NCBI GenBank assembly: GCA_008632985.1
Contig: QPGO01000050.1
Coordinates: 1 to 64,000, forward strand
DNA length: 64,000 nt
Source of the DNA: Psammoneis japonica
Lineage: Eukaryota
Direction: 5' to 3'
Part shown: piece by piece, positions 1 to 64,000 of the stretch
How the letters are laid out: the number at the start of each line of letters is the position of its first letter
Numbering within the stretch: position 1 is the first letter of the stretch
Notes under the pieces: generated by a model
What the model was told of the DNA's origin: nothing
The model's input: only the letters and a program-made list of their open reading frames with translations
Database searches by the model: none
Translations under genes and position numbers: made by a program

Positions 1-245
1 GGCTCGCGAGAAAGCTGCTCTCTTGAGTAGCTCTACTAGCAGCTAGCTAGTAGCTAGTGGCTATTACGACTAACACTTAACACTCGAACAGCTGAACTAC
101 CTACTCTCTCTAGCTCCAGAGGGCTACGGCAGTAGCTACTCGCTACTCTACTAGAGTAGAGATAAACTACTCTACTCTACTACTAGCTAGGAGTAGAGTA
201 GAGAGTGTAGAGAATAGAGAGTGCCGACTGACTCCTCTAACTCTA
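1..245. repeat. CTAG/TAG/CTA-rich low-complexity quasi-palindromic array upstream of SEC13
   Basis: Dense runs such as agctagctagtagctag, ctactctactagagtagag and gagtagagtagagag. Confidence 0.7.
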
Positions 246-449
246 CCAACCGCAACTTGCTTCGGCAGGACAGAAATAGCTAATGAGCAAACAAGACCGC
301 GCGACGGGCGGACCGACCGCCAACAATGCCGAGCGATCGTCTGCCTGTTAATCGGTCATGCAATCCTGTTCCTGTAGAAATCTACGAGAAAGATACCGCG
401 GCGGTGGTGGATCTGTTCCACGACGAAGTCATTATCATTTCTCGAAGCC

Positions 450-1493
450 ATGGCCACCGCCGCTCCCCAACCCAACATGCCTATGCAGCAACCTGCTGCT
501 GCACCCGTGGCTCCAGATGGCAGCGAACCCATCTATGTCGATACTCAGCACGATGATATGGTGCACGACGCTCAGTTGGATTACTATGGGTGCAAACTAG
601 CCACGTCTTCGTCGGATCGCACCATAAAGATCTACAATGTGTCTGGCTCCTCCTACGAACACACGGCGACGCTTCAAGGACACGAGGGCCCCGTATGGCA
701 GGTGGCCTGGGCGCATCCTAAGTTTGGTGTCATTTTAGCGTCGTGTTCCTTTGATGGGTCGGTCCTTATTCACAGCGAAACTCGTCCTCGTGACTGGACG
801 TGCCTCTGCGAGAAGAGGCATTTGCATGACTCGAGTGTCAACGGCATTGCGTTCAGTCCTCATGAGTTCGGTCTCATGGTGGCTGCCGCTAGTTCGGATG
901 GGCGTGTCAGTGTCTTGACGCACCAGTCGGATAATAGGTGGGATGTCTATTACATTTCTGATAACTCTCTGGGGGTCAACTCGGTTAGCTGGGCACCGTA
1001 TGGAGCCTATTACAATGCCGACGCTACGGACGAAAGTCCCGAACAGCCCCGTCTAGTGACGGGTGGATGCGATAACCGTATCCGGTTCTGGATTAGAAAC
1101 GCTTCCACAGGAAAATGGGAAGAAGACGATAAGGCTGTGCTTGGCAAACAAGTGCCTCATCATACCGATTGGGTTCGTGATGTGGCGTGGGCACCCTCCA
1201 TCATGCCAAACGTCAACATTGTTGCAAGTTGCTCGGAAGATCGTCGTGTCTTGATTTGGACTCAGACTGGAGGAGTGGACGCCGAGTGGACACCGTCGTT
1301 GCTTCACACCTTTGATGCGCCCGTGTGGAGGTTGAGCTGGAGTGTCACCGGACACATGCTCGCTGTAAGCAGTGGTGATAGCGATGTCACCTTGTGGAAA
1401 TCCGGACTGGACGGCGAATGGACGCAAATGGAAACAACTCTAGATGCATCGACGCCCAGTGCTGCTGGTGCACCGCCGCAGCCACAGGGCTGA
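450..1493 (+). CDS. SEC13: Protein transport protein SEC13 (COPII / Nup84 complex WD40 protein)
   Basis: Intact 347-aa ORF with WD40 repeats and SEC13-typical segments: 'HDDMVHDAQLDYYGCKLATSSSDRTIKI', 'GHEGPVWQVAWAHPKFG', 'HTDWVRDVAWAP', 'VWRLSWSVTGHMLAVS'. Confidence 0.95.
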   Translation: MATAAPQPNMPMQQPAAAPVAPDGSEPIYVDTQHDDMVHDAQLDYYGCKLATSSSDRTIKIYNVSGSSYEHTATLQGHEGPVWQVAWAHPKFGVILASCSFDGSVLIHSETRPRDWTCLCEKRHLHDSSVNGIAFSPHEFGLMVAAASSDGRVSVLTHQSDNRWDVYYISDNSLGVNSVSWAPYGAYYNADATDESPEQPRLVTGGCDNRIRFWIRNASTGKWEEDDKAVLGKQVPHHTDWVRDVAWAPSIMPNVNIVASCSEDRRVLIWTQTGGVDAEWTPSLLHTFDAPVWRLSWSVTGHMLAVSSGDSDVTLWKSGLDGEWTQMETTLDASTPSAAGAPPQPQG

Positions 1494-1759
1494 GCGCTTC
1501 GAGCTCACATATTGTATGCTTAAGCGTAAGTAACAACATTGAATTCGTACACCCATATTATTCGATACAAATTACAGTTGAACCCAAAGCTGCGGTGGTG
1601 GGCATTCGAGCTACGGACCCATCTTGTGTCTCAACAGCTTTCGACAAAAAATAGGGCTAGAATTAGAACCTGCGGAACAGCAACGTTGGATTAATATAAT
1701 TACATTCTCTACAAGTAGAGAGAGCAGAGAGAGAGAGAGAGAGAGAGAAGGCAAGAGAA

Positions 1760-3400
1760 ATGATGAAACTACGCTCCTCTTACCGAGGACCGAGAGCAGT
1801 TCTAACAAAGAGCAGCGAGATTGTTGTCACCTGTTCCTCATTGTGGATGTCGCATCGTCCGTTCCGATTGTTGTTTGTGGGTTGGAACTTGACGATTTTT
1901 GGGGAATGGTTCAATTATGTTGCAGCCATGACTCTGCTCAAGCGAATTGTGGACGATCCGGAAAATGACAAGACAGCCATTGTCGTGTTGCTCGTTCTTT
2001 GGTTGTTGCCAGAAGTGGTCTTTTCGGGCGTGGGTGGATTGCTAGCGGACATGTGTGATAGACGATGGTCCATGATTGCCCTCGATACAGTCGCCGGCTG
2101 CCTGGGATTAGTGTACTTGACAGCCTTTCATTCCATGATCTTGGTGTATCTCATTTCGTTCCTGAAAATGACCGAGGGAGCCCTGTACGAACCTTGCGCG
2201 GGATTCATCTTCCCCATGTTGCTCGACAGTGCACACGAACTCAAAAACGCCTCTGTAAGTAATACACGTCCGCGTCAGCAACAATTTCAGAGATCTCTCT
2301 GACATACATTATTGCTGGAACTTTTGCTTCTGATTCAGACCCTATGCGTGTTTTTGAATCACTTTTGGCAGCGCTGGGACTGACCCTTGGTGGCCTAGCC
2401 GTCTCAATGTGGGGCTTGACAACGTGTTTTCGTGCGTACGACGGCGGTGTCCAAAAATGCTTTGAACTTTGGCTCACCCTTTACGATACATATTTTGACG
2501 GTCTACAGTGTGTTCGGAAGTGCGCTATTGACGTGTTTGGTCGGTAGATCTTGGGGTCCGTCCGATGAGGAAGACGATAGTAGTTCTGGAAGTAGCGAGG
2601 ATGAAGAGAATGGGGAAGGAGGTGATAGTAGCCAACAAATAGCGAGGATGAAGAGGCGGAGGACGAAGGGGTCGAAATGTTATTGCAGACGCTACGGGAA
2701 ATGGTCGTGGGAGGAGTCCAGTATCTCATGCGCAGCTTTTTCGGTCTGTTGGTCTTGCTCAATTGCAGTTCGGCCTTGATTTACGGGACCATTGACGTTC
2801 TCGAAGTCTCTTTTTCAGGACGAGGTCCCGACGAGAGTAGAGACAGCTTGCTGCTCGGCACACTGTTTAGTTGGTCTGACTTGGGCGACTTACTCGTGGC
2901 ACTATCATTGCGGAGTATTTCACGGACGTGAAAAATCCCAGTAGTCTGCAACGAGCTTGTGTGTGGTCATTCTTTTCTACCGCAGTTGCCTTTCTCGGCA
3001 TTCGGATCTTCCCTGCCTTGTAAGTCCTTGCATTTTTACGGTATTCGATTCTGCCGGTGCGACCGTGATCGAAATTGCGTCGGAACTATTGCTTCAAGTA
3101 CGTGCACACTAAGCTTTGCTTTGGCACAGTTGTTGGTTCAAAGCTCATTTGTTCCATACTCTATACACATTCATACACTCGGCCTAAGATGCTGGGACGC
3201 GTGTTGGTGATTAACACCACGTTGAGCACGACAACAGAAATTAGTTCCGCCATGCTGGCGGGATGGGTACAGGATACCTTTCATGTGTCGGCGCAGTCGG
3301 TCAGTTTGGGAGCGTCGGTTTTCAGATTTTCCTTCCTTCTTTCGTGGTTCGCCTTTCACAGAAGTGGACAGAGGGGGCAGCCAGTCTACGCGCTCGAGCT
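1760..3400 (+). pseudogene. Major facilitator superfamily (MFS) transporter, disrupted
   Basis: Hydrophobic MFS-like segments are spread over several frames: 'RPFRLLFVGWNLTIFGEWFNYVA', motif A-like 'GGLLADMCDRRWSMIALD', and 'MLGRVLVINTTLSTTTEISSAMLAGWVQD'. There are multiple frameshifts and stops; some could be assembly errors. Confidence 0.65.
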
Positions 3401-3960
3401 AACGCAGGCCATTTTTCCAAGGCATCGCGTGTTTGACAACGTCGAAATCTTAAATCACAGGGCTCCCATGAACTTACATTTGACATTGTGTTATTCAGAG
3501 TCACACCGGTGGTAGCGGGTGATCTTGAAATAACGACTGGAATCATCAACACGATTGTAGTGACAGAAGTGACACTCTGTCTGGGTTACCTCTAGAGAGG
3601 GTGCCAGAAGCAAGTGGCAATCGACGTTATGTTGCCGTTCATCGGACCTTATCAATTGGCTCCAAGACAATGTGTTAAAGACAGAGTACATCAGACAGCT
3701 CAATATAGGGCCCTATGGGAATGCCTCTGAATTGTGGTTTTAAAAAATGTCATGTTTGGCTTTCTGTTCGCCTTATCCTCCCAGCTCTACGTCGAAGAGA
3801 GGTTCACTGGTGTGTCGTATCAAGAGCTAGCCCAAATGAGTAAACGCTTGCAACGGGCAAAGGATGTACATTGGAATGTTTGCAAATGACGGCAACGAGC
3901 AGGTTCCCAGTGCTGATGGTAGTGAGACTGTGGACGCTTAGGAGCTTACTATGGGAAAGG

Positions 3961-4160
3961 ATAGCAACCATGACTGGGGTCGATGATACAACTGTTTCAT
4001 TTGATAGTGATACGGGAAGATTAGATTCCACGAGCAATACCGGTGACATACCAACGGAACAATCGTACTTTGACGATGATAGCAATGATGACTGGATTGA
4101 AGGTACAACTGCTTCATTTGATAGTTGATAGTGCGACGGGGAAGATTAGCTACTCTCACG
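3961..4160 (+). repeat. Degenerate ~120-bp direct repeat pair
   Basis: 'atagcaaccatgactgg...tacaactgtttcatttgatagt...cgggaagattag' (~3961-4025) recurs as 'atagcaatgatgactgg...tacaactgcttcatttgatagt...cggggaagattag' (~4079-4149). Confidence 0.7.
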
Positions 4161-4834
4161 GTGTGGCGTACCTGAACAATCGCTCTTTGACAACAGTTCC
4201 AGTATATCATTCGAACAAGACACAGGTCTGTCCACGGTTGATAAGAAGAGTGGTCATCAAGAGCCAGAAGATGAGTACGTCTTTGATAGAACGCTGAGGA
4301 AATGGATAACTCGGACTAAAGCAGACAATTCTGCTCTTACCGTCGACAGACATGAAACGGTGCGTTATATTTTATCGTTTCATTAAGGTGCTTCTCGTGG
4401 TTGGGATCCCACGTTACCAGCTTAACACCTAACCTGTGACTCCCCTGGTGTTTCAGACTCTTCGAGTTGCTGCAAAGTTCTTTCAACATGCCACGACAGT
4501 GGCCGCTGAACCGCTGAACCACTCATTGAAGATAGTCAGAGGAACGATACTGATAGTATTCCCTTAGATACGAGGCAGATAAGCAGTGAAGGAGTTGTGG
4601 ATTCGATAATGTCGCGCATCGAGGCCTTGTCATCAGAAGCGAGTGAAATCTAAAAGCAAAAGCTAAGAAAACAAAAGATTGGCGGCAAGTTGACAAAGGT
4701 TTTCTTTTCGCCCCAGCGAGATCACTGGTCCATCAACAAACTAGGATCCCGTACGATTGTGTCGAATGAACGCAACTTTCGACAAACAATCGGGGTAGAT
4801 AAGTCGAAGACGATCGAGGACGCCAAACGAGAAC

Positions 4835-5650
4835 TTGCGCAGCTCTCTACTTGAGACTTTGCAGAGTCCCGAGCCAAGGAGGGCGGATTTGAAGAAACAG
4901 ATCATGAGTACAAGGTCCAGTGGAACTGCAGCAACAAGTCGGCTCGCGCCAATACGAAGCGCATTGAACAACTCACCAGCACCATCGAGGAAGTTTTGGC
5001 AGAGGTCAATGATGCCGAGGAGAATGAAGCCCCGGGCGGACACGACGGAACGCGAAGATGATGTGAGCAACGCAGAGCTTCGCGTTCGAGCATTGGGAAC
5101 GAAACGCGAAGAAATCGTCCAGGAGATCAAGAAAATGAGCCCCGGTATTGATGAGGTCAAGAAGAGATTGGAGGAAGTCGCTGCAAGAAACCAATATGTT
5201 CGTGCAGACTTGGAACGAGCCGAAGTTGAGCTTGAGAAGTATTACAGCTCGCTGTCTCAGAGAAAGGAGCTCGCCGAGAAAAGAAAGCTGCGAAACTGCA
5301 ACAGGCTAACATGACAAGTTACTTCGAAACCCAGGCGCCTGACGTATACAAGAGATTCCTCCGCTAAGAAGAAAGAGCAGGCTCTGCCTGATGATGAAGA
5401 CGGCGATAAGAGCATTACTTTGTCGTCACAGGAAGAAACTTTGACACCGCCGGATGACGTATTGAACGCGATTGAGCCAAAACGAACCCGCAAGGAGCCT
5501 TTGCACTACCGGACTCGCATCGAAAAAGCGAAGAAGAAGCGAATCACGGAGGAACGCGAGCGCCGCAGTTCATCAGATGTGGACCCCGATGAAGCCTACC
5601 TGAAGTACAGAAATGAAGAAACGGCAGACTCGCTAAAAGCAGTGGCGTAG
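4835..5650 (+). pseudogene. Fragmented charged coiled-coil protein remnant
   Basis: E/K/R-rich heptad-like ORF pieces (4835-5314, 5420-5650) in different frames; no recognisable family. Confidence 0.3.
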
Positions 5651-6311
5651 ACATATCGAGGACATGACTTAATGTTACCTTTGACGAAATACTTCACAAG
5701 GAAGGCAGTGCAGGTAACTTGCAGCTCAACCGTAAGTCCATGATGCTGGATCTTAGTGTTCAAAAGGACAACATGAACGATATGAGAAAAACTAGTGATG
5801 TCAAGGCGTTGAGCTATGCTGGTGCCGTTGTTGCGAGAGAAATGACTGGTCAGTTTCCCTAAGCAATATCTCTTTGATTTCGTTATCGCGGTGGAGGTGA
5901 CCGTATAGTTCACCATCTTATCGTTGATTTTAGCGCTAGTTGAAGAACTCGAAATCCCATTTCGTGTCATGGATGCATTTGATGTTTTTATGGATAACAT
6001 GTCTCGTGCGATTGCATTGGCTCAACTGGTACGGTATGGAAGGCGATTCTTTATGTACAGCTCTGCATTGCACCTATCGATGTAATTTCACCTGTGCCTG
6101 TACTCTTTCTTTCGTTCCAGGTCCATGTTTTGAAGCCCATGGAAAATCGCCAGTTCATCTTTATCACCCCTCAAGATTTGTCGTTTCTTCAGTCTGATCC
6201 GATGCTGACGATTATCAAAATGAAGCCACCTGCACGAAGCGCCAATGTCGGTGGACCGCAACAGCAGACGCTTGACTAGCAGGCGACACAGGATTGTTAG
6301 AATTGCTGCAA

Positions 6312-6607
6312 CACTCTGTGAATTGTAGAAGTAGTATTTTGCAGTTGTCTCGAGACTTCTGTCTGCTGGGGTTTACAATTCATTCGACTAGTCAAATATT
6401 CTTTCGGATGCCGCAGGATAGGAGTAGTCCTGTGCCTGTGCGGTACGTGTTCATCGATGCCCACTCTGTGAATTGTAGAAGTAGTATTTTGCAGTTGTCT
6501 CGAGACTTCTGTCTGCTGGGGTTTACAATTCATTCGACTAGTCAAAATATTCTTTCGGATGCCGCAGGATAGGAGTAGTCCTGTGCGGTACGTCTTCATC
6601 GATGCCC
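6312..6607 (+). repeat. Near-perfect tandem duplication, ~150-bp unit x2
   Basis: A unit beginning cactctgtgaattgtagaagtag starts at 6312 and again at 6462. The copies differ by a 1-bp and a 6-bp indel and one substitution. Confidence 0.95.
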
Positions 6608-7220
6608 AGGAGTCACATTCTGCCAGTATAGTGCCGATAGCGAGAGTCTCTACTCTAGAGTGTGTTCGAACGACCGGAAGCAATCCCCTCAACTCTAGCG
6701 TCTTTCTACTAGAGCAGTGCTTTGTTGAGGTAGGAGTTTAGAAAACAGTTATAGTTTAAACTAGGATGCCTTAGTTCCAAGAAAGAATCAAGCTCTAGCC
6801 TTTGCAGGCTTTCTAGCTAGAGTACCTGGCAACGAGAGAGGACGAGATGGAGCTCTAGGCCTACATATCGGTTCAAATGGAAGATTGAAGCTTTCTGTCG
6901 TTGTGCTTGCGTTAGCTTTGTCTTCGATATATTAATGACTTTGACGTTGCATTTATTTGTACGCAAAACCCATGAGCCTAAGAACCTGAATGCCTTGTGA
7001 TACAGATACCTTTTGGAGGTCTCAGGTACTGTACCATTCCGATGGAACAAGGAAGACTGTTGAAACGTGAGCAGCTTTGGGTCCTTCCACAACTCTTTCG
7101 AGGTGAAAGAGCTTGATTAGTCACACAAAAACGCGGATCGGGATGGGTTGCACTGTGCGAACGACTTGGACGACTCTGAGCTCTTGGACTAGGACTTGGG
7201 AAGGCCGTAAGAAAAGTACG

Positions 7221-8027
7221 TACAAGTTCACACATCATATTGTCCAAATTAAACTGACGACTTTTGTCGTTTCGCCATCTTCGTTGTCTTCATCTTGTTC
7301 CTCCTGCAGTACTTTGAGCCCTTCTCCAGTCCAATTCATTCGGAGCATCATGAGTCGAGTGTAACGCTTGATCGTTTGGGGCCCGCCCTCGCAGATGGCA
7401 GATGACACATGCCAGTGACGGGCTTTCGCATTCCAAGACACCAACCGCGATGTAGTTTGCTGCACGTTCACAAAATCAACCTTCGTCCGATGGTATGTAT
7501 GCCCCATGTCTTTGACGTAAAAGAACGCTAAAAGATACCGATTGGGACGTATCTTCTGTGAGCTGGTTAATTTTTCTTTCCCGTCGTTGTTCCTTGGTGA
7601 GGATACGTTCCTCGTTTCTGCATGTTTGCCCATTGTCTCGCCTGGATTTCTCTAAAACCTTTTGTTCATTTAACTTGGATCAGACACGGCTTGGTCTCCC
7701 AGGACTTGGATGAAATTCTTGAGAGTCAAGCGAGGCTCTGGCGCTGGGATGAGTCCCACCTCCTGCATATCTTTAATCTTACGCTGCTTCTCCTCCCGTC
7801 GCTTTTTGCGCTGTCGCTTCAGTTCCTTGGTCCGATGCAGGGTCGGCTGTTTTGCTGGGCCATCCACTGCACCTGGCGGCTTGATGGGTACAACGTGCTG
7901 AACCAAGGTGCATGTCTTCGAGTGCGATAGTGACGCCTGACCCCAACACTGCTTGTCTGGTTGCTGTAGCTTGTTTTCTTCTAGTTTTGACTCGTCTTCA
8001 TGTTCTGTATTGCTGCTAGCGTCTAGT
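7221..8027 (-). pseudogene. Partial, frameshifted duplicate of PRP3 (copy of ~46633-47428)
   Basis: Direct nucleotide and peptide match to the PRP3 gene in this window ('QHVVPIKPPGAVDGPAKQPTLH', 'PAPEPRLTLKNFIQVLGDQAV', 'KDMGHTYHRTKVD', 'IKRYTRLMM.RMNWTGEG'), with indels. Confidence 0.92.
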
Positions 8028-9060
8028 CCATTGCGACAACATTCTGACTACATCTGTAAAGAGCTGGCTTGCCGCACATCAGACAATGAGTATCCCCAAA
8101 AATGTGCACTCCAACTATGCCAGTGTCCAAGCTATGGCTGACAACGATGGTTTTTGCAATTGAAATGAAAGCCGCACATCCAGCCCTGAAACCTGCTTCA
8201 ATCGCAGCCGCATCATGAAAATCAATCGAACCATAGCCAAAGGCAATGGGATCAGCGGTTGGTTCCCTTTCTTCTCCAAGCACAGGAAGCGGTGTTCTGC
8301 CCTTGTCGATGAGGGTCTGAAACATTGCTTCTCCCCAAAAGAGTACATGCCGGACAAACATACTCGTAACGCCCGTGAAGAAACCGGCCAGTATCCCAGC
8401 TATGGCAGCTCGAGTTGGTTCATACGGAATACCACGCATTCGTAATAGTCTGCTGGACGTTTTCCACATCCGTTCGGAGAGACTCAAGCTCTTGTTCCCG
8501 GCCCTTTTAGTAAAGCAGAGCTCGAAAGCATCACGGGCGTGACTTCGTCGTCAGCCTCTTTTATCTTGCGAAAGGATTCTTCTAGTCAAGCGTTTCCTTT
8601 CTCAACGATATGTATCTTTTCGTTCCCCCCCTCTTCCTCCTCATGCTCTACCTCAACGTCATATGTGGCATGAAACCAATCATTTGACATGACTTTGAGT
8701 TTCGTGACGGCATCGCCGAAAATCACTCCAACAACAGCACCGACGAGGCTGTAAACCATGGCAATGTAATAGATAGGGCTGGGCAACGCCGTGGCAAGAA
8801 ATGGATAGTTGTAGTAGCCGGTGACATCATTCCTCAGAATCATGCGGTTCACCAAAACGGCGACAACAGACGCAACAGTGGAGGGTGGAGCGCTTCAAAG
8901 TAGAAGTATTTCAAGCACAAAGAGTGCTCCCCGCCATGGGAAATCCGAAGAAGCCAGCTACTGCCGCCGACGCAAAGTCAAGTTCATGGCTCTTGCAAAG
9001 ACTCACTGTCGCGTCAAGACACCCAAGTAGGAGCCAATCATGCCACATGCCACCAGTCAA
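8028..9060 (-). pseudogene. CLC voltage-gated chloride channel / H+ antiporter fragment, disrupted
   Basis: CLC-like segments 'AAVAGFFGFPMAG', 'YNYPFLATAL', 'HVLFWGEA.FQTLID' and 'IAKTIVV..SL.TGIVG.H', split across frames. Confidence 0.7.
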
Positions 9061-10530
9061 AATTAGGGAGCTCGGGTCCCAAGGATAGACCTGGACACTA
9101 CTACCCATCGTCTCCGCCATGTGTGAGTAAGTTATTATGCAGATTCAACATCAATGGAGAGGCCAGCAGAGATGTCTCCGGGGATAGCACCACCCTGAAC
9201 CGATTTTTTTTTGGGAGCTCAAGTGCAACGACAGACCTGCCGATCCGATCACAGACGACGCTTTCCAAGTACATTCTTCCGCGTACGGCCACTTGTCCGC
9301 TGAAAACCAGGTATGCGAATTTTCCGCGTCAGTTGTGCTATGATAGGTTTCGGGGTTATCGAACTCTGCCGCACCTCGGAGGGCTGTCTTTGAAAACGTT
9401 TCCGCAGAGACAGCGTGCCGGTTGATTCACTCTCGTTGCTCGAGTCGTCCTGCAGGGAAGATGTGACCGGGACGCCCATCATAAACGCCACGGCAACTAG
9501 AGCCAAGACCCAGCCGCTGACGCAGCAGATCACCAATTTGCGGCGATCGCACATTTTGTTGCCTGTCGATAAAGGACTCTTTATGCACGAGATCCAGGTA
9601 AACTTCTTCGTTTCCAGCAGGTGCCAACTTACTTTTCTCTTTGGACAACAGCTGCTATTGATGTCGCTGCTGTCGCTCTTGTCGCGCTGCTCTGCTAGAA
9701 GTAACAATCGCGTTGCAGCTCTTCTATAGAGGCGACAATCGCTTCAGGTTTCTGGCGAGAAAACAAATCGTGTCCTCGCTTCGTACTCTTTCCGTACACT
9801 GGAATGATGCAAAGTTCAAGAAATATACTAGACGCCACATACTTGTGTGCGAGGTCCTCCCGGAATCTTCGACTGCGCAGAAAGTAGGGAGATGAATGAG
9901 AGAATGGTGAGACGGACGGAAGAAGATAGAGCAGCTTCTATCTAATGATCTTTTTACAGTAAAAAGCAAAATAACTTACTCAATGTTTCAAGCCCCAGAT
10001 GAATATGTGTCGGTTGCGTTTGTTGGTTGCTGTTGTAGGTAAATTGGGAGCGGTATGTTTTGTTGAGTGATGCACCCACGCACAAGGTGTTGCGTTGACG
10101 ACTCCTCATGATGCGCACACTTCGCTCGATGCGAACCCCAAATAATTCGATGCTCAAATGCGCGGGAAAGTTGTGGCGGGCTCGATTCCATGACACGCGA
10201 GTCTTGTTCAGGCAAGCAAGTGCCACACACATTCGACACAGCATCATTTTTGCGTTCTCGTTTTGGTAGACCTCAACTTCTAATTGGTTCCGATGGCGGG
10301 ACTAATCAAGCCAGCAGCGACAAAATTTCGCGACACACATGAAGGCGTTTCTGTTCATTGTAAGCGCTTTCTCCAACAAACCCAAGATCAGAGGCTATCA
10401 CAAGCGATAGCATTTTAACCTCCAACTTGTTTGGTCGAAGAAGATTGACCCCCTGTCGATTTTTCCCGCTCGCTTGGATATTCTTCCCTCGCCAAATTTT
10501 TCGAGGGCTTCGTGTCGAACGAACCACACA

Positions 10531-11514
10531 ATGTCAGAGATCACATCGGACATCGAAGTTTTGAATCGTTTAGGTGTCGGCTCTTTCGGCGAAGAGTATT
10601 TTCGCGCCAAGCACGTTAGCACGGGAGATATTGTCTTGCTGAAGAAACAAGCTAAGGAGCATAACAAGCCTCAAACGGACAACAATACAGAAGTGAACAT
10701 TTTGTCCAAGTGCCACTCACCCTTTATAGTGAGCTTCCTTGGCTCGTTTGTGGTGCCAAACCCCCCATCACCTCCCTTGCTGTGTACAGTTCTAGAATAT
10801 TGTGAGAGTGGAAGCATGTCGAGTATTCTAAAGCGAGTCATCGATGAAAACGATGCTCTCATTCCCGAAGCCTGCGTTCGAGCTGCTATTGCAAGCGTTG
10901 CACTTGCTCTCGACTATTTGCATCGAACTGTGAATGTCTACCATCGAGATATTCGATGTAAGAATATTCTCCTCACCAAGAATGGCCAAGTCAAGCTGTC
11001 GGGCTTTCAACAGGCAATTGACGTGAAAAATGCATTAAGACGAAGGGCAGCGGTATCAACAGGTAGCGTTCACTGGATTGCGCCAGAAGTACTTCAAGAT
11101 ACGTTCTTTTACGACGGACATGCGGATATTTGGTCCCTTGGAATCACTCTTATCGAAATGGCTCAAGGGACACCACCGCATGCAACCCTCAGTCCTGAGC
11201 AAGCATCCTTGTGCATCCCAGCCAAGGTAGCGCCTTCACTATCTGACCCAGACGAATGGTCCCCTGAAATGCTTGACTTCCAAAGAGACTGTTGTCAAAA
11301 GGACCCATCCAAACGACCGGATAGTGTCTTGTCCTTGACCAGACACCCATTCATAAAGCAAGAAGTATTTGCGTTGAAGGAAATGCATTCATTTCACAAG
11401 AATCAACATCTTGAGCTGTCTCCAACTTCCGTTGTCGACTCCTCGCCTCGTGATGCAAATATCTCGGGTTTGCCAGCCTTAATTTGGTTGGTACAACAAG
11501 GGACAGGCACGTGA
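10531..11514 (+). CDS. STE20/MST-like serine/threonine protein kinase, probably a pseudokinase
   Basis: Kinase motifs: 'LGVGSFG', 'HSPFIVSFLGSF', 'LEYCESGSM', 'HRDIRCKNILL', 'GSVHWIAPEV', 'ADIWSLGITLIEMAQGTPP'. The DFG position reads 'GFQ'. Confidence 0.85.
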   Translation: MSEITSDIEVLNRLGVGSFGEEYFRAKHVSTGDIVLLKKQAKEHNKPQTDNNTEVNILSKCHSPFIVSFLGSFVVPNPPSPPLLCTVLEYCESGSMSSILKRVIDENDALIPEACVRAAIASVALALDYLHRTVNVYHRDIRCKNILLTKNGQVKLSGFQQAIDVKNALRRRAAVSTGSVHWIAPEVLQDTFFYDGHADIWSLGITLIEMAQGTPPHATLSPEQASLCIPAKVAPSLSDPDEWSPEMLDFQRDCCQKDPSKRPDSVLSLTRHPFIKQEVFALKEMHSFHKNQHLELSPTSVVDSSPRDANISGLPALIWLVQQGTGT

Positions 11515-11811
11515 GCGAGTTTGAAAGCTGCGCACTGCACGGGAAGGTTCAAGAGAGTACGGTATACTGCTACACAGCTATTCTCTCTTCCGGATTCATA
11601 TATGTTTTCGCATTTCTTTTTATAATATGGTAACCTTTCTATATAGAGCAAATAAATAGATCAACATTCCCTCTACAGTACCGACAGAGTGTCGTCCAGT
11701 TTCTACCATATAATACTTTTTCTAAGACTTCATTCGACGTATCTGCCAAAATCAAAACCGAACCTCTTTCGTCTGATGTTCAACGCAGTTCGCCTCAAGC
11801 TGGATGGCATC

Positions 11812-12240
11812 CTACTTCCTCTTGCGCAGGGCATCGGCGTCTCCCTTTCCCCACATATCAGCATCGCGCTCTTTCATTTCCTCGAAAGCCTCCTCTCCTC
11901 CCTGCATCAAGATGGGAACACCAGCCGTCAGAATCACAGCAATTCCAGCAGCCCAGGCAAGACCAATGGGCGCATCTACAGCTCCATACTCATAATTATC
12001 AGCTTCTTCCGCCAGAGCTACAAGAGGTGCCGCCCACGATGTCATGATGGCTGCGGCTACTGCTCCGAATGCACCCTGGGACTTCTTCGCCGCCGTTTCA
12101 ACGTCGTTCGGGCCTTCCTTCAAGGGACGTGCCATGGAGGTGCGGGAAAACGCCCTCTGGTTTGTGGGAACCACAAAGGCAGAGGAAGTCATCACCAGGA
12201 GACCAAAGAGAAACGTCGTCAAAGTGATACGGCTGATCAT
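11812..12240 (-). CDS. Small plastid-targeted single-pass thylakoid protein (PsbW class 2-like, tentative)
   Basis: Signal peptide ending 'SSAF', then a transit peptide and a second hydrophobic lumen signal ending 'ALA'. The mature part reads 'EYGAVDAPIGLAWAAGIAVILTAGVPILMQGGEEAFEEMKERD'. Confidence 0.65.
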   Translation of the reverse strand: MISRITLTTFLFGLLVMTSSAFVVPTNQRAFSRTSMARPLKEGPNDVETAAKKSQGAFGAVAAAIMTSWAAPLVALAEEADNYEYGAVDAPIGLAWAAGIAVILTAGVPILMQGGEEAFEEMKERDADMWGKGDADALRKRK

Positions 12241-12761
12241 TTTGAAAGAGGCGCAGCTACGGTAGTTTGGATGCAAGGTGTGCAAGCTGAATGCTCTATG
12301 CTGTGAGCTGTGAGTGATGGAGGTGTCACTGGTGATGTCAAAAGTGCGTGTTATTGCGTTCGTTCGCTGGTATGACGATGGAGACGGAGGGCAGATGGAT
12401 GGACGAGTGATCAGTCTGTCTTTGAAATGAGATGCTGATGACCAAAAAGCTGCTCCGTTCTTGTCGTCACCACCAAAATACTGTTGGTGGCGTTTTCAAC
12501 CAGTTGCGCATGACTGCTTCGTGATGAATTCATATATCTCTACGTGTGACGTCGGAGGCAATTCAGTCCCGCGAGAATTGCTTACGTGGTGTTGGTTGTC
12601 GACCTCTGTCCACGCAGGCGCATTCAAAAGATCAAGGAGGTGTTGTTGGGCTCTTCATTAGCTTGTCACTTGTCACAATATTCGAACGAAAACAGTTGAG
12701 TGGAGCTGAGCTCATCATAGCGATTCCCGTATCGACGCATTTTCCCTTACACCAACGCAAA

Positions 12762-14581
12762 ATGCCTCCGCGAAGCAGTAATGCAGTAATGGAGGAGAAC
12801 ACGATGAGGCGATCTGGATCCGAGTCCGATTTCAGCGTTGCCCCTGATGGTCCCAGCGAATACCGAGTTCGGAGATCCAATCTCATCGGGTAAGTCTCGA
12901 CACTTTGCGCCTAATGCGCGAATAACCTTGGCTCACATCTTGTTCCTTTCTCGATTCATTGCAGCATGGTGAACTGGTCTCATGTATTCTTAACACACGC
13001 CCCGACTCTCATGATTCTGGGAATTGTTGTGTTGCTGGCCCAGATTGTCATCAGGTCGTTACCGACCTTAGTAGTCAGGTGCCACACGAAGCAGCTCCGG
13101 GAGATCTTTCGTTTTCCTTGGAAACCATCGCTGCCGTGTTTGTTGCTGTAAAGGATTTGTTCCTAGGCATATTCCACAGCATTGTTGATAGCCATGGACT
13201 TTCACTCTATCACCGCAGTGAAGACGACTGCGATTTTTCTATTATCGGTGCGTGGTTGATCCGCATGGACAATCCCGTCTATCTTCTTTCCTTTTCAACC
13301 TTCAAGGCTCCCGACTCCTGGAAAGTCTCTCATGCGCAGATTATGGAAATGATGAAGAGCAGGAGTGTTTCACAGATCAAAGTTTGGATTTCATGTCCCG
13401 CATCTTGGAACGATCTGGTACCGGTCAAGCTACTGCATGGCCTCCAGGTATCGTGAAGTGTTTACGAGGTGAGAAAACAGATCGCTCCATCGAAGGAAGT
13501 CGCGAGGAGGCCGAAACTGTTATCTTTGATATCGTGGAAGATGCCCTACGAAAGGCAAAGGTTCATCCCAAGGAAATTGACGTTCTAGTCATCAACTGCT
13601 CACTGTTTTCACCAACACCATCTCTCTGTGCAATGGTGATTTCGAAATTTGGTCTGCGGAGCGATGTTGCCAGCTACAACCTGTCTGGCATGGGTTGCAG
13701 TGCCTCCTTGATCAGTGTTGGCTTGGCCAAGGATTTGTTGCAACGACGTCAATTTGGTGGCAAAGCCCTTGTCGTGTCAACAGAAATTATTACACCCAAC
13801 CTCTACCACGGAAACGACCGAGGCTTCTTGATTCAGAACACTCTCTTCCGATGTGGAGGTGCTGCGATGGTCTTGTCGAACAAGTGGTCCGACGGACGTC
13901 GCGCCTGGTACAAGTTGCTTCACACGGTTCGAGTGCAAGGTACTGGTTCGGATGCCTACCATTGCGTGTACGAAACAGAAGATGAAGAAGGTGAACGTGG
14001 AGTTCGCCTTTCCAAAGATATTGTTAAAGTTGCTGGTAAATGTATGGAAAAGAACATGACAACGTTAGGACCGTACGTCCTCCTCTGAGCGAGCAGATTC
14101 CTGTGGGATTGAAGTTAGTGGCTCGCCTTGCGGTCAAAACATTGAAAAACATTCTTAAATCCTGCGGAAAAGAAAAGCTCGCCATGAAGCTCCCGGTGAT
14201 CAAACACTACGTCCCTGACTTCAAGCGCGGAATCGACCACTTTTGTATTCATGCTGGTGGAAGAGCTGTCATTGATGGTACGTTGATTCATCGCGTCATT
14301 CTATCTACGTCTTTTCAACATATTGGTTGTCTTACACCTCGTCGATTCTCGTATTGTTCACAGGTATTGAAAAGAACATGAAGTTGGAATTGTACCACAC
14401 TGAACCGTCACGGATGGCGTTGTTGAACTACGGCAATACTAGTTCGTCTTCGATTTGGTACGAGCTAGAGTACATTCAAGAGCACCAAAAGAGCAACCCA
14501 CTGAAGAAGGGCGACCGTGTCATGCAGGTTGCGTTTGGCTCCGGTTTCAAATGCACGTCGGGGGTCTGGCTCAAACTATAG
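12762..14581 (+). CDS. 3-ketoacyl-CoA synthase (FAE1/KCS very-long-chain fatty acid elongase)
   Basis: Motifs '[17 protein letters not shown]', catalytic 'NLSGMGCSA', '[10 protein letters not shown]', '[13 protein letters not shown]', '[13 protein letters not shown]', '[10 protein letters not shown]'. GT-AG introns at ~12890-12964 and ~14278-14364. Apparent 1-bp frameshifts near 13045, 13370 and 14084 are likely consensus errors. Confidence 0.9.
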
Positions 14582-14802
14582 ATAGGTTTCAACAAGCAAC
14601 TACGGAACATACACTTCTCTAGAGAATACGCGTAAAACTAATGCATCAGTTTCATATAGAGAATCGTAGTCATTTCATATTATCATTGCATTTGAGACAC
14701 TAATTGTCAAAGTCCTCTGCGGTCCCGAAAACGTCTCGAATGGTGATGAGTGTCAAACCCGACAGAAGTAATTCACGACCGATGATGTGTGCGTATCTCA
14801 AT

Positions 14803-16430
14803 TTATCGCACCCAATCCTCGCGAAGGACGGGCATGTAAAAGGCAGGTCCACGGCACCAATCAAGCCCTTCCAATTCAGCCGCAACCTCCTTGACAGAAG
14901 ACAGAGGCACCTTTTCGGTAATGAGGACAAATGCAGCATTGTCTGTCTTTGTGACTGGGTTTTGCAGAATAGAATGGATGGATACGCCATGCTTTTCGCA
15001 GACTTCACCACACATCCTAGTGATACCAAGCGCATCCCTGTACTTTAAACGAATGTAGAAGACAGAATCGTAATTGTTGACAAACTTCATGTCCGACTCT
15101 GGATTGAAAGGGAGCGGTGTCTTGTCGCCCTTGGCTAGCGCAACAATATCATTGATACAGCTGTTTGCAGTAGGGTATCGACCAGCACCCTGGCCAATAT
15201 AGGTGGACGATTGCAGGTTGAAGGAATCCACCTCAACCGCGTTGGTTGCACCATTGACATTGGCGAGAATCTCATCGGACGGAACATAGCATGGCGACAC
15301 AAAGGCAGCAACACGGTTGTTCTCCAACACCTTAGACACACCAAGTAGCTTGATGGTCCCGCCCATCATTTTAGCATACTCGAAATCCAATTTGGTAAGA
15401 TCGGTAATACCACGGCAACTGATTTCGTCCTCTTCCGCTTCCACACCATAGGCCAGCCGCATGAGGATACGAAGTTTGGAGCGCGCATCAAAGCCTCCGA
15501 CATCCAGGGTGGGATCCGCCTCGGCGTAGCCCAGACGAGCGGCTTCATCAAGTGCTTCTTGATACGAGTTTCCTTGCTGGTCCATGGCAGTCAACATAAA
15601 GTTGGTGCAACCATTGATGATTCCTGAAATCATGGAAATGTCGTCTCCTACAAAGTCACTCTGCATCGATCGAATGACGGGAATACCACCACACACGGCA
15701 GCCTCGTAGCGAAACTCGACTTCGCCGTTCGACTTGTCGCCGTTAACTTCTCGTAGAAGTTCTTCAATTTCAGGCAAGTGCTACGAGAAGAAAAGGGTGG
15801 GGAAGGGTGAGATTGAAATAGGAGGAGTAGCAGCAAGTTGTACTCGAGTCAACACGAAGAGGTTCTAGAGTTGCACATACCTTTGCAATAAGTGCCTTGT
15901 TAGCAGTCACCACGTCTTTTCCCTTTTTGAGCGCAGCATACACGACATCCTTCGCATCGGTTGTTCCACCCATGACTTCACAATCATGTCAATGTCGTCA
16001 TCATTCAAAATATCATCATAATCCGTGACAATTTCACATCCCTCGGGTGTCGTCCAGTCTCGTTCCTTGGAGGCATCCCGGACACAGACCTTGTTAACCT
16101 TGAGTGTACGTCCCGCCAATGAGTGAAAGTAATCGTTCTTCTTTTCAATAATGTCTACAATTCCACCTCCGACGGTTCCTCCTCCAAAGATACCCAAGCG
16201 AACGACTTCCTCGTCGGAACCAGACATTTTGAGCAGAGTGTTGGACTAGAGTAGTGATTTCAGGCACAGACAAGGTCAGAGATGCATTGAAAAAGGCGAG
16301 ATGACAGAGCTTATGAATCACTTGTTTTGCTCACCTTGGGTGCAACCGCTGGCGACGTGAATGCCAAGCATACCGTTGATGATGTGGTCGTTAGCAAAAG
16401 CGTACAGGCGGAAAAGAAAAGGCGGTTCAT
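14803..16430 (-). CDS. Homoserine dehydrogenase with C-terminal ACT domain, plastid-targeted
   Basis: Presequence 'MNRLFFS...CLAF', Rossmann 'GIFGGGTVGGG', 'VVTANKAL', 'YEAAVCGGIP', 'GYAEADPTLDVGGFDARSK', 'GQGAGRYPTA'. Introns at ~16246-16334 and ~15781-15880. One 1-bp frameshift near 15978. Confidence 0.92.
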
Positions 16431-17083
16431 GGTTGAAGAACTACTGCAAGTATGAATGTTGTCCTTCTTCCTTGATTCAAAATGAAATTGCAAGGTTTGC
16501 AGCCCTTACGGTTCTCGTTGGCAGCAACAAGAAGGTCTCTTTTACAATCACACAAATCTTTTTGTGTTGTCATCCATCGCGAACCTGATCATCGAGAGGC
16601 GCACGTTGAAGATCAACAAGGTGCGCGATTTTCGCGCGATCTGAAAGATTTGCCGGGCGTTCACCCGCCCAACGGCTTTCTGAACTTTGAACGATAGTAA
16701 ATGCTTAATGAAAATATTCAGGTCTGAACCATCTATTTACGTAGATTTCTACAGACTTTTACAGTACTTAGACGTGGGTCACTCACGAACAAAAAAGACC
16801 TTTACGGTCGCGTCGGAACAACGCTGGCGGCGGCGGTGGAGAAGCAGCAACAACTTTCAGTTGCTTGCTTATACGAACAGCGTCACCTCCCTGCTTTTGT
16901 TTAGGGCCTCTATATCGTCTCTGAATACATTGTTCTTGTGCAAGAAGAAGAAAAGCGACTTGATTGGGGTTGAATTCGTCACGACAATTTTTTTCTCTGC
17001 GCGTACGGTATTTTTCTGAGGCAGCGTCATTGTTTGGAACATACGCCACTGTACCTACTCTTCCTGCATCAGCCACTGAGATC

Positions 17084-19932
17084 ATGGCAGATCCACCTAT
17101 AGGTAATGGATCAGTCGAGAGCAATGCGAGCTTGGCCATGATGCTTCGAGAATGTGCCGATGCGATTGAACGAAACGAGTTGAGTCCCGTTGTTTATCAA
17201 ACGTGGGGAGCTCTTCATGCGTTTGTCAAGCAAAATGGCGGCGGAACCCAGTCGCGTGTCACCAAGACCACCACCAGACACATTCCAGCAACGCCACAGC
17301 CAGAATCGACTCCAGACACGTCAGCAGACAATGTCTTTTCAGCAGAGGCATCGGCTGATTTTGCTGAAGATAAACCGTTTGATGAAAGCAGTCCACCTCG
17401 GCAGACGACTCACTCATCTGAAAGCAACGACGCTACCAGTACAAATCACTTGGGAAGCAAGAGTAAGGACGTTTTTAGTAATTTAGGGGGCTTTTCGAAA
17501 AAGCTTGGAAAGCAGTTTGGCCTGCACCCGACGAAGCATCCTGCTTCGGAGTCTCAGAAACAAGCCACCTCGAAAAAGAATTCGGAACGATTCAAGGCTG
17601 ATTTGGCATCAGAAGTGGCAAGCGCAGCTGCCGACGAGTCAACAGACGCGGCTTCTGTTAAGAAACCATCTTCGTCAGACACCTTCCGAACGTCAGCGTC
17701 CACTACGAGCGGACCTTCAGCCACCAACAAGAAGAAGCCCTCCTTTCATCGGCCAACCAATCCCAATACAACCTTGATCGCCAATGGATGGGTGGAACAA
17801 CAACGCCGTTCCAAAATGAGATTCGCATGGAAGGAAGTATTGGCGAGTCTGGTCGAGGGCAGAACTCCACAAGAAGAAACGACTCTATGGATTCAACGAC
17901 AAATCACCAATGCACAGGGCAAGCCCGAACTGGAAGCGCTGCATCAAATTCCCATGAAGTGGTTGGAGTCGGTCGCGTTTGTGGACTTTTCGGCGGACAA
18001 TCGGTTTACTGTCAAGGTCTTTAACCTTGCCGAAGAATTTCAATTTCGTTGTGCGGATGCCGAAAGCGCTCAAAACTGGGTAATCACACTTCGTTCGGTC
18101 AGTGATATCGTCAAGAAGCAAAAGCCCGGCCAGCATGATGGCAATATTCGAGAGGTTGTGGGTAATCTCAATGATTGGGGAGAAGGTAGCACGGTTTCGA
18201 ACAGTCATACAGAACGATCAAGTCATCGCATGACCGTCAAGGAACTCCAAGCGATTGCTCATGGGGCTGGTTACAATACCAGCGGTATGGAACGAGCAGA
18301 GTTGGAGCGTCTCGTGACCAGTATCGCCATGCAAAGGACACCTTCGGTCGATGTGGAGGCAGAGCAACGACACAAACAAGAACAGGAACGGCACAGGTTG
18401 CAACAAGAGGAAGAGAGACGCAAACAACAAGAGGAGGAGCAGTCAGGAGGCAACCGCAGGATCCAGAACCGTCGCGTCCTAGGAGACCTATTTCCGAATT
18501 GCAGTCCATTGCTCATGCGGCGGGGTACAGTACAAGTGGTATGGAAAGAACCGAATTAGAAAGATTGGTAGCATCACTATCGGTGGACGAAACCGATACT
18601 TCGCCGCAACATCGACCTGATCCCGAGCCGTCTCATCCTCGAAAAACGATTTCAGAGTTGCAGGCAATCGCTCACGGTGCAGGCTACAACACGAGCGGAA
18701 TGGAGCGAGCCGAATTGGAGAGATTAGTAGCAAAGATCGATGCTGACGAAGCGAATCTTCAAAAACAAAAGGATGCTGCACTCGAGGCTCAACGACGTCG
18801 TCAACAACATCAAGAAGATATGCACCGAAAGCAGGAAGAGGAACGACAACGACGTGCGGCATTGGAAGCGGATCAAAAGAGAAGACAGGCGGAGGAGGAG
18901 CGACAAAGACGGGCGGCGTTGGAAGCAGAGCAACAGAGAAGACAAGCGGAAGAGGAGAGGAGGCGAGCAGCGGAGGCCGAGGATCGCAAGAGGCAAGAAG
19001 AACAGCGTAGATTGTTGGAGGAACACCAGAAGCGACAGGCTGCCGCCGCCGCCGCCGCAGCAGAGCAACAACGGAGACAGGAGGAAGAAATGAGAAGGAG
19101 GGTTGCAGAACAACAAGCTGCTGTCGAGAGACGTCAGAAAGAACAGGCGGAGGAACAACGAAAGAGACAAGAGTGGCAGAGAAGTCAATGGCAGGCACAG
19201 CAGGCCGCACAAGCAGCACAGCAACGTGCGGAATGGGAAAAGAAATGGCAGGAACAACAACGACAGCAGCAACAACAGTATGCGCAGCCCCAACCTGCAT
19301 ATCAGGGACAGCCACGACCAACACAGCAGCAACCACCGCCGTTCAACGCTGCACCGCCACCGCAGAACAAGGGTTATCGCCCGCCACCGCCTCAGGCACC
19401 TGGATACAAGCCTCCTCCCCCGCCTTCGGGTGGATACAATCCTCCACCAGCACCGCCACCTCCACCACAAAATCATCCTGCATCGCCAGCCGATATGAAG
19501 TACGCGAAAATGGCGGACCAATCAGATGATACCACGCAAGCCGCAATCACCAACATTAAGAGAAACCTCTTGTTGAATTGGGCCTTACAACCTCCCATGA
19601 ATCAGATACTTCGTCCAATTGATGCCTTGATTACTACCATTCATACCGTCTTTCCTCCGGCATTCGGGGTGGCTGGTCACGAGTACTTTAAAAAGTGGAC
19701 ACCTATTGCAAGGGACTCAATTGTTACCGGTCCGGCCATGGGAGGAGCTCCCGACGATGCCAAGTTGAAAAAGGCGGTTCGGAAACTCCGGTTCTTCTTG
19801 CATCCAGACAAGCTTCCCCGTGATCTCAATGACGAGCAATCGTTCATGTGTAAAATGCTTTGGGATGTGATTTCGGACGCGTGGGAGGAATTTCACAAGA
19901 AGAATGAAGAGTTGGGGTGGATTCATAACTGA
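17084..19932 (+). CDS. Auxilin-like protein: PH domain + 3 helical (SAP/HeH-like) repeats + coiled coil + Pro-rich linker + C-terminal J domain
   Basis: PH-like 'IANGWVEQQRRSKMRFAWK...FQFRCADAESAQNWVITLR'; three 'ELQxIAHxAGYxTSGMERxELERLV' repeats; J domain 'LKKAVRKLRFFLHPDKL...LWDVISDAWEEF'. One frameshift near 18440 joins ORFs 16964-18559 and 18499-19932. Confidence 0.8.
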
Positions 19933-20648
19933 GCGACACGCCTGAAGCAGTGCGGTTGTTCATACCGGTATGGTTGATACTGGTGAGATTTCTTATGTAC
20001 GTACGCTCTGCTAGAAAGTAGCAAAGCTCGACAATGTATCCAGGGTAGCAATCGAACTAGAGTCCAATTGCCTGTATTTCGCGAACCATCATCCAAGCTA
20101 CTGAAAAAACCTTATGCGCATCTACAGGCTTCCTCCACTCTTTAGTGTATGCTCATTCCTACTCTCTAGAGTAGATATTAGACGAGACAAAGAGATTCAA
20201 GACGTTTCGACGGGGAGGAAATTATGGTTACGATTCGTGTGCGTCGAAATATTCAAAGCAACCACGGCACAAGCATGACAGAGGAGGCTCAACGTATCGC
20301 ATCCACTCTGGAGGGAATGAACGTGACGCAAATTCGCCGCCACGCCAGGAAAAAAGCTAACACTCAGGAAAGAAGCCAGGCCGATTCTCTATGAAGACTA
20401 CAACTCGAACGACGAGAGTGACGAGTCGGCGACGTTTCCCACTATGAAGAAATCTATGCCATCTTTGTCAACACCGGTTCCTTGCGGACGAAAGACAATC
20501 TCTAACTTCAAATGACGAGAATGAAACGCGAGTCGCAAAAGTTCAAAGCTTCGGCACACTAATTCATTTATAGTCTGAAAAGGAATAGACAGTGCTTTTG
20601 ACAATGACAAGGATTGCCACAGTTTTTTTTAATTTCTGGAGAGCCTTC

Positions 20649-20981
20649 TGAATTCTATGATGATTCGGTGAGTTGGTCGGGACTTGCTGGTTCTTCACTT
20701 GGTTGCCCCACCATGGCGGATCAAGACATGGCACATGCCTCTGGTTAGACAGTGGAATTCTTCCGCTTGACTTCTCCTCCACAATGATGCAAAATCACAT
20801 TGAACTCTGTGACTTGGTGAGTTGGTCGTGACCTGCTGGTTCTTCAGTTGGTTGCCCCACCACAATGAACCCTGACATGGTGTGTACCTCTGATTGGGCT
20901 GCAGAGTTTCCCCCCTTGACAAATCAAATTGAACCCCATGACTCAGTGCATTGGTTGCAACCTGCTGGGTTCTTCAGCTGG
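20649..20981 (+). repeat. Three degenerate ~130-150-bp direct repeats
   Basis: The core 'gttggtcg..ac.tgctggttcttca.ttgg' occurs in copies beginning near 20649, 20801 and 20930; the third copy is partial. Confidence 0.8.
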
Positions 20982-21946
20982 CAAATGCCTCTGACTGGTC
21001 AGATGGCAGAGTTCTTTGCTGCTGGAACTGTGCAAGTGTGCCTCTTTGTGCAGATCATTTTGCAGCAGCCCATTGGCCCTTTTTGAATCTTTGCTTCACA
21101 AGCAAAAGACCACAAAATGAACCTGCCAGAGTCTTTGCCATTGCACGCCAACAAAGAAAAGGCTTTTCTTGTCCTTGAGAACTCATCAAGAAACTTGCCA
21201 TTCTTGTGCCTCTTCTTCTTCTTCTTCTTCTTCTTGCTCTTGTGACACAAATGCCTCACCACCACTTTTTTCCTCATTGAGCAATCTGCCCCAAGTTCTT
21301 GAAAGGTCATCTGAGTTCACTTTGTGAACTTGTTCTGTGAGATTTCAAATTGTCTCCACTGACTCGTGATTGACACATGTTCCCCTGGTGCAAAAATTGT
21401 CTTTTGCCCACAGAGCTCAAGTGCTTGGCTCTGGCAGCTGTTTCTTTTTCTCCTTTCTGATTTTTTGGCTCATCTTTTTGAGCAGAGCTGGCATTGCTTT
21501 CTTTCATTGGTGCTGCTCCACTCAATTTTTTGCAGAACTGTGAACTCTCAACATCTGCTTTTGCTTTCCAAGCAATTGCCAGTCTTTCTTTCTGCCTGGC
21601 CAGGAGAGCAAGGTCCTCAAGTGTGCTGCTCCTTTTTTGTTGTGGTTGGCTCTGACTTGTGAAGAACATCATTGAATTTTGTTTCCAAAAAAAGAAAATG
21701 TGGTGAAGGAAATGGCATGGTGCTCTGGTTTGTCCCATGCGCAACAACAAAAAGTTGATGCTTGCAAACATTTTTTCAACCAGGGCTCTGTTGACATCAA
21801 ACACAACAAATGCAAAAGGAAACATCATCTGTGATGTGTGCTTTCTTGTGCAACTCTGTTTCTCTGGGAGAACTTTTGCAACTTTCTGACCTTGTCACAA
21901 GGCATCTCTCAACACAAAAAATTTCCACACAGAGGTTTTTGTCTTT

Positions 21947-22448
21947 AACCCTTCAACCACTGGACTTGAGCAAATCTCCGCGGGTGGAGATTTGCTCCTT
22001 TACATCACAAATGCAGCAAAATGAGTGATTTCAGACATGAACAACATTTTGTTCGCGCGATTTTGTTTTGGAACGCGCACTCACCAAAAATCTGGGGGAG
22101 CCCTTTTTGTAATTTAGAAAGTTCAATGTCAACTTTTAACACCGGGTTTTTTGCAAGCTTCATCCATGGACAGAGAGGAACTAAATCTCAACCTGCAACA
22201 ATGCAGGTTGTCATGAATTGCTGTCACAAATGGAGCAATGATGCCACACCCTTGGAGCAAATCTCCGCCGGTGGAGATTTGCTCCCAACAAGTGAATGCA
22301 CGTGGCACACTTTACGTGGATTCTACGCTGCATGACATTTTCATGCTGTGTTCATTGTGTTGTCACAAAAGTGCATGACACATCACAAATCCTCAAGTGG
22401 AGCAAATCTCCACCCATGGAGATTTGCTCCCCTGGTGGTTGAAGGGTC
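21947..22448. repeat. Inverted repeat pair with three GAGCAAATCTCC-N6-GGAGATTTGCTC palindromes (possible transposon end)
   Basis: Palindromes at 21968-21997, ~22254-22285 and ~22399-22430. 'aacccttcaaccac' (21947) is the reverse complement of 'gtggttgaagggtc' (22435-22448) with one mismatch. Confidence 0.8.
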
Positions 22449-22504
22449 AAGAGATGAGAATTTGTGAAGAACAAGATGAGCTGGCAGCTTGGCTTGACAA
22501 TGAA

Positions 22505-22672
22505 GAGGGGCAACAGCTTCAAGATGGAAGAGGACAAGTTCAGCAGAGCAAAACTTTGCAAGGTTGCCCATGATCTGAGAAATGTGAAGAGAGGCAACAG
22601 CTTCAAGTGGATGGCAAGGACAAGTTCAGCAGAGTGACACTTTGCAAGGTTGCCCATGATCTGAGCAATGTG
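22505..22672 (+). repeat. ~85-bp tandem duplication
   Basis: 'ggcaacagcttcaag...aggacaagttcagcagag..a.actttgcaaggttgcccatgatctgag.aatgtg' occurs twice. Confidence 0.85.
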
Positions 22673-24521
22673 CACAACATCTGTGACAGGCTCTTCCCGT
22701 TCATGGCACCTGGTGAAAACAAAGTTGTCTTTGAGAGTCTTGTTGACAAAAGGAGCATCTTGAATCTCTGAAAGGGGCAGAGATGCATGGAGATGGTGAG
22801 CAGTTGTGTGCATTGGTGCACAACAGCAAGTGCCAGCAGAAGTCCATTCCACCATCCACCACATTGACCTTGGGAAGAACTTTTCCCCAGTTGGAGAGAA
22901 CAGTCATTGACCAGTGGATCTTGAGATGCTTTCTGCTGCAAGCATCATGTGGTCCACAGCCAACACATTGGGAGCACTGGGGCCATCGAGTGTCCTCTCC
23001 AGTGCATCCATTTTACATGTTCAGGGGATGCAAGTGGGGGAGAAGCTCCAAAAGGAAAAATGGGTTAAGCCTGAGTGGGATTGGTGCTCACATCAACAAT
23101 GCAAAACCTGTGGGAGACAGCTGCTCACACACAGAATGAATCATGAAAAGAGATGACCTTCAAGCAACCCTCAGCCAGAGCTCACAATGGACAAAAATGA
23201 ACAATGGAAAGGAAAAAATTGAAGTGAAAGACAGAAAGCAACAGTTTCCAACAACTTGAGGAGCTGGCTTTTTCGAGCAGCAAATGGAGCCAGGATGTGT
23301 CCACAGACTTTTAGAACATCATCCATGTCTGAAGTGAAATTGTTCAGCACATTGACCCTTGATGGCATTGGGTTGGCAAAGGCACTCAGAAGCCAAGCAG
23401 CAAAACAGACCACAATGATTGTCTGAGAATGCCTTTTTGACAACAGCCAGATGAAGAGTCAAGACTTGGTCAAAGATCATCACAGACATCCAGACCAAAC
23501 AGGAAAAATGTGGTCAACTGGTTTGGATGACTGATGAGCCACATGAGCTGGACTTGGGGGCTTCATCATTGAAACAACCAGTTTTCAAAAAAGCAACAAC
23601 ACAGGCCATTTCAAACAGCAAAGAGAGCCAGGATCATCATGTGCTTGCAGGACCTTCAGAAAATCATCCACAGTCAGTGCCAGCAGCAAGGTGCCAACCA
23701 TCACAAGATGCCAGAGACTGCAGCTGCATAAAAAAAACAATGAGAAAGTTGTTGAGTTGACAGCCTGATGATTGTGCCACAAACTGGTGCAAAATTGGAC
23801 CAAAGTTGTGCAGAAATGTGTTTGATTTCAGTGCTGAAACATCGACATCTGCAGTGTATGGCTTTGCTCTTGATGGGAAGATCAATCAACAACTCCTTCC
23901 ACCAGCGTCAGTCAGATTGCACTCTCCAGAACCCAATTTGCATTGTCAAGCAGCCCTTGCAATGATGGCCACATTGTTGCTTGATCCCAGCCATTGTTTG
24001 CTCTTCCTGTCGCCATGAATGCTTGTCAACTGACTTGACTTTGGCATCACACCCACAATTTGACAATTTCCAACATCAACCCAGACCACAGCATTGGTCA
24101 ATCTGCACTTCATTGAGTGCCTCTTTGAAGCTGACAATTGGCAACAAATGCACTCTCAAAATTTGTGTGGCATGCAACCAACAAAGCTCAAGAACCTCAC
24201 ATTTCTGACTCACATCCCAGCCAATCATCCCACAAGATCCACTTTTGCTTGAACTTTAGATCAGGACAAAATGATGGAGAACAGATCACCCACTCATCAA
24301 AGTTGTTTCTTGCTTCTAGCAAAGAGAAACTTGTCTCAAAAAGATGCTGCTGCAAATTTCTCCATTCTCCTCAAGACATTTTGCCGCCACAAAACTGCCC
24401 CATGTTTCTCTTGGAACTCCCAGCACATTGCTTTTTGAAGTTTCACTCACCTGCTGCCACTCAGAAATCAAACCTTTGAACAAGTCACTCTGGTGGAGTT
24501 TGGAAATTCGAGGTTGCTGCA

Positions 24522-24738
24522 GTTGGGGACAAGGCAACATGGGGCCACAACACCACAAGATCAACCTTCTCTCACAGTGCTGCCTCCTGCAGGGGTCCAC
24601 CAGAGACCACCAGCACCCTCAGCTTGTTGTTGTTTGTTTGGTTGACAAGTGCCATTGTGGGCCCACCTTTTGCTGTGAAGTTGGGAAGTTCAAGTTTGCA
24701 CCAACCTGTTGGGGACAAGGCAACATGGGGCCACAACA
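24522..24738 (+). repeat. 31-bp exact direct repeat
   Basis: gttggggacaaggcaacatggggccacaaca at 24522-24552 and 24708-24738. Confidence 0.85.
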
Positions 24739-27497
24739 GCACACAGTCTCTGGGGGCTGCTGCCCTGGCTCTTTGTGGGCACACATCAAGTGCTGCAGCC
24801 ACGCTGACCCAGTTGACCTCTTGCTTGACCAGCTCATTGTCTGTGATTCCACCTGCACAAGACCAACTCCACAACCTCTTCTGACCTTCTGCCTGCACCA
24901 AGTTTCAACCATGATGAGAGCACAACTTCAACAAAGGTTGTTGTGCATGTGTGTGTGTGTGTTGGTTGCAAAGATCAGCTGCCACAGCAGCCTTCCTGCA
25001 CAAACAAACAAACAAACAAACAAACAAGCCACGTGGGTCAGCAGAAATGTGAAAATTTTAATGTCAACAAGAGCCAGTTGAGATCACAAAAACTGACACA
25101 TCAGTCTTCTTCAAAAACAGATGCACTGCATCTGATTGAAACAATGTTCAACATGTGTCCAGCTTCCAAACAAAAATGAGAGCTCACAGGCAAAACACTT
25201 CAGCAATGAAGACCAGTGAAATGACTCGCTCAAGTTCACTCAAATGATTTGAAACTTTGAAAGCATGTGCAACGAAAGGCTTGAAAATGGAAAGGGCGCA
25301 TCACTGCCACACAAAGCAACACAAAAATGAAGGATGCACATCCACACAACAGCACACAAACAATGACAAACTGGCTGCCAACACAAAGAGAAGTCAACGG
25401 CAGCAAGTCAAAAGTGTGACACTGGAGCAGGCAGCTTGCAATGAACAACAAAGCAACACTTTTCTTTTGCACTCAACTCATTTCTTGAAACCAACACAAG
25501 TTGACAAAAACCGCCAAGAAGGATGAGAAACAAAGTGCCGCAACATTGTGCACAGGCAAGCAGAAACAGCAGCATTGTGCCACACTTGCCAAAGAAAACA
25601 TGCCAAACTGACAATTTCTTTGCTGTCTTCTGCCAGGGATTTCTGTCATTTCTCACAATGAAAAGCTGTCACAAAAACCAAATCTCTCTTTGAAACATGA
25701 AAAGGATTGGAGAACAGGACACATGATGCCACAGCACAGCTGAGAAAGAACACCAAGATGCAAAACAGACTGCAAGAGACAGCTGGGCCAACAATGGGAC
25801 AGCAGCTTGAAGAACAGAGGGATCAAAGCCAGGCAACAGAGTGACACAGTGTGAAATGAGAGCATGTGTCAAATGTCAAACATTGTCAGGGTAGAAAGCA
25901 ATCACTGCTGGATGCCAAAATCACAGGGCTCGCTCCAATTGACAAATGAGCAAATCAAATTGTTGGTGAACTCCAGCCAACAAATGACCACAATTGATTG
26001 GATCAACGTGGGTGGCTGTGTGTGCACAGAAATGAGCCATGCATTTCATTGATTGTGTTGTTCTTTCCTGTTTTGTCAACTTGTGTGACAACAGACACTC
26101 TGACACCTGCAATTGTTGTGCCATGATTCTTGAGTTCAAAACAAATCTTGTCAAGAGCCCACATGCTGTGAGACCAAGTTTTCTTGAGTCTGGTTTCCTG
26201 CTTTGCCAATGCAGCCAATTGTCAAAACTGATTTGTTCACAAGCAACAAAGGAGCACTTGGCAAGAACACAGGTGTCTTGTTGAGCAATTTTCAACTCTG
26301 AACAAGAGCACCAGCTGCACTTTCCAAACAAACAAATGCAGGGTGTCAGCACTGCTCCTGGTGTGCTGTGCTGCAAGTTCCCATCTGGAGCTGAAACTCT
26401 CATTTTGTTGGGTGCACCAGGCTGTGCAGGCAGTTTGCTGGGTGAGAAACTTCTGGACAATTTGTGTGGTTTTCTGTGAATTTCTGTGACAGATGCAACT
26501 GGCACTGCACAAGCAAATCGAGCTCAAAAATGAAAGCGATTTTTTCTTCATGTCTCTCATGTTGCAAATTGTCAATGTGGGTGTGGTGCTGTGCTGCTGT
26601 CCTCATGAACTTACTCACTCTCAAACCAACAGCCTGCCGAAAAGGCAAGAAGGGCGAAAGTGGGTTGGCTGGGCTTGTTTTGTGCCTTGCTCCACACAAC
26701 AACCTGGTTGACATTTTGAGTTTTGTTGCCATTTGTTGGGTCTTGCAGAGAGCTTTTTGACTTGCTGTGCATGGCATTTGAGAAGTTTCCTTCTCTCCCT
26801 CAGATGACATTCTTCACAGCCCTCAGCTCCGCTGACTTGATGCTGGCCACAAGCAAAAGTTGATGGTGCGCACATGATGGCTGGCACACTTTTCTTTGAA
26901 ATGTGTTGACTGAACTTTGAGTTGTCATGGATGGATGATGCCTTTGCTTCATTTGATGGTGGTGAGTTGCACAAACCCACTGATTTTTTGTCATGGACAA
27001 AAGAGCAATTTTGGGCTCAGCTTTGAGAGTGTCAACAATGACTGAGAAGAGCCCAAACAACAAGCACATGTTGCAGGTCCAATGTTTCAAAGCAGATGAG
27101 TCTTCAGATTGGCTGACTTGACTTTGGCTGCGGCCCTTTGTGGCCAGCACACATCTTTTTCTCCTAGAACAAGCATCTTGGAGCAATGATGGATCGGTCG
27201 ATCTTGCAGGGACCTCCATTGATGTTTGATTGCCAGGTGCCAGGGGATCGAGTGAGCCAGTCGTCGTCATCCTGTGCCACGTGGATGGAGACGAAAAACT
27301 GGCGCGCGGTCGATCGGTGCATGGTGAGTGGTGGGAGTGACGTGTTACAGTATGCGTGCGCGCTTTTGCGCTTTCTGCTCTCTCCCGCCCTCTGCCGCAC
27401 GATGTTGCCGTCAGCCATCAGTGTGTGTTGTTCTCTGATGAGACCTTCTGCTTTCGACACTCAACCGGTCTTCTTATTGCGTGCCGTAGCAACAAGG

Positions 27498-28463
27498 ATG
27501 AAGTCTCTCCATTTCGGTTGTAACCAGCCATGTCTGGTGGTATTGACACTGTTGATTGTGAGTGCGTCAAGCTTCGCACCAAGAGTTGCCTTCACAACTC
27601 CCAAAACCATTGAAAAGTCACCCACAACTTCTTTATGGCTGAAACGGAGAGGACGTCCGAGAGGTCCACTTCGGACTGTGGAAGTGAAACCCACAATGAA
27701 TGAAGAAATCACATACGATGAGCTGAGGGTTGTACTTGCCGATCCAAAGGGTGGGAAAGACGAAGCTCTCGGCATCATAACAAAAGCTGACGCTCTCGCC
27801 AAGGCGCAAGAGCTGGGTGGCTTGGACGTTATTTTGATCAATGAAAACTCGAGTCCACCTGTTTGCAAGATTGTGGATTACTCAAAATACCGTTACATGA
27901 AGGAGAAGAAGGCTAAAGAACTGAAAAAGGCTTCCAAGGCTTCTGAAGTGAAAGAAGTCAAAATGTCTTACAAAATCGATGTCCACGACTATGGTGTTAG
28001 GAAGAAGAATGCTTCGAAATTCATTAATCAAGGCAACCGTGTCAAGATCACAATTATGTTTCGCGGACGAGAAGTGCAGCACGACAAACTGGGATACGAA
28101 CTTATTGATAAGCTGGCACTCGATCTGGAAGATATTTGCAACAAAGAGGGACGTCCAGTACGCGAAGGACGGAACTTGTCTGTCATTTTGTCTCCTCGAC
28201 CAGAAGTATTAAAAGCCGTGAACGATGGGCGCCGTGCGGAAGAAAAAGCGAAAAAGAAGAAGCGAGAAGCGCGACTCAAAGAGCAAAAGCATTCCAAAGC
28301 GGAGCAGGTGGAGGATAACAGTGCTAGCCTTGACGATGGTATCAACCTCAACCAGGTCGCACTTGAAGAAAGTGCCTCGGATCTTGATAGCGACGAAGAC
28401 TTGGAATCATCCCTTGATAGCTTGTTGGGCGCTGATGGAGTCAAAGATGACCTTTTTAACTAG
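27498..28463 (+). CDS. infC: Translation initiation factor IF-3, plastid-targeted
   Basis: Presequence with 'SASSF'. IF3 motifs 'MNEEI...ELRV', 'PPVCKIVDYSKYRY', 'VKEVKMSYKIDVHDY', 'GNRVKITIMFRGRE'. Confidence 0.92.
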   Translation: MKSLHFGCNQPCLVVLTLLIVSASSFAPRVAFTTPKTIEKSPTTSLWLKRRGRPRGPLRTVEVKPTMNEEITYDELRVVLADPKGGKDEALGIITKADALAKAQELGGLDVILINENSSPPVCKIVDYSKYRYMKEKKAKELKKASKASEVKEVKMSYKIDVHDYGVRKKNASKFINQGNRVKITIMFRGREVQHDKLGYELIDKLALDLEDICNKEGRPVREGRNLSVILSPRPEVLKAVNDGRRAEEKAKKKKREARLKEQKHSKAEQVEDNSASLDDGINLNQVALEESASDLDSDEDLESSLDSLLGADGVKDDLFN

Positions 28464-28986
28464 ATAAGTATAGCAACACGTTACATGAGCTTCGAATGGT
28501 AAGGGTACCTCCTGTGTGTACCGGTGAAGGGAGCACAACTCTCAGCAAAACTGCCGCAGAATTCATACCGATGATGCAGCTACCACGGGTGGAGGAAAAC
28601 AACTACTAATCCTCCTGATTCCTTTAACATGCGACAACTTCGTCGGTCGCTTTGGTTGAGATGAATTTATTTGTACACGAGTTGCTTCTCCCTTTCAATC
28701 CAACCGCGTCACTGACGACAATTCTGATGCGATGACATCGTGCCAATAGTGAGCCATTTTCAGCTTTCTTAAAAGAAAAAAGGTCCTCTACTAGAAGAAG
28801 CAAAGTAAGTACAACTTGTTTGAGACGTTCGAATCTTCAACTATCTTTTGTGCATGCAAAAGCGATGGCGGTAACAGGCATACAGTAACCTATGACTCGA
28901 AGGTGTCTCTACAGATTGTCAATTGCTGTGCTACTGTTTGTATAAAATAGCTTGACACCAGACATTTTAGGAGCCTACACCGTACT

Positions 28987-30003
28987 CTATTCTTTCAGGC
29001 CCATGTAGCATAGCCTCAATCCAGCAAATGCGACGACCGCTAGCTCCATCTTTACAAAAGTCGTTTCCTTCATTCCCATCATGATTGGTTTTGCCAAAAA
29101 GACGCCCACAACGCTAACCAAACCCAATCCTATAGCTGCAGGTATCATGGGCCATCCCAGTGTACCTCCGACAAATCTCATGGGCAACTTACCCAGATTG
29201 ATAAAGCAAAAGAACATGGCTCTGGTACCGATATATGCCTGTGGCGTCAATTGTCGCACAGATAGCAGGTATACGTTCAATATCGGCCCCATGCTGTTTG
29301 TCAACATTGTAGCTGCACCGCCAACGAGACCGACTATGCATGCCCAACCAAAAGAAGATGCACTACTTGATGATGGTACTTGTGCTGCGTCTCGCATTTG
29401 GTTTTCTTTCTGACTACCACCAGTGTGTTCAATATCTACAGGTTCCATGTCTTTGCTGTCAAGAAATACCTGTGTTTCTTCTTTCCCATCATCAAATTCA
29501 GTCATATCCGAGTCCTTTCCTACAAATACTCTTTTGCTCTCTTTGCTTTCCCCCGCTAACAAGTTATGCTGCAACGCCCACGACGGACAAGCTGCCGTCA
29601 CGACACTCTTGTACGTCCGCAAGGCGAGTATCCCCAGTAATATACATCCCACCAAGAGTCGCGCTCCTCTATCCGTCAAATAGACATCCACAAGCTGGCC
29701 AATCCCCATACCGACAAAGCTCGTTGGCAGCAACAACCAAACCGATGGCCAATCCAATGCGGTAGAATGCAACCACGCGGCGTAAATATCAATCATGGAT
29801 AGTATGGGCACTTGAAGAGCCACGGCATATCCCAATCCGCCCGATATGTGAGTGGGAGCCGCAAGGACCGTGGCGGCGGTAGCTATCGTGGCTAGACCGG
29901 GGATGCCGCCCTTGCCGAGACCAAGAAGGAGAGCAATGCCCAAGAGAATATGAAGCTGCCCGTCTGGAGGCCAGCGGACTGCTTGGGATATGTACTCGTC
30001 CAT
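28987..30003 (-). CDS. TauE/SafE (TSUP) family sulfite/anion exporter
   Basis: Multi-TM protein with 'GLGKGGIPG', 'VGGAATMLTNSMGPILNVYLL' and 'YIGTRAMFFCFINLGKLP'. Confidence 0.85.
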   Translation of the reverse strand: MDEYISQAVRWPPDGQLHILLGIALLLGLGKGGIPGLATIATAATVLAAPTHISGGLGYAVALQVPILSMIDIYAAWLHSTALDWPSVWLLLPTSFVGMGIGQLVDVYLTDRGARLLVGCILLGILALRTYKSVVTAACPSWALQHNLLAGESKESKRVFVGKDSDMTEFDDGKEETQVFLDSKDMEPVDIEHTGGSQKENQMRDAAQVPSSSSASSFGWACIVGLVGGAATMLTNSMGPILNVYLLSVRQLTPQAYIGTRAMFFCFINLGKLPMRFVGGTLGWPMIPAAIGLGLVSVVGVFLAKPIMMGMKETTFVKMELAVVAFAGLRLCYMGLKE

Positions 30004-30431
30004 TGCTTTGTATTATTTCTATGGAATATATGTGATGATTGTCACCAGGGCGGCTTCATCCAGAAGAAACAGAAATTTCACGGGCACTCGAAGACAGCAC
30101 AACGCTGTATTCAGCATCAATCTCCAAAAAGGGGGGAAAGGAGGAGAGAAACGAGAGGATAGGATACAGTAAGTGAATATGGTAAGTTGCGAAGAGTTGA
30201 GGCTTATTGTGTTTTTGTGCTTGTTGCGTCCATCATCGTCCGCTCTTTTTGTCGCGTCGGTCAGACTGCGACAAAAAAGGCTTCGTCATCCGGTCCAGTA
30301 GTGCTGCTACTCTGAGCTGTGTTGTTATTGTTGTCTTTGTCTTCCGGCAAAGTCACTTCGTGCGTTATCTACCGTACCAACTTCATAAGCCATTGAAGAG
30401 CTTCTTTCGCATCGATTGCTTTTAAAAAAGA

Positions 30432-32186
30432 ATGATATCAGAGCAGTCACATTCTGTATCGACTGCTGTGTGGTCGTCCTTGGCTTTGTTTGTAGCGTCA
30501 TCGGTGTTCTCGCTCTTCCTATGCCGAGAGAGAGAACGTCGGCAACAACCGAACCGCGGGCGGTCAAGAGAAAGGTTTGATTACTCCTTACGTCGAAGTA
30601 GAAGTCGTCTCAGTCCTTCAAATCATGATCGCAGAAGCATATTTTCGCAGCACGCGGATCATAATGAGCCGCACGAAGACATTTTGTTATCGTTGGACGT
30701 TGCAGACTTTCGTCCCAAGAATCGGAACTGGAGACATTTCGAATCGAACAACGCCGATGATGTCAGAGAAGGGTTAGTATCACCGTCAACTTCAACATCC
30801 TCCTTCCAGGATAGCAGCGATGACGATAGCGCTTCTTCTCTAAATGATGATGAGCAGTTTGTCTGGACTCAGCCAGAAAACAAGCATCATCATCACCACC
30901 ACCACAATGTTCCCAGGACCAGTGAAAAAAGTCATCACGGCAAGACCAATGTCGGTAGCAATGCGGAAGAAAACGACGCTCTGATTAATAATGATGAAGA
31001 AGCAGAGGAAATGGCTTCAGCGTGGACAAAGATTAGAAAAAGAATGGTCCAAAGCACTGCCGGCAGAGGCGTGGAGCAAGAAGATCTTATCAGCTCGACC
31101 GACTCGTTTGCTTCGGCAGACTCATCTCTCCACTCCCTAGGCGGCCGGGAAAAGGTACCGCCACCTTCAATAGCGAAGATAAAGGAACTCGATCCTTATT
31201 TGGCAAAACGTGGTAGACCGGGATTGGGAGAGTCAAGCAAGAGCAGCATGTGGGATCTGTTTTCGAAATCCATACCAGACATGTTGCATCTCGAACGATA
31301 TACGACTGCTCCGCAAGAGCAAAAAGCCGAGGTTGTAGCATACAATGCGAGTATTCTGCCATCAAAGGTCGTTATGGTTCGTCATGGTCAGTCCGAAGGA
31401 AATGTCAACGAATCGCTCTATGCTACAACACCGGATAACGCAATGCGCCTCACAAAACTGGGCTGGGACCAAGCTCATATGGCTGGAAAGGCACTCAAGG
31501 AAAAGGTTATAGCGAGTGGGGAATCTATCCATTTTATTGTTTCACCGTACGTTCGAACAGTCGAAACCTTTCATGGGATTGTCTCGGCGTGGTGCGATCC
31601 GTCGGATTTCAATCACATTGAGGACCGCAGTGAACGAATCAAAGCGTGGTATGGAAGATTGCTGGACATGGGTTTGACGTGGCACGAAGACCCTCGGATC
31701 CGTGAGCAGGATTTCGGCAACTACCAAGACCCGGCTACCATTAAGAAGTGCAAGGCCGAACGGCACAAGTTTGGTGTCTTCTTTTATCGATTCCCCTACG
31801 GCGAATCAGCCTCTGACGTTTTTGACAGGGTCTCCACCTTTCTTGATTCGCTTTGGAGGAGCTTTGATTTACAAAAATCTCGCAACTATGTACTGATCAC
31901 ACATGGAATTTCGATTCGAGTCTTTTTGGCAAGATATTTTCGGTATTCGATCAATCAATTCAGCATGCTGGCAAACCCAAAGAATTGCGAGATGGTGGTT
32001 CTGGGACACGATGGTAAGGGGAAACTGAAGCTCGAGGGACGATGTGAAATGGAGTTGAATCAAGAAGAAGCCAATGACCGAAAACAAGTGATTGGCTACA
32101 AATTTCATAAGCGCCTTCGGGTCCTCCCCAAGAGTGTTATTCGCAAAGAAAGCATCCGAGTGTCTTTTGATGACGACACGGAATGA
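30432..32186 (+). CDS. Histidine phosphatase / phosphoglycerate mutase family protein (DET1-like) with N-terminal TM anchor
   Basis: 'VRHGQSEGN', 'VSPYVRTVET', 'DPRIREQDFGNYQ', 'FYRFPYGES', 'LITHGISIRVFLARYF'. Confidence 0.9.
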   Translation: MISEQSHSVSTAVWSSLALFVASSVFSLFLCRERERRQQPNRGRSRERFDYSLRRSRSRLSPSNHDRRSIFSQHADHNEPHEDILLSLDVADFRPKNRNWRHFESNNADDVREGLVSPSTSTSSFQDSSDDDSASSLNDDEQFVWTQPENKHHHHHHHNVPRTSEKSHHGKTNVGSNAEENDALINNDEEAEEMASAWTKIRKRMVQSTAGRGVEQEDLISSTDSFASADSSLHSLGGREKVPPPSIAKIKELDPYLAKRGRPGLGESSKSSMWDLFSKSIPDMLHLERYTTAPQEQKAEVVAYNASILPSKVVMVRHGQSEGNVNESLYATTPDNAMRLTKLGWDQAHMAGKALKEKVIASGESIHFIVSPYVRTVETFHGIVSAWCDPSDFNHIEDRSERIKAWYGRLLDMGLTWHEDPRIREQDFGNYQDPATIKKCKAERHKFGVFFYRFPYGESASDVFDRVSTFLDSLWRSFDLQKSRNYVLITHGISIRVFLARYFRYSINQFSMLANPKNCEMVVLGHDGKGKLKLEGRCEMELNQEEANDRKQVIGYKFHKRLRVLPKSVIRKESIRVSFDDDTE

Positions 32187-33066
32187 GCTGTGGCGAGGCT
32201 TTTCGCCTGCTGTTTCCGATGGCTGGCACGAAAGGCTACGGATTCCTCTACATCAAACGGTTTTTTCTACATCCATCACGAGCACAGAAGCTACCGTAGC
32301 ATTGTAAAGAACTCCGTTTTGCTTGCCATGGACTTCTATCTGATCTCACGTCCAACTGGATTGCACCGTCACGACAGCAATTCCTTCGCGGGCAGCGTCA
32401 TAAGCCGTATTGTTCTCTCGTCACACAGACGGGATAAAGTAGTACATACAACATCGACACCAAGCCCTACCTCTAGCTAGTGCAAATATCAGAGTTCTAC
32501 TAAAGACAAGACTCTGGTTGTTTTGGAGATCTCTTTGCCGCTGACCCAAACCTGGTAGTCATGTGTACGAGGGTAATGCGTGGAGATGCGGGCAAGGTGT
32601 TCTACAACACCACATTGAACATGGCAACTCAGTAAACTGAAGACTTTTGTGAGGTCGTGCAGGAGAAATCCGGGCATGGGGACACCACTTGGTACTGTAC
32701 ACGCATTGGTGTTGGTGGACACAGACGGTGTTGTATTGCTTTCGCGCGGTAATTCTGAATCATTAGCATCCGTGTTTCCACTCAAACTTTGGCATAGGAA
32801 AGCCGAACTCCTGGTGCGAATGCGGCGTGTATCCAGCACCTGGCTTCGCGCTCTAGACTATCACTAGACTTTGCAATCAAATCCATTAGCGAAGCCACGA
32901 AATGTGCTAAATACTCAAGTTACCATACCCCTAGTCTCTGTATTCTTGCAAGCAGCTTCCTCATTCAATTTCTTCTTCAACCGTCTCTCCCTCTATACGG
33001 TACGTACAATTTTCAATCCTGTACTCTCCATTTCCGCTGTCGGCTTCCCTAGTCAAGCACAATGTC

Positions 33067-34269
33067 TCATTTCTCATTGGAGCCAATACCGGTAGTAGCA
33101 GCAGTAGCATCGGATGTTCCCCCCTCACTGTCTCCGACCAAAGCCGATGGCTGGGCATCTCCATTCATCGCAACAGCAGCAGCATTCGTCCCGCCAAGCA
33201 AGCTGCCACCGGTTGAAGCTGCTGGCTTGGTGTCGGTTGAAGCTGCTGGCTTGGTGTCGTCTTCCTTAGTTGTCGTCGATTCAGCAGCAGGCGTTGATTC
33301 GGATGATAATCCGCCGGTGTGACTAGTTCCATTGGTCGCAGTCACCGTTGCAGCACCGGGTGTAAATCCAAACGAAAAGCTGCCACCATTGCTAGCTCCT
33401 CCAGCTGCAGTAGTTGCCGGTGCAGCAGCGGGTGTCAATGATGAAGTTCCGCTGGCAGCCGTAGCAGCAGTCTTCGTTGCAGGTGTCCCTCCTCCAAAGT
33501 TGAATCCACCGGAACCAATGGAGCCTTTCTTCGCTGCTGCGGCGCCTCCTCCAAAGGTAAAACCACAAGCACCAATGCTCGATCCATCATTTGTTGGTGC
33601 AGACGTGATTGTGGTACTGTTTCTTGCAGTACTCGAGGGGGATCCAGCAGCACGAGCCGTAGCAGGCGGCGCTCCAACACCCGCTTTGGCATTCGTACCA
33701 CGTTTTGCTTTACACACTATACAGATTTCGGTAGAAATGGAAGTGAATTGACTGCAATGACCACACTTCCACAGGTTGGGATCCGTTGCAAAATTTTGCA
33801 CCAAGGTTCCCGCCCAGCCGATTGCAGTTTGCAAAATTCTGGCTCTCTTGGGATTGGGTTCAGCTACATCGTCGTCACTACTCCTGTCGTCTTGCGTGTC
33901 GTCGCATTCTTCCGGTTCGGGATCACGGGGGCGTTCGACAAAGGTTGCGTCGTCTTTTTGGTTCTCTAAAGTAGGTTGAGACGTACTTGGATCACTGGGA
34001 GCATACAGCACGCCGGTCTTTATCGCATCCAGAGCAATCAACAAGCTTCCTCGAACGAACGGTCCTGCACGAGGCGGAGGAAGCGCCATGGGCAACGTTA
34101 CATTGGCATACGGAGCGGGATGCATGGTTGTGGTAGGGGGATTCAGGTGCTTGTTTGAATTCAATCGAGGCGTGGATGATGCGGGAGTGTGTTCTATCAA
34201 AGAGCTGTTTTTGTTGTCGTCGTTGGCGTCTTTGTTGGCGTCTTTGTTGGCGTTTTTGTGTGTAATCAT
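33067..34269 (-). CDS. RanBP2-type zinc finger + FG-repeat (nucleoporin-like) protein or chimeric fragment
   Basis: 'WKCGHCSQFTSISTEICIVCKAKR' followed by 'GFTFGG', 'GFNFGG' and 'FSFGF' in an Ala/Thr/Gly-rich tail. Start codon uncertain. Confidence 0.55.
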   Translation of the reverse strand: MITHKNANKDANKDANDDNKNSSLIEHTPASSTPRLNSNKHLNPPTTTMHPAPYANVTLPMALPPPRAGPFVRGSLLIALDAIKTGVLYAPSDPSTSQPTLENQKDDATFVERPRDPEPEECDDTQDDRSSDDDVAEPNPKRARILQTAIGWAGTLVQNFATDPNLWKCGHCSQFTSISTEICIVCKAKRGTNAKAGVGAPPATARAAGSPSSTARNSTTITSAPTNDGSSIGACGFTFGGGAAAAKKGSIGSGGFNFGGGTPATKTAATAASGTSSLTPAAAPATTAAGGASNGGSFSFGFTPGAATVTATNGTSHTGGLSSESTPAAESTTTKEDDTKPAASTDTKPAASTGGSLLGGTNAAAVAMNGDAQPSALVGDSEGGTSDATAATTGIGSNEK

Positions 34270-34399
34270 CTGCGATCATCACCAACGACCAACGACGACA
34301 AATTCGCGAGCTCCAGGCAGACGAGCTCTGCAAATCTTTGTGAGTATTTTTATCCCTCATGAATGTTTGTTTTCATTGGAATTTGCAGATCTTTATGAG

Positions 34400-35450
34400 C
34401 ACTTTCGCCACTCCTCTGCCGTGTGTCACAGCTTTCTCGTGCCATTTTCTTTTTCCCATTGCACTCACTTTTGCGCTCTTTTCATCGACTGCTCACTCTG
34501 CTCATTCCTTGTCATCAACCAAAGTCTTGCCAAGAACATGTGCCACCACTGTCACACCACAATGACAGCCCTGAAGAAAGAAAGAGGATGACTGCTTGGT
34601 CACGACAACAACCACAAGTGTGGCCCCCTCATCTGATGGCCAACTTCTGCTGCCACACCTTGGCATGCAATGCTGCTGCATTTTGGGGTGGGAAGATCAA
34701 AGCAACAGCAACAACATGAGATTCCCAAAGTTGTTGAGTGGTCACTGCACCACAAAGAACACACTTTCTTTTCAGTGCACAGAGAGTCAGCCGCGCGAGA
34801 TTTTTTTGTGGCTTTGGCACAAAGAACATGTTGTGTGCACGATGTCTCTCCACAAAAACAATGTCAGAGACCCAGCAGGTGCAGCTGGTTGAATGCACCA
34901 GAGGAAAACACCAACAAAAAACATGGTTTCCTTTGTGCTGCATGGGTGGTGGTCATGGGATCAGCACTCAACAAGCTGGCACACAGATCCTTTGGTTGAG
35001 TGCAGGAGCAGCAGCTGCTGCCACCTCAAGCAGCCTGAGGCACTTGACAGTGGCGCACCTTTTTCTCATGAAGGCAGGTGCCAGTGCCCCATGTTGCTGA
35101 TGTGACAGAAACCTCATTTGCAGCATTGGCCAACAATGTGAGCCGCTTCTTGGCGGGGCCTCAATGGCTGCAAGATGCTGACAAGCTGAGCAAGCAGCTG
35201 CAGCTTCCTGTGCAAAGCCATGCACAGTCAGTCAAAGACAAAGGTGCTGCAAATGGACTCCAGGCCAGAGAGCAACATTAAATTTGTGTCCCACCCTCCA
35301 AACTCAGCTGGCAATGCCCAGCCACTGACTTTAGTTGCACAAGAGTTCTGGGGCAACTTTGACACACACAAAATGGAGACAACACATTGCTCATGAACAA
35401 AAAATGAGTGCCCTCAAGACTTGGAAAGTTGCTCATTTTTCTTTGAACAG
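34400..35450. other. CpG- and TpA-depleted hypermutated domain 2 (~1 kb)
   Basis: Only about two TA in ~1 kb (TTAA ~35279, TTAG ~35332). Few CG apart from a CCGCGCG patch at ~34791. Confidence 0.85.
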
Positions 35451-35745
35451 CTCGTCATTTTGGGAACGAACACTTTAAGCAAAGGGAAGCCGTTTGTCTG
35501 CGGCTTCGATAATTCCTCCTCACGATTAGCGTTCCCAAGGCACCACGTCCGAGCCGGTCGGAACATAACAGATTTGTAACGCGGGATAAAGTTATGGATG
35601 ACAAATGTTAGCTACACAATGTTTCTATTATTATAATACGGTCTATGGTGGCAGCATCTCGCCAATGCAAGCTCGCACGGCTGAAGTCAAAATCGTTTCA
35701 CGCGGAAGTGTCGCGCAAAACTCAATCTCTGCGATATCAAATCAT

Positions 35746-36488
35746 CTATTGTTGCGGTTGAACAACTACACGTAGTTTCTCGCTGCGCTGCCTCAAGAAG
35801 TTCACCCAAGCATCCCAATGCTCTCGTCGAGCATAGTCAAACGGCGTGTGCCCCCTGACATCTTTGAGTAACAACATATGTGGATCAGACACAGATAGCA
35901 ACAAATCCATAACTTCGAAATTTGGACTAGACGTCCAGCATGCGTCGTGAAACGGTGTTCTGCCGTAATCGTCTCTGACATTCACATTGGCATTCGCTTC
36001 ATTTACCAGGTACGATACAACGTCTGCTTTTCCACGGCGACAGGCCATGTGAACAAAGATTCCCCAAATCGATTGCATGCGTTCATCGATCGTCCCTCCT
36101 TGTGCAATGCTCGCAGTCTTTCAGTGTCCCGAGCACGAATCGCGTTGACAACGTCGCTGTCGTAAGCGGACATGTCTTCCGCCGTGGGATTGGTGAAGTA
36201 AGCAGCATGTGATGTCGGAACCGCACTGCTTTTGCCCTGTTGTGTTTCGAATTGAGCTTGGAGGAATTCCGCCGGACTAACGGAAGCCGAAGACAATCCC
36301 TTGTCAGACGCTTCGGAGCCGATTATTTTCGATGTCCCGCTGCTGTGTCCAAAGTTCTGAGGACGTGTGTTGGTGGCCGACATTGAGCTTGATGTAAACT
36401 TTGGCGACAGGGAACGCTTGGTTGTATGGTGCTTCGTAAAGGTGTCGACTTTCACAGAGCTGGCAAACCTGCTTTCACTCTTTGTCAT
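35746..36488 (-). CDS. Ankyrin-repeat protein
   Basis: 'NACNRFGESL', 'HMACRRG', 'RDDYGRTPFHDACW', 'DVRGHTPFDY'. One 1-bp frameshift near 36052; start uncertain. Confidence 0.8.
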
Positions 36489-37009
36489 TACGATTAACTT
36501 GTGGCGTGACGACAACGACGTGTCACAGTGCACTTTGCAACTTTGTGTGTTACTAACGTCGTAGGTCGCCTCTTCCTTCGCTTTTTGACGTGTTGCGATT
36601 GAAAGGTGGCGGACCAGATGATGTTCTTCGTTTCATGATGTGTGAGTGGTCGCGCAATGGTATTGTTCGCAAGACTGAGTCCGTATAATTGTTGCGTAGA
36701 ACCTACTATGAGTCGTGGAAAAATCTTGAATGCGTGGTGCACATGACACGTCAACGCAAGTACGGGAGGTTACATACGACAGCGTTTCTCGACGACTTGG
36801 AGAGCAGAAGCTTCAAGGTCACGTCAGTGTGGAATCATTGAAGATAGACATTTTCTAGTTTTAAGTCGAACAGATTGGGCTTTCTCTTTCCATTAAGTTT
36901 CGAAACGTCGTGCGTATCTTTCGGAATGACTCGTCTCAAAAAGACAACCGTCACAACAACACTGACGGCGGCGGTCGGCCACCTGCCCTTGGCCATCTGG
37001 TCCCCGTAT

Positions 37010-37290
37010 CTGTACTCTACTCTAGCTAGAGGCAGATAGATAGAGTAAGTTCCTAGTAGAGTACGTCGGTCGGGCTATGCGTTCGAGTGAATAATCAGTC
37101 CCTTGCTTGGTCCCCGACCTGACTCTCTCTGTTTATCTAATAGCGAGTTGAGCGCTACTCTCTAGAGTGTGGGTCAAATGCTGAAGCTCAGTAGACAGAA
37201 GCACTGCCGCATGTCTGTCAGAGCGATGGGGTTTTTTATAGAGAGCGTAGCACACCTAGTACTAGGACCAAAGTATGGAATCTTAATCTT
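37010..37290. repeat. CTAG/TAG-rich quasi-palindromic intergenic array
   Basis: tactctactctagctagag, cctagtagagtac, gctactctctagag, cctagtactagg. Confidence 0.6.
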
Positions 37291-37811
37291 CCGCACGGTG
37301 CTACTAGATTCTCAGCCCATAAGCTACCGGGTACACAATTCAGTACTTATCATCTACGCGCATGGGTTCTGGCATGGATGACGACGTCTCTACTTCAAAG
37401 AGAGGTTATTCATTCTGAATCCTAGACGAAGCTTGTACTCAAAGTTGCGAGGCTACCCGGAAAAGATGAGTTGAAGTCCTCGAAAAACTCCAAAAGGAAC
37501 CTACGCAGCATGAGCATAATGAACAAAAAGATGAAGGAAGATACAGCAGCGCCTTTTTGCGTCCTGCCATCATCATCTCACTAAACTTCCGCAGGACTCA
37601 AAAGTTCGGAGGGCTCTGATCACATGCACAGGAAATTGATTACGATGCGGTCGTGGCTTCTGTCATGTACCGCGATCATCATAATGATGTGAAGCTTGTG
37701 TAGTTCGTGAAGGCACAAACTAACCATTGCGTCGGTCAACAAACAGGGAATAGAAAGCATGGACAACAGCCTCCACCAATTGCCGAAAAGTCTCTTGATT
37801 TTGTGCTAACG

Positions 37812-38468
37812 TCAAGATAGAGCTCTTGCGCGAAACGTGCCAAATACTCTTTTCGGTTGTCTTTTCCACCACGACAAGCTCTGACGAGCATCTGCCTCCC
37901 ACGCGATTGTCCCGTGGGTCATTCGGGCAGGCTGCTTTTGGAAATACAAACTCTTTTGCTTTCGCTGTTGGGTCAATCTTTGAATAGGACCAGATAAATA
38001 TCGCCCCCAAACTTTGCAATATAGCTTCAGCGTCACACACTGCAGCTCCTCGTGTGTTTTCCCGTCCAGTTTAACACGAGGGTACGAAATCATTTCCAAC
38101 TGATCATACGAACGATCTGTGATGCAGTATGGATTCGACTTCATTTTCCATAACCCGTGAATACAAAGACGATCTTGTTCAAAATTGGAAGGAGGATGTG
38201 GTTCCAAGGAGAAGGTACCGTTGGGAAACACCGACATGTGACACGTCACCTTTGTTGCGAACCAAGACTTTGACTTTCTAGTTGATCTTGGGGATGACTT
38301 CTTCAAGGGAAATACCGCATCTAAGTTTGAACACTTTAACGTGACATCCCAGTCACCAATCACTTGTTGATACGAGTTCAACAGATGGCCGCTGCAGTAA
38401 CTAAGAATTGAAATGCCGCAAACAAGCGAGATCCAGAACGACGGTATTTTTGTTTTCCAACAAATCAT
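37812..38468 (-). CDS. Hypothetical protein with N-terminal hydrophobic segment
   Basis: Intact 218-aa ORF with a beta-strand-like pattern ('VIGDWDVTLKC', 'VFPNGTFSL', 'G.W....NPYCITDR.YD'); family not recognised. Confidence 0.6.
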   Translation of the reverse strand: MICWKTKIPSFWISLVCGISILSYCSGHLLNSYQQVIGDWDVTLKCSNLDAVFPLKKSSPRSTRKSKSWFATKVTCHMSVFPNGTFSLEPHPPSNFEQDRLCIHGLWKMKSNPYCITDRSYDQLEMISYPRVKLDGKTHEELQCVTLKLYCKVWGRYLSGPIQRLTQQRKQKSLYFQKQPARMTHGTIAWEADARQSLSWWKRQPKRVFGTFRARALS

Positions 38469-38766
38469 TGTTGACTGCTTTTGTTTCTGAGCTTATTGAT
38501 ATTATCGACGGTAGATCCGAGCTGCAGTAATGTTCCTAGCTAATGCGATAGATCTGGTCCGGTCGTTATTACTATCGGCCATCGGAAGGCGTCCGTGTTG
38601 CCTTCTGACACCATCATGGCCGCGACATGCTGAATGCGCTCTGCCGTTCGTGCGAGCTCGCGCAACGTCGGAGGGAAGATTGGCATTCCGAATTTTCTGC
38701 GTTGTTCTGCGTTCTGCGGCGCTGTAATTCTAACTTCCAACTACCGGCGAAACTTGTACTGTAACC

Positions 38767-40164
38767 ATGGATGACTCGTCGTCTTCTTTGTCCTTATCAG
38801 ACGAAGCTCTATCTGATATTCAAGTTGGTGATAGTCGCTTCCTGGGATTCGTCGAGCATGTCGACACTGAAGTCGAGGCGCATTCGTATCAGCAGTTTCT
38901 GAGAAAGGAATTCCCCGATGCTTCCCATTACGCGTATTGTTGGGTCCTCCCAACCCAACACCACGAAGGATCCGATGAAGATGGCGAACCAAAGGGGTCG
39001 ACTGGTTCGTTTTTGCTTCAAGAGCTCAAGTCAAGTATGGAAAACAACAATAGCAAAAGGAGCGGGCTAGTTCTGGTGGTGGTGCGATATTTTGGAGAGT
39101 TACTGTTAGGTGTCACGTGCGGTAGATTGTCTCAGTGCTATTCATGGGCGGCTCGACTCGCTTTGCATCGATTCTGGAATGATCTAGATGCCCCTCTGAT
39201 TTATGAGTATCCCGATACCAGCAAAAATCTGTATGGTTTGGGAGCTGGAGATTCTGAAGTCGTGTTGAATGTCGTGTCAGCCCTTGAAAGCGACAAGGAG
39301 GAATCGATTAGCCTCCTCACAAACGTATTGAAGGAAGTGGAGTTTGGAGGCTTTAAGGGATCAAAAGGCGAAGTGCTGCCGAGATTGCAGAATTTACAAG
39401 CCAACGTGGCTTCCGGATCCATCCCAGTTTATCGATATCCTGGCAACTATACAGGAGACGAATGGGAGACGTACAGTTGGAGCCCGACTTGCTGGAACAT
39501 CAAAAAGGCAGTAGAGGAAGCCTTGTTTGTCAAACAAGAAATGAATCACTGTGTTGTGAATCATTATCGAGATGGTAACGATTTCATCCAGCACCACAGT
39601 GACAAAGACTTGGATTTGAATCCACAAGGTGTCATCGTCTCAGTGAGTTTGGGTGACGTCCGAATGTTGGAGTTGAAACGCAGACAAGATCCTCATGACA
39701 TTACTCGTCTTGAGCTACCCCATGGCTCCATGTTGGTGTTGGGACCAAAGACCAACAAACAGTTTACTCATTCAATTCTAACGAAACCAGACAGCGACAA
39801 ACCCCGAGTCAGTCTGACGCTGCGAAACGTGACCACGTTTATGGATGTCAAAACGCAGCGACTGTTCGGTCAAGGTATTTCAGCAAAGTCCGCAAGAGAT
39901 GTTCAGGAGTTGGTTGAAAGAGAAAAGTTGTTGTGCCGAGTGGCTGGGTTTTGCTGCGCAACAACAGTGCTCTATCTTGTGGCGTCATCACGCGGACCCA
40001 CTACGAGAACAACAAAGTTCAATCTGACCTTGGTATGGATGCTTGGCACAGAAGGCCTTTCCCGCTCATTCCGATATGTTCGACACCAATGGTGCAAAGG
40101 AATGGAAGAACGGTCGGCGCGAGACTTCTTCTCAAAGGCATCCACCAGCGGAACAAAGTACTAG
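38767..40164 (+). CDS. IMPACT/YigZ (UPF0029) domain + AlkB-like 2OG-Fe(II) dioxygenase fusion with C-terminal hydrophobic segments
   Basis: N-terminus: 'SRFLG', 'ASHYAYCW', 'DEDGEPKGSTG', 'VVVRYFGELLLG'. C-terminal half: 'NHCVVNHYRDGNDFIQHHSD', 'IVSVSLG', 'LPHGSMLVLG', 'HSI', 'RVSLTLR'. Confidence 0.85.
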   Translation: MDDSSSSLSLSDEALSDIQVGDSRFLGFVEHVDTEVEAHSYQQFLRKEFPDASHYAYCWVLPTQHHEGSDEDGEPKGSTGSFLLQELKSSMENNNSKRSGLVLVVVRYFGELLLGVTCGRLSQCYSWAARLALHRFWNDLDAPLIYEYPDTSKNLYGLGAGDSEVVLNVVSALESDKEESISLLTNVLKEVEFGGFKGSKGEVLPRLQNLQANVASGSIPVYRYPGNYTGDEWETYSWSPTCWNIKKAVEEALFVKQEMNHCVVNHYRDGNDFIQHHSDKDLDLNPQGVIVSVSLGDVRMLELKRRQDPHDITRLELPHGSMLVLGPKTNKQFTHSILTKPDSDKPRVSLTLRNVTTFMDVKTQRLFGQGISAKSARDVQELVEREKLLCRVAGFCCATTVLYLVASSRGPTTRTTKFNLTLVWMLGTEGLSRSFRYVRHQWCKGMEERSARDFFSKASTSGTKY

Positions 40165-40279
40165 AGAAAGAGAATGCAAGAGTTGTTAGAAAGAACTAGC
40201 TTTCGAATAGAGAGATTACACAGAGAGTTACATCGAGAGACGATTGACAACTTACGTTGTTCTATTGGAGACCAGCTGC

Positions 40280-40385
40280 CATACCTCTCTCTAGAGTAGA
40301 GTCTACTAGATAGAGAGTACTACTAGAGAGTATATACGGTAGAGAATAGAGAGCAAATACCGGTACCGGTACATACTACTGATTG
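40280..40385. repeat. CTAG/TAG-rich quasi-palindromic intergenic array
   Basis: ctctctctagagtagagtctactagatagagagtactactagagagta, followed by taccggtaccggta. Confidence 0.7.
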
Positions 40386-40897
40386 TTTGACCGCTGAAAT
40401 AGAACTGCCTCGGTCTCTAGTAAAAGCAGTCATTGTCGGACAACACCCTGATTACAGCTGGCATTGTTGGGCAATTAAATGAAGCTTAAATGCAAATCTA
40501 TAGACATTTCAATATGCGCTATCAATGCCTATGCCTACCGATGGGCTTTCTTATCTGACGACATCTTCTAAAATTTTGTTACATATAAAGGTAAATATCG
40601 CCAATACAGTATCCAATGTATCAATGTATATCATGTATATCGAACATAAAAACTTGTTAAATAAAAATAGAAGGCGAGAAACAAAGGATTTCTTGTCGTG
40701 GTCGTGAAAAGCACTTTTTAACAGCTCGTGACTCGACTCGTCAGCAACAACTGCAACCATGGCATGGGATCGCCCGGTCATGCGGAAGCCACGTAGAAAA
40801 TGTACTAAGGGTTACGTAGCAAATAGCGAATAAGCGACCGGCAAACGAGTCACGACACAAAAAAGGAATCATCATCGAGAGTCACTTTCCATCCACC

Positions 40898-42330
40898 ATG
40901 CCGAACCAGGCGCAGCAGCTGACTGGCATCGAGAAGCCTCACGATCATGATGTGTTATCAGGAAGAGGTAACTTTGTAAACTACCACCCGGGGAACGAGC
41001 ATTTCCGTTCCATCGTGCGTAAGCATAAAGTTGAGTATGTTGCATGCCCGAAGCCTCAAAAATCCAGGTTCTCAAAGCTCATTGTCAATGAGATTAAGAG
41101 CCTGGATCCCCCCGGTCGATTCCTAAAGCAAGATCCTAAAACAAAACTGTGGTATGATATCGGGGAGAAGAAGGCTCTGGATAAAACAAGACAAGCCTTG
41201 AGAGAAGGAGCACCGGAACTTTTGAAGGAGCTGCGCCCATCAGACGACGAGGCGAGCGAAGAATTCACGTGTACGGAGAAATCAGTACAAAATGTACGTG
41301 GCGAATCTTCACACTTTTTTTTCTGTGGAACGGTGTGTTTATAACACTCTCTCTGTTCTGAAAACATGTGTCCTCACCATGTCATGATTATATTTCCTTT
41401 GTAACTCCTCTTGCGCTACAGGAACGATTTGACTTGGCGGGAGGCGTCGCGAGGTTGAACGTTGATGGTGGCCTTCCTTATCATAACATGACGACTCACT
41501 CCTCCAACCCACATGCTCGTCCAGACTCACAATTATCTTCGGCCCACAGTGTGAATGCCCATGTTCCCGTTTCACATCCTGGTCGAGTCACTTCTGCAGC
41601 GATACCCGCGCACGCATCTCTCAACCACTCTAATCAAGCGAACGAACCTGTTGTCGCAGCAGCTACTCAGAATCTCAATGATCTCCACCAGCAGCTGGCG
41701 ACATCGTACAATGTGAATCAACTTGAGCCGACGCCCATGAATCCTAATCTAACCTTTCAAATTCAAGAGGCTCAAGCTCAACTAGATGCGCTCCAACAAC
41801 AGATACAACGACAGCAATTGCAGCTTCAATCACAGGGCACGGGTTCCGGCGGAGATGCACAGGGAGCTGCCGCAGCACCACAGCCAGAACTTCATCGTGA
41901 TGATAGTTTGAAATTCGATGATGTGTTTGAAGAAACAGCTCAAAAGAAGAAGGAAGAGAAAAGAAGCTCTCGTGATGGACATGACTCTTCAGCTATGTCG
42001 GGTATGAGCTTCTCTGTTGGCGACATGACCGTTTCAGAGGAGAGCGTCCTCAGTGCTGTGTTTGAGGACTCTGTAAGAATATCGGGTGGGCCGTCTCGAG
42101 CTGGGCACAAAGAAACCGATGGGTCGAAAAAGGGAACAGCGTCGTCAGGAACAAAGCCGCCATCAAATAAGAGCGTACTGGATAGATCGTTGATGATGGA
42201 TAGTTTTGAAATGAGTACGACAACTTTTGCACCGGGGGAGTCTCAAGCGTTTGGGAACAGTACGATGCAGATGTCATTCACAAAGGTGTTTGAAGAATCT
42301 GCAACCGACTTTAATTCAAAGAATAAGTGA
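40898..42330 (+). CDS. DUF6824-type (diatom-expanded) domain protein with Q-rich tail
   Basis: 'HDVLSGRGNFVNYHPGNEHFR...GRFLK...WYDIGEKKALDKTRQALRE'. Frame-preserving GT-AG intron at 41294-41421. Confidence 0.8.
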
Positions 42331-43001
42331 TGGGGTTATGAAGCAGTCTCTTAATTGAGCTATGTTCCGAAGTGCCGCAAGCGTTGTCAATGGGACAAAG
42401 TCTCGTACGGGAAATGTCGTTGCGCCTTGTTCTCGGACGTGATAAATTATTTCAGCAGCTTTCCGAATTCTTCAATGTTGAGTGGGTTGAATAATTTATG
42501 AGGGACCTTTCTCTACCAAGGTTATGCTACGATTGTCGAAGAAAGAAACTATTGTAAAGATTGTTGTGCGTAATAAGGTATCGTTGGATGTTGTGAGCCT
42601 ACTCTATTTTTCCAAGAGCAGGTAGGTAGTGATAAGCAGCGTGCCAGACCTACACTCTTACCAGTAGTTATTGATACCCGTATGTACTTGGATTGGAGTG
42701 CATCTGCAGTACAGTGCAAGACGGATTGAGGCTCACTAGGTCTAGGGCCCGCCCATGGTGCAATCCTCTTTCGAACAAACACAACACTACAATGTGATGG
42801 GAGCGAGCAGAGAGTTCCCGATCGTGTATCGGATCTGTTCCAATTGATAAAATATTATTCATATATTAGCTTAGTATTTCTCTAATAAGCATCCTCGTTG
42901 ACATATATATTGAATCTTGGGAAGGTGGCATTTTGAAATTTTTGGCGCCGCTCGGGTGAACTCACAACGGTATTTGCGAGAAGAGAGAGAGGGAAACAAA
43001 G

Positions 43002-44396
43002 ATGGAGGCAGAGAAAGAACAATACTTTCAATCAATGAGCGGCGAAAAAACAATACAGCCAACTGCTATGGGTAATGGCTTAGAAGCCCAAAGCATGAAA
43101 TCGTTAAACGTTGAAGCAAAGCAGAGCTCTGAAGAAGCCATGGAAGTTGCGCTAAAAACGTTGGACGAAAAACGCAGAAGTCTACGACAGAAGCGTGCTG
43201 ACCTCGAAAGAAGATTATCAGATTTTGTTCAGAACGAACATGAGGCTGCTAAAGAAGAAAACAATAAGGATAAGACCGTGATTGATAACGATGGTTTCAT
43301 AATTCCCGTTCCATCGGGTGAATGCACGGAAACTGATGTCAGCTCGATTGAAGATTCTTTTCAAAGAGACGGAAGGAGTGTACCGCAAGTGACACCACCT
43401 TCGAACCAGCGATACGCGAAGAAAATTGTTCTATCCAGCAAGGATTACACAGGTGATGTCGATAGCAGTGGTCAGCCACACGGATACGGGGTTCTGACAT
43501 CGAAAAACGGTTCATGCTATCGTGGTTATTGGAAACGTGGAAAGAAAGAAGGAGGTGGGAGGCAATCATGGGCTGATGGACGAACCTACATTGGAGAGTT
43601 CAAGCAAGATGAGATCGATGGGAGAGGGCTCTTTTGTTGGGCGAATGGGTCGACGTATGAAGGAGAATGCAGAGCAGGGAAGAGACATGGCGTCGGCACC
43701 CAATCTTGGGCCGATGGAAAAACATATAAGGGAAACTTCGTTGAAGGCGTGAGACATGGAATGGGAGTTTTGACTTCGCCTTGCGGGAAGCGCTATGAAG
43801 GCGAATTTCGACACGGCCTAAAGGAGGGGAAAGGCAAAAAGACGTGGAAGGATGGATCCGTCCACATCGGAGAATGGGAACGGGATAAATGCGATGGTGA
43901 AGGGAAGAGAATTTGGGCAAATTGTGACCGCTACAACGGACAATGGGCTAACGGATTGATGCATGGCTTTGGCGAGTATTTGTGGCATAACGGCAACAGG
44001 TATGTCGGGGGGTGGTCAAAGGGAAAGAAGCATGGTCGTGGCGCCTTCTACTGGAGTAACGGGAAACGCTACGAAGGGGAATATAGAGATGGATTTAAGC
44101 ATGGATACGGTGTTTGCTTGTGGCCAGACGGAAAGAGGTACTGTGGCGGATGGCGGCGAGGAGAGAGACATGGTCCTGGAATTCAGAGTTTGGAGGACGG
44201 TGTGTCGACTATTTGCTCTCCTCTTTTCCCTTACTCCCATCCCAACGTTGATTTCTCACATTGTGGTCTTTTCCATGTATTTGCACTCTAGGTACAATCG
44301 AGCATTGTGGCGAATGGAGGCGTGATAGACCCCTTGATGGGCCGTCAGACTGGGCATCATTGGCAGGGATTGGGAATGGTCCTGCGACATCAGTAA
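43002..44396 (+). CDS. MORN-repeat protein
   Basis: About 11 'YxGxWxxGxxHGxGxxxWxDG' repeats after an N-terminal coiled coil. Predicted intron ~44200-44291, stop at 44394-44396. Confidence 0.88.
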
Positions 44397-45121
44397 TGAT
44401 CTAAGTAGAGTGAAGGGCCGCACGATTGTAGCAGCGAAAAAAAAACGAAAGAGGCATGATAATAACAGAAGCAAAACCCGCTGACTGAGTGGTGTGCTTG
44501 GGTCTCCATGATTCATAATTATCTGTACAGCACACGTACTGAATTTTAAAAGAGATATTGTAGCCAGAAAGTTAAGTCGTTCGTTCAGCTGAAGTAGTGA
44601 GTGAAAAGTCTATTTTCGTTATGCACCGAATTCATCCTTTCACTTGCCTGCCAGCGCTGATTTGACTCCACTACTTTTGTCTCGGTGTTGCCGGGCATTG
44701 TGGCGAAAGGACAGGTTGAACAACAAGCTCCTGTGACATCGGCGGTGATCCACCACAACGAGATTCTACGCTGGCGTACGAGTAGACGAGAAGGACACAA
44801 ATGATAACAGAAACAAAACCGCAGACAGAGTGGTACGTTTGTTCACCACGAGTCGTAGCGACGTACAGCTGGTGAAGCAACTTGAAACTACTGTTTTCTC
44901 AACGAACAACGTTTTCAGATCGGCATGCGATGTTTCAACTATGGCTTTCGTTTGCTCCACTTTTTTGTCCTGCTTCTACCAGTTCTCTCTATCGAGCCAA
45001 CCATACGATATCCTTCTTTTTGTATATACCCCATTCATTTTACCATAGGAGATCAAAGCCACATAATACAAAAACTACTGGGGATCGGCGCACTGGATGT
45101 TGTCTGCATGAAACTTTTTCT

Positions 45122-45849
45122 TTACAAGTCTGGGATTTGAATGATAGGACTATTCAACAGTTCAGGAAATTGTGTTGCGATGGTGGCGAGAACTACAATC
45201 GCCACAGAAATGATACCGATCCAGTTTTGTTTGTAAGGCGCTACAATTTCTTGCTTCAACTTTTGTTTAGGAATTTCGCCCTCCATAGCCTAAAGAGTTG
45301 AGACACAGCAAATCAAGCGAAGGCCTTCAGAAAAAGCTCAATGGCGCCAGAAAAAAGTCGTCGCCGTTCAGCTTACCTTTCGATTCTTGATGGCTTGTTC
45401 TCGTTCCATAGACTGCTTCAACTCGTCTTCGTCAATCCAATAATCTTGACCAGCCTCCACAGATTTAGAAGCTACAATAGGACGGCTTTCTGCAGATTCC
45501 CAAGGGAAATCGTCAGCCTTTATGATGTATTTATCCTTGTCGCGACGATTTCTTCTCTGTAATTTATTAAAAGGCATAGCACGCAAACGAGAAATATTAG
45601 CAAAAAATGAGCTCCGAAGCAACATCAAGAAGAAAATCCTTCTCGTACCTTCTTGAGGTTCCTCCTGGGTTGGCGTTTGTTAGGGGTGGAGAAAAGTTCT
45701 GTGCGGGTAGCTATGCCGGTTACCAACGCCTTCCGAGTAAAGAAAAGAGAGGGAGCATTGAAGGAACTCACAAGGCAAACGTGAGCGACCATTAAGGCGC
45801 AAAAGAATTGTCGCTGAGATAATGATGATACGAGTTGACTGTGCCACAT
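45122..45849 (-). CDS. Conserved hypothetical plastid-targeted membrane protein (3 exons)
   Basis: Presequence with 'VSSF'. GT-AG introns at 45557-45648 and 45290-45376. C-terminus 'KLKQEIVAPYKQNWIGIISVAIVVLATIATQFPELL..PIIQIPDL*'. Confidence 0.7.
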
Positions 45850-46114
45850 TTTTCCAAGCTCAACAAAGTTTCAACGAAGAAAGGAGATTCTGAATTACGC
45901 TGGAGGCAAGTGGATATGCATCTGCGTCGCCAGGAACGCGACCTGAGAATAGAACTGCTTGTACCCTAGTTATACTGTAATAGCTTCCGGCAGTCACGGT
46001 AGCCTGTAGCCTGTCGAGTGTCAGGAAGTGCAGCGCGATGCGATGACGTGGTTTATTGTGCGCCTTGCCGCGCCGCCGCCCGCCGCCGCACTGAGCACCG
46101 ATGTGGATGAAAGG

Positions 46115-46262
46115 GAACTCTCTACTTAGCTACTCTAGAGTAGCTACTCTAGAGTAGGAGTACTCTCTCTCTAGCTAGCTAGAGAGAGAGTGCTACTACT
46201 AGCTACTAGTAATAGCTAAGAGAGGGTCCTAGCTAGAAAACCGAAAACCTCACTCTAGAGAG
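46115..46262. repeat. CTAG/TAG-rich palindromic intergenic array
   Basis: Perfect palindromes agctactctagagtagct and actctctctctagctagctagagagagagt. Confidence 0.8.
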
Positions 46263-46413
46263 ATTCAGTTTATCCTCCAATGATATCTGGCGCTACAATA
46301 CTCTGTACAGTAGAGAAGGAAAAGAACCTATTCGTTAGATCAGAACGAGACTTTGATTTCGCTGTGCTAATGAATAGCGCCATCTCATGGCGGACATTCT
46401 CTCATCATTCTTT

Positions 46414-48300
46414 TCATTCCTCCATAATGACGATTTCGTCATCTTCATCTTGTTCGTCGTTCCCTAACTTGAACGTTGACGATTCTTGGTTTTCACCTGT
46501 AGCATGCATCATGACTTGGTCCCAGAAATGTGCTACACCTTTGGCTTCCAAAACTTTGCGTGCCATGCCGGCAGTTTCACAGGATTGAAACACGAAAGTC
46601 GAGAACATCCGTTTCGAAGCCATTCCCGTCCATACGAGTTCACACTTATTGTCCGGATTAAACTTACGACTTGTCGTTTCGCCATCTTCATTGACTTCGT
46701 CTTGTTCCTCCAGCTCTTCGAGCCCTTCCCCAGTCCAATTCATTCGGACCATCATGAGTCGAGTGTATCGCTTGATCGCTTTGGGCCCGCCCTCGCAGAT
46801 GACACAAGCCAGTGACGGGCTTTTGCATTCCAAGACACCGCCCGTGATGTAATTTTGCTGAGCGTTCAAATCAACCTTGGTCCGATGGTATGTATGCCCC
46901 ATGTCTTTGACGTAAAAGATCGCTACAGATACCGATTGGGACGTATCTTCCGTGAGCTTGTTAATTTTCTTCTCCCGTCGCTGTTCTTTGGTGAGCTTAC
47001 GTTCCTCGTTTCTCTGCATGTGTGCCCGTTGTCTCGCTTGGATTTGCTCCACGACCTTTTGTTCCATTTGACTTGGATCCAACACTGCTTGGTCTCCCAG
47101 GACTTGGATGAAATTCTTGAGAGTCAAGCGAGGCTCTGGCGCTGGAATAAGTCCCACCGCTTGCATATCTTGAATCTTACGCTGCTTCTCCTCCCGTCGC
47201 TTTTTGCGCTGTCGCTTAAGTTCCCGCTTGGTCAGGTGCAGGGTCGGCTGTTTTGCTGGGCCATCCACAGCACCTGGCGGCTTGATGGGTACAATGTGTT
47301 GAACCAAGGTGCATGTCTTCGAGTGCGATAGTGACGCCTGATCCCAACACTGCTTGTCTAGTTGCTGTAGCTTGTTTTCTTCTAGTTTTGACTCGTCTTC
47401 GTGTTCTGTTTTGTTGCTAGCGTCTAGTTGTTGCAATTGCGCTTGCGTCTGCTTCGATAAAGCTACTCCTTCTTGCGCAGCTACGGCCTTTTTCAATCTA
47501 CTGGGTAAGAGCTCCATATCCCACCACTCCATCACTAGTGGCATGTGGGTCTTGTCCGAAGCTTCTACCCGGGGCGGTAAGGATGTGTCTTGCTGCGTCC
47601 CTGTCGTTCCATACACACTAGCCATGCCCGTTGATTCCACATACATTCCTGCTTTGCGTCCGCTAACAAAACCGGATTGAGTTGCGTTCGCAGCACGCTG
47701 TCGCTTCCGCTCTGCTAATTCAACAAAGGTACCGGGCTCCACAAATACCATGGCCTTGTGCTGCTTCCGTGGTTTACTTGCGCGCACCAGTCTCTCATCG
47801 ACGTCTTCCTGCGGAGTGCTACTTGTCGTTGCTAATTTCTTATGATTCTTTGCCGATTTAGTCGCTTGTTTCTCTTCCTCTTGTTCCTCTTGATGAGCCA
47901 AGTAAGGATTGGATGGTTTCTGCTTTTTCTGTGGCTTCAATATTGGCTTGGTGGTGGTAAAAGTTGGACCTGTAGTCGACATATCTAGCTCATAATGCTT
48001 GGCTCGTTTCACTGGCGGCTGAGCGACATCATCATTAGTTCGCTTGGGCGGAGCTACTCCGGCTGACTGACCCTTTAGAGCTGCCAATTTAGCCCTGATG
48101 CTTTCTTGTAATGCCAGAGCTTTGGCCTTTGGGTCTACCGCAGCCGTAGCAGTGGCAGAAGCAGCTACAGGAGCTTGCGCTGCTTGTGGAGGAGCGTCGC
48201 CCCATCGCTTTCGTTTTCGCCGCTTCTGCTTATCGCTTTTACTCGGATCGCCCGATTCTTCTGCTGGCGGTTTTGCAGGCTCCTCTGCGTGTGCCATCAT
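46414..48300 (-). CDS. PRP3: U4/U6 snRNP protein PRP3
   Basis: 'FVEPGTF', 'EWWDMELL', 'LVQHIVPIKPP', 'LTKRELKRQRK.RR', 'GLIPAPEPRLTLKNF..VL', 'KVDLNAQQNYITG', 'EGGPKAIKRYTRLM..RMNW', 'NKCELVWTG', 'HFWD'. Confidence 0.95.
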   Translation of the reverse strand: MMAHAEEPAKPPAEESGDPSKSDKQKRRKRKRWGDAPPQAAQAPVAASATATAAVDPKAKALALQESIRAKLAALKGQSAGVAPPKRTNDDVAQPPVKRAKHYELDMSTTGPTFTTTKPILKPQKKQKPSNPYLAHQEEQEEEKQATKSAKNHKKLATTSSTPQEDVDERLVRASKPRKQHKAMVFVEPGTFVELAERKRQRAANATQSGFVSGRKAGMYVESTGMASVYGTTGTQQDTSLPPRVEASDKTHMPLVMEWWDMELLPSRLKKAVAAQEGVALSKQTQAQLQQLDASNKTEHEDESKLEENKLQQLDKQCWDQASLSHSKTCTLVQHIVPIKPPGAVDGPAKQPTLHLTKRELKRQRKKRREEKQRKIQDMQAVGLIPAPEPRLTLKNFIQVLGDQAVLDPSQMEQKVVEQIQARQRAHMQRNEERKLTKEQRREKKINKLTEDTSQSVSVAIFYVKDMGHTYHRTKVDLNAQQNYITGGVLECKSPSLACVICEGGPKAIKRYTRLMMVRMNWTGEGLEELEEQDEVNEDGETTSRKFNPDNKCELVWTGMASKRMFSTFVFQSCETAGMARKVLEAKGVAHFWDQVMMHATGENQESSTFKLGNDEQDEDDEIVIMEE

Positions 48301-48708
48301 GTTGTTGAGTATGGTGTTGTTGTGTTGGGTGACTGTGAATGCAACTTCCCGACGATTCGTTGTTCATGGTGACGGTGTGCTGTCGCGCTGAGAGATGTCG
48401 CTGCGATCTCGTCCCGTTGAAGCGCAGACGGAGTTTTCGCTTTTCTCCCTCTTTTTGGATTTTTCACATTTTTAGATATTTCTGACATTTTGATTCACAA
48501 AAGGAGCTAATGCGAAGAAGGGTGTTCATCAATTAGAAGTAGGGCTAGCGCCGAAGAATCGTGGTGAACAGCCTCTTACTCTAGTTAGTTGTCAAGAAAA
48601 CAGGAGATGAGAGAGCCAGTCGAACGGCATGAATCTTTTACATGGCCACGTCGTTGTGCTTTAACTTATTTCTTTCCTCTGGAGCGAGTCCACAATTTGG
48701 ATAAGTGC

Positions 48709-49846
48709 CTAGCCGCTGCTCTCTGGTTCTATTTCCCACACATCAGGGACAAACACTTCGTGAACTCTGCATTCCAATTCATCACACGATAGCTGATATT
48801 GACGCCATAATGCTCCTTCCTGTGAAAGACCTGCGTCCATCAAGATGAACGTTGGCAACCTGTTCAAGTGTCGAAACAGTTGACCCAGACCCACTTGACC
48901 GGATTGAACCAGACTTCGACAGGTCGTATCATGCACAATGATTTCAGATGTTGCAGTACAAAATGTCTATCGTCAAGCATAAGAGGTAGTAAGTCATAGA
49001 GATGAAGAACCACAAAGGGCAAGGAGACGCCGGTCACGCTACACATTGCTGTCGATAACTCAGACGTACCTGATTGTGCACAGTCAAGTGAACAACACGA
49101 TCCCATGTTTTCCCGCTTCGTAGAATGCACTTGTCTACAACAACATGAACCGGCGCATCATAGTAAGACGAAACCAAGCGTTGCAAGTTGCCGTTAGCAG
49201 TCGTTGCCATTCGATCCAATCTTGAGGTGATACCAAAACGCGCTTCAAGAGTTTCGCCGTCTAGTGTCACTAAACCAGAACTAGTCGGACTACTTTTCGC
49301 CTTTCTAAGCGGAGCGCTTTCACTAATCGTTTCATTCCTCCTGCTCTCGTCTTCGTCGTCATTATCTTCCACTGACATGATGTCACCTAGAGTACCAGCA
49401 CCGATATAATCAAGCGGTTGATCCTCGCTATCTGTCCGCACCAATGTCTTTGACTGTGCACTTTCGTCATCTTTTGTTTCGCCATTTATGCTGCTCCTTA
49501 AGTCTTCACTTTCTGAAGGGAGTTTCGGAGCTTCTCGTCGATCTATTCTCTCTCCCCCTGATGTCATGGTTTCGCCGTTGGTGTACGCCATTTGCACGAA
49601 TAAAGAAGGTGCGTTGGCTGATGAACGGGAGGTATGTAGTCGCGTTCTCTTCCTATGGTACGGCTGCAGCCAGGCATGACAGCTGAAATGTGATACAATC
49701 AGAGCCTGAATCGCCATCAGGAAGGTATAGAACCAAGTATGTCTCGCTGTATATCTCCGATTGGAGGCCCCCGATTGGTACCGTGCCAGAAAGATTTCGT
49801 CCCGTTGTTTAGGAGCGACTTGTCGTTTGCGTTCATTGTCTCTCAT
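48709..49846 (-). CDS. Conserved hypothetical protein (2 exons; possibly chorismate-lyase-like fold)
   Basis: 'DRMATTANGNLQRLVSSYYDAPV' is joined in frame across intron 48967-49069 to 'FCTATS...VGLGQLFRHLNRLPTF...LWRQYQL...HEVF'. Start uncertain. Confidence 0.65.
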
Positions 49847-50094
49847 TTTGTGGAACTAATTAAACTTTACCTCTTCTAGCTAACACCCTAGCTTTGGCTC
49901 TCACTCGAGATGAGCTGGCAATGAATTACCATCTTTGTTGCCTTCGAACTTCGAACGAACCAAGTTGCCGCTGTCCGTGGCGGCGGTTTCTTTTTGCTTT
50001 TGCTTTATTCGAAATCTGGTGACGTCAGCACGAGGCCCCTTGACCGACCGACCGACCAAGCATCAACCTTTCGAGCGAGCGACATTGAGCCGAA

Positions 50095-50330
50095 ATACTG
50101 AATACTCTACTCTATCTAGAGCTCTACTATAGTAGAGAGACTAGGGCTAACGTTCGACGAACCGTAGCTACTAGAGAGTAGGCTTACCGATAGCTTGCTA
50201 GCTACTCGTAGTAGCCTACCTCTAGAGTATTTGTTGTAGTAGATATTAGAGCTAGATTTAATTGCGTCGATGCGGTTATAGCCTGCGGGATGCTCCTGTT
50301 AGCTACTTCTACAACGCTAGTACAGTACAG
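50095..50330. repeat. CTAG/TAG-rich quasi-palindromic intergenic array
   Basis: tactctactctatctagagctctactatagtagagagactag, gtagctactagagagtag, gctagctactcgtagtagc. Confidence 0.7.
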
Positions 50331-50630
50331 AACAAGAGCATCTTCTCGACCACGGTTAACGATGGAGACTACGTAAGATGTGCAAGTTTCAAGTTGCTCT
50401 CCATGCTGCTCTAGTACAGTAACGAACAGCTTCCGTCCGAGGCGAATTGGGCACTGTCCATTCATGTATTGAATTAGGTCGTTCAACGAATCGAAACGCC
50501 AGAGAGACTTGTTAGCTACACGGTATATGTTATTGGCAAAGTTACGCTACAGTAGCACGCAAGCAATCATTCCCATCAACAACACGCGCGACTCAGCAGG
50601 TACAATTTCTCTCGTCACTCGCTTTCACTC

Positions 50631-51358
50631 TCATTCAACGACTGCTGGTGGTGCTCTTTTAATGACTTGATCCATATCACCAGGCGCAAAGATATCCCTT
50701 CCATCGTTCAAATGGATCTTATATGGTGCCCATGAATTCGCCGGCCAGTTAGGCTCACGATACCATAACTGTACAATTTTTCCAGGTGCCCATCCAGTCA
50801 CAGCATCTGGTCCAATGCGGCACAAAACGTCGTCGCCCACCTCGAAACGAAGCCTAGGTAAATTCGTTTCCGTATCCCATTCAGGTTCTGGTGGCCAATC
50901 CGCTTCTTCACCCCGATGCCATTTTTCTAAAACGTCTTGTGTGGGGAAATTTTCCTTCAATTCTTCTTCAGTGACATCTTTGGCTTCCATTGGCAAACCC
51001 AGCATACCACGACCGCCACTTTTCTCATCAAAGTTTTGCATTGTTCAAAATTCAAGACACGATTTCGTGGGGGGATTACAGCAAAGAAAAAAAGCAAGAG
51101 GTATGTAAGGTCGCTGAATCACGACAACCATCTCAATCCACCACTGTATTGCTCGTACCTTTCAAAGACAATTGTAACGAGTGTATCGATAGGGGAACAC
51201 TGAGGGTCACCACATTGAACTTCTTGAACTGCCACCGTACATTCGTTCCGCAGATTCTCTGGAACTGAATTCAAAGTCAATTGCTCAACCCGTTCACACG
51301 CTTCGCGGGATTCCTTCTTTTTCTCCTGCTCTGCTGCTTGGTTCTGTGGCAGAAACAT
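50631..51358 (-). CDS. Hypothetical protein (2 exons) with a C-terminal 'LRFxVGxxVxCR...W..G...APY...DG..IFAP' module
   Basis: ORFs 51119-51358 and 50631-51041 join through a predicted intron at 51019-51158. Confidence 0.7.
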
Positions 51359-51804
51359 CGTATTATGAACTTGTAAGCAGCTAATAAGAGAGGGTAGCAG
51401 AGTATTGTAGTTGTATGGAGAAGCAACAACAATCAGTCAGCCAAACTCTGTCTTGGCTGGGTCTTTCTCGCTTCTCGCACCGCGCCCCGCAGTGCGACGT
51501 GCGACGCGTGACGCCGTGTCCCGTGTGAGCGAGCGCGTGTAGTGTTGCACGCATGCGATGACGGACCGGACCTGATTTTTCATTTTCCATCCGTTGAGTG
51601 ACGTCATCAAGAGGGGAAATGAACTGTAGTTCCGTACGTGGGTTAGTACGAAAAGTGCTCAGAAAAGAGGTTGATTTCCCCCCTCTCTTCTCCCCTTGCA
51701 GGTCGGGTGTTGGGCATTTGCCCATGACGCCCGCACACACTACCGAGAGTCATTCGCCGACGACATAGTACACCGCAACTAGAAAGTTCACTGACACCAT
51801 AAAG

Positions 51805-54627
51805 ATGGAAAAGCAAGGCGAGTTGGGAGAAGGGGTTACTCCGGAGAAAACAGTCGCTGCAGATGCCATAGATGGACTTGCTTCTGACAGAGCTCCATCC
51901 GATGAAAAGAAAACCGAGACCGATGCCACGGTTAACGTGTTGGATCAAGCGCAGCAGGAGCCCACCGTGGCGCAACCTAGCGCTGAATATGACCTGCTGG
52001 GCTTTTCATCGGAAACTGCCTCTACCGAATCAAAGCCTGCCGTAACCAACTTGTTGGATTTTACGACGCAGAGCAGCACTGAAGAATCGTCGCAACCTTC
52101 CCATACTCCCACGATGAATGCAACGTTGCCAGGAACGGAACCTTCTTCTACAGAAGTTGGCTTGTTGGATTTCAGCCACGACACTGCTGCTAACGACGGA
52201 GTGAGTCGAGGGCCAGCTCCATTCCAAAACCATGATTCAGTTGCGCAGCCGTCGAGCGAATCTCCAGAGCACGGAGGTGAAGATCTGCTTGATCCGATGA
52301 AAGACCCGTCGGAAGATGCGGGTTCTTCGTCCGAGAATCGGAGTCAATCAAAAGAGAAACTTCCAGAGAACCAAGAATTAGATAAGGCTTCTGCTCCAGC
52401 CGATAAGGTGCCAGAATCCCTACTGAATAATCAAACAAAACAGCCATCCCAATCCGCCTCCTTCTCCGGAAGCGTTGAAGTGAAAGATCGCCCTGCCAAA
52501 GAACTGCGAGCGCAACAAGAAATGGTATCCGCTACTTCGAAAGAGACGGAAAAGATAAATGAACAAGCGGTCGCCCCACCCACGAGTAGCCCTACTGAGA
52601 GTCAAGCATTGCCGTTGCCCGAAGCTGAACCTTTGGATGCTGGAGCTTCAGGTCGAGCAGAACCGGATCACCCAGTGTCTCCGGCTGTCAAGGCAAAAGA
52701 ATCAAATGATAGTGGAAACGGGCGGGTGTTGGATACATCCAATTTGAGTGTAACCGTGGAAACTGAGAGCGCAAACGTACATGATCAGTCTCTTGCAGAG
52801 TCTCCATCCGCTGCACCCGCAGAAGTTGCGAAATCATCAGAGGAAGGGACTGACATTGTACCTGCGGAATCAGAGCCTCAACGCAGTGAAATGGACGATG
52901 AGATAGCGAAACATAAAGTCCCACAACAAGCAGAACCAGATACCCCTTCAGTCCCATTCGCAAACGAAGAAGACTCAGAGAAGGGGCGAAATGACGGGGC
53001 GAATCAAGCAACGCAAGCAACAGTAGAGAGAGTAGACGATGGAGCAAATTCGAGTGTCGGAACGGATGAAGCAGCAGCGGCGGCGGCACCACCTATCGAC
53101 AGTGCTGTCAAGAATATATCGACGGAGAAACAATGCGCTGACGATACTGCTGCTAAGAAATCTCCAAAACAAGACGAGCCCATCTCTTCAAGCTCGAAGG
53201 ACGATGCTACAGCCGAGGTGATTGCGCAACTCCAGGCTTCTCTAGATGATCAAGTGCGACGACGGACAGAAGCGGAAGAGAAAGCGAAGCATGCGGAAGA
53301 GCGTGTAGCTGAATGCGAAGAGAAGCTGGAGCAGATGGCGGGGTTAGAAGAAGAAATTGAACGGCTCAATGAGAATATAGTCGAGCTTGTCTCAGAAAAG
53401 TCTAACCTGGAGTTTGAGTTAAGTTCGATGGAGCAGTCCCGTGACGAGCACGAACGAAAAGCTAACGTGCTATCCAATCGTCTGAACGCAGCCAAGAAGA
53501 AGGAGGGCGTAAAGGCCAACCTGGCCGAGCAACTCGAGGAAGAAAACGTGGAATTCCAGTCACAACTAGAAACGCTGCAGAACGACCTAGCGACAATGAG
53601 CACTGAAAAGGAGAGTTTAGAACTGGAGATGGAGGCATTGAAGAAAAAGTGTGTTGACAGGGTCAAGGCTGCAGAATTGTCGCTTGAAGAAGAGCAGCGC
53701 TTGAACGAAGAACGAAAGAAGAAAATGAAGCTCTTCATCGAGTCCAAGGCGGACGAGTTGAGGGTTGCGAAGGCTCATAATGATGAGCTGCAAGTGGAAG
53801 TGGAACAAACGCAGATATCATTGAGAGAAACAAATGATAGGTGGAAACAGCTTCATGCCCAGTGGGTCCAGTCACAGACTCGCAACCGCGAGTTACAGCG
53901 TGATTTGAACCGTATCAAGAAGGACTCTGACAACTTACACAAGATCGGAGATAATCTAGAAATGAAACTAAGTCGGTCTGCTCAAGAGACGGAAGAGCAC
54001 AAGAACAAGCGTTTGACGGCCAAACATGAGCTTATGACGATTTTAAGAACATTGGAAGCGGAGCGCTCTGTCAGTGGAAAACTACGAGACAGCATAAAGT
54101 TCACTTTCACTCCAAAAGCCCTGAGTCAACAGCAGCTTTTGAAGGAGAGTCTGCAAGACTTCGAAGCCGAGCTCGTGAAGTTAGCTAGACGAGTAGGCAA
54201 GCCACTCCCTCCACCACCAACGGATTCTCCACATTTTCATGACAATGGCGGACCGATTTCTCCACCAAAAAGCGACGAGGTGACAGGTGGAGGTGCTGTG
54301 AACGATGGGAGTAGCACCGATGAGTCGGGGACCGACGGTGGCAAGAAGAATAGATCTGAAATCGATTCGAATCATCTTCTTTCAAACTTGGAGAATGAAA
54401 CTCAGCGCGTCAGCCAGTGCATCATGGCGCTCATCTCTAATGTGGAACGAATGAATGTATTGTTGCACGAGGGAGATCGCACGTGTATGACGGCGTTGTC
54501 AGACCTTCTCACAGGCGTGCAATCTGCACAACAGTCATCTCATGAGGAAACTACGTCCATAACTGGCGCTGCCAGCCCGCGAACACGGCTTGGAATGGGC
54601 CCCTACGCGTCGGTTCCTCATAGTTGA
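51805..54627 (+). CDS. Large acidic, disordered N-terminus + long coiled-coil protein
   Basis: Intact 940-aa ORF with repeated 'LLDF/LLGF' motifs (clathrin-box-like) in the N-terminus and ~300 aa of heptad repeats. Confidence 0.8.
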   Translation: MEKQGELGEGVTPEKTVAADAIDGLASDRAPSDEKKTETDATVNVLDQAQQEPTVAQPSAEYDLLGFSSETASTESKPAVTNLLDFTTQSSTEESSQPSHTPTMNATLPGTEPSSTEVGLLDFSHDTAANDGVSRGPAPFQNHDSVAQPSSESPEHGGEDLLDPMKDPSEDAGSSSENRSQSKEKLPENQELDKASAPADKVPESLLNNQTKQPSQSASFSGSVEVKDRPAKELRAQQEMVSATSKETEKINEQAVAPPTSSPTESQALPLPEAEPLDAGASGRAEPDHPVSPAVKAKESNDSGNGRVLDTSNLSVTVETESANVHDQSLAESPSAAPAEVAKSSEEGTDIVPAESEPQRSEMDDEIAKHKVPQQAEPDTPSVPFANEEDSEKGRNDGANQATQATVERVDDGANSSVGTDEAAAAAAPPIDSAVKNISTEKQCADDTAAKKSPKQDEPISSSSKDDATAEVIAQLQASLDDQVRRRTEAEEKAKHAEERVAECEEKLEQMAGLEEEIERLNENIVELVSEKSNLEFELSSMEQSRDEHERKANVLSNRLNAAKKKEGVKANLAEQLEEENVEFQSQLETLQNDLATMSTEKESLELEMEALKKKCVDRVKAAELSLEEEQRLNEERKKKMKLFIESKADELRVAKAHNDELQVEVEQTQISLRETNDRWKQLHAQWVQSQTRNRELQRDLNRIKKDSDNLHKIGDNLEMKLSRSAQETEEHKNKRLTAKHELMTILRTLEAERSVSGKLRDSIKFTFTPKALSQQQLLKESLQDFEAELVKLARRVGKPLPPPPTDSPHFHDNGGPISPPKSDEVTGGGAVNDGSSTDESGTDGGKKNRSEIDSNHLLSNLENETQRVSQCIMALISNVERMNVLLHEGDRTCMTALSDLLTGVQSAQQSSHEETTSITGAASPRTRLGMGPYASVPHS

Positions 54628-54873
54628 AATAGCGGCTGCGACAGTTTCAGTAGTCAAGGCCCATTCTAGAGCTGTTAAAAAGCGACGACGCCGAATGTAC
54701 AATAGGAACTAAGAGCTTGAAGCGATTCGTTCTGACTCTGGTTTTATACACTGATTATTTCGCTTAAGAAAATCAGAATGTTTTCCCACGAGGCCACAAT
54801 TAACTACTTAGACCTGGTGGGAGATATCGTTCCTTTTCGATGATTCCGTCGTTGTCGCATATCATTCGCGTCT

Positions 54874-55218
54874 TCACTTCCCCTTCTCGATTTCCAGGTA
54901 CTGCTCGAAGTCGATCGCTTGAGTTCCTTGCATTTCCTCCAACGGGAGGAAGTCGCTTCCACTCTCGCTTGAATCAGTAGAAGATGTACTGATAGATCGA
55001 GTTGATACTTGGGCAAACACGCGACCGTTCGCTTCAATATCCACCTCGCCGTTCGATGAAAAAGACGAGCAACGAGACGTGTGGCGACGAGCCTTTCCTC
55101 TTCGTCGGCGCTTGTTGTTTTCGCGGGGGGTCAGCTTGGCGCGACGCACAGTGCCCTCGTTTGCAACCTGTCCAATTGTGTCCAGAACATCACTAAAAAG
55201 CCATTTGATATCATTCAT
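54874..55218 (-). CDS. Small hypothetical protein
   Basis: 114-aa ATG-initiated ORF with plausible composition; no family recognised. Confidence 0.35.
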   Translation of the reverse strand: MNDIKWLFSDVLDTIGQVANEGTVRRAKLTPRENNKRRRRGKARRHTSRCSSFSSNGEVDIEANGRVFAQVSTRSISTSSTDSSESGSDFLPLEEMQGTQAIDFEQYLEIEKGK

Positions 55219-55629
55219 TTTAGACTTGAAGACGGGAAAAATGAAACGCTAAGCTTTGTTGACGGAAACGAAAAGTGATACCAAATAATCTTCACGATCA
55301 AAAACGAGGGCAGATCCGAGACCGAAAAGTCTCAACTGGACATCCACCGCGTGATTGATGGTAGGCTATTGCAAAAAATGTCAATGTGGGACTTTCCAAA
55401 ATAACAAAATGTTTTTATTTAAGAACCATAAATATTTGTGCAAAGATATTAATACAAATATAACAAGCCCTTCTTATCGGAGACACATTTATTATAACAC
55501 ACCACTATCAAAAATTAGAATAGACACCAATCCCGTAGATGTCTTTGCGATGCTCCAAATAATGGTCGATTTTAGACGGCTTTCAGCCGTGATGAACGAT
55601 TGTTTATGCAAGGGGTTTATGAAACGGTG

Positions 55630-58600
55630 GTTTTGAGAGTGAAGTGACAAACCTCCAGTTTGCAGGGCCGAGTGAGGAGCTCTCAACATCCTCTGAGCAA
55701 AGAGTTGGTTTTGGGGCAATGGCAGGTGTGTGAAACTTTGAAGTCTCGATCAAGTGCTTGGGTCGTCGCTCAGAGACAAGCTGCGCTGGTGCTCCTGGCT
55801 GTGTGCCTCAAGAGACAAAACAAAAGATGTCAAATGCTGATGCAGGAAAAAAGTTGGCTGATGCAGCTTGAGCAATGAATTTTTTGTGCTTCTGCAGCAC
55901 CGCTTCATGCACAACAATCAACCATCATGAATGGCAGCTGCCAGAGGTGCATCATCAAGGGTTCTTGGTGTGGTTGTCAAAAATCCCTGGCAATTGGCAT
56001 GTGCTGGGAGAACTCTGTTGTCGACATCCACATGGCAGCACCAGCAACTTTGAAGAAGCTTTCATGCTGGGCACAATGGTGTGTGTTTGCAATTTAAAGA
56101 GATGTCAAACACAGCTCGCACACAACATTGTGAATGTGTGTGTTGACGTTGGAAGCATGGTGGCTGCACAACATTCCCATGTCAAGTTTTTGGATCTTGA
56201 GATGTTGTTGCAACATCAAAACATGTGCTCAGCTGCAAGTCATTGCACATTAAAGCCCAAGTTGCACACAAGCAACTGCGCCACTTCTCAAGCTGGCTCT
56301 TGCTTGAATGTCATGTTGCTCAAGTTCCACAAACATTTTTTTCATTTTGGCAGCACACATCAAACACAATGGAGCAGAAGCTGAGATGCAAAGTTGACTC
56401 AGCTCATTTGGCAGAAATTCCAAGTGCTTTTTTGATGCCATTGCTTGCACGCTGTCCTCCTGCAATGCTGGTGTGCAGCCACATCTCACACTCCTGATTG
56501 CAACTGGTCAATGTCACACTTTGAAAAGAGCCATTTGTCAACAAAGGGCAACAATCAGAGCTCAAGCAATTGCAAACACTTGGCTCTTCTGAGCTGCCAC
56601 AGCTCTTGTGGGCAGCCAAGTTTTTCAAGATTTGGAGCTTCAAGGCAGTGAGCACACCATCTTGCTGAGCTGCTTCTGCTCCAGGCAGAGTGGACAAGCT
56701 TTCAAACTGGCCTCCCCAAGATGTTGCACTGCAACAAAGAACCAGAGGAAGAAGAGAGCACATGATGGAGCTGCTTTGCCACTGCTTTTTCAGCAAAGAC
56801 ACTCTGAACAAGTGCTGCTGATGTGACACAATTTGTGAAAATGCAGTGTGTTGCACTTGCCCCCTGAGTTGGTCACACCTGAAAATCATTGAGACACAGC
56901 CAATTTTCTGAATGCATTGCATGCTTCCATGCACACTTCTGTCAAAACATGACAGCACATCCTGGCAGCTGGTGGTGCATGACCACAGCTGACTTGTGGA
57001 GTGCTTTTCTTTGGCTTCATTCTTGGATGCATTGCTGCAGCAACTTCTTTGTCACCCAGTCTCTGCAAGACAAGCCCAAAAGCTGTTGACCTTGTTTTCT
57101 GATGGAAGCTGCGGCATGATCTTTCTCTGGCAAGAGACTTGTTCCTTTTGTTTCATGTTTCTGGCCAAACTTCTAAAATGGCCAATCTTCAACCAGCTTT
57201 TCTGTTCCAAAACTCCAGTGTGTTGCAATGCCAGGCACTTTGTCCACAATGCAAAAGGCATTTCTTTGCATCCTCTGCTGCACTGCCATGCTTTGAGCTT
57301 GTCTCATGTCATGCACTTGCAGCATCAGCAAGGGAAGTGGACCACAGCCATGCAAAAAAATTGGCACACTCAGAGAGGCAAACATGTGAAAGTCCAAAGC
57401 AGGGGCACCTCACACAGCTGCCTTGCTTTGAGGTCAGGGATGCGCAGGGGTGAGGATTGAAATTTTTCATGGGCCACAGATTTCCCTCACACTTCACTGT
57501 GTTGTTCTGACCTCCCCAGGAACACCCCCAAACACTTCTGCATTTGTCAAATCCTTGTTGGGGCTGTTGAGCCACTGTGACAGCTGCACATTTGAAGCTT
57601 CAAATGCACCATTCATCAGCCTGTGCCCTGTTGTTGGGTTGAAATTGCTGCCAATTTTTGCTGAAACATGATGTCTCTCATGGGGGATGAGTGGCACCTT
57701 CTGGGAACCTCAGACATGTGGCACATTTGACAGGCCATTTGCACATCTGCAGTTGCCAAGGAAGGAGCCAAACACCATGCATGGTCATGAAGTCATGACT
57801 TGTCTGTGCACTTTGTTGTGTCTCATAAAATGGACAAAGTTTGACCCATTGCCAGAATTTTAGTCTTGGAACATGCAAGCATTTGGTGCAATGCATCCAG
57901 ATTTTTCTCAAAAACATTGCACACCTGCAAACATCATCTGCCTTCACCCCTGTGGATCCACCCTCAAGGGCACATGCAGGAACATCCAAAACCTTGTGTC
58001 TGTCAATGCCATTCTCCAATTAGCTGAGTGTGGTCAATGCCAGCAAACAAAGACACAGAAGAACACCTTGTGTTGCAAAGCATCAAAAAAAGGTGAGCAG
58101 CAAGAGGAAACTCTGCCCCCCTCAAGTGTGAGTTGGCATGACTGCTTGAAATGAGAGTCAAGGGAAGTGACCACAGCTTGGTGAAAACACATGAGAGCAC
58201 TGTCATTTGCACTTCATTTCTCCAGGTCTCCATCATGGCTGCACTGAACAAACTTTGGAAAAGTGGGCAGATGACAAAGGATTTTGTGTCAACAAATGAT
58301 GTGAAAGTGACATTTTCCCACAAGCGTTAGAATGTCTTGAACAAGGGGGGGGCAAACAATTGCTTTGGAGGCAACTCAAATCAAACATTGATGAGTGCCC
58401 CACCCCACATGCAGATGTGCACACAGATGCCAACAAGACAAGTGCCAATGGTTGCACTTCCTCATCCAACAAGATGTGCTGCCCTGACCAAAAAGCAAAC
58501 AACTTGGAGCTTGAAGAAGAGCTCTTTTGGTGGTTGTCCAATGTGCTGAAGAACATGTTGGTTTGTTGAGTGGCAAGGGGGGGCAGGTTTGTGGACTCAA

Positions 58601-61600
58601 GGAGCACAGCTTGTGGCAACTTTAATGCAAAAGCACAACATTGAAGCATGTGACAGGCATGTGGTGTGTGTGAGGGTGCATGTCTTGGACACTTGAGCAA
58701 TCATCTCCAAAACAGTGGTCGGAGAGCTGTCTTTGAACACGGTGCAATGCACAGCTGGGGTTGTTTTTAAAATTGGTGTTTCGCTCCTTGAGTTCTTTTG
58801 GCAGGTGCAAAGAAGTGGGCTTTGGCTGACTTGGCAGCACAGAGAAAGCAGAGTTCTCAGACTTGGCACTGAGGAGGAGGGCAAACATGGTTTGCAGCAT
58901 GGGGGCCAGCAAAGTGGCACATTGGCGCAAACCTGTGGGGGGGCATGTGGCATCAGGATGATCTGCTGATTTAGCAGCTGCCACAGAAGACAGCACCCAC
59001 ATTTTGTCCACACAGCATCAAGGCCACAAATGTCATTTGGCTTGATGACATGCACCGCACTTGACTTCTGGCAGCAAAATTGCACACGGAGCTCATCAAG
59101 ACAAAACAGGCACATTCTTAGAGGGCAGGACATGCAGCATTGCTGCACATGAGTTTCTTTGAGAAGCTCAGTTTTCTGACAGCAGAGCACAGCAGCCCCC
59201 CACCACAGGATTTGGCAAAAGGCATGCCACTTGGGTGCACTGGCCCTGCAAGTCTGGCGGATCAAGCTGGAAGGTCATGAGCTTTGGCATCAGGGAAGGA
59301 AGGGTCATTGGCATGTTGTCAATGAGACCATGGTCTTTCAGAACAGTGGTGTGTCAATTTTGAGGCAGCCACCAATGTCACCTCATTTGTCAGAGATGTG
59401 GGTGCACCCACTCAAATCTTTGGCATGTGCTGGTTGATCTTGTCATCTGGTGGGGGGTCACACACAGGTTGGGCCATTGTGTTTTGGTGTGCACACAAAA
59501 TCAAGCAATGGTGGGTGAACGCTCATTGCATGTTGGCTGCTTGTTCAAACTGGTGTTTGCATGTGCAGCAAGAGCACAAACCAGGTGCAATCAGCATCTT
59601 TGCCACTGAGTGTGGTTTTCAGTGTTTCAGTGCAGCATTTGTTGTGCAGCCCAAATCACTGCCAAGGAAGAAGTTGATGCCCTTTGGCAGCTCTGCAAGA
59701 GAAAACCTCTTGGCACCACAGCATGTTCTTGGCAAGCCAGTGCACAAAACCAGCTTGTTGTTCAAAGTTTTGCTTAAAAAGGACAGATGACAGCAGCCCA
59801 TTGGAGAGTGCCAGAAAAAGAAATTGATTGCGTCATTGTCTTGCTGCTGCCCACACCAACTCCTCTGACCACCCACATTCCCCAACACACAAAAGGGCAG
59901 CATGGACAATTTGAGCACTGTTTGGCACATTGTCGTGAAACAATGCCTGCCACATGCTGCAGTTCCAGCAAGCTGCAACAGTGCCCAGTTGAACAAGCAA
60001 GCCTGGTCACACTGCATGGGACAAGCTGCCAAAAACAAAGAACATGCTGCAGAAAAACTGAGCTCAGCAGGAGTCTCCAAGAAAGATGCAGTGCTTGAAA
60101 GGATGAAAAAATGCACTTCCTGGGACAAACATCTAAAGGAAAGTCCAACAAGGACAACAATGGTCAGGAGAGAAAATGCCTTGACACTGGCACACAATGA
60201 ATGTGCTGGAAAGTTGTGCTGAGCCAGAGTGACAAATGCAAAACCAGCATCAAGCGGCAGTGCATCAAGGTGTGTCCAATTGAGAGCACTCTGAGGCCCC
60301 TCTTTGGGATGCCAGGTGACAACCTTTGAGAAATGAAAGCCAGCTGCAAGAATGCTTGGAATGAAAAAGTTGGCAAGAAGCAAGATGACAAAACCTGCCC
60401 ATTGTTGTCTCACAAATGTGCCCAGATGTGCAGAATTGAGCTTGAATTTTGCACTGAAAGGCTGGTGCAAAAGGAGCTGAAACCATGCGGAATTTCACTT
60501 AGAGAATGCACTTCAATCTGGAATGAAAATCAAAGAGATTTGACACCATGGCATTGCCAAACCCACCAAATGCAGGCACAACAAAGCATCCCTTCAAAAC
60601 CCTTGATGTTTTGTTGTTGGCACAACTGCCTGACACTCCAACAGGCCCGGCAGAGAGCCGCGCCCACAAGGGACAATTTCTTGGGTGCTGATGTGAAATT
60701 GTGCCCATGAGAAGAGAGTTCTTGTGCAAGAGCATGGAGATCAACACATGGCTTGCTTTTTTTCATTTGTGTCCACCCTGCTGATTGAGCCAGCTTTTTC
60801 ACTGAAATTTTCTCACTTTGAATGTGGGAACATGGGGGGGTGCTTGTGCTTGACAGACTGCCACCATGCTGAAGGCAGAATGACAGTCTTGCCCTTTGGC
60901 ACATCAGCATTTTCAACAATGTGCCAGTGTTTTCCACAAGTGTGGTCTTGTTTTCTTTCACCATGGCCTTCTTGAGCTCACAAGCACTGCACTTGCAGAA
61001 AGGAGCTTGAACATGCAAAGAGTGCCCAGGTTGTCAAAGGCTTTCATGCTGTGCAGAGTGGCACATCCTCCAACTGGCTGCATGCAGAAAAATGTCTGAA
61101 ACACCATGCCATCAAAACAAAATCACATCATTGTGGCCAATGCCATTGTGAAGGGGTGGCACACGTGGATGAAAAAACCTCTTCTGGGGATCAAACAGAG
61201 TGTGTGTGCCTTTTCTTTCAAATTGAAGCTGTTGCAGACAGTGCTGCTGGAACCCAGAGCTGCTGTGCTGATGCAGTCAAAAGTTCTGGAGCTGGCATGA
61301 CTGGTGTGGAATCTTGCAGATCTTCTGGAAGACCTGCAGCTAGAAAGATGCAAAGTGCAGCATCTTCTAAAGGCAAAGTCAGGAAGCAGAAGATCTGTGG
61401 GAGAGGGAGAATCACACTTCTCTTGTTCTCTTGCAGAAACCCAAAAGTTGTTCAACAAGAGGCCCAAGTTTGTCATTGCACAGGTGTGTTGTCTTCTGTT
61501 GCATCATGCTTTTGCTTTGGGATCAGAGCCAAGGATGCATGCACCATGTGCTCCAACATCTCCACTGGAGAAACACTGGTCTCATGTCCAATGAATCAAT

Positions 61601-64000
61601 CAACAAACTGACAAAACAACTTTGTGACCTTTAACTGCATGTGAAGAACTTGCAGGATGATGAGGAGCACATCACATGGCAACCTCCACCAAGGCCCACA
61701 GAGGCACATCAGCCAACTTGGCAGCAGGAGGAGCATCAAGAGTTCACCAAACAACTTTCCTGAATGACAACTTCAGGGCAAGTGACAGAGAGTGCAAGTT
61801 GCAAGCACAGCCAAGGTTGTCTTTTGGAAGAGAGGCAAGTGACCCAAGCCAACTGTTGTGACACAGCAACTGAGACAATTGTGAAGATGGAGTGCCTGCT
61901 TGCTGACAACAGATTGTCACTCCAACAAGCCTCTCTCACAACTTCTTTTGCTGCCTGTGCACATCAGAGAACTGGCAACTGGCATGTCAAGCCCAAGCCC
62001 TGCACTGTCACAAGCTCCCAAGAGGCAGCTGAATTGACAAGCCACCAACTTGCAGAGTGTCAGTCAGCGACCCCAAGGTGAGGTGGAAAAAACAAGAACA
62101 GATGGCATGACACAGCTGAATTTGTGGGTGTGTGCCCAGACCTCAAGGCCACCACAGCATGCAACATGTCATTGCCAACAAGGACACATTCACCAAGACA
62201 ACAAGGACAACCATTGCTGAGCATGTGGGGTGCACCAAGTGTGCTGGTGCAGGAGAGCTGTGCATGGGCATGGCAGAGCCAAGGCTCCCAGCCCTCACAC
62301 TCCACCTGCTGGCCCCACAACCAACCCTTTGGAGGCCATGATTGAGCAATGGAAACTGGCCTGCTGAGCCTGCCATGACAGTGCAAAGTGGAGACATGCC
62401 AGCACCTCAAGGGATTTTGCTCTGGCACTGGGGCAATGCTCCCAGACTGCAAGGAACAGGGTGGAGGCCGCACATCAAGATTGGCCTGTGGTGAATGCAG
62501 CCTCTGATGTGACAGAGCTGCTGGCTGCAATCAGGGCCTGCATGGCTCAATGCCAGACTTTGCACTGCCACCCAGTGTGCATCATCATCAAGGCCAAGTT
62601 GGCTTCTTGCTCTTCAAGCAGGGAAGGCACACATCCACCAGAGATGGCTGTTTGATTTGATGCCTGCAACTGCAACAACAGCTCATTGTGACTTGAGTGT
62701 CCCCAGCTCTTGAAGATGCCTGAAATGTTGCCAATGAGTGCAACAAGACGGCTGACACCCAAAAACACTTTTTCATTGGGATGGAGAAACAATGCTTGCT
62801 CCCACCACTTTGTGCCTCAAAACAGCACAGCCCATGTCACGGGGAGAAGAAAGAAACACATCAAAACATTTAAAATGATGTTTTCAGACAGACAAAGCTG
62901 AGCCAGACCCTGATGGTCTGCATTGGAGGGGGGGAGAGGTCCAGCAGCGCAGTCACCAGCAACACTGGAACAAATTTCATTGATCTCACCCAAGAGCTTC
63001 TTTCCCATCAGCTGCACAGAACAGGCCATGCAGAGTGACCCCAGCTCTGGACAAAGAGCCAACCTTTTGGCCAGAGATGTGAAGAAGTTGCTGGGCACAA
63101 GTCAAAGCAAAAGCCACATGAAAGTCAAGGTAAAAAATGCTGAGCACTGACAAATGGTCTTGCACTCTGCAAGCAACAGTGCATGGAAATCCCTTCCAGT
63201 GTCCCCCAGTGAAATTTTCCATGTGCCCAATCCACAGAAAGAGCAGAAATGCTGGAAAACAAAGGAAATGAAATTTGGGTGATGCCTCTCCCAACACTGC
63301 TGTGCGGAGTGACTCAAAGACCAGTGGTGTCATTGAAATGACACCAACAATGTCCTCAGGGGATGACCGCAGCCATGGCATGTTGGAGCCGTCCCAAGCT
63401 TTTCCCATCATGATGTCACTCCAGCCCCCAACAAAGTGCTCTGTTTCATTCTGGTTTTCATCTTGAGCTGTTTCTGTTGACTGTGATGTGACTTGGGCTG
63501 CAGGTGGCTTTCTCTCATGACTTGCTCCTTGTTTGGCTGAGTCACCACACTTGAGGAGAGAGGAGTCATCATGTGTCACATGTTTGCTCAAACAACATGG
63601 CAAGTCGCCAGAGCCACAAGGAGACATCAGCACAAATGAAGGCATCAGAGAAAGCACAATCCCAGGGATGGAGCTGTGCCATGCATGGGTTTGTTGCACC
63701 ACTTGCACATGGTGTTGAGCACAAAATGCAAAGATGCATGATGCACATGGTGGCAGGAGCTTTGTGTCTGTGCAAGGGATTTTAGAGGCAGTGCAAAACA
63801 TTTGAGTCAGAATGTTTTGATGTTTGGCACTAAAAAGGGGCTGCATTTTCTGCTGAACACAAAACCTTCAAGCGACAATGACACACATTGTTGTTTTGTG
63901 GAATTCCGCTGGACACAAAACAATCATTTCTTAACAAAAATCACGTGTTGGATTTCACACCCATGCAAGCCATCAAGCAAGCTTGCAAGGATGCTGTGTG
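55630..64000. other. CpG- and TpA-depleted hypermutated domain 3 (continues past the window end)
   Basis: Only about 20-25 TA by eye in 55800-64000 and few CG, with TG/CA strongly enriched. ORFs are nearly Tyr-free; e.g. 59619-60470 has no Tyr in 283 aa. Confidence 0.92.

What the first reader, a model, noticed from the sequence alone, without database searches (positions are those of the whole stretch)
20649..20981. Internal repeats record the mutations directly: TA/TG/CA and CG/TG/CA at aligned sites
Seen: three repeat copies at the left edge of domain 1 align as tcTAtg (20656) / tcTGtg (20808) / ccCAtg (20937), and as attCGgtg / actTGgtg / actCAgtg. Also gacatggCACATGcctctg (20725) aligns with gacatggTGTGTAcctctg (20874). 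The outermost copy retains the most CG and the innermost retains none. Inference: ancestral TA and CG were each independently resolved to TG or CA after duplication, with intensity rising inward. This is in-window evidence for in situ mutation rather than inherited composition.
Basis: seen in the sequence. Interest (0 to 1): 0.78.

Follow-up and report, generated by a model that had tools for sequence, protein, structure and literature searches.

The report
Diatom repeats purged of CG and TA
A decayed tandem repeat at the edge of a junk-DNA block in a diatom genome shows that the two-letter steps CG and TA were turned into TG or CA after the copies arose, evidence for a targeted mutation process that has so far been measured directly only in one unrelated alga.

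Summary
Paired copies show CA opposite TG far more often than chance allows: 4 against 0.9 expected, and 3 against 0.35 expected. The ratio of such swaps to single-step differences is 7:5, against 0:16 in a control repeat outside the blocks (P=0.0007).

The repeat sits at the left edge of a 6.5-kb intergenic block. Three such blocks in the window (20650-27190, 34400-35410, 55640-64000+) almost lack both CG and TA. Observed/expected is CG 0.09-0.21 and TA 0.03-0.04, against 0.99 and 0.60 outside. The missing CG+TA equals the extra TG+CA.

A young piggyBac-type MITE inside block 1 has target-site copies TTAA and TCAA, which polarises one TA->CA change at this locus.

The host is a pennate diatom. 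The closest known case is TpA->TpG/CpA hypermutation in Bigelowiella natans (2026 preprint), which does not mention CpG.

Weak points: TA is shown to be ancestral at only two sites. Transitions per position are no more frequent at these dinucleotides than elsewhere. The inward gradient rests on 8 sites. No outgroup copies were available.

The parts
20649..20802 (.). Tandem repeat copy 1 (outermost). It keeps 4 CG and 2 TA and carries a 3-base ATG insertion at 20657-20659.
   Evidence: The 3-base deletion in 4 other contigs is.
20803..20931 (.). Tandem repeat copy 2. It keeps 1 CG and 1 TA. It is 72% identical to copy 1 over 129 aligned bases, with 25 transitions and 11 transversions.
20932..21010 (.). 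Tandem repeat copy 3 (innermost, partial, with an internal deletion of about 29 nt). It has no CG and no TA.
   Evidence: (families D2-D5)
20650..27190 (.). Block D1: an intergenic, repeat-derived block almost free of CG and TA. Excluding the MITE, observed/expected is CG 0.10-0.12 and TA 0.03. Parts of it are multi-copy in the genome.
   Evidence: Depth up to 3776 against a baseline of ~60 is. No Pfam match in its 42 ORFs of >=70 aa.
21945..22450 (.). piggyBac-type MITE inserted into D1. Its inverted terminal repeats run CCCTTCAACCAC...GTGGTTGAAGGG. The target-site duplication reads TTAA on the left (21945-21948) and TCAA on the right (22447-22450). The element is only partly depleted (CG 0.51, TA 0.21).
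   Evidence: High copy number and the empty-site joints 21946->22461 and 21946->22478 are.
22501..22672 (.). A second internal tandem repeat (86-bp unit, 2 copies, 89% identical) with one CA<->TG swap.
34400..35410 (.). Block D2: a single-copy 1-kb block with the same composition (CG 0.21, TA 0.03).
   Evidence: One contig spans 29562-36522 at depth 62.
55640..64000 (.). Block D3: at least 8.4 kb with the same composition (CG 0.09, TA 0.04). It runs off the end of the window.
   Evidence: Its ORFs are no longer than composition predicts.

Best explanation
The flagged 333 bases are a decayed local tandem array of 2.6 copies of a 130-150-bp non-coding unit. It forms the left border of a 6.5-kb intergenic block of repeat-derived DNA in a pennate diatom.

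This block, and two others in the window, have undergone a near-complete, transition-only conversion of the two self-complementary pyrimidine-purine steps, CpG and TpA, into TpG or CpA. The conversion acted equally on both strands. After the unit duplicated, each copy resolved its CG and TA sites independently. Homologous sites therefore now read identically, or as CA opposite TG, or, in the less affected border copy, still as CG or TA.

What is shown:
- The swaps between copies.
- The mass balance between lost CG+TA and gained TG+CA.
- The co-location of the two depletions.
- One polarised TA->CA change.

What is inferred:
- CG loss comes from deamination of 5-methylcytosine in CG-methylated transposon chromatin.
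- TA loss comes from a TpA-specific A->G (T->C) hypermutation like the one measured in Bigelowiella natans.
- Both are directed at the same silenced or foreign DNA.
For: 1. Swaps between copies.
- c1-c2 has 4 swaps (expected 0.9); c2-c3 has 3 (expected 0.35); the 86-bp repeat has 1 (expected 0.014).
- Among aligned YR-YR dinucleotides, c1-c2 gives 17 same, 4 swapped, 4 single-step of 25. c2-c3 gives 6, 3, 1 of 10. The control pair outside the blocks (7221/46633) gives 152, 0, 16 of 168.
- Swap:single is 7:5 against 0:16, P=0.0007.

2. Polarised columns. The CG/TG/CA column, and the TA/TG/CA column under one gap placement, favour CG and TA ancestors by parsimony.

3. Block composition.
- Outside the blocks CG is 0.99 and TA 0.60. 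In D1b they are 0.10 and 0.03, in D2 0.21 and 0.03, in D3 0.09 and 0.04.
- The CG+TA deficit is 8.3-9.0 points and the TG+CA excess is 8.7-9.4 points in D1b, D2 and D3.
- The YR total inside is 0.236-0.250, against 0.239+-0.010 in 91 outside windows.

4. MITE target-site duplication. It reads TTAA on the left and TCAA on the right. Paralogous empty sites read TTGA....

5. Age dependence. The young, high-copy MITE inside D1 keeps CG 0.51 and TA 0.21.

6. The sequence is real. Contigs from a sequencing run bridge the block borders with 0-6 differences.

7. Precedent. In B. natans mutation-accumulation lines, 230 of 231 mutations in integrated viral DNA were A->G or T->C. All of these GC-biased mutations fell on TpA, and the genome holds 124 clusters that are TpA-poor and CpA+TpG-rich (preprint 10.64898/2026.01.13.699255; abstract, Results and Discussion read).
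Against: - No outgroup copies could be obtained, so most swaps cannot be assigned to a CG or a TA ancestor.
- Within the three copies, TA as the ancestral state rests on one gap-dependent column. Two TA columns fit TA being newly derived equally well.
- In c1-c2 the per-position transition rate at YR dinucleotides (12 transitions on ~47% of positions) equals that elsewhere (13).
- The copies are old (11 transversions in 129), so ordinary divergence contributes many of the differences.
- The MITE family as a whole already has a shifted composition. The window copy shows only one well-supported difference from the other copies in a truncated table. Some depletion can therefore be inherited along transposon lineages.
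- Differences between the window and the run at the same locus do not show a direction.
- In 269 kb of other diatom-like metagenome contigs, only 1 of 1025 windows, a 300-bp patch, looked similar. Such contigs tend to end at repeats.
- Methylation and the enzymes involved are untested.
Confidence: 0.68

Rival explanations
1. Inherited composition. The sequences were already CG- and TA-free when they arrived, either because transposon lineages accumulated the changes elsewhere or because the DNA came from a source with that composition. On this view the three copies diverged before this locus was formed.
For: - The MITE family is partly depleted as a family (CG 0.51, TA 0.21).
- Its window copy shows only one well-supported difference from ~34 other contigs (truncated table).
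- Block borders are sharp, within 50-170 bp, like insertion borders.
- Short fragments of other copies of the unit exist: 4 contigs at 20657.
Against: - The array is close to single-copy (depth 85 against 61).
- Swaps need CG or TA to have been present at the time of duplication.
- The border copy is significantly intermediate: 6/36 unresolved, against 41% outside (P 0.003) and 3% inside (P 0.0007).
- The TTAA->TCAA change happened after the MITE inserted here.
- D2 is single-copy yet equally depleted.
- I recall no genome with CG and TA both at 3-10% of expectation (recalled, not searched).
Confidence: 0.15
2. Only CpG decay is mutational, through 5mC deamination. The lack of TA has another cause, such as selection against TA or low TA in the ancestor, and all swaps descend from CG.
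For: - Swaps cannot be assigned to TA ancestors.
- The background already has low TA (0.60).
- In the control pair, 12 of 35 transitions are CG<->TG/CA, so CpG is hypermutable genome-wide, whereas only 4 of 35 are TA<->TG/CA.
Against: - TA is depleted about 20-fold relative to background, more thoroughly than CG.
- The TG+CA excess (9.4 points in D3) is larger than the CG deficit alone (about 5.2 points) and matches CG+TA together.
- The blocks are non-coding: none of 113 ORFs has a Pfam match, and ORF lengths fit composition. There is therefore no obvious selective agent.
- The target-site duplication shows a TA->CA change.
- TpA->TpG/CpA hypermutation has been measured directly in B. natans.
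Confidence: 0.1
3. Strand-specific editing of a transposition intermediate (APOBEC- or ADAR-like action on RNA or cDNA) or of the non-transcribed strand, before or during insertion.
For: ADAR prefers a U 5' of the edited A. Deaminase editing of retroelements is known in animals (cited in the preprint's Discussion).
Against: - TG and CA are balanced inside the blocks (D3: 949 against 1019).
- The mean |TG-CA| asymmetry in 500-bp windows is 0.107 inside (n=29) and 0.153 outside (n=94), which is no excess.
- A single-copy block (D2) and a DNA-transposon target site are affected too.
Confidence: 0.04
4. Chance resemblance or a sequencing or assembly artefact.
For: The sample is small: 129 and 78 aligned bases. 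One key column depends on gap placement.
Against: - Repeat significance: E 2.7e-14.
- Permutation tests on the swaps.
- Accurate contigs from a sequencing run reproduce the blocks and their borders, although that run may be the data from which the window was assembled.
Confidence: 0.03

Closest known systems
TpA-targeted hypermutation of integrated viral DNA in Bigelowiella natans (Mettrop et al., bioRxiv 10.64898/2026.01.13.699255; abstract, Results and Discussion read; supplements closed)
   Same: The product signature is the same: TpA lost, TpG and CpA gained, on both strands. The signature is clustered in kb-scale blocks of mostly unannotatable, transposon- or virus-like DNA, next to normal host genes.
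   Different: - The host is different: a stramenopile diatom here, a rhizarian there.
- Here CpG is lost in the same blocks. The word CpG does not occur in that paper.
- Depletion here is almost complete (TA 0.03-0.04). Their active NCLDV region has Rho 0.45.
- No viral genes are recognisable here.
- No de novo mutations were measured here.
CpG decay of methylated transposons by 5-methylcytosine deamination (vertebrates, plants, some invertebrates and fungi; general knowledge)
   Same: CpG is lost and TpG/CpA gained, confined to repeat DNA, in an organism whose background CpG is normal (0.99). Diatom transposons are known to be CG-methylated (PMC2806351, passage seen).
   Different: That process does not touch TpA. 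Here TpA is depleted even more than CpG, and the two footprints coincide: there is no CG-only 400-bp window, and the only TA-only windows lie at block edges. Methylation was not measured here.
Repeat-induced point mutation (RIP) of ascomycete fungi
   Same: It is a transition-only mutation process confined to repeated or foreign DNA that leaves a strong dinucleotide signature and degrades coding capacity.
   Different: The direction is opposite. RIP turns CpA/TpG into TpA. Here TpA/ApT is 0.05 in D3 against 0.66 outside, and (CpA+TpG)/(ApC+GpT) is 2.10 against 1.20 (computed from the counts). A single-copy block (D2) is also affected.
piggyBac-superfamily MITEs (for the island at 21945-22450 only)
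   Same: TTAA target site, terminal inverted repeats beginning CCC...GGG, about 0.5 kb, non-coding, high copy number.
   Different: No autonomous partner or transposase was seen in the window. The feature 'TIR starts with CCC' is recalled, not tested against a library.

Membership tests
B. natans-type TpA hypermutation | [quoted passage not shown] | tested here: met
   TA observed/expected is 0.03-0.04, and TG and CA are 1.77-1.95, in three blocks of 1-8.4 kb. 58 of 255 500-bp windows are co-depleted.
B. natans-type TpA hypermutation | The direction is TpA -> TpG/CpA (A->G or T->C), not the reverse | tested here: inconclusive
   Two sites point this way: the MITE target-site duplication TTAA/TCAA and one gap-dependent TA/TG/CA column. 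Two TA columns are equivocal. No outgroup was available.
B. natans-type TpA hypermutation | Elevated de novo mutation rate in the region, measured in mutation-accumulation lines | not testable with these tools
   The only data are window-versus-run differences: 14 in 2101 bp of D1, plus 0 in 933 bp, against 13 in 12853 bp outside. This comparison is confounded by coding constraint and by paralogues.
B. natans-type TpA hypermutation | The target is integrated viral or foreign DNA | tested here: inconclusive
   D1 is partly multi-copy and holds a MITE. None of 113 ORFs has a Pfam match. D2 is single-copy.
Methylation-driven CpG decay | CpG deficit matched by TpG/CpA excess in repeats, with normal CpG elsewhere | tested here: met
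   CG is 0.09-0.21 inside and 0.99 outside.
Methylation-driven CpG decay | The blocks carry 5-methylcytosine at CG | not testable with these tools
   No methylation data are available.
Fungal RIP | C->T at CpA, giving TpA enrichment (high TpA/ApT, low (CpA+TpG)/(ApC+GpT)) | tested here: not met
   In D3, TpA/ApT = 22/443 = 0.05 and (CpA+TpG)/(ApC+GpT) = 1968/935 = 2.10 (counts). This is the opposite of RIP.
Deaminase editing of retroelement intermediates (APOBEC/ADAR type) | Strand-asymmetric products | tested here: not met
   TG-against-CA asymmetry is 0.107 inside and 0.153 outside; Mann-Whitney P=0.57.
piggyBac-type MITE (island 21945-22450) | TTAA target-site duplication flanking terminal inverted repeats, with no coding capacity | tested here: met
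   TTAA on the left and TCAA on the right. The 54-nt arms are 83% identical. No Pfam match. Paralogous empty sites appear as joints.

The most novel reading that the evidence does not exclude
Diatoms may possess a RIP-like genome defence with the opposite chemistry. A single process acting on double-stranded DNA, directed at silenced repeat or foreign DNA, would erase both self-complementary pyrimidine-purine steps (CpG and TpA) by transitions on either strand, spreading to a sharp border.

This would link the TpA hypermutation just reported in a rhizarian alga with cytosine-methylation decay. It would suggest a shared, possibly ancient, mechanism in the SAR group. Two candidates are one deaminase acting on both A and C, and oxidation of the 5-methylpyrimidines T and 5mC. 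Both are speculation.
Probability: 0.3. Interest if true: 0.85.

Novelty: new variant of a known kind. Interest (0 to 1): 0.68.

Why it matters
If the reading holds, a second, distantly related group of algae mutates TpA in unwanted DNA, and this group matters ecologically. Here the process is coupled in space with CpG loss, which the one existing report does not mention.

That would make the mechanism directly testable: is it one enzyme or two, and what targets it and sets the border? Diatoms offer genetics, methylome methods and mutation-accumulation lines for such tests.

There are practical consequences too. Such blocks are invisible to homology-based transposon annotation. They produce long spurious ORFs because the stop codons TAA and TAG are absent. 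They can be found simply by their dinucleotide signature.

Tried and rejected
- Earlier notes of this scan: nothing relevant.
- More paralogues within the window: self-blastn and a purine/pyrimidine-collapsed seed search found no homology between the three blocks. Short repeat families were not counted because they may be chance matches.
- Coding content: none of 113 stop-to-stop ORFs of >=70 aa in the blocks matched Pfam at E<=0.01. Eight weak matches at E 0.014-0.043 all lie below the curated cut-offs. The longest ORFs (293 and 291 aa in D3, 253 aa in D1b) are not longer than second-order Markov simulations predict (P 0.13 and 0.11). Their translations look like non-coding sequence.
- Rfam and tRNA scans of the window: no matches.
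- Strand asymmetry of TG against CA as a test for single-strand deamination: none beyond background.
- Polarity from run-versus-window differences: 12 of the 24 rows that one search lists between 20650 and 27190 interconvert CG/TA and TG/CA. That is close to the random expectation, because about 40-47% of block positions lie in TG or CA.
- Other diatoms: 34 metagenome loci next to PRP3 relatives (269 kb) gave 1 of 1025 co-depleted 500-bp windows, a 300-bp patch in L015. This is uninformative because such contigs tend to break at repeats.
- RNA evidence: no RNA holder was listed.
- Literature: searches found no report of joint CpG and TpA loss in diatoms or other algae. Only the B. natans preprint was found. 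PMC2806351 and PMC4504042 were checked by term search only.

Full report
**What is at the coordinates**

The stretch 20649-21010 holds three head-to-tail copies of a non-coding unit. They are c1 at 20649-20802, c2 at 20803-20931, and a partial c3 from 20932 to about 21010.
- c1 and c2 match without gaps over 111 nt at 74% identity, with period 149.
- Self-blastn gives E 2.7e-14.
- With purines and pyrimidines collapsed, they match over 112 nt, whereas a shuffled window gave no such match.
- c3 shares the first ~52 nt. It then lacks about 29 nt, and its tail aligns ambiguously.

CG/TA counts are 4/2 in c1, 1/1 in c2 and 0/0 in c3.

**Formal tally**

A global alignment of c1 and c2 has 129 aligned positions, 93 identical, with 25 transitions and 11 transversions. 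c2-c3 has 78 aligned positions, with 12 transitions and 7 transversions. The copies are therefore old.

In c1-c2, 12 of the 25 transitions lie in CG/TA/TG/CA interconversions. These dinucleotides cover about 47% of c1 (36 dinucleotides in 152 nt).

What is abnormal is how the changes are paired.
- Of 25 aligned YR-YR dinucleotides in c1-c2, 17 are the same, 4 read CA opposite TG, and 4 differ by one step.
- In c2-c3 the counts are 6, 3 and 1 of 10.
- In a control repeat outside the blocks (7221-8027 against 46633-47428, 788 aligned positions, 35 transitions) the counts are 152, 0 and 16 of 168.

Placing the observed number of transitions at random gives 0.87-0.99 expected swaps for c1-c2 (P 0.005-0.01) and 0.35-0.39 for c2-c3 (P 0.002). 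A second tandem repeat inside the block (22501-22672) adds one swap against 0.014 expected. Swap to single-step is 7:5 in the edge array against 0:16 in the control (Fisher P=0.0007).

A CA/TG swap needs a CG or TA intermediate. An excess of swaps together with a shortage of single-step differences is what one expects if CG and TA are unstable in every copy and each is resolved at random to TG or CA.

**Direction**
- The column attCGgtg/actTGgtg/actCAgtg needs two steps from a CG ancestor and three from any other ancestor.
- The column tcTAtg/tcTGtg/ccCAtg gives the same argument for TA. However, it sits beside a 3-base indel, and an equally scoring gap placement removes it.
- Four other contigs of a sequencing run lack exactly these three bases.
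- Two further TA columns (TG/TA/TG at 20883 and TA/TG/TG at 20746) fit TA loss and TA gain equally well.

Within the array, then, ancestral CG is reasonably supported and ancestral TA only thinly.

**The setting explains the array**

The window comes from a pennate diatom. Its PRP3 protein is 55-59% identical to diatom proteins, among them Cylindrotheca, a Bacillariaceae MAG, Amphora, Mayamaea and Nitzschia. The flanking ORFs are ordinary eukaryotic genes.

Background observed/expected values are CG 0.99 and TA 0.60. Three sharply bounded intergenic blocks differ.

| Block | Coordinates | CG o/e | TA o/e |
|---|---|---|---|
| D1 | 20650-27190 | 0.10-0.12 | 0.03 |
| D2 | 34400-35410 | 0.21 | 0.03 |
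| D3 | 55640-64000, running off the window | 0.09 | 0.04 |

In these blocks TG and CA stand at 1.62-1.95.

The total share of pyrimidine-purine steps is unchanged: 0.236-0.250 in D1b, D2 and D3, and 0.213 in the T-rich D1a, against 0.239+-0.010 in 91 outside windows. The CG+TA deficit (8.3-9.0 points) equals the TG+CA excess (8.7-9.4 points). The blocks thus look like ordinary DNA in which only the choice among the four YR steps was rewritten by transitions.

The two depletions coincide. No 400-bp window is CG-poor with normal TA, and the only TA-poor, CG-normal windows are block edges.

TG and CA are balanced (949 against 1019 in D3). Local asymmetry is no larger than outside. The process therefore acts on both strands, which argues against editing of a single-stranded intermediate.

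**Nature of the blocks**

Contigs of one public sequencing run were laid on 19000-38999. Single-copy depth is about 60, but parts of D1 reach 213-3776, so those parts are repeats. D2, and the array itself (depth 85), are essentially single-copy. These contigs bridge the block borders with 0-6 differences, so the composition is not an assembly artefact, although the run may be the data from which the window was assembled.

None of 113 ORFs of >=70 aa in the blocks has a significant Pfam match. The long ORFs are what a TA-free sequence yields by chance, because it has no TAA or TAG stop codons.

**An independent polarity marker**

The one island in D1 that keeps CG and TA (21945-22450; CG 0.51, TA 0.21) is a high-copy MITE.
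- It has 54-nt inverted ends, CCCTTCAACCAC...GTGGTTGAAGGG.
- It is flanked by TTAA on the left and TCAA on the right.
- Elements of this type duplicate a TTAA target (general knowledge). The right copy has therefore changed TA->CA since the insertion, at this locus.
- Paralogous copies of the surrounding repeat that lack the MITE read TTGA... at that point (joints and inserted letters).

This gives TA, CA and TG at one site whose state at the time of insertion is fixed by the mechanism. It is one site only. The table of differences is truncated, so I cannot say how many of the MITE's internal TA and CG sites have changed.

**Edge behaviour**

c1 has 6 of 36 YR steps still as CG or TA. This is fewer than the 41% outside (P 0.003) and more than the 3% inside (P 0.0007). 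c1 against c2+c3 (6/36 against 2/49) gives only P=0.066.

At the left edges of D2 and D3, CG persists 90-170 bp further inward than TA. A transition zone of about 150 bp therefore seems to be general. The two dinucleotides do not decay in exact step, which hints at two co-targeted processes rather than one.

**Comparison with what is known**

The only matching report I found is a 2026 preprint on Bigelowiella natans.
- In mutation-accumulation lines, 230 of 231 mutations in an integrated giant virus and a virophage were A->G or T->C.
- All of these GC-biased mutations fell on TpA.
- The genome holds 124 clusters that are TpA-poor and CpA+TpG-rich.
- An ADAT2-like deaminase is proposed as the agent.
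- I read the abstract, Results and Discussion. The supplements are closed.

That paper does not contain the word CpG. Seven literature searches found nothing on joint CG and TA loss in diatoms or other algae.

Fungal RIP has the opposite signature. In D3, TpA/ApT is 0.05 and (CpA+TpG)/(ApC+GpT) is 2.10, from the counts. Plain methylation-driven CpG decay explains only half of the pattern.

**Verdict**

Independent post-duplication resolution of unstable YR steps is well supported. The CG ancestry is supported. The TA ancestry rests on two sites plus the block-wide mass balance and the precedent. The inward gradient and the strict 'in situ' claim are plausible but thinly sampled.

The underlying phenomenon is a set of blocks of repeat-derived DNA in a diatom stripped of both CpG and TpA. 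It appears to be a new variant of a process described so far only in one preprint on a distant alga.

Noticed in passing
window 21945-22450: A piggyBac-type MITE (TTAA/TCAA target-site duplication, 54-nt inverted ends) with about 60-fold depth in the sequencing run. It contains three copies of a 31-nt palindrome, GGAGCAAATCTCC-N6-GGAGATTTGCTCC, whose centres differ as CGCG, CGCC and CATG.
   Followed up: partly
window 34400-35410: A single-copy 1-kb block with the same CG/TA-free composition. It starts about 130 bp upstream of the minus-strand ORF 33067-34275. High copy number at >=88% identity is therefore not needed for a block to be affected.
   Followed up: partly
window 34390-34500 and 55620-55790: At the left edges of blocks D2 and D3 the TA-free zone begins 90-170 bp before the CG-free zone. 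The two depletions are co-located but do not share exact borders.
   Followed up: partly
window 7221-8027 and 46633-47428: An 0.8-kb segment of the PRP3 gene region is duplicated 39.4 kb away at 89% identity. 12 of its 35 transitions are CG<->TG/CA, so CpG is also the most mutable site in normal DNA of this genome.
   Followed up: partly
window 6312-6608: A nearly perfect 150-bp tandem duplication (95-100% identity) in normal-composition DNA.
   Followed up: no
window 38734-40164: An ORF that fuses a UPF0029 (IMPACT-type) domain with a 2OG-Fe(II) oxygenase (AlkB-like) domain.
   Followed up: no
window 55360-55560: A very TA-rich patch (20 TA in 200 bp) lies directly before the TA-free block D3, which makes the border especially abrupt.
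   Followed up: no
window 36-63, 40291-40332, 46127-46218; L015 about 14300-14470: Short CTAG/TAGCTAC-rich repeats occur in intergenic DNA of the window. A similar motif occurs in a related metagenome contig. It may be a shared intergenic or promoter motif of these diatoms.
   Followed up: no
window 19000-38999: Differences between the window and same-locus contigs of the run are denser in D1 (14 in 2101 bp, plus 0 in 933 bp) than outside (13 in 12853 bp). This fits hypermutability, but it is confounded by coding constraint and by paralogues.
   Followed up: partly

Follow-up and report, generated by a model that had tools for sequence, protein, structure and literature searches.

TpA loss runs on average ahead of CpG loss at the graded borders of depleted blocks in a diatom genome

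The window analysed here, bases 1-64,000 of contig C43 of the diatom Psammoneis japonica (genome 91 Mb, 597 contigs), contains three blocks in which CG stands at 0.10x, TA at 0.07x, and CA and TG at 1.63x their background frequencies; in such blocks of the genome nearly all TA and most CG steps now read TG or CA. This raises the question of whether the two dinucleotides are lost through one process or two, and of what sets the borders of their loss. A first-pass annotation had proposed that at all five edges TpA loss extends about 50-170 bp beyond CpG loss, through a separate TA mutator working in tracts that spill past a methylated core by one nucleosome or one repair patch. The geometry of such edges constrains how TpA hypermutation is targeted, and it was studied both in the window (Table 1) and in a sample of 862 kb that comprises the window, the remainder of C43 and stretches of C1, C10 and C27 (4 contigs).

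Table 1. Blocks, edges and the bounding gene in the window
Feature	Position	Strand	Characteristics
Domain 1, out to the limits of TpA depletion	20660..27345	.	fragments of several repeat families inside
Domain 1 core, CpG and TpA both lost	20830..27190	.	base composition; C83 paralogue
Domain 1, left graded edge	20510..20828	.	within repeat family; CG 29/kb in 20658-20828
Domain 1, right halo	27195..27345	.	151 bp, 13 CG (86/kb), 0 TA; the clearest edge of the five
Translation initiation factor IF-3 gene	27498..28463	+	intact, N-terminal extension; bounds the domain 1 right halo
Domain 2, left margin	34396..34487	.	5 CG, 0 TA in 92 bp; not significant by itself
Domain 2 core	34490..35450	.	composition
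Domain 2, right margin	35453..35509	.	1 TA in 57 bp (p = 0.33); CA+TG 105/kb, not raised
Domain 3, left graded edge	55620..55785	.	0 TA, CG intermediate 36/kb, CA+TG 175/kb
Domain 3 core	55790..64000	.	runs on to about C43:69,720; ends in 540-bp TA-only margin

At the left edge of domain 1 the last dense TA lies at 20656 and CG continues up to 20827. Comparison with paralogues, which are about 65-75% identical so that polarity is approximate, indicates that sites with TA in the paralogues read CA/TG from about 20510-20620 with TAs persisting to 20656, and that shared CGs are intact to 20666, partly missing from about 20670-20710 onward and for the most part absent from 20785. The left edge of domain 3 is similar, with the last TA at 55618 and CG up to 55784; the paralogue search of the genome for this edge returned the window only. 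The intermediate CG density of these two edges shows that they are gradients rather than steps. At the right edge of domain 1, CG resumes at 27195 and TA at 27346, and the intervening halo, in which 6 TA would be expected, shows CA+TG at 179/kb. A genome search gave one 53-bp paralogue of this edge on C83, relative to which CG has become CA/TG up to 27187 and is retained at 27195, confirming the position of the CG edge. About 150 bp separate the end of the halo from the downstream start codon of the IF-3 gene, whose named best homologues are diatom proteins and whose product is likely to be plastid-targeted, as predicted from its N-terminal extension. In domain 2, for which the genome search found no second copy besides the window itself, the last TA on the left is at 34394 with CG up to 34486, and on the right CG is back at 35453 and TA at 35510; no evidence of a halo was seen in the right margin. 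The edge coordinates given by the first-pass annotation are all present in the sequence, but it overlooked the TTAA at 35476 and single TAs at 20746, 20885 and 27165.

Comparing the last TA with the last CG at an edge is biased towards positive offsets, because TA is rarer than CG outside the blocks and CG commoner than TA inside them: per simulated coincident edge the probability of an apparent offset of at least 50 bp is 0.26-0.56, depending on the gap rule. Step change-points fitted with local rates place the offsets at the left and right edges of domain 1, the left and right edges of domain 2 and the left edge of domain 3 at +9, +145, -61, -116 and -22 (only the right edge of domain 1 reaching p about 0.04), and with fixed rates at -111, +188, +74, -9 and +123. 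When the five edges are pooled, a zero offset scores no more than 0.2 log-likelihood units below the optimum. An offset of 50-170 bp at all five is therefore not upheld, as the pooled edges are not separable from zero and the right edge of domain 1 alone is clear.

Domain 1 has further features of its own. Its left edge is spanned by a degraded tandem array (20,650-21,040) with three copies of a roughly 140-bp unit. Several paralogues in this repeat family likewise occupy domain edges, so that the element may help to set the border. At 20,620, the sole difference in a 2,002-base contig from a sequencing run is a T, giving TA where the assembly has CA, and a paralogue likewise has TA, though this concerns one site only. 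An element with internal palindromic repeats at 21,947-22,450, which keeps more CG and TA (34 and 18/kb), matches C43:308,226-308,700 and many contigs of the same sequencing run, and is likely to be a younger MITE-like insertion.

Across the 862 kb, three states describe the sequence better than two by 1530 log units. The background state covers 57% of the sequence (CG 56/kb, TA 41/kb), the core state 27% (CG 8/kb, TA 2.4/kb) and a TA-only state 16% (CG 42/kb, TA 5.8/kb, mean length 1.3 kb); the reciprocal state with low CG and normal TA accounts for less than 0.3% of the sequence in this model. TA-only domains reach kilobase sizes, with 35 of at least 1 kb and the longest measuring 9.9 kb. 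Five of these 35, each 3-5 kb long, lie 5.9-14.3 kb from any CpG-depleted core, and hence cannot be spill from such a core. Surviving CGs in the cores of all contigs are enriched in CGC/GCG (0.56 versus 0.40 in the background), indicating that CpG decay has a context bias of its own. A coding stretch of the window (18,841-19,260) is TA-poor (2 TA/kb) with normal CA+TG (138/kb), showing that composition by itself can mimic a short TA-only state.

To measure the offset itself we collected all edges at which at least 800 bp of background meet at least 800 bp of core with no more than 700 bp between them (n = 60, 4 contigs); 34 edges between background and long TA-only domains were excluded, which makes the estimate conservative. 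TA loss lies further out than CG loss at 43 of the 60, with a median of 78 bp versus 8 +/- 9 under the null; the null gave a mean of 33 positive edges, and its maximum in 60 simulations was also 43. Individually, 14 edges have z > 2 and one has z < -2. When profiles are anchored on the CG change-point, TA falls to 20/kb at 50-100 bp outside against a null of 35 +/- 3, and CA+TG outside the edge rises to 167/kb from about 143; when they are anchored on the TA change-point, CG stands at 28/kb at 50-100 bp inside against a null of 15 +/- 3. Among the TAs that survive outside the CG edge, the share in the resistant contexts TTAA/TTAG/CTAA increases from 0.13 to 0.22 (OR 1.41, p = 0.043). A fit with graded edges puts the logistic scale at 80 bp for CG and at 45 bp for TA, with TA loss lying on average about 60 bp further out (bootstrap 95% 20-100; 5 of 1000 resamples at or below zero). 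By contig the best offsets are 40, 20, 140 and 20 bp, and C1 and C27 taken singly are compatible with zero. The outward displacement is therefore an average property, seen at 43 of 60 edges and amounting to about 60 bp, and not the universal one first described; within the 862 kb, the change-point comparison of boundaries that had been proposed as a check yields a systematic outward bias with no fixed length.

The form of the edges was compared through models scored against coincident steps. With a fixed offset the gain peaks at 19 log units, at 75 bp, and turns into losses of 13.8 and 27.6 at 150 bp and 170 bp, whereas a variable two-step offset gains 43-45; mirror models are worse than no offset. 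Models in which both losses share one taper gain 70-79 log units, and a free descriptive fit gains 75. A symmetric taper without any offset already gains 56-61 units, to which the offset itself adds 8-17. In all four taper shapes the fitted TA:CG rate ratio is 2-3, a ratio of 10 being about 20 log units worse.

Duplicated segments allow the substitutions to be seen directly. At C43:222,820 a tandem duplicate straddles an edge: 8 of 8 TA are changed inside, and in the next 380 bp outside 9 of 16 TA are lost compared with 1 of 19 CG, establishing true TA>TG/CA substitutions outside the CG edge. Thirteen non-overlapping pairs were chosen with one copy in background and the other in a domain: at TA, 424 sites are lost, 64 kept and 4 reversed, and at CG, 265 are lost, 408 kept and 70 reversed. 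In the pair C43:93,956-97,155 versus 107,145-110,321 (90.6% identity), 85 of 115 TA are lost with CG changes numbering 17 versus 18, and a third copy agrees with the background copy at the TA sites. In young duplicates, then, TA is gone before CG, and inside TA-only domains CG loss increases with background divergence, that is with duplicate age (rho 0.84). The young duplicates imply a TA:CG loss ratio of about 10 or more, and the three youngest suggest a TA rate at least about 50-120-fold over background. Contigs of the same sample held too few allelic differences to polarise changes.

The spectrum of these changes is narrow. Per strand, A>G in TA-only copies reaches 0.41 after T (368/901) as against 0.067 after A, 0.084 after C and 0.049 after G, the corresponding background-pair values being 0.087, 0.055, 0.070 and 0.042, and comparison of background with TA-only duplicates revealed no transversion excess. 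The base following TA also matters, with change rates of 0.57 for C, 0.42 for T, 0.32 for G and 0.20 for A (TAC > TAT > TAG > TAA). Changes at CG in duplicates and paralogues are CG>TG/CA transitions. Taken together, the duplicates, the transitions confined to TpA and the offset across 60 edges support the earlier suggestion of a distinct TA mutator whose reach exceeds that of CpG loss.

The account we favour, with confidence a little better than even, is that a fast, position-targeted TpA mutator and a slower CpG decay share one graded border, at which TA is changed earlier and further out. The blocks would be silenced and CG-methylated, and exposure at their borders would taper or creep over some 100-300 bp. 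The faster TA process would then saturate further down the taper, leaving the TA front outside the CG front, with the slower decay acting on presumably methylated CpG in the same silenced blocks. The short halo might accordingly form the lower extreme of a size continuum reaching up to the 10-kb TA-only domains, which may represent recently recruited or weakly methylated DNA. The offset itself is modest, and is partly expected once two processes of unequal speed share a border. Three results sit uneasily with this account. The edge fits want a rate ratio of 2-3 where the young duplicates indicate about 10 or more, so that one exposure of constant ratio cannot account for everything; the mismatch could stem from pooling of edges of unlike width, from CG loss setting in late, or from another mark that sets the TA footprint. 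The halo at the right of domain 1, moreover, combines full CG density with absence of TA and resembles two separate steps rather than a taper. Finally, a symmetric taper with no offset at all already delivers 56-61 of the 70-79 log units.

As the possible causes of this mismatch are not separable, a low but real chance remains with a reading in which the TpA mutator follows a broader mark, such as small-RNA targeting or methylation of H3K9/H3K27, with CpG decay confined to a narrower 5mC zone nested within it. That halo would fit such an arrangement, as would the gain of the variable two-step model and the profile of 32 edges between background and long TA-only domains, where TA drops sharply from 40 to 5/kb within 100 bp and CG merely drifts from 57 to 43-52, the anchor at these edges being partly TA-defined. 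In P. tricornutum, moreover, CG methylation overlaps regions of H3K27me3/H3K9me (PMC9998398). Yet graded single-border models fit better (70-79 versus 45 log units), and the rise of CG loss with duplicate age in TA-only domains is what a slower clock operating in situ would give. The proposal that methyl-CpG lesions trigger error-prone repair patches that mutate TA to about one nucleosome beyond the methylated core appears improbable. A mean positive offset of the order of 50-100 bp agrees with it, and faithful T:G repair would keep CG while TA mutates, so that CG retention alone is compatible; but a fixed 150-170 bp fits worse than no offset, and changes display no strand coordination up to 800 bp (212 of 451 of the same polarity versus 225 +/- 10 expected, 15 pairs) in a test that is blind to patches with about one change each. 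Nor is there an effect of CpG proximity, kept (53) and lost (186) TAs being equally distant from CpG (p = 0.78). Polymerase eta has a broader WA spectrum that includes ApA and transversions; here ApA>ApG is 0.067 versus 0.055 in the background, against 0.41 at TpA, and the excess of transversions is absent. With the TA-only domains remote from any core added to this, the fixed-patch version of the repair model is already largely refuted, and the idea of a one-nucleosome spill from methyl-CpG lesions finds no backing. The TA mutator may still be recruited by a methylation or heterochromatin reader. In sum, the data argue for an independent, faster and position-tied process and against a by-product of CpG-lesion repair.

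It is quite unlikely that the offset is an artefact of sparse events read by eye together with TA-poor promoter or coding flanks, even though the naive last-TA/last-CG statistic is biased positive, the window's five edges by themselves do not exclude zero, C1 and C27 singly lend no support, and 13 of 124 control upstream regions contain a TA-free run of at least 150 bp. Upstream of these 124 long background frames, all far from domains, TA stands at 43-50/kb, and in 3' flanks (n = 126 frames) at 45-57/kb, so that flanks are not TA-poor. Offsets are positive at 19 of 24 edges beside 5' ends and 9 of 11 beside 3' ends, and more weakly at 15 of 25 edges without a nearby long frame; the mirror models and the actual substitutions displayed by duplicates likewise speak against an artefact. 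Promoter composition as a general cause, which had been named as a possible explanation, is ruled out by the control flanks and by the presence of offsets at both 5' and 3' ends.

On the chemistry, the TpA mutator is probably an adenine deaminase acting on DNA, a candidate suggested by the substitution pattern. Since TpA reads identically on both strands, sequence cannot distinguish T>C from A>G; adenine deamination is favoured on the pure transitions, and the preference for TAC resembles that of TadA-type deaminases, which is a lead only. The same self-complementarity leaves room for a modified thymine, such as an oxidised T pairing with G, with the border formed as in the shared-taper account. 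This we consider very unlikely indeed, given that genes of the adenosine deaminase family are present in the genome; a TET/JBP search found no match, its positive control being silent as well. Genome searches for deaminase families returned 9, 5 and 4 matches, none of which is singled out. A second ADAT1/ADAR-like deaminase gene (C79:344,558-345,390), present besides the ADAT1-like gene on C40, is conserved across diatoms; being common to many of them, it does not single out this lineage. No genome match was found for an AAG-type glycosylase (PF02245), for which the control matched in 4 of 14, and endonuclease V is present. The genome has 27 matches to C5-methyltransferases, and several C5 DNA-methyltransferase copies, some with stops, lie inside TA-only domains (C301, C297). 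Outside the blocks, the window carries an open frame at 38,734-40,161 (+) with a UPF0029 domain and an AlkB-type 2OG-Fe(II) oxygenase domain. Among 55 long open frames from domains, two had a Pfam match (a DDE_3 transposase and TSP_3), and none of 14 domain open frames in the window reached the Pfam cut-off.

More tentatively, and short of an even chance, a DNA adenine deaminase guided by silent chromatin may have edited about two-fifths of the genome, the TA-only halos and domains being its advancing front, where A-to-G editing marks newly silenced DNA before CpG decay sets in. If this were so, the TA/CG offset would both time and map the spread of heterochromatin, and could be read from sequence alone.

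Several known systems share parts of this pattern. As in the RIP of ascomycetes, dinucleotide-specific transitions occur in repeat-rich blocks and leak into flanks. RIP, which converts C>T at CpA, creates TpA, whereas here TpA is destroyed and CpA gained; RIP mutates both copies of a duplicate, in contrast to the one copy changed and the other spared here (424 versus 4), and being triggered by homology it differs from a setting in which a single-copy domain, domain 2, is present. In the second phase of somatic hypermutation, MSH2/6 and polymerase eta act at WA motifs, and the spread of A:T mutations around C lesions follows the logic of the repair-patch model; the blocks described here differ in showing no ApA rise of note, no excess of transversions and no strand-coordinated tracts. 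Among diatoms, P. tricornutum has DNMT5-dependent CG methylation of transposon islands that overlaps H3K9/H3K27 methylation, and diatom DNMT4 is related to RID (PMC9998398). The CG>TG/CA changes in island-like blocks of an otherwise normal genome resemble such islands, but decay of 5mC at CpG, as described there, leaves the TA loss unexplained, and the blocks here would be methylated by analogy. The accessible portion of PMC12344493 contains nothing on TpA, and the literature search, whose reach lay outside most subscription papers and preprint supplements, found no report of diatom TpA erasure or of a TA/CG edge offset; the edge offset measurements are new here. Eight metagenome loci of at least 3 kb with IF-3 68-74% identical (76 kb; drawn from 24 close matches among 80 loci), few and gene-centred, held no TA-erased block.

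The closest parallel is the case of Bigelowiella natans, in which, among 231 mutations in two viral inserts, 230 are A>G/T>C and all of these fall at TpA, at about 1000-fold over background and in some lines only, with an ADAT2 homologue proposed as an unproven candidate (main text of bioRxiv 10.64898/2026.01.13.699255). The terms CpG, boundary, flank and diatom do not appear in that main text. TpA-targeted hypermutation thus rests on one preprint in an unrelated alga, without an account of enzyme or targeting. In that text the targets are integrated NCLDV and virophage DNA, and here they are blocks of a diatom genome; erasure here is near-complete (about 2-6 TA/kb over 43% of the 862 kb) as against a rho of 0.45 there, and nested CpG loss, graded edges and the TAC > TAT > TAG > TAA preference set the diatom apart. 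Both, on the evidence of that main text, feature regional, almost pure TpA>TpG/CpA transitions and TpA-depleted, CpA/TpG-enriched clusters, and in both single-copy DNA can be a target. By this analogy the diatom pattern appears to be of the same kind as the hypermutation of Bigelowiella natans, which is relevant to the question of a natural DNA adenine editor serving genome defence in eukaryotes.

Follow-up and report, generated by a model that had tools for sequence, protein, structure and literature searches.

Local hypermutation of TpA to TpG and CpA has so far been reported once before, in 2026, in Bigelowiella natans, where it concerns TA alone (Mettrop et al., bioRxiv 10.64898/2026.01.13.699255). 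According to the available text of this preprint, 231 of the 302 new mutations fell in two integrated viral regions, 230 of these 231 were A>G or T>C, all on TpA, and the per-generation rate was about 1000 times background, in some lines only; C>T at CpG was not involved, and the word CpG is absent from that text. For diatoms, the accessible part of PMC9998398 states that CG methylation depends on DNMT5a and that repeats are CG-methylated, and the accessible part of a mutation-accumulation paper on P. tricornutum gives CG, CC and TG as mutable contexts, with TpA hypermutation not among the findings presented there. The locus compared here with these systems lies in a 64,000-nt stretch (the window) of contig QPGO01000050.1 of the diatom Psammoneis japonica, for which the original prediction had proposed domains stripped of both CpG and TpA and had known of no description of such a signature. 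The B. natans preprint does describe the TpA half; our literature search yielded no description of the combined CpG and TpA signature, nor of TpA hypermutation in diatoms, so that this part of the statement stands as far as the literature was searched.

Blocks stripped of CG and TA

Using 1-kb windows, we located three blocks low in CG and TA (Table 1), and the depletion is real and confined to them. In the block cores, defined as 20900-27160, 34440-35450 and 55800-64000 (15,473 nt in total), we counted 88 CG against 856 expected (observed/expected ratio, o/e, of 0.10) and 42 TA against 1,081 expected (o/e 0.039, a 25-fold depletion), with TG at an o/e of 1.90 and CA at 1.81, while the flanks (47,907 nt) gave 0.99 for CG, 0.60 for TA, 1.13 for TG and 1.14 for CA. 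Core by core, observed and expected counts were 41/321 (CG) and 18/467 (TA) for block 1, 10/61 and 2/65 for block 2, and 37/474 and 22/550 for block 3, the last TA expectation falling to about 330 by our own arithmetic if the flank TA o/e is applied. The original prediction of three blocks with almost no CG or TA, an excess of TG and CA, normal flanking DNA and 20 to 25 TA in 55800-64000 is borne out by these counts. G+C content was 0.470 in the blocks vs 0.482 in the flanks, TC was mildly low in the blocks (o/e 0.91), and pyrimidine-purine steps made up the same share of all steps inside (0.2390) and outside (0.2395), as expected if the only changes were transitions within CG, TA, TG and CA. 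Block composition was near first-order Markov.

To place the edges, of which five are visible, we fitted change points separately for CG and for TA. Block 1 begins at 20553 (CG) and 20657 (TA) and ends at 27195 and 27346, block 2 runs from 34323 and 34395 to 35453 and 35476, and block 3 begins at 55785 and 55619. The two onsets are thus 23-166 bp apart at every visible edge, in line with the earlier proposal that a TpA process was co-targeted with CpG decay, and the switch from normal to stripped takes about 100-200 bp. Five introns outside the blocks (514 nt) had a CG o/e of 0.94 and a TA o/e of 0.63, and three spacers touching the blocks had 1.24-1.34 and 0.63-0.75, so the process is local.

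Table 1. Coordinates of blocks, features inside them and read differences in the window
Feature	Position	Strand	Description
Block 1	20590..27165		CG- and TA-stripped, without genes; adjoins an organellar IF-3 gene on its 5' side
Block 2	34400..35450		Stripped 1-kb intergenic stretch
Block 3	55626..64000		At least 8.4 kb stripped; continues past the end of the window
MITE-like insert	21945..22450		About 500 bp, inside block 1, about half stripped
Dead gene copy	62650..63702	-	Conserved uncharacterised diatom membrane-protein gene; protein search with 6 hits, best E=3e-11
Read/window difference	55999	+	Window CA, X1 reads CG
Read/window difference	61368	+	Window TA (in CTAA), X1 reads CA

We compared the window with three read sets, of which X3 covered no part of it. 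One contig of the X1 set, which is possibly the source data of the window assembly and hence not independent of it, spans 47853-63473, crossing the block 3 edge and covering 7.8 kb of block 3, and differs from the window by 2 bases in 15.6 kb and one 1-nt insertion. Both base differences lie inside block 3 and are of the CG/CA or TA/CA type, and X1 word depth in block 3 is about 65, the same as in the flanks. Contigs of the X2 set, in which introns are skipped, cover 44001-54824 and not 55340-64000, a distribution that has no bearing on expression.

Sequence context and direction of change

Surviving sites point to T-A-Y and W-C-G as the favoured motifs. Block/flank density of TA sites was 0.52 for TTAA, 0.29 for CTAA, 0.09 for GTAA and 0 for ATAT, GTAC and ATAG; for CG sites it was 0.29 for GCGC, 0.23 for CCGC and 0.03 for ACGA, TCG and CGA being among the most depleted CG contexts. 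ADAR-like editing prefers a 3' G, unlike the order at stripped TA here, where the 3' base ranks T>=C>G>>A. The 5' U that such editing also prefers, according to the available text of the B. natans preprint (bioRxiv 10.64898/2026.01.13.699255), has its counterpart in the 5' T of TA by definition.

Flank DNA converted at a simple 50:50 ratio reproduced CG, TA, TG, CA and the G+C of 0.470. We also built a context model per strand, from survivors only, placing the mutated base beside the neighbour that influences it. Its distance to the observed values of the 12 other dinucleotides was 0.284, compared with 0.521 when flank DNA was left unchanged and 0.39-0.55 under alternative neighbour assignments. 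This model accounts for only about half of how far these dinucleotides have shifted and leaves gaps at GC (1.31 observed vs 1.20 modelled) and AT (0.75 vs 0.88). The process is strand-symmetric, as had been proposed: TG and CA are about equal, and clustering of TG vs CA by strand was absent in block 2 and in block 3 (runs z=0.18) and weak in block 1. By our own equilibrium-style arithmetic, the rate excess in the blocks is at least a few tens of fold.

To polarise the changes, we aligned the dead gene of block 3 by tblastn (frames -2 and -3) with 35 proteins of its family, which is labelled just "hypothetical" in Nitzschia inconspicua and Cylindrotheca closterium. The copy carries a frameshift near 63203-63240 and in-frame TGA codons at 63104 and 62819, both in conserved Arg columns. 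Polarisation used 97 conserved columns of this one pseudogene, with the family consensus taken as the ancestral state in place of a true parent copy. None of 6 conserved Tyr was kept, four being now CAT (twice) or TGT (twice), and 1 of 6 conserved Arg was kept, four being now CAT, CAA and TGA (twice); together, 1/12 Tyr and Arg were retained vs 64/85 other conserved residues (Fisher p=1.2e-5), the latter with 21 changes. Twelve of the 32 changed columns are single steps from CG (7) or TA (5) to TG or CA. The TA steps comprise Tyr>His (twice), Tyr>Cys (twice) and Val GTA>Ala GCA, and the CG steps Arg>His, Arg>Gln, Arg>stop (twice), Pro CCG>Leu CTG, Ala GCG>Val GTG and an Asp>Asn after C. As far as the family consensus stands for the ancestor, the direction of change in block 3 is from CG and TA to TG and CA, in a polarised sample that is small (12 Tyr/Arg columns). 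The conversion of Tyr TAT codons to CAT and TGT, and of GTA to GCA, supports the second process that had been postulated, A>G or T>C at TpA.

Block content and candidate explanations

We searched the blocks for recognisable content and found only the dead host-type gene and a small MITE. At E<=0.005, none of 221 stop-free block ORFs of at least 48 aa (98 + 123) matched Pfam; a few scored at E 0.01-0.05, all far under their cut-offs, and no transposon or viral domain was found among them. The label of genome defence, read as defence against transposons, which the original prediction had attached to the blocks, finds no support in this content. Self-comparison revealed no similarity between the three blocks and no long terminal repeats, a word-based search found no homologue of the second-longest ORF, 59622-60494(-), and block 3 had no match in 50,697 phage records. 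Rfam and tRNA scans of the 64-kb window returned nothing. There was no 3-base periodicity in any block window, the dead-gene region included, so this test is insensitive to old pseudogenes. Most block DNA is too decayed to classify, and parts of it may be of foreign origin.

The MITE-like insert, which may be piggyBac-like (TTAA target, CCC... ends), has 16-nt terminal inverted repeats, a duplication that reads TTAA at the left end and TCAA at the right end, and a 32-nt palindromic hairpin present three times. It holds 13 CG and 8 TA in 521 bp, and that it is only half stripped within block 1 speaks for a process acting gradually and in place. Parts of block 3 have diverged paralogues elsewhere in the genome, and small tandem duplications in block 1 differ by a double CA/TG and a single CG/CA difference, too few to polarise. 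Outside the blocks, an 815-bp duplicate with 89% identity, in a stretch at 3-4 times the flank read depth, has normal CG and TA; because this multi-copy stretch is untouched, duplication alone is probably no trigger. Among 80 related diatom loci (279 kb), only one showed milder stripping, and it had no sequence homology to the blocks.

The best explanation overall, to which we assign a probability of about 0.6, is that the blocks are silent DNA under two context-specific transition processes. They would be old, non-functional nuclear DNA that includes one or more dead copies of host genes, fragments of diverged repeats and a MITE inserted later, all held in a sharply delimited state that is most likely methylated and silent. 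In this state, two processes rather than one would run far faster than elsewhere. The one would be C>T at CpG, with a preference for W-C-G; its simplest reading is that 5-methylcytosine supplied by the diatom CG-methylation system is deaminated. The other would be a separate A>G (equally T>C) process at TpA, favoured in T-A-Y and weakest at TTAA, with the signature of the B. natans hypermutation; the DNA adenine deaminase that has been put forward there is a possible candidate for the TpA half here as well. Both would act in place and on both strands, with CG and TA near zero and TG and CA doubled as the long-term outcome. We infer the methylation, the silencing and the enzymes from the pattern of the blocks. 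Since CpG is not co-mutated in B. natans, the CpG and TpA halves may or may not be linked here.

We weighed this explanation against a single enzyme system doing both, in which CG and TA would be hit together as the two self-complementary pyrimidine-purine steps. Such a system could be a DNA deaminase with dual A/C specificity or a 5-methylpyrimidine dioxygenase of the TET/JBP type. With the dioxygenase, 5mC (in CpG) and T (in TpA) would be oxidised and, as oxidised T and 5mC mispair, the products would give C>T and T>C. The shared edges would follow, both targets take the form of a centred trinucleotide (W-C-G for the one, T-A-Y or R-T-A for the other), and targeting of A is indistinguishable from targeting of T in the present data. 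There are also precedents in the available parts of two sources: a dinoflagellate TET/JBP homologue makes 5hmU, which replaces T preferentially in TA and TC and is tied to transposon silencing (PMC11572971), and ADAT2 enzymes able to deaminate both A and C in DNA are cited in the B. natans preprint. However, a shared chromatin domain accounts equally well for the shared edges, and the TpA process of B. natans, as described in the available text, runs without C>T; we regard a single system as unlikely. Its widest form is equally unlikely, namely that diatoms, and perhaps the whole stramenopile-alveolate-rhizarian supergroup, would permanently destroy silenced DNA by chromatin-guided DNA editing that turns W-C-G and T-A-Y into TG and CA through a single enzyme family (dual A/C DNA deaminase or 5-methylpyrimidine oxidase), a functional mirror image of fungal RIP, with the TpA hypermutation of Bigelowiella as one of its two halves.

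Error-prone repair, in which T:G mismatches from 5mC deamination recruit a Pol eta-like polymerase that makes A>G changes at nearby WA, would account for both signatures in one domain and had been put forward as a candidate. The Pol eta signature is A>G at WA, that is, at TA and AA, yet the blocks show no loss of AA (o/e 1.21, vs 1.10 in flanks). TA is moreover stripped deeper than CG, though the trigger fades as CG runs out, and the strong effect of the 3' neighbour (TTAA spared, TAT and TAC erased) is foreign to the WA motif; with TpA hypermutation proceeding without C>T in the available B. natans text, this candidate fits poorly and is very unlikely. A genome-wide mutation bias visible only in the blocks, as the sole selection-free DNA, would agree with their neutral look (no periodicity, a dead gene, near first-order-Markov composition), but is contradicted in this window by the normal introns and spacers and by the abruptness of the edges, which makes it highly improbable. 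That modified bases were misread in sequencing or assembly has next to no probability: such DNA may plausibly carry many modified bases and the read sets come from one sample, possibly the assembly source, but accurate reads match block 3 save for two bases, which speaks against a base-calling artefact, strand-dependent miscalls would give two half-depth variants per site, which were not seen, and the dead gene has a frameshift and changes at other conserved columns as well. Hardly any credence goes to foreign DNA (a virus or plasmid) natively avoiding CG and TA, or to selection against these dinucleotides; discrete, sharply bounded blocks would suit either, but there are no intact genes, no Pfam domain among the block ORFs, no 3-base periodicity and no phage match for block 3, and the only gene that can be recognised is a diatom-type one in which Tyr and Arg codons have demonstrably been lost by mutation.

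Comparison with known systems

Decay of CpG in methylated repeats has in common with the blocks the change of CG to TG and CA and the excess of TG and CA in silent DNA, such silence being presumed here. Alone, it would leave TA unchanged or raised, whereas TA is erased in the blocks. Vertebrate genomes have a CpG o/e of roughly 0.2, and the blocks (0.10, with 0.02-0.13 when block 3 is taken 1 kb at a time) are more extreme. As far as the available descriptions go, fungal RIP likewise ruins non-genic or duplicated DNA by a burst of transitions that is local and directional, and a basidiomycete variant targets TCG, which matches the strong TCG/CGA depletion here; classical RIP converts CpA to TpA and enriches TA, whereas in the blocks TpA is down 25-fold and CpA up. 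Dinoflagellate 5hmU, in a related supergroup, is also a base-level mark tied to transposon silencing with a preference for T in TpA, but in the accessible part of the source it is a modification with no recorded mutation signature and also prefers TpC, a step whose o/e here is 0.91 (PMC11572971).

The pattern points to a local DNA-editing-like mutation process, and the closest match, by the available text of the preprint, is B. natans. There too, A>G and T>C fall on TpA alone and yield TpG and CpA whichever strand is hit, in discrete regions of the nuclear genome, here with edges resolved to about 100-200 bp, and there too 1-kb windows are TpA-poor and rich in CpA and TpG and often unannotated. 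The rhizarian process was seen directly in mutation-accumulation lines and strikes giant-virus and virophage insertions, whereas the diatom blocks record past changes, and their content is a dead host-type gene plus DNA that can no longer be recognised. Depletion in B. natans is milder (region-wide TpA rho 0.45, against a TA o/e of 0.04 here) and comes without a change in CpG, which in the blocks is lost equally sharply. The T-A-Y context can be read in the diatom blocks, and flanking bases for B. natans may be in the supplement of the preprint.

If the proposed explanation is true, models of mutation bias would be affected, as would the detection of repeats and pseudogenes, because stripped DNA escapes homology searches, and there would be a natural context-specific A-to-G activity on DNA to look for, with the enzyme search narrowed by the readable motif. 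New relative to B. natans are the joining of TpA loss to CpG loss inside the same sharp borders, the motif read from survivors (T-A-Y, with TTAA spared) and the erasure of host-type genes beyond viral DNA; the near-complete diatom footprint suggests a process of great age that major marine phytoplankton widely share.

CG and TA depletion and its setting

We scanned the window in 1-kb windows for the observed/expected ratios (o/e) of the dinucleotides CG, TA, TG and CA. Three stretches, referred to as blocks 1 to 3 (see the table), were outlying, with CG o/e of 0.02-0.24, TA o/e of 0.01-0.10 and TG and CA o/e of 1.6-2.3; in the remainder, CG o/e was near 1.0 and TA o/e mostly 0.4-0.9. The block cores (20900-27160, 34440-35450 and 55800-64000; 15,473 nt in all) held 88 CG for 856 expected and 42 TA for 1,081 expected, with o/e of 1.90 for TG and 1.81 for CA, against flank values (47,907 nt) of 0.99 for CG, 0.60 for TA, 1.13 for TG and 1.14 for CA. 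The joint depletion is a real observation, and the original prediction, which had estimated 20-25 TA in 55800-64000, was close: we counted 22, for 550 expected. G+C content (0.470 in blocks vs 0.482 in flanks) and the share of pyrimidine-purine steps (0.2390 vs 0.2395) are nearly unchanged, which is the residue expected of transitions among CG, TA, TG and CA. At higher order the blocks resemble first-order random sequence (tri- and tetranucleotide o/e of 0.63-1.3, leaving aside rare words with an expected count below 100).

Judged by its genes, the window is diatom nuclear DNA: the flank genes are compact and eukaryotic (among them WD40, kinase, FAE1-type ketoacyl-CoA synthase, homoserine dehydrogenase, IF-3 and Prp3), a fragment of the FAE1-type synthase shares 79-86% identity with proteins of diatoms (Cyclostephanos, Thalassiosira, Helicotheca and Skeletonema among others), and the IF-3 precursor opens with a signal peptide and then SASSFAP, taken to be the diatom plastid-import motif. 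Long ORFs (531, 580 and 952 aa) at 16964-19929 and 51769-54624 have strong 3-base periodicity and no Pfam domain, and are probably lineage-specific diatom genes. Another ORF, 38734-40161(+), fuses a UPF0029 (Impact-type) domain to an AlkB-like 2OG-Fe(II) oxygenase domain; its product would be an oxygenase of the nucleic-acid-repair type, not a TET/JBP enzyme, and we see nothing that connects it with the blocks.

Blocks 1 and 2 are intergenic, and block 3 begins ~1 kb past the last recognisable gene and extends beyond the window end. None of their 221 stop-free ORFs (at least 48 aa; 98 + 123) matched Pfam at E<=0.005, the few scores at E 0.01-0.05 all being well under family cut-offs. No block has 3-base periodicity, and self-comparison of the window revealed no similarity between blocks. 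X1 contigs (X1 and X2 being two sequencing runs from one sample) of lower identity (85-95%) align to parts of block 3, so other parts of the genome carry diverged paralogues of some block 3 pieces.

Features of the window discussed in the text
Feature	Position	Strand	Remarks
Block 1	~20590-27165		CG- and TA-stripped
Block 2	~34400-35450		CG- and TA-stripped
Block 3	55626-window end		CG- and TA-stripped
MITE-like element	21945-22450		~500 bp, inside block 1; 16-nt terminal inverted repeats
Dead membrane-protein gene copy	62650-63702	-	tblastn with 35 family members; two frames; in-frame TGA at 63104 and 62819
Intron	44198-44291		from X2 skips
Intron	45288-45376		from X2 skips
Intron	45556-45649		from X2 skips
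Intron	48966-49070		from X2 skips
Intron	51018-51159		from X2 skips

Confinement and direction of change

Although recorded as 'DNA?', X2 behaves as an RNA library, since its contigs skip stretches of 87-140 nt with GT..AG or CT..AC ends. The five introns so defined (514 nt) have CG o/e of 0.94 and TA o/e of 0.63, the spacers adjoining the blocks have 1.24-1.34 and 0.63-0.75, and change points fitted separately to CG and TA differ by 23-166 bp at each of the five edges in view. The depletion process is local, and an untargeted bias that affects neutral DNA throughout the genome is quite improbable because such introns and spacers are normal and the edges coincide. A misreading of modified bases during sequencing or assembly is more improbable still. 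The reads carrying block DNA come from a single sample, possibly the source of the assembly; among them, an X1 contig spanning 47853-63473 passes the left edge and runs 7.8 kb into block 3 at a word depth of ~65, equal to the flanks, and departs from the window at three points, two of them base differences and the third a single-base insertion. Strand-dependent miscalls would moreover split every site into two rival variants at half depth, and X1 has none of these. Foreign DNA with a natively CG- and TA-poor composition is likewise highly improbable, this explanation, like the other two, being contradicted by direct tests in the window.

Both base differences of the X1 contig lie inside block 3, with none in its 7.8 kb of flank. 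Position 55999 reads CA in the window and CG in X1, and position 61368 reads TA and CA respectively; both are of the predicted kind (CG/CA and TA/CA) and may be an early sign, at the level of a first hint, of a raised mutation rate in the blocks. On its left side block 3 loses TA abruptly at 55618, with five CG remaining over the next 160 bp (55626-55784); where blocks 1 and 2 begin the order is the opposite, CG thinning 70-100 bp ahead of TA.

Duplication alone is probably not the trigger, since an 815-bp repeat (7221-8027 and 46633-47428, 89% identity, overlapping the Prp3 coding region) has normal CG and TA and is multi-copy in the genome, as indicated by its X1 word depth of 192-246 vs ~65 in the flanks (3-4x). 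The terminal repeats of the MITE-like element in block 1 are TTAACCCTTCAACCAC and, with one mismatch, its complement; TTAA lies to the left of the element and TCAA to its right. A palindromic hairpin, GGAGCAAATCTCC-n6-GGAGATTTGCTCC, is present in it three times and absent from the rest of the window. The ends of the element presumably resemble those of piggyBac. CG and TA remain in it at ~40-50% of their density in the flanks, which suggests that it inserted later and has been converted only in part.

The longest block ORF, 62989-63867(-), has six relatives among 1.84 billion representative proteins (best E=3e-11), belonging to a Pfam-less diatom membrane-protein family of ~350-390 aa annotated only as 'hypothetical' in Nitzschia inconspicua and Cylindrotheca closterium. 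For the dead gene copy found with this family, we took as ancestral the columns with at least 80% agreement among at least 8 aligned members. Of 97 such columns, 65 are unchanged. Conserved Tyr, necessarily TAY, is retained at 0/6 positions, four having become CAT or TGT, and Arg at 1/6 (as AGG), four having become CAT, CAA or TGA (twice); Trp (4/4), Gly (10/11), Asn (4/4) and Ser (4/4) persist. Retention is thus 1/12 for Tyr and Arg vs 64/85 for other residues (Fisher p=1.2e-5, from one pseudogene), and this polarisation, which the original prediction had called for, came out as it foresaw, with changes from TA and CG to TG and CA. Single-step CG>TG/CA (7) or TA>TG/CA (5) changes make up 12 of the 32 changed columns, and the 21 changes among the 85 columns other than Tyr and Arg show that the copy is old.

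Sequence context and mechanism

Surviving TA, expressed as block density relative to flanks, was most frequent in TTAA (0.52), followed by CTAA/TTAG (0.29) and GTAA/TTAC (0.09), other contexts being at or below 0.05 and ATAT, GTAC and ATAG at 0. Per strand, loss of A in T-A-N is ordered N = T >= C > G >> A or, equivalently, loss of T in N-T-A is ordered N = A, G > C >> T. For CG the best survivors were GCGC (0.29) and CCGC (0.23) and the worst ACGA (0.03) and CCGA (0.02), so W-C-G is struck harder than S-C-G. A simulated plain 50:50 conversion of flank DNA matches the blocks in CG, TA, TG, CA and G+C but fails on their raised GC (1.31), lowered AT (0.75) and lowered GA and TC. A survivor-rate model in which the mutated base adjoins the influencing neighbour shifts these four correctly, at a distance to the observed composition of 0.284, vs 0.521 when flank DNA is left unchanged and 0.39-0.55 under the three remaining assignments. 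TG and CA are interleaved in block 3 without strand runs (z=0.18), so both strands are struck alike, as the predicted strand symmetry implied.

Our best reading, to which we give a probability of about 0.6, is that two context-specific transition processes would operate within one presumably silent domain, namely 5mC deamination at CpG and a TpA activity (A>G/T>C) of the type found in Bigelowiella, both acting in place over a long time. Given TG+CA ratios of 0.2306/0.0057 to CG and 0.2306/0.0027 to TA, per-base loss would exceed the opposing background transitions ~20x for CG and ~40x for TA if the blocks are near equilibrium. A single enzyme of dual specificity, acting on both CG and TA, would be the more remarkable answer and is unlikely, if worth keeping in mind. 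Error-prone repair of the Pol eta type, put forward as a candidate in the original prediction, fits poorly and seems to us rather improbable, since AA is untouched in the blocks and TA is stripped deeper than CG.

Comparison with other systems

A milder joint depletion occurs on L007, a metagenome contig from a related diatom. Its non-coding stretch 210-1500, upstream of a diatom IF-3 (73% identical), has 20 CG for 59.6 expected (o/e 0.34), 26 TA for 104.7 expected (0.25), and o/e of 1.63 for TG and 1.81 for CA, the rest of the locus being normal. Its sequence is not similar to that of our blocks, and it was the sole stretch flagged among 396 500-bp windows (202 kb of related diatom contigs), which hints, without proving it, that more than one species undergoes the process.

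Our full-text literature searches found the combined CpG and TpA signature described nowhere. CG methylation of diatom transposons requires DNMT5a (PMC9998398), and TA loss or TpA hypermutation goes unmentioned in the available portions of that paper and of the Cyclotella methylome and P. tricornutum mutation-accumulation papers. A dinoflagellate TET/JBP enzyme that makes 5hmU, linked to transposon silencing, is described as preferring T in TA and TC (PMC11572971, in the part available). According to the main text of a 2026 study of Bigelowiella natans, available as a preprint (bioRxiv 10.64898/2026.01.13.699255), two integrated viral regions received 231 of the 302 new mutations, 230 of these 231 were A>G or T>C, all 230 on TpA, and rates were ~6e-7; the genome has 124 clusters of TpA-poor, CpA+TpG-rich windows, and the enzyme suggested by the study is an ADAT2-like DNA adenine deaminase. 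Diatoms and flanking-base preference are absent from that main text; CpG is unmentioned there and CpG loss is present in our blocks, while TpA loss is common to both.

What the first reader, a model, noticed from the sequence alone, without database searches (positions are those of the whole stretch)
55800..64000. Surviving TpA are almost all YTAR, so the mutator targets TAY/RTA
Seen: the ~22 TA found by eye are TTAA, TTAG, CTAA or CTAG (e.g. 56095, 57174, 57861, 58328, 59119, 60134, 61341, 63783). The only exceptions are ATAA (~57826) and GTAA (~63131). Domains 1 and 2 show the same tendency. TAY and RTA are reverse complements, so the pattern is strand-symmetric and implies A->G in T-A-Y at the DNA level. 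Established: TadA-derived deaminases favour a TA(C) context, whereas ADAR favours UAG and acts on one transcript strand, which does not fit survival of TAG. Inference: an enzyme with a defined trinucleotide specificity rather than drift or GC-biased conversion.
Basis: partly seen in the sequence, partly recalled or inferred. Interest (0 to 1): 0.82.

Follow-up and report, generated by a model that had tools for sequence, protein, structure and literature searches.

The report
TpA- and CpG-erased diatom DNA domains
In a diatom chromosome, kilobase-long stretches have had nearly every TA and CG dinucleotide turned into CA or TG, and the few TAs left sit beside a T or an A, which points to a targeted, context-specific DNA mutator like one just reported in an unrelated alga.

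Summary
Over all three domains 27 of 34 are YTAR, against 20% in the background (P=1e-13; other nulls 1e-7 and 2e-11).

The same domains have also lost CpG (9% left), while CpA/TpG rose by the same amount that TpA+CpG fell. YpR steps stay at 239 per kb and GC is unchanged. So these are in-situ transitions at both self-complementary YpR steps.

The flank rule is graded, not binary. Survival is TTAA 45%, TTAG/CTAA 26%, CTAG 5%, all other classes at most 5%. Fitted loss rates are TAT≈TAC > TAG > TAA, about 10:9:4:1. An independent product asymmetry (RCAR/YTGY excess) agrees.

One domain holds a frameshifted pseudogene of a diatom host-gene family, with Tyr turned to His/Cys and Arg to His/Gln.

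The closest known case is TpA hypermutation in Bigelowiella natans (2026 preprint). No enzyme was tested, so TadA/ADAT-like adenine deamination remains an inference.

The parts
55785..64000 (.). Domain 3: a stretch erased of TpA and CpG that runs off the window end
   Evidence: It holds 22 TA and 37 CG in 8.2 kb. Per-kb rho is 0.02-0.08 for TA and 0.02-0.13 for CG, and 1.6-2.2 for CA and TG.
55619..55784 (.). Left edge zone of domain 3: TpA already absent, CpG still at normal density
   Evidence: 0 TA and 6 CG in 166 bp. Background rates predict about 6.7 TA.
62550..63501 (-). Frameshifted pseudogene of a diatom membrane-protein family with no Pfam domain
   Evidence: The 293-aa ORF 62986-63867(-) has 6 relatives with E from 3e-11 to 7e-4. 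An HMM of the six matches four pieces in three frames: 62989-63867, 63105-63329, 62820-63101 and 62550-62816. Family members include Nitzschia inconspicua nuclear proteins. The 7 Tyr columns now read H2 C2 L N F. The 9 Arg columns read H2 Q2 R2 V L K.
20886..27164 (.). Domain 1: a stretch erased of TpA and CpG, interrupted by an island with normal TA/CG content
   Evidence: Outside the island it holds 10 TA. Rho for TA is 0.01-0.10 and for CG 0.06-0.24.
21945..22450 (.). MITE-like element inside domain 1, with ~54-bp terminal inverted repeats and three copies of a 13-bp-stem hairpin
   Evidence: blastn finds inverted arms 21945-21998 and 22399-22450 at 83% identity. The left arm and centre keep 8 TA and 13 CG in 382 bp. 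The right arm has 0 TA and 0 CG in 124 bp. CGCG in the left arm aligns with CATG in the right arm, and TTAA with TTGA.
34395..35452 (.). Domain 2: a short erased stretch
   Evidence: It holds 2 TA (TTAA and TTAG) and 13 CG in 1.06 kb. Its first 92 bp have 0 TA but 5 CG.
20661..21060 (+). About three tandem copies (period ~149 bp) that straddle the left edge of domain 1
   Evidence: The alignment shows TCG in the outside copy against TTG and TCA in the inner copies, and TTAG against TTGG.

Best explanation
Shown. The window is nuclear DNA of a pennate-type diatom. Three sharply bounded domains have undergone saturating, strand-symmetric transitions, in place, at the two self-complementary pyrimidine-purine steps: TpA->CpA/TpG and CpG->TpG/CpA. 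At least part of the target was ordinary host sequence, because one domain holds a decayed host-family gene.

The TpA component depends on the neighbouring base. Read on the adenine strand, the loss rates rank TAT≈TAC > TAG > TAA, about 10:9:4:1 if the survivors reflect pure decay, and up to about 28:1 for RTAY against YTAR if they reflect a mutation equilibrium. What remains is therefore mostly TTAA and TTAG/CTAA. The CpG component is almost free of context, with only a mild protection of GCG.

Inferred. The CpG loss is deamination of 5-methylcytosine in a methylated, silenced domain. The TpA loss comes from a separate activity targeted to the same chromatin, most likely deamination of adenine in DNA to inosine, which is read as G. 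The likely enzyme is of the TadA/ADAT2 type, whose natural substrate has U before the target A. This would be the same kind of process as the de novo TpA hypermutation seen in Bigelowiella natans. The two activities have slightly different footprints at two of the domain edges, which argues for two enzymes rather than one.
For: Mass balance. YpR steps number 238.8 per kb in the domains and 239.0 per kb in the background. TA+CG fall by 90.3 per kb and CA+TG rise by 90.0 per kb. GC is 0.471 against 0.482. Applying the two conversions to the window's own background reproduces all 16 dinucleotide frequencies (r=0.984, RMSD 5.5 per kb against 24.3 untransformed). It also improves the 12 non-YpR dinucleotides (RMSD 6.0 against 10.0).

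Flank dependence. Survival is TTAA 0.45, TTAG/CTAA 0.27, CTAG 0.05, GTAA/TTAC 0.05, ATAA/TTAT 0.03, and all other classes at most 0.01. The Poisson half-site fit gives T 0.32, C 1.31, G 2.82, A 3.29. Uniform against R/Y has P=4e-14, and R/Y against four bases has P=5e-4.

Product asymmetry. S=(RCAR+YTGY)/(RTGR+YCAY) is 1.64 overall, and 1.47-1.71 in each of the four domain segments tested (D1, D2 and the two halves of D3), against 1.13-1.23 in three background blocks. An even-split simulation gives 1.11±0.06, and 0 of 300 runs reach the observed value.

Direction. Of 7 conserved Tyr columns in the pseudogene, 0 remain Tyr and 4 are His or Cys. Of 9 Arg columns, 4 are His or Gln. Repeat copies differ at TCG/TTG/TCA, TTAG/TTGG and CGCG/CATG.

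Host origin. The family includes Nitzschia inconspicua nuclear genes.

Separate footprints. The zones 55619-55784 and 34395-34486 hold 0 TA but 11 CG between them.

Real DNA. A 15.6-kb contig of a DNA run spans 47853-63473 with 2 differences, both YpR transitions inside the domain. That run may be the source of the assembly.

Precedent. In B. natans mutation-accumulation lines, 230 of 231 de novo mutations in two hypermutable regions were A->G or T->C, and all of those fell on TpA. An ADAT2-like candidate enzyme was proposed (bioRxiv 10.64898/2026.01.13.699255, sections 4 and 12 read).
Against: No enzyme, methylation state or de novo event was observed here, and no genome was available.

The ancestral sequence is assumed to resemble the background. 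Base-specific accounting of the products fails because the flanks themselves mutate.

The observed S (1.64) is higher than the graded TpA model with an even CpG split predicts (1.33±0.07). Either TpA strand choice is nearly absolute, or CpG also has a flank bias with b≈0.6.

At the four Tyr codons that became His or Cys, the two His codons follow a pyrimidine, contrary to the rule.

The excess of TTA/TAA among the remaining TAs could partly be regeneration (C->T at TCA) rather than slow loss.

No viral or transposon domain was found in any frame of any domain, so a 'defence against foreign DNA' reading has no support here.

The TadA preference for T-A-C is recalled, not tested.
Confidence: 0.55

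Rival explanations
1. One pyrimidine-directed chemistry does both jobs. An enzyme acts on 5-methylpyrimidines at YpR steps, that is thymine in TpA and 5-methylcytosine in CpG. One example would be a TET/JBP-type dioxygenase that makes 5-hydroxymethyl- or 5-formyl-uracil, which mispairs with G and gives T->C, and oxidised 5mC that ends up as T. The flank rule would then read R-T-A > C-T-A > T-T-A.
For: Both losses occur in the same domains to a similar depth (TA 5.5% left, CG 9% left). Both changes can be written as a change of the 5' pyrimidine of a palindromic YpR step. The product asymmetry is equally well read as T->C after a purine.
Against: The TA-free zone overshoots the CG-free zone at two edges, which suggests two activities. 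The flank preferences run in opposite directions: 5' purine speeds T->C, while 5' pyrimidine mildly speeds C->T (YCGR 4.9% left against RCGY 12.6%, from the counts). In B. natans TpA mutates without any G.C->A.T excess. The mutagenic properties of oxidised thymine are recalled, not tested.
Confidence: 0.1
2. The remaining TAs are not survivors. They are new TAs, regenerated after erasure by C->T at YpCpA, for instance an APOBEC-like TCA->TTA. The YTAR pattern would then report the specificity of a second mutator, not of the TpA eraser.
For: 30 of 34 residual TAs contain TTA/TAA, against 672 of 1895 in the background. TC/GA is 20% lower and TT/AA 11-23% higher in the domains. A model in which only YCA generates TA predicts a YTAR share of about 55%, which is nearer to the observed share than the other nulls.
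Against: The observed share is 27 of 34 (79%), against the ~55% that this model gives from the precursor counts. Among TTAN occurrences only 5 of 41 are TTAY (hand count from the classes), although TCAY makes up about 44% of TCAN in the domains. So TAY must still be removed selectively. The fall in TC/GA is largely reproduced by TCG->TTG in the two-process model.
Confidence: 0.12
3. An error-prone polymerase, or RNA editing, causes the TpA loss rather than a DNA deaminase. Candidates are Pol eta-type WA->WG errors during repair synthesis, or ADAR hyper-editing of double-stranded RNA followed by reverse transcription and insertion.
For: Both give A->G with a 5' T preference (recalled).
Against: Pol eta's WA motif includes AA, but AA is enriched 1.23-fold, not depleted. 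ADAR is recalled to favour UAG, whereas TAG survives better than TAY here. CA and TG alternate as in the background, with no strand-coordinated clusters (runs test z=0.11 in D3, -3.3 in D1, -3.4 and -3.5 in the background). The domains sit in place with sharp edges beside normal genes. Neither route explains the CpG loss.
Confidence: 0.05
4. No mutation took place. The composition is either selected or foreign (sequence that avoids TA and CG), or an artefact of base-calling or assembly at heavily modified DNA.
For: Both TpA/UpA and CpG are known targets of avoidance in some viruses and mRNAs (abstracts seen in the listing). The only run that holds the stretch may be the source of the assembly.
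Against: Rho of 0.01-0.1 on both strands over 15 kb with no recognisable coding function is far beyond any reported selective avoidance. The YpR count and GC content equal the host background. A host-family gene lies decayed inside. k-mer contigs at word depth ~65 reproduce 15.6 kb with 2 differences, and neighbouring genes in the same assembly are intact.
Confidence: 0.04

Closest known systems
TpA-specific hypermutation of integrated giant-virus and virophage regions in Bigelowiella natans (Mettrop et al., bioRxiv 10.64898/2026.01.13.699255; outline, sections 4 and 12 and term passages read)
   Same: A.T->G.C transitions confined to TpA, giving TpG/CpA on either strand. Confined to particular regions of a nuclear genome. 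A long-term signature of low TpA with high CpA+TpG in clustered 1-kb windows. Many affected sequences are unannotatable.
   Different: This is a diatom (Stramenopila), not a chlorarachniophyte (Rhizaria). Erasure here is near-complete (rho 0.01-0.1), whereas rho TpA is 0.45 in their virus region. CpG is erased as well, while their text has 0 occurrences of 'CpG' and reports essentially no G.C->A.T changes. The only identifiable content here is a host-family pseudogene, not viral genes. A flanking-base hierarchy is seen here, whereas 'trinucleotide' and 'flanking' occur 0 times in their main text. Their supplementary tables could not be opened and may hold the contexts. No de novo events were observed here.
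Repeat-induced point mutation (RIP) of ascomycete fungi
   Same: Region-wide, saturating, dinucleotide-specific transitions that destroy genes in silenced DNA and leave a diagnostic dinucleotide skew.
   Different: The direction is opposite. RIP turns CpA into TpA and raises TpA and AT content (abstract of PMC2621366, seen in the listing). Here TpA is removed and GC is unchanged. An 0.8-kb duplicate at 89% identity in the same window is untouched, so duplication alone is not shown to be the trigger.
CpG decay by 5-methylcytosine deamination in methylated repeats
   Same: CpG->TpG/CpA with little flank dependence, confined to domains. Diatoms are reported to methylate part of their genome (about 6% in P. 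tricornutum, as cited in PMC6604790; passage read).
   Different: It explains only half of the signal and has no TpA component. Methylation of these domains was not measured.
TadA/ADAT2-type adenine deaminases, including TadA-derived DNA base editors
   Same: A->I (read as G) with a 5' U/T before the target. A preference for a pyrimidine after the A is recalled for TadA, whose natural site is U-A-C-G of tRNA-Arg, and matches TAY > TAG > TAA.
   Different: No such enzyme was identified here. The natural substrates are tRNA. Action on chromosomal DNA is reported only for ADAT2 of amphioxus (A and C) and Trypanosoma (C), as cited in the preprint.

Membership tests
TpA hypermutation as described in Bigelowiella natans | Changes are A.T->G.C transitions at TpA, giving TpG or CpA | tested here: met
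   Indirect but from several lines: the YpR mass balance; 4 of 7 Tyr columns now His or Cys and none still Tyr; TA/TG differences between repeat copies.
TpA hypermutation as described in Bigelowiella natans | Confined to discrete regions that contrast sharply with the rest of the genome | tested here: met
   Three domains whose edges resolve to under 200 bp, with TA at 2.2 per kb against 40.6 per kb.
TpA hypermutation as described in Bigelowiella natans | Targets are integrated viral or other foreign sequences | tested here: not met
   No Pfam family in any of the six frames of D1, D2 or D3. The one recognisable remnant belongs to a diatom nuclear gene family. Most of the domains remain unidentified.
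TpA hypermutation as described in Bigelowiella natans | Observed as de novo events at about 1e-7 to 1e-6 per site per generation in some lines | not testable with these tools
   Only the source sample's runs hold the stretch. The two differences between assembly and contig (55999 CA/CG, 61368 TA/CA) are suggestive but n=2.
Fungal RIP | C->T at CpA, producing an excess of TpA and AT-rich DNA | tested here: not met
   TpA is depleted about 18-fold, CpA is enriched 1.7-fold and GC is unchanged.
Fungal RIP | Triggered by sequence duplication | tested here: inconclusive
   The domains share no repeats with each other or with the rest of the window, even in purine/pyrimidine code. A PRP3 fragment duplicate (807 bp, 89% identity) has normal TA and CG. 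Other contigs of the run overlap short parts of D3.
5mC-driven CpG decay | CpG->TpG/CpA with weak flank dependence | tested here: met
   78 CG remain, against about 860 expected from the background rate. Class survival is 2-26%, highest for GCGC and CCGC/GCGG.
5mC-driven CpG decay | The region is cytosine-methylated | not testable with these tools
   No methylation data are available.
TadA/ADAT-like deaminase signature | The target A is preceded by T and favoured when followed by a pyrimidine | tested here: met
   Half-site rates are TAT 3.29, TAC 2.82, TAG 1.31, TAA 0.32. The product asymmetry places the discriminating base next to the mutated base on the same strand.
TadA/ADAT-like deaminase signature | A deaminase of that family acts on nuclear DNA in this organism | not testable with these tools
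   No genome is held for the window.
ADAR hyper-editing | A 3' G is preferred, and clusters are confined to one strand | tested here: not met
   TAG survives better than TAY. There is no strand-coordinated clustering beyond the background.
Pol eta WA-motif mutagenesis | A in both TA and AA is mutated | tested here: not met
   AA rises from 77.8 to 95.9 per kb.

The most novel reading that the evidence does not exclude
Diatoms carry a chromatin-targeted 'YpR eraser', a genome-defence or silencing-linked mutagenesis that works like RIP run backwards. It converts both self-complementary pyrimidine-purine steps (TpA and CpG) to CpA/TpG until none remain, and it can consume host genes as well as repeats. 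Its TpA arm is the same ancient machinery as in Bigelowiella, so it would be shared across the SAR supergroup, and it has a readable trinucleotide specificity (TAY > TAG > TAA) that identifies the enzyme class.
Probability: 0.25. Interest if true: 0.9.

Novelty: new variant of a known kind. Interest (0 to 1): 0.78.

Why it matters
Targeted adenine-to-guanine hypermutation of chromosomal DNA has been reported only once, in a 2026 preprint on a rhizarian alga. Its enzyme and sequence rules are unknown.

This window shows the saturated end-state of such a process in a diatom, a different supergroup of great ecological weight. It adds three things that the main text of that work does not report: co-erasure of CpG, a host-gene victim, and a quantitative flanking-base hierarchy.

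The hierarchy is a fingerprint against which candidate deaminases can be tested in vitro. The domains also give an easy genome-scan criterion: rho(TA) and rho(CG) both below 0.15, with an unchanged YpR count. That criterion can be used to find the phenomenon in other eukaryotes and to ask what marks DNA for erasure.

In practice, such domains will defeat homology-based annotation. Their origin could be recovered by searches that tolerate transitions.

Tried and rejected
- Own genome: none is held, so there was no genome-wide scan and no search for deaminase genes.
- Earlier findings of this scan: none by place or by words.
- Pfam on 19 domain ORFs and on read-through translations (X at stops) of all six frames of D3 and of D1 and D2: 0 families.
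- Protein searches: the 291-aa ORF 59619-60494(-) and the 245-aa ORF 24344-25081(+) gave no relative. An Atlas look-up of 58597-59274(-) gave no usable hit.
- ORF-length null for D3: longest ORF P=0.11, second-longest >=291 aa P=0.007, number >=150 aa P=0.08. This is only a weak hint of further coding remnants.
- Repeats between domains: none by exact 36-mers in purine/pyrimidine code, by blastn, or by blastp of ORFs against the rest of the window. No repeat-alignment spectrum could therefore be built inside the window. Only small internal repeats were usable.
- Base-specific tetramer accounting of products was rejected. GCAC/GTGC gains 174, far more than its GTAC and GCGC precursors can supply, because flanks that belong to neighbouring YpR steps also change. 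Purine/pyrimidine flank classes were used instead.
- Strand-coordinated clusters: none beyond the background.
- Sequencing runs: no RNA holder is listed, and only the source sample's three runs were returned. Contigs of run X2 gave no cover over 55340-64000 while covering bins to the left.
- Rfam at gathering thresholds and tRNA scan: nothing in the window.
- Literature: seven full-text searches found no description of TpA/CpG-free domains or TpA hypermutation in diatoms or other stramenopiles. In the P. tricornutum mutation-accumulation paper, 'TpA' and 'CpG' occur 0 times (PMC6604790, term passages).
- The supplementary tables of the B. natans preprint are closed. They may hold the flanking bases of its 231 mutations.

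Full report
What the window is. ORFs outside the flagged regions encode ordinary eukaryotic proteins: PRP3, a protein kinase, homoserine dehydrogenase, organellar IF3, a MORN-repeat protein and a WD40 protein. The PRP3 ORF has its best matches, at 59% identity, among diatom proteins (Cylindrotheca, Bacillariaceae, Nitzschia, Mayamaea). The window is therefore gene-dense nuclear DNA of a diatom, with about 48% GC. No whole genome is held for it.

Checking the observation. From 55785 to the window end there are exactly 22 TpA. They are TTAA 8, TTAG 7, CTAA 4, CTAG 1, ATAA 1 (57826) and GTAA 1 (63131). Inside the three domains the classes are YTAR 27, RTAR 4, YTAY 2 and RTAY 1 of 34. Outside they are 374, 482, 480 and 559 of 1895 (chi-square P=1e-15). 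The excess also stands against the domains' own first-order composition (expected share 0.347, P=1e-7). It stands too against the contexts of the CA/TG dinucleotides from which new TAs would arise (0.241, P=2e-11). Domains 1 and 2 taken alone give 7 of 12, the same direction but weaker (P=0.0036, 0.08 and 0.012).

The same stretches have lost CpG as thoroughly as TpA. Per-kb rho values are 0.01-0.10 for TA and 0.02-0.24 for CG, with CA and TG at 1.6-2.3. The domains are 20886-27164 (interrupted by an island at 21946-22326), 34395-35452, and 55785-64000, which runs off the end.

The bookkeeping is exact. YpR steps number 238.8 per kb inside and 239.0 outside. TA+CG fall by 90.3 per kb and CA+TG rise by 90.0 per kb. 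GC is 47.1% inside against 48.2% outside. Because transitions preserve the purine/pyrimidine sequence, this is what in-situ TA->CA/TG and CG->TG/CA conversion of background-like DNA predicts. I applied just these two conversions to the window's own background. That reproduces all 16 dinucleotide frequencies of the domains (r=0.984, RMSD 5.5 per kb against 24.3). It includes the secondary shifts: AA and TT up, GA and TC down, GC up.

Direction of change shown directly. The 293-aa ORF 62986-63867(-) has six relatives (E from 3e-11 to 7e-4). They are membrane proteins of up to about 390 aa (three of the six are shorter, 131-221 aa) with no Pfam family. Their clusters include nuclear genes of Nitzschia inconspicua, in tandem pairs, and marine metagenome sequences. 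A profile of the six matches four pieces of domain 3 in three reading frames between 62550 and 63501. This is a frameshifted pseudogene of a host gene family.

At 7 consensus Tyr columns the pseudogene has His 2, Cys 2, Leu, Asn and Phe, and no Tyr. At 9 Arg columns it has His 2, Gln 2, Arg 2 (one of them a surviving CGC), Val, Leu and Lys. Tyr (TAY) to His (CAY) or Cys (TGY), and Arg (CGN) to His/Gln (CAN), are the predicted changes.

Small repeats say the same. In the ~149-bp tandem copies that straddle the left edge of domain 1, TCG in the outer copy faces TTG and TCA further in, and TTAG faces TTGG. In a MITE-like element within domain 1, CGCG and TTAA in the left arm face CATG and TTGA in the right arm.

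The flank rule, refined. I scaled background tetramer counts to domain length and computed survival by class. It is TTAA 0.45, TTAG/CTAA 0.27, CTAG 0.05, GTAA/TTAC 0.05, ATAA/TTAT 0.03, and at most 0.01 for the other five classes. So YTAR is not immune: about 22% remain. The R/Y dichotomy is also too coarse, since CTAG is as depleted as the non-YTAR classes (TTAA against CTAG, Fisher P=7e-4).

A Poisson model in which each strand contributes a loss term set by the base 5' of the T (equivalently the base 3' of the A) gives T 0.32, C 1.31, G 2.82, A 3.29. It beats a uniform model (P=4e-14 for the R/Y step) and the R/Y model (P=5e-4). Read on the adenine strand, TAT≈TAC > TAG > TAA, about 10:9:4:1. 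If the residual TAs are instead at a mutation-removal equilibrium, the RTAY:YTAR rate ratio is about 28 (1 per 882 precursor sites against 27 per 836, derived). Either way the dependence is real. 30 of 34 residual TAs contain TTA/TAA, against 672 of 1895 in the background.

Which side is the discriminating base on? Survivor counts cannot tell 'A followed by Y' from 'A with a purine two bases upstream', because the two models are identical for double-stranded sites. The products can tell them apart. T-A-Y targeting sends RTAR to RCAR and YTAY to YTGY, and the alternative does the reverse. With purine/pyrimidine flank classes, which transitions cannot alter, S=(RCAR+YTGY)/(RTGR+YCAY) is 1.64 in the domains. 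It is 1.47-1.71 in each of the four domain segments tested (D1, D2 and the two halves of D3), against 1.13-1.23 in three background blocks. Simulated even-handed conversion of the background gives 1.11±0.06. The graded TpA rule with an even CpG split gives 1.33±0.07. Neither reaches the observed value in any of 300 runs. Analytically, S=1.64 needs near-absolute TpA strand choice, or a mild CpG bias as well (a≈0.85-1 with b≈0.57-0.66). A b of about 0.6 is what the CpG survivors suggest (YCGR 4.9% left against RCGY 12.6%).

Against a strict rule, the four Tyr codons that became His or Cys split 2:2, and both His codons follow a pyrimidine (n=4).

One process or two? CpG loss shows little context dependence. 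Class survival is 2-26%, highest for GCGC and CCGC/GCGG. At two edges the TA-free zone extends beyond the CG-free zone: 55619-55784 has 0 TA but 6 CG, and 34395-34486 has 0 TA but 5 CG. About 10 TA are expected there from background rates. This points to two activities with overlapping but not identical footprints.

What marks the DNA? I could not settle this. No domain shows a transposon or viral protein domain in any frame. The domains share no repeats with each other or with the rest of the window. The one recognisable remnant is a host-type gene.

An 807-bp fragment duplicate of PRP3 (7221-8027 against 46633-47428, 89% identity) has normal TA and CG. Duplication alone is therefore not shown to trigger the process.

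Other contigs of the DNA run overlap short parts of domain 3. Their unaligned ends (104 nt shown) contain no TA or CG, so similar erased sequence exists elsewhere in the genome.

The MITE-like element at 21945-22450 is informative. Its left arm and centre are normal (8 TA and 13 CG in 382 bp). Its right arm is erased (0 and 0 in 124 bp). So the limit of erasure runs through an element, not around it.

There are no strand-coordinated clusters beyond the background.

Is it real DNA? A 15.6-kb contig from a DNA run at word depth about 65 spans 47853-63473 with only two differences from the window. They are 55999 (window CA, run CG) and 61368 (window TA, run CA). Both lie inside the domain and both are YpR transitions. 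The run may be the assembly's own source, so this excludes gross assembly error but is not independent confirmation.

Comparison with what is known. The only close precedent I found is a 2026 preprint on Bigelowiella natans. In its mutation-accumulation lines, 231 of 302 mutations fell in two integrated viral regions. Of those, 230 were A->G or T->C, all of them on TpA. The authors propose an ADAT2-like DNA adenine deaminase. Seven full-text searches found nothing comparable for diatoms. The P. tricornutum mutation-accumulation paper does not mention TpA. Fungal RIP works in the opposite direction. ADAR and Pol eta signatures fail on the 3' base, on strand clustering and on AA.

Verdict. The interpretation, a context-specific mutator acting on DNA, is supported in direction and in kind. 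It needs three corrections: the specificity is graded (TAY > TAG > TAA); YTAR sites are also eroded; and the domains are equally stripped of CpG, probably by a second, methylation-linked process. The enzyme assignment remains an inference. I rate this a new variant of a very recently described kind of system, and of high interest.

Noticed in passing
window 7221-8027 and 46633-47428: An 807-bp direct duplicate (89% identity) of an internal part of the PRP3 gene lies 39 kb upstream of the gene. Word depth over 46-48 kb is 3-4 times that of the flanks in the DNA run, so further copies probably exist. TA and CG are normal in both copies.
   Followed up: partly
window 21945-22450: A MITE-like element has ~54-bp terminal inverted repeats and three copies of a hairpin with a 13-bp stem (21968-21998, 22254-22285, 22399-22430). 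Its left arm and centre keep TA and CG, and its right arm has lost them all. No family was identified.
   Followed up: partly
window 44198-44291, 45288-45376, 48966-49070, 51018-51159: Contigs of run X2, which is labelled 'DNA?', skip 87-140 bp with GT..AG or CT..AC ends. X2 therefore behaves like a transcriptome and marks short introns in the neighbouring genes.
   Followed up: no
window 55999 and 61368: These are the only two differences between the window and a 15.6-kb contig of the DNA run. Both are YpR-step transitions inside domain 3 (CA in the window against CG in the run; TA against CA). None occur in the 7.9 kb of normal sequence that the same contig covers.
   Followed up: no
window 57583-57607, 60894-60932 (loose ends): Other contigs of the DNA run match short parts of domain 3 and then diverge. 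Their diverging ends (30, 30, 30 and 14 nt shown) contain no TA or CG. Loose ends around the PRP3 gene do contain them. This suggests related erased sequences elsewhere in the genome.
   Followed up: no
window 22501-22672: An 86-bp tandem duplication lies inside domain 1 (88% matches). The two copies differ by a CA/TG swap at one position, as expected if one ancestral TA or CG was resolved differently in each copy.
   Followed up: partly
window 38767-40164 (+): An ORF fuses an UPF0029 (IMPACT-type) domain to an AlkB-like 2OG-Fe(II) oxygenase domain (Pfam E=2e-17 and 4e-25). No link to the domains was examined.
   Followed up: no
window 27131-27195: The right edge of domain 1 lies within about 50 bp of the start codon of the organellar IF3 ORF (27186-28463). 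The upstream region of an apparently intact gene therefore lies in erased DNA.
   Followed up: no
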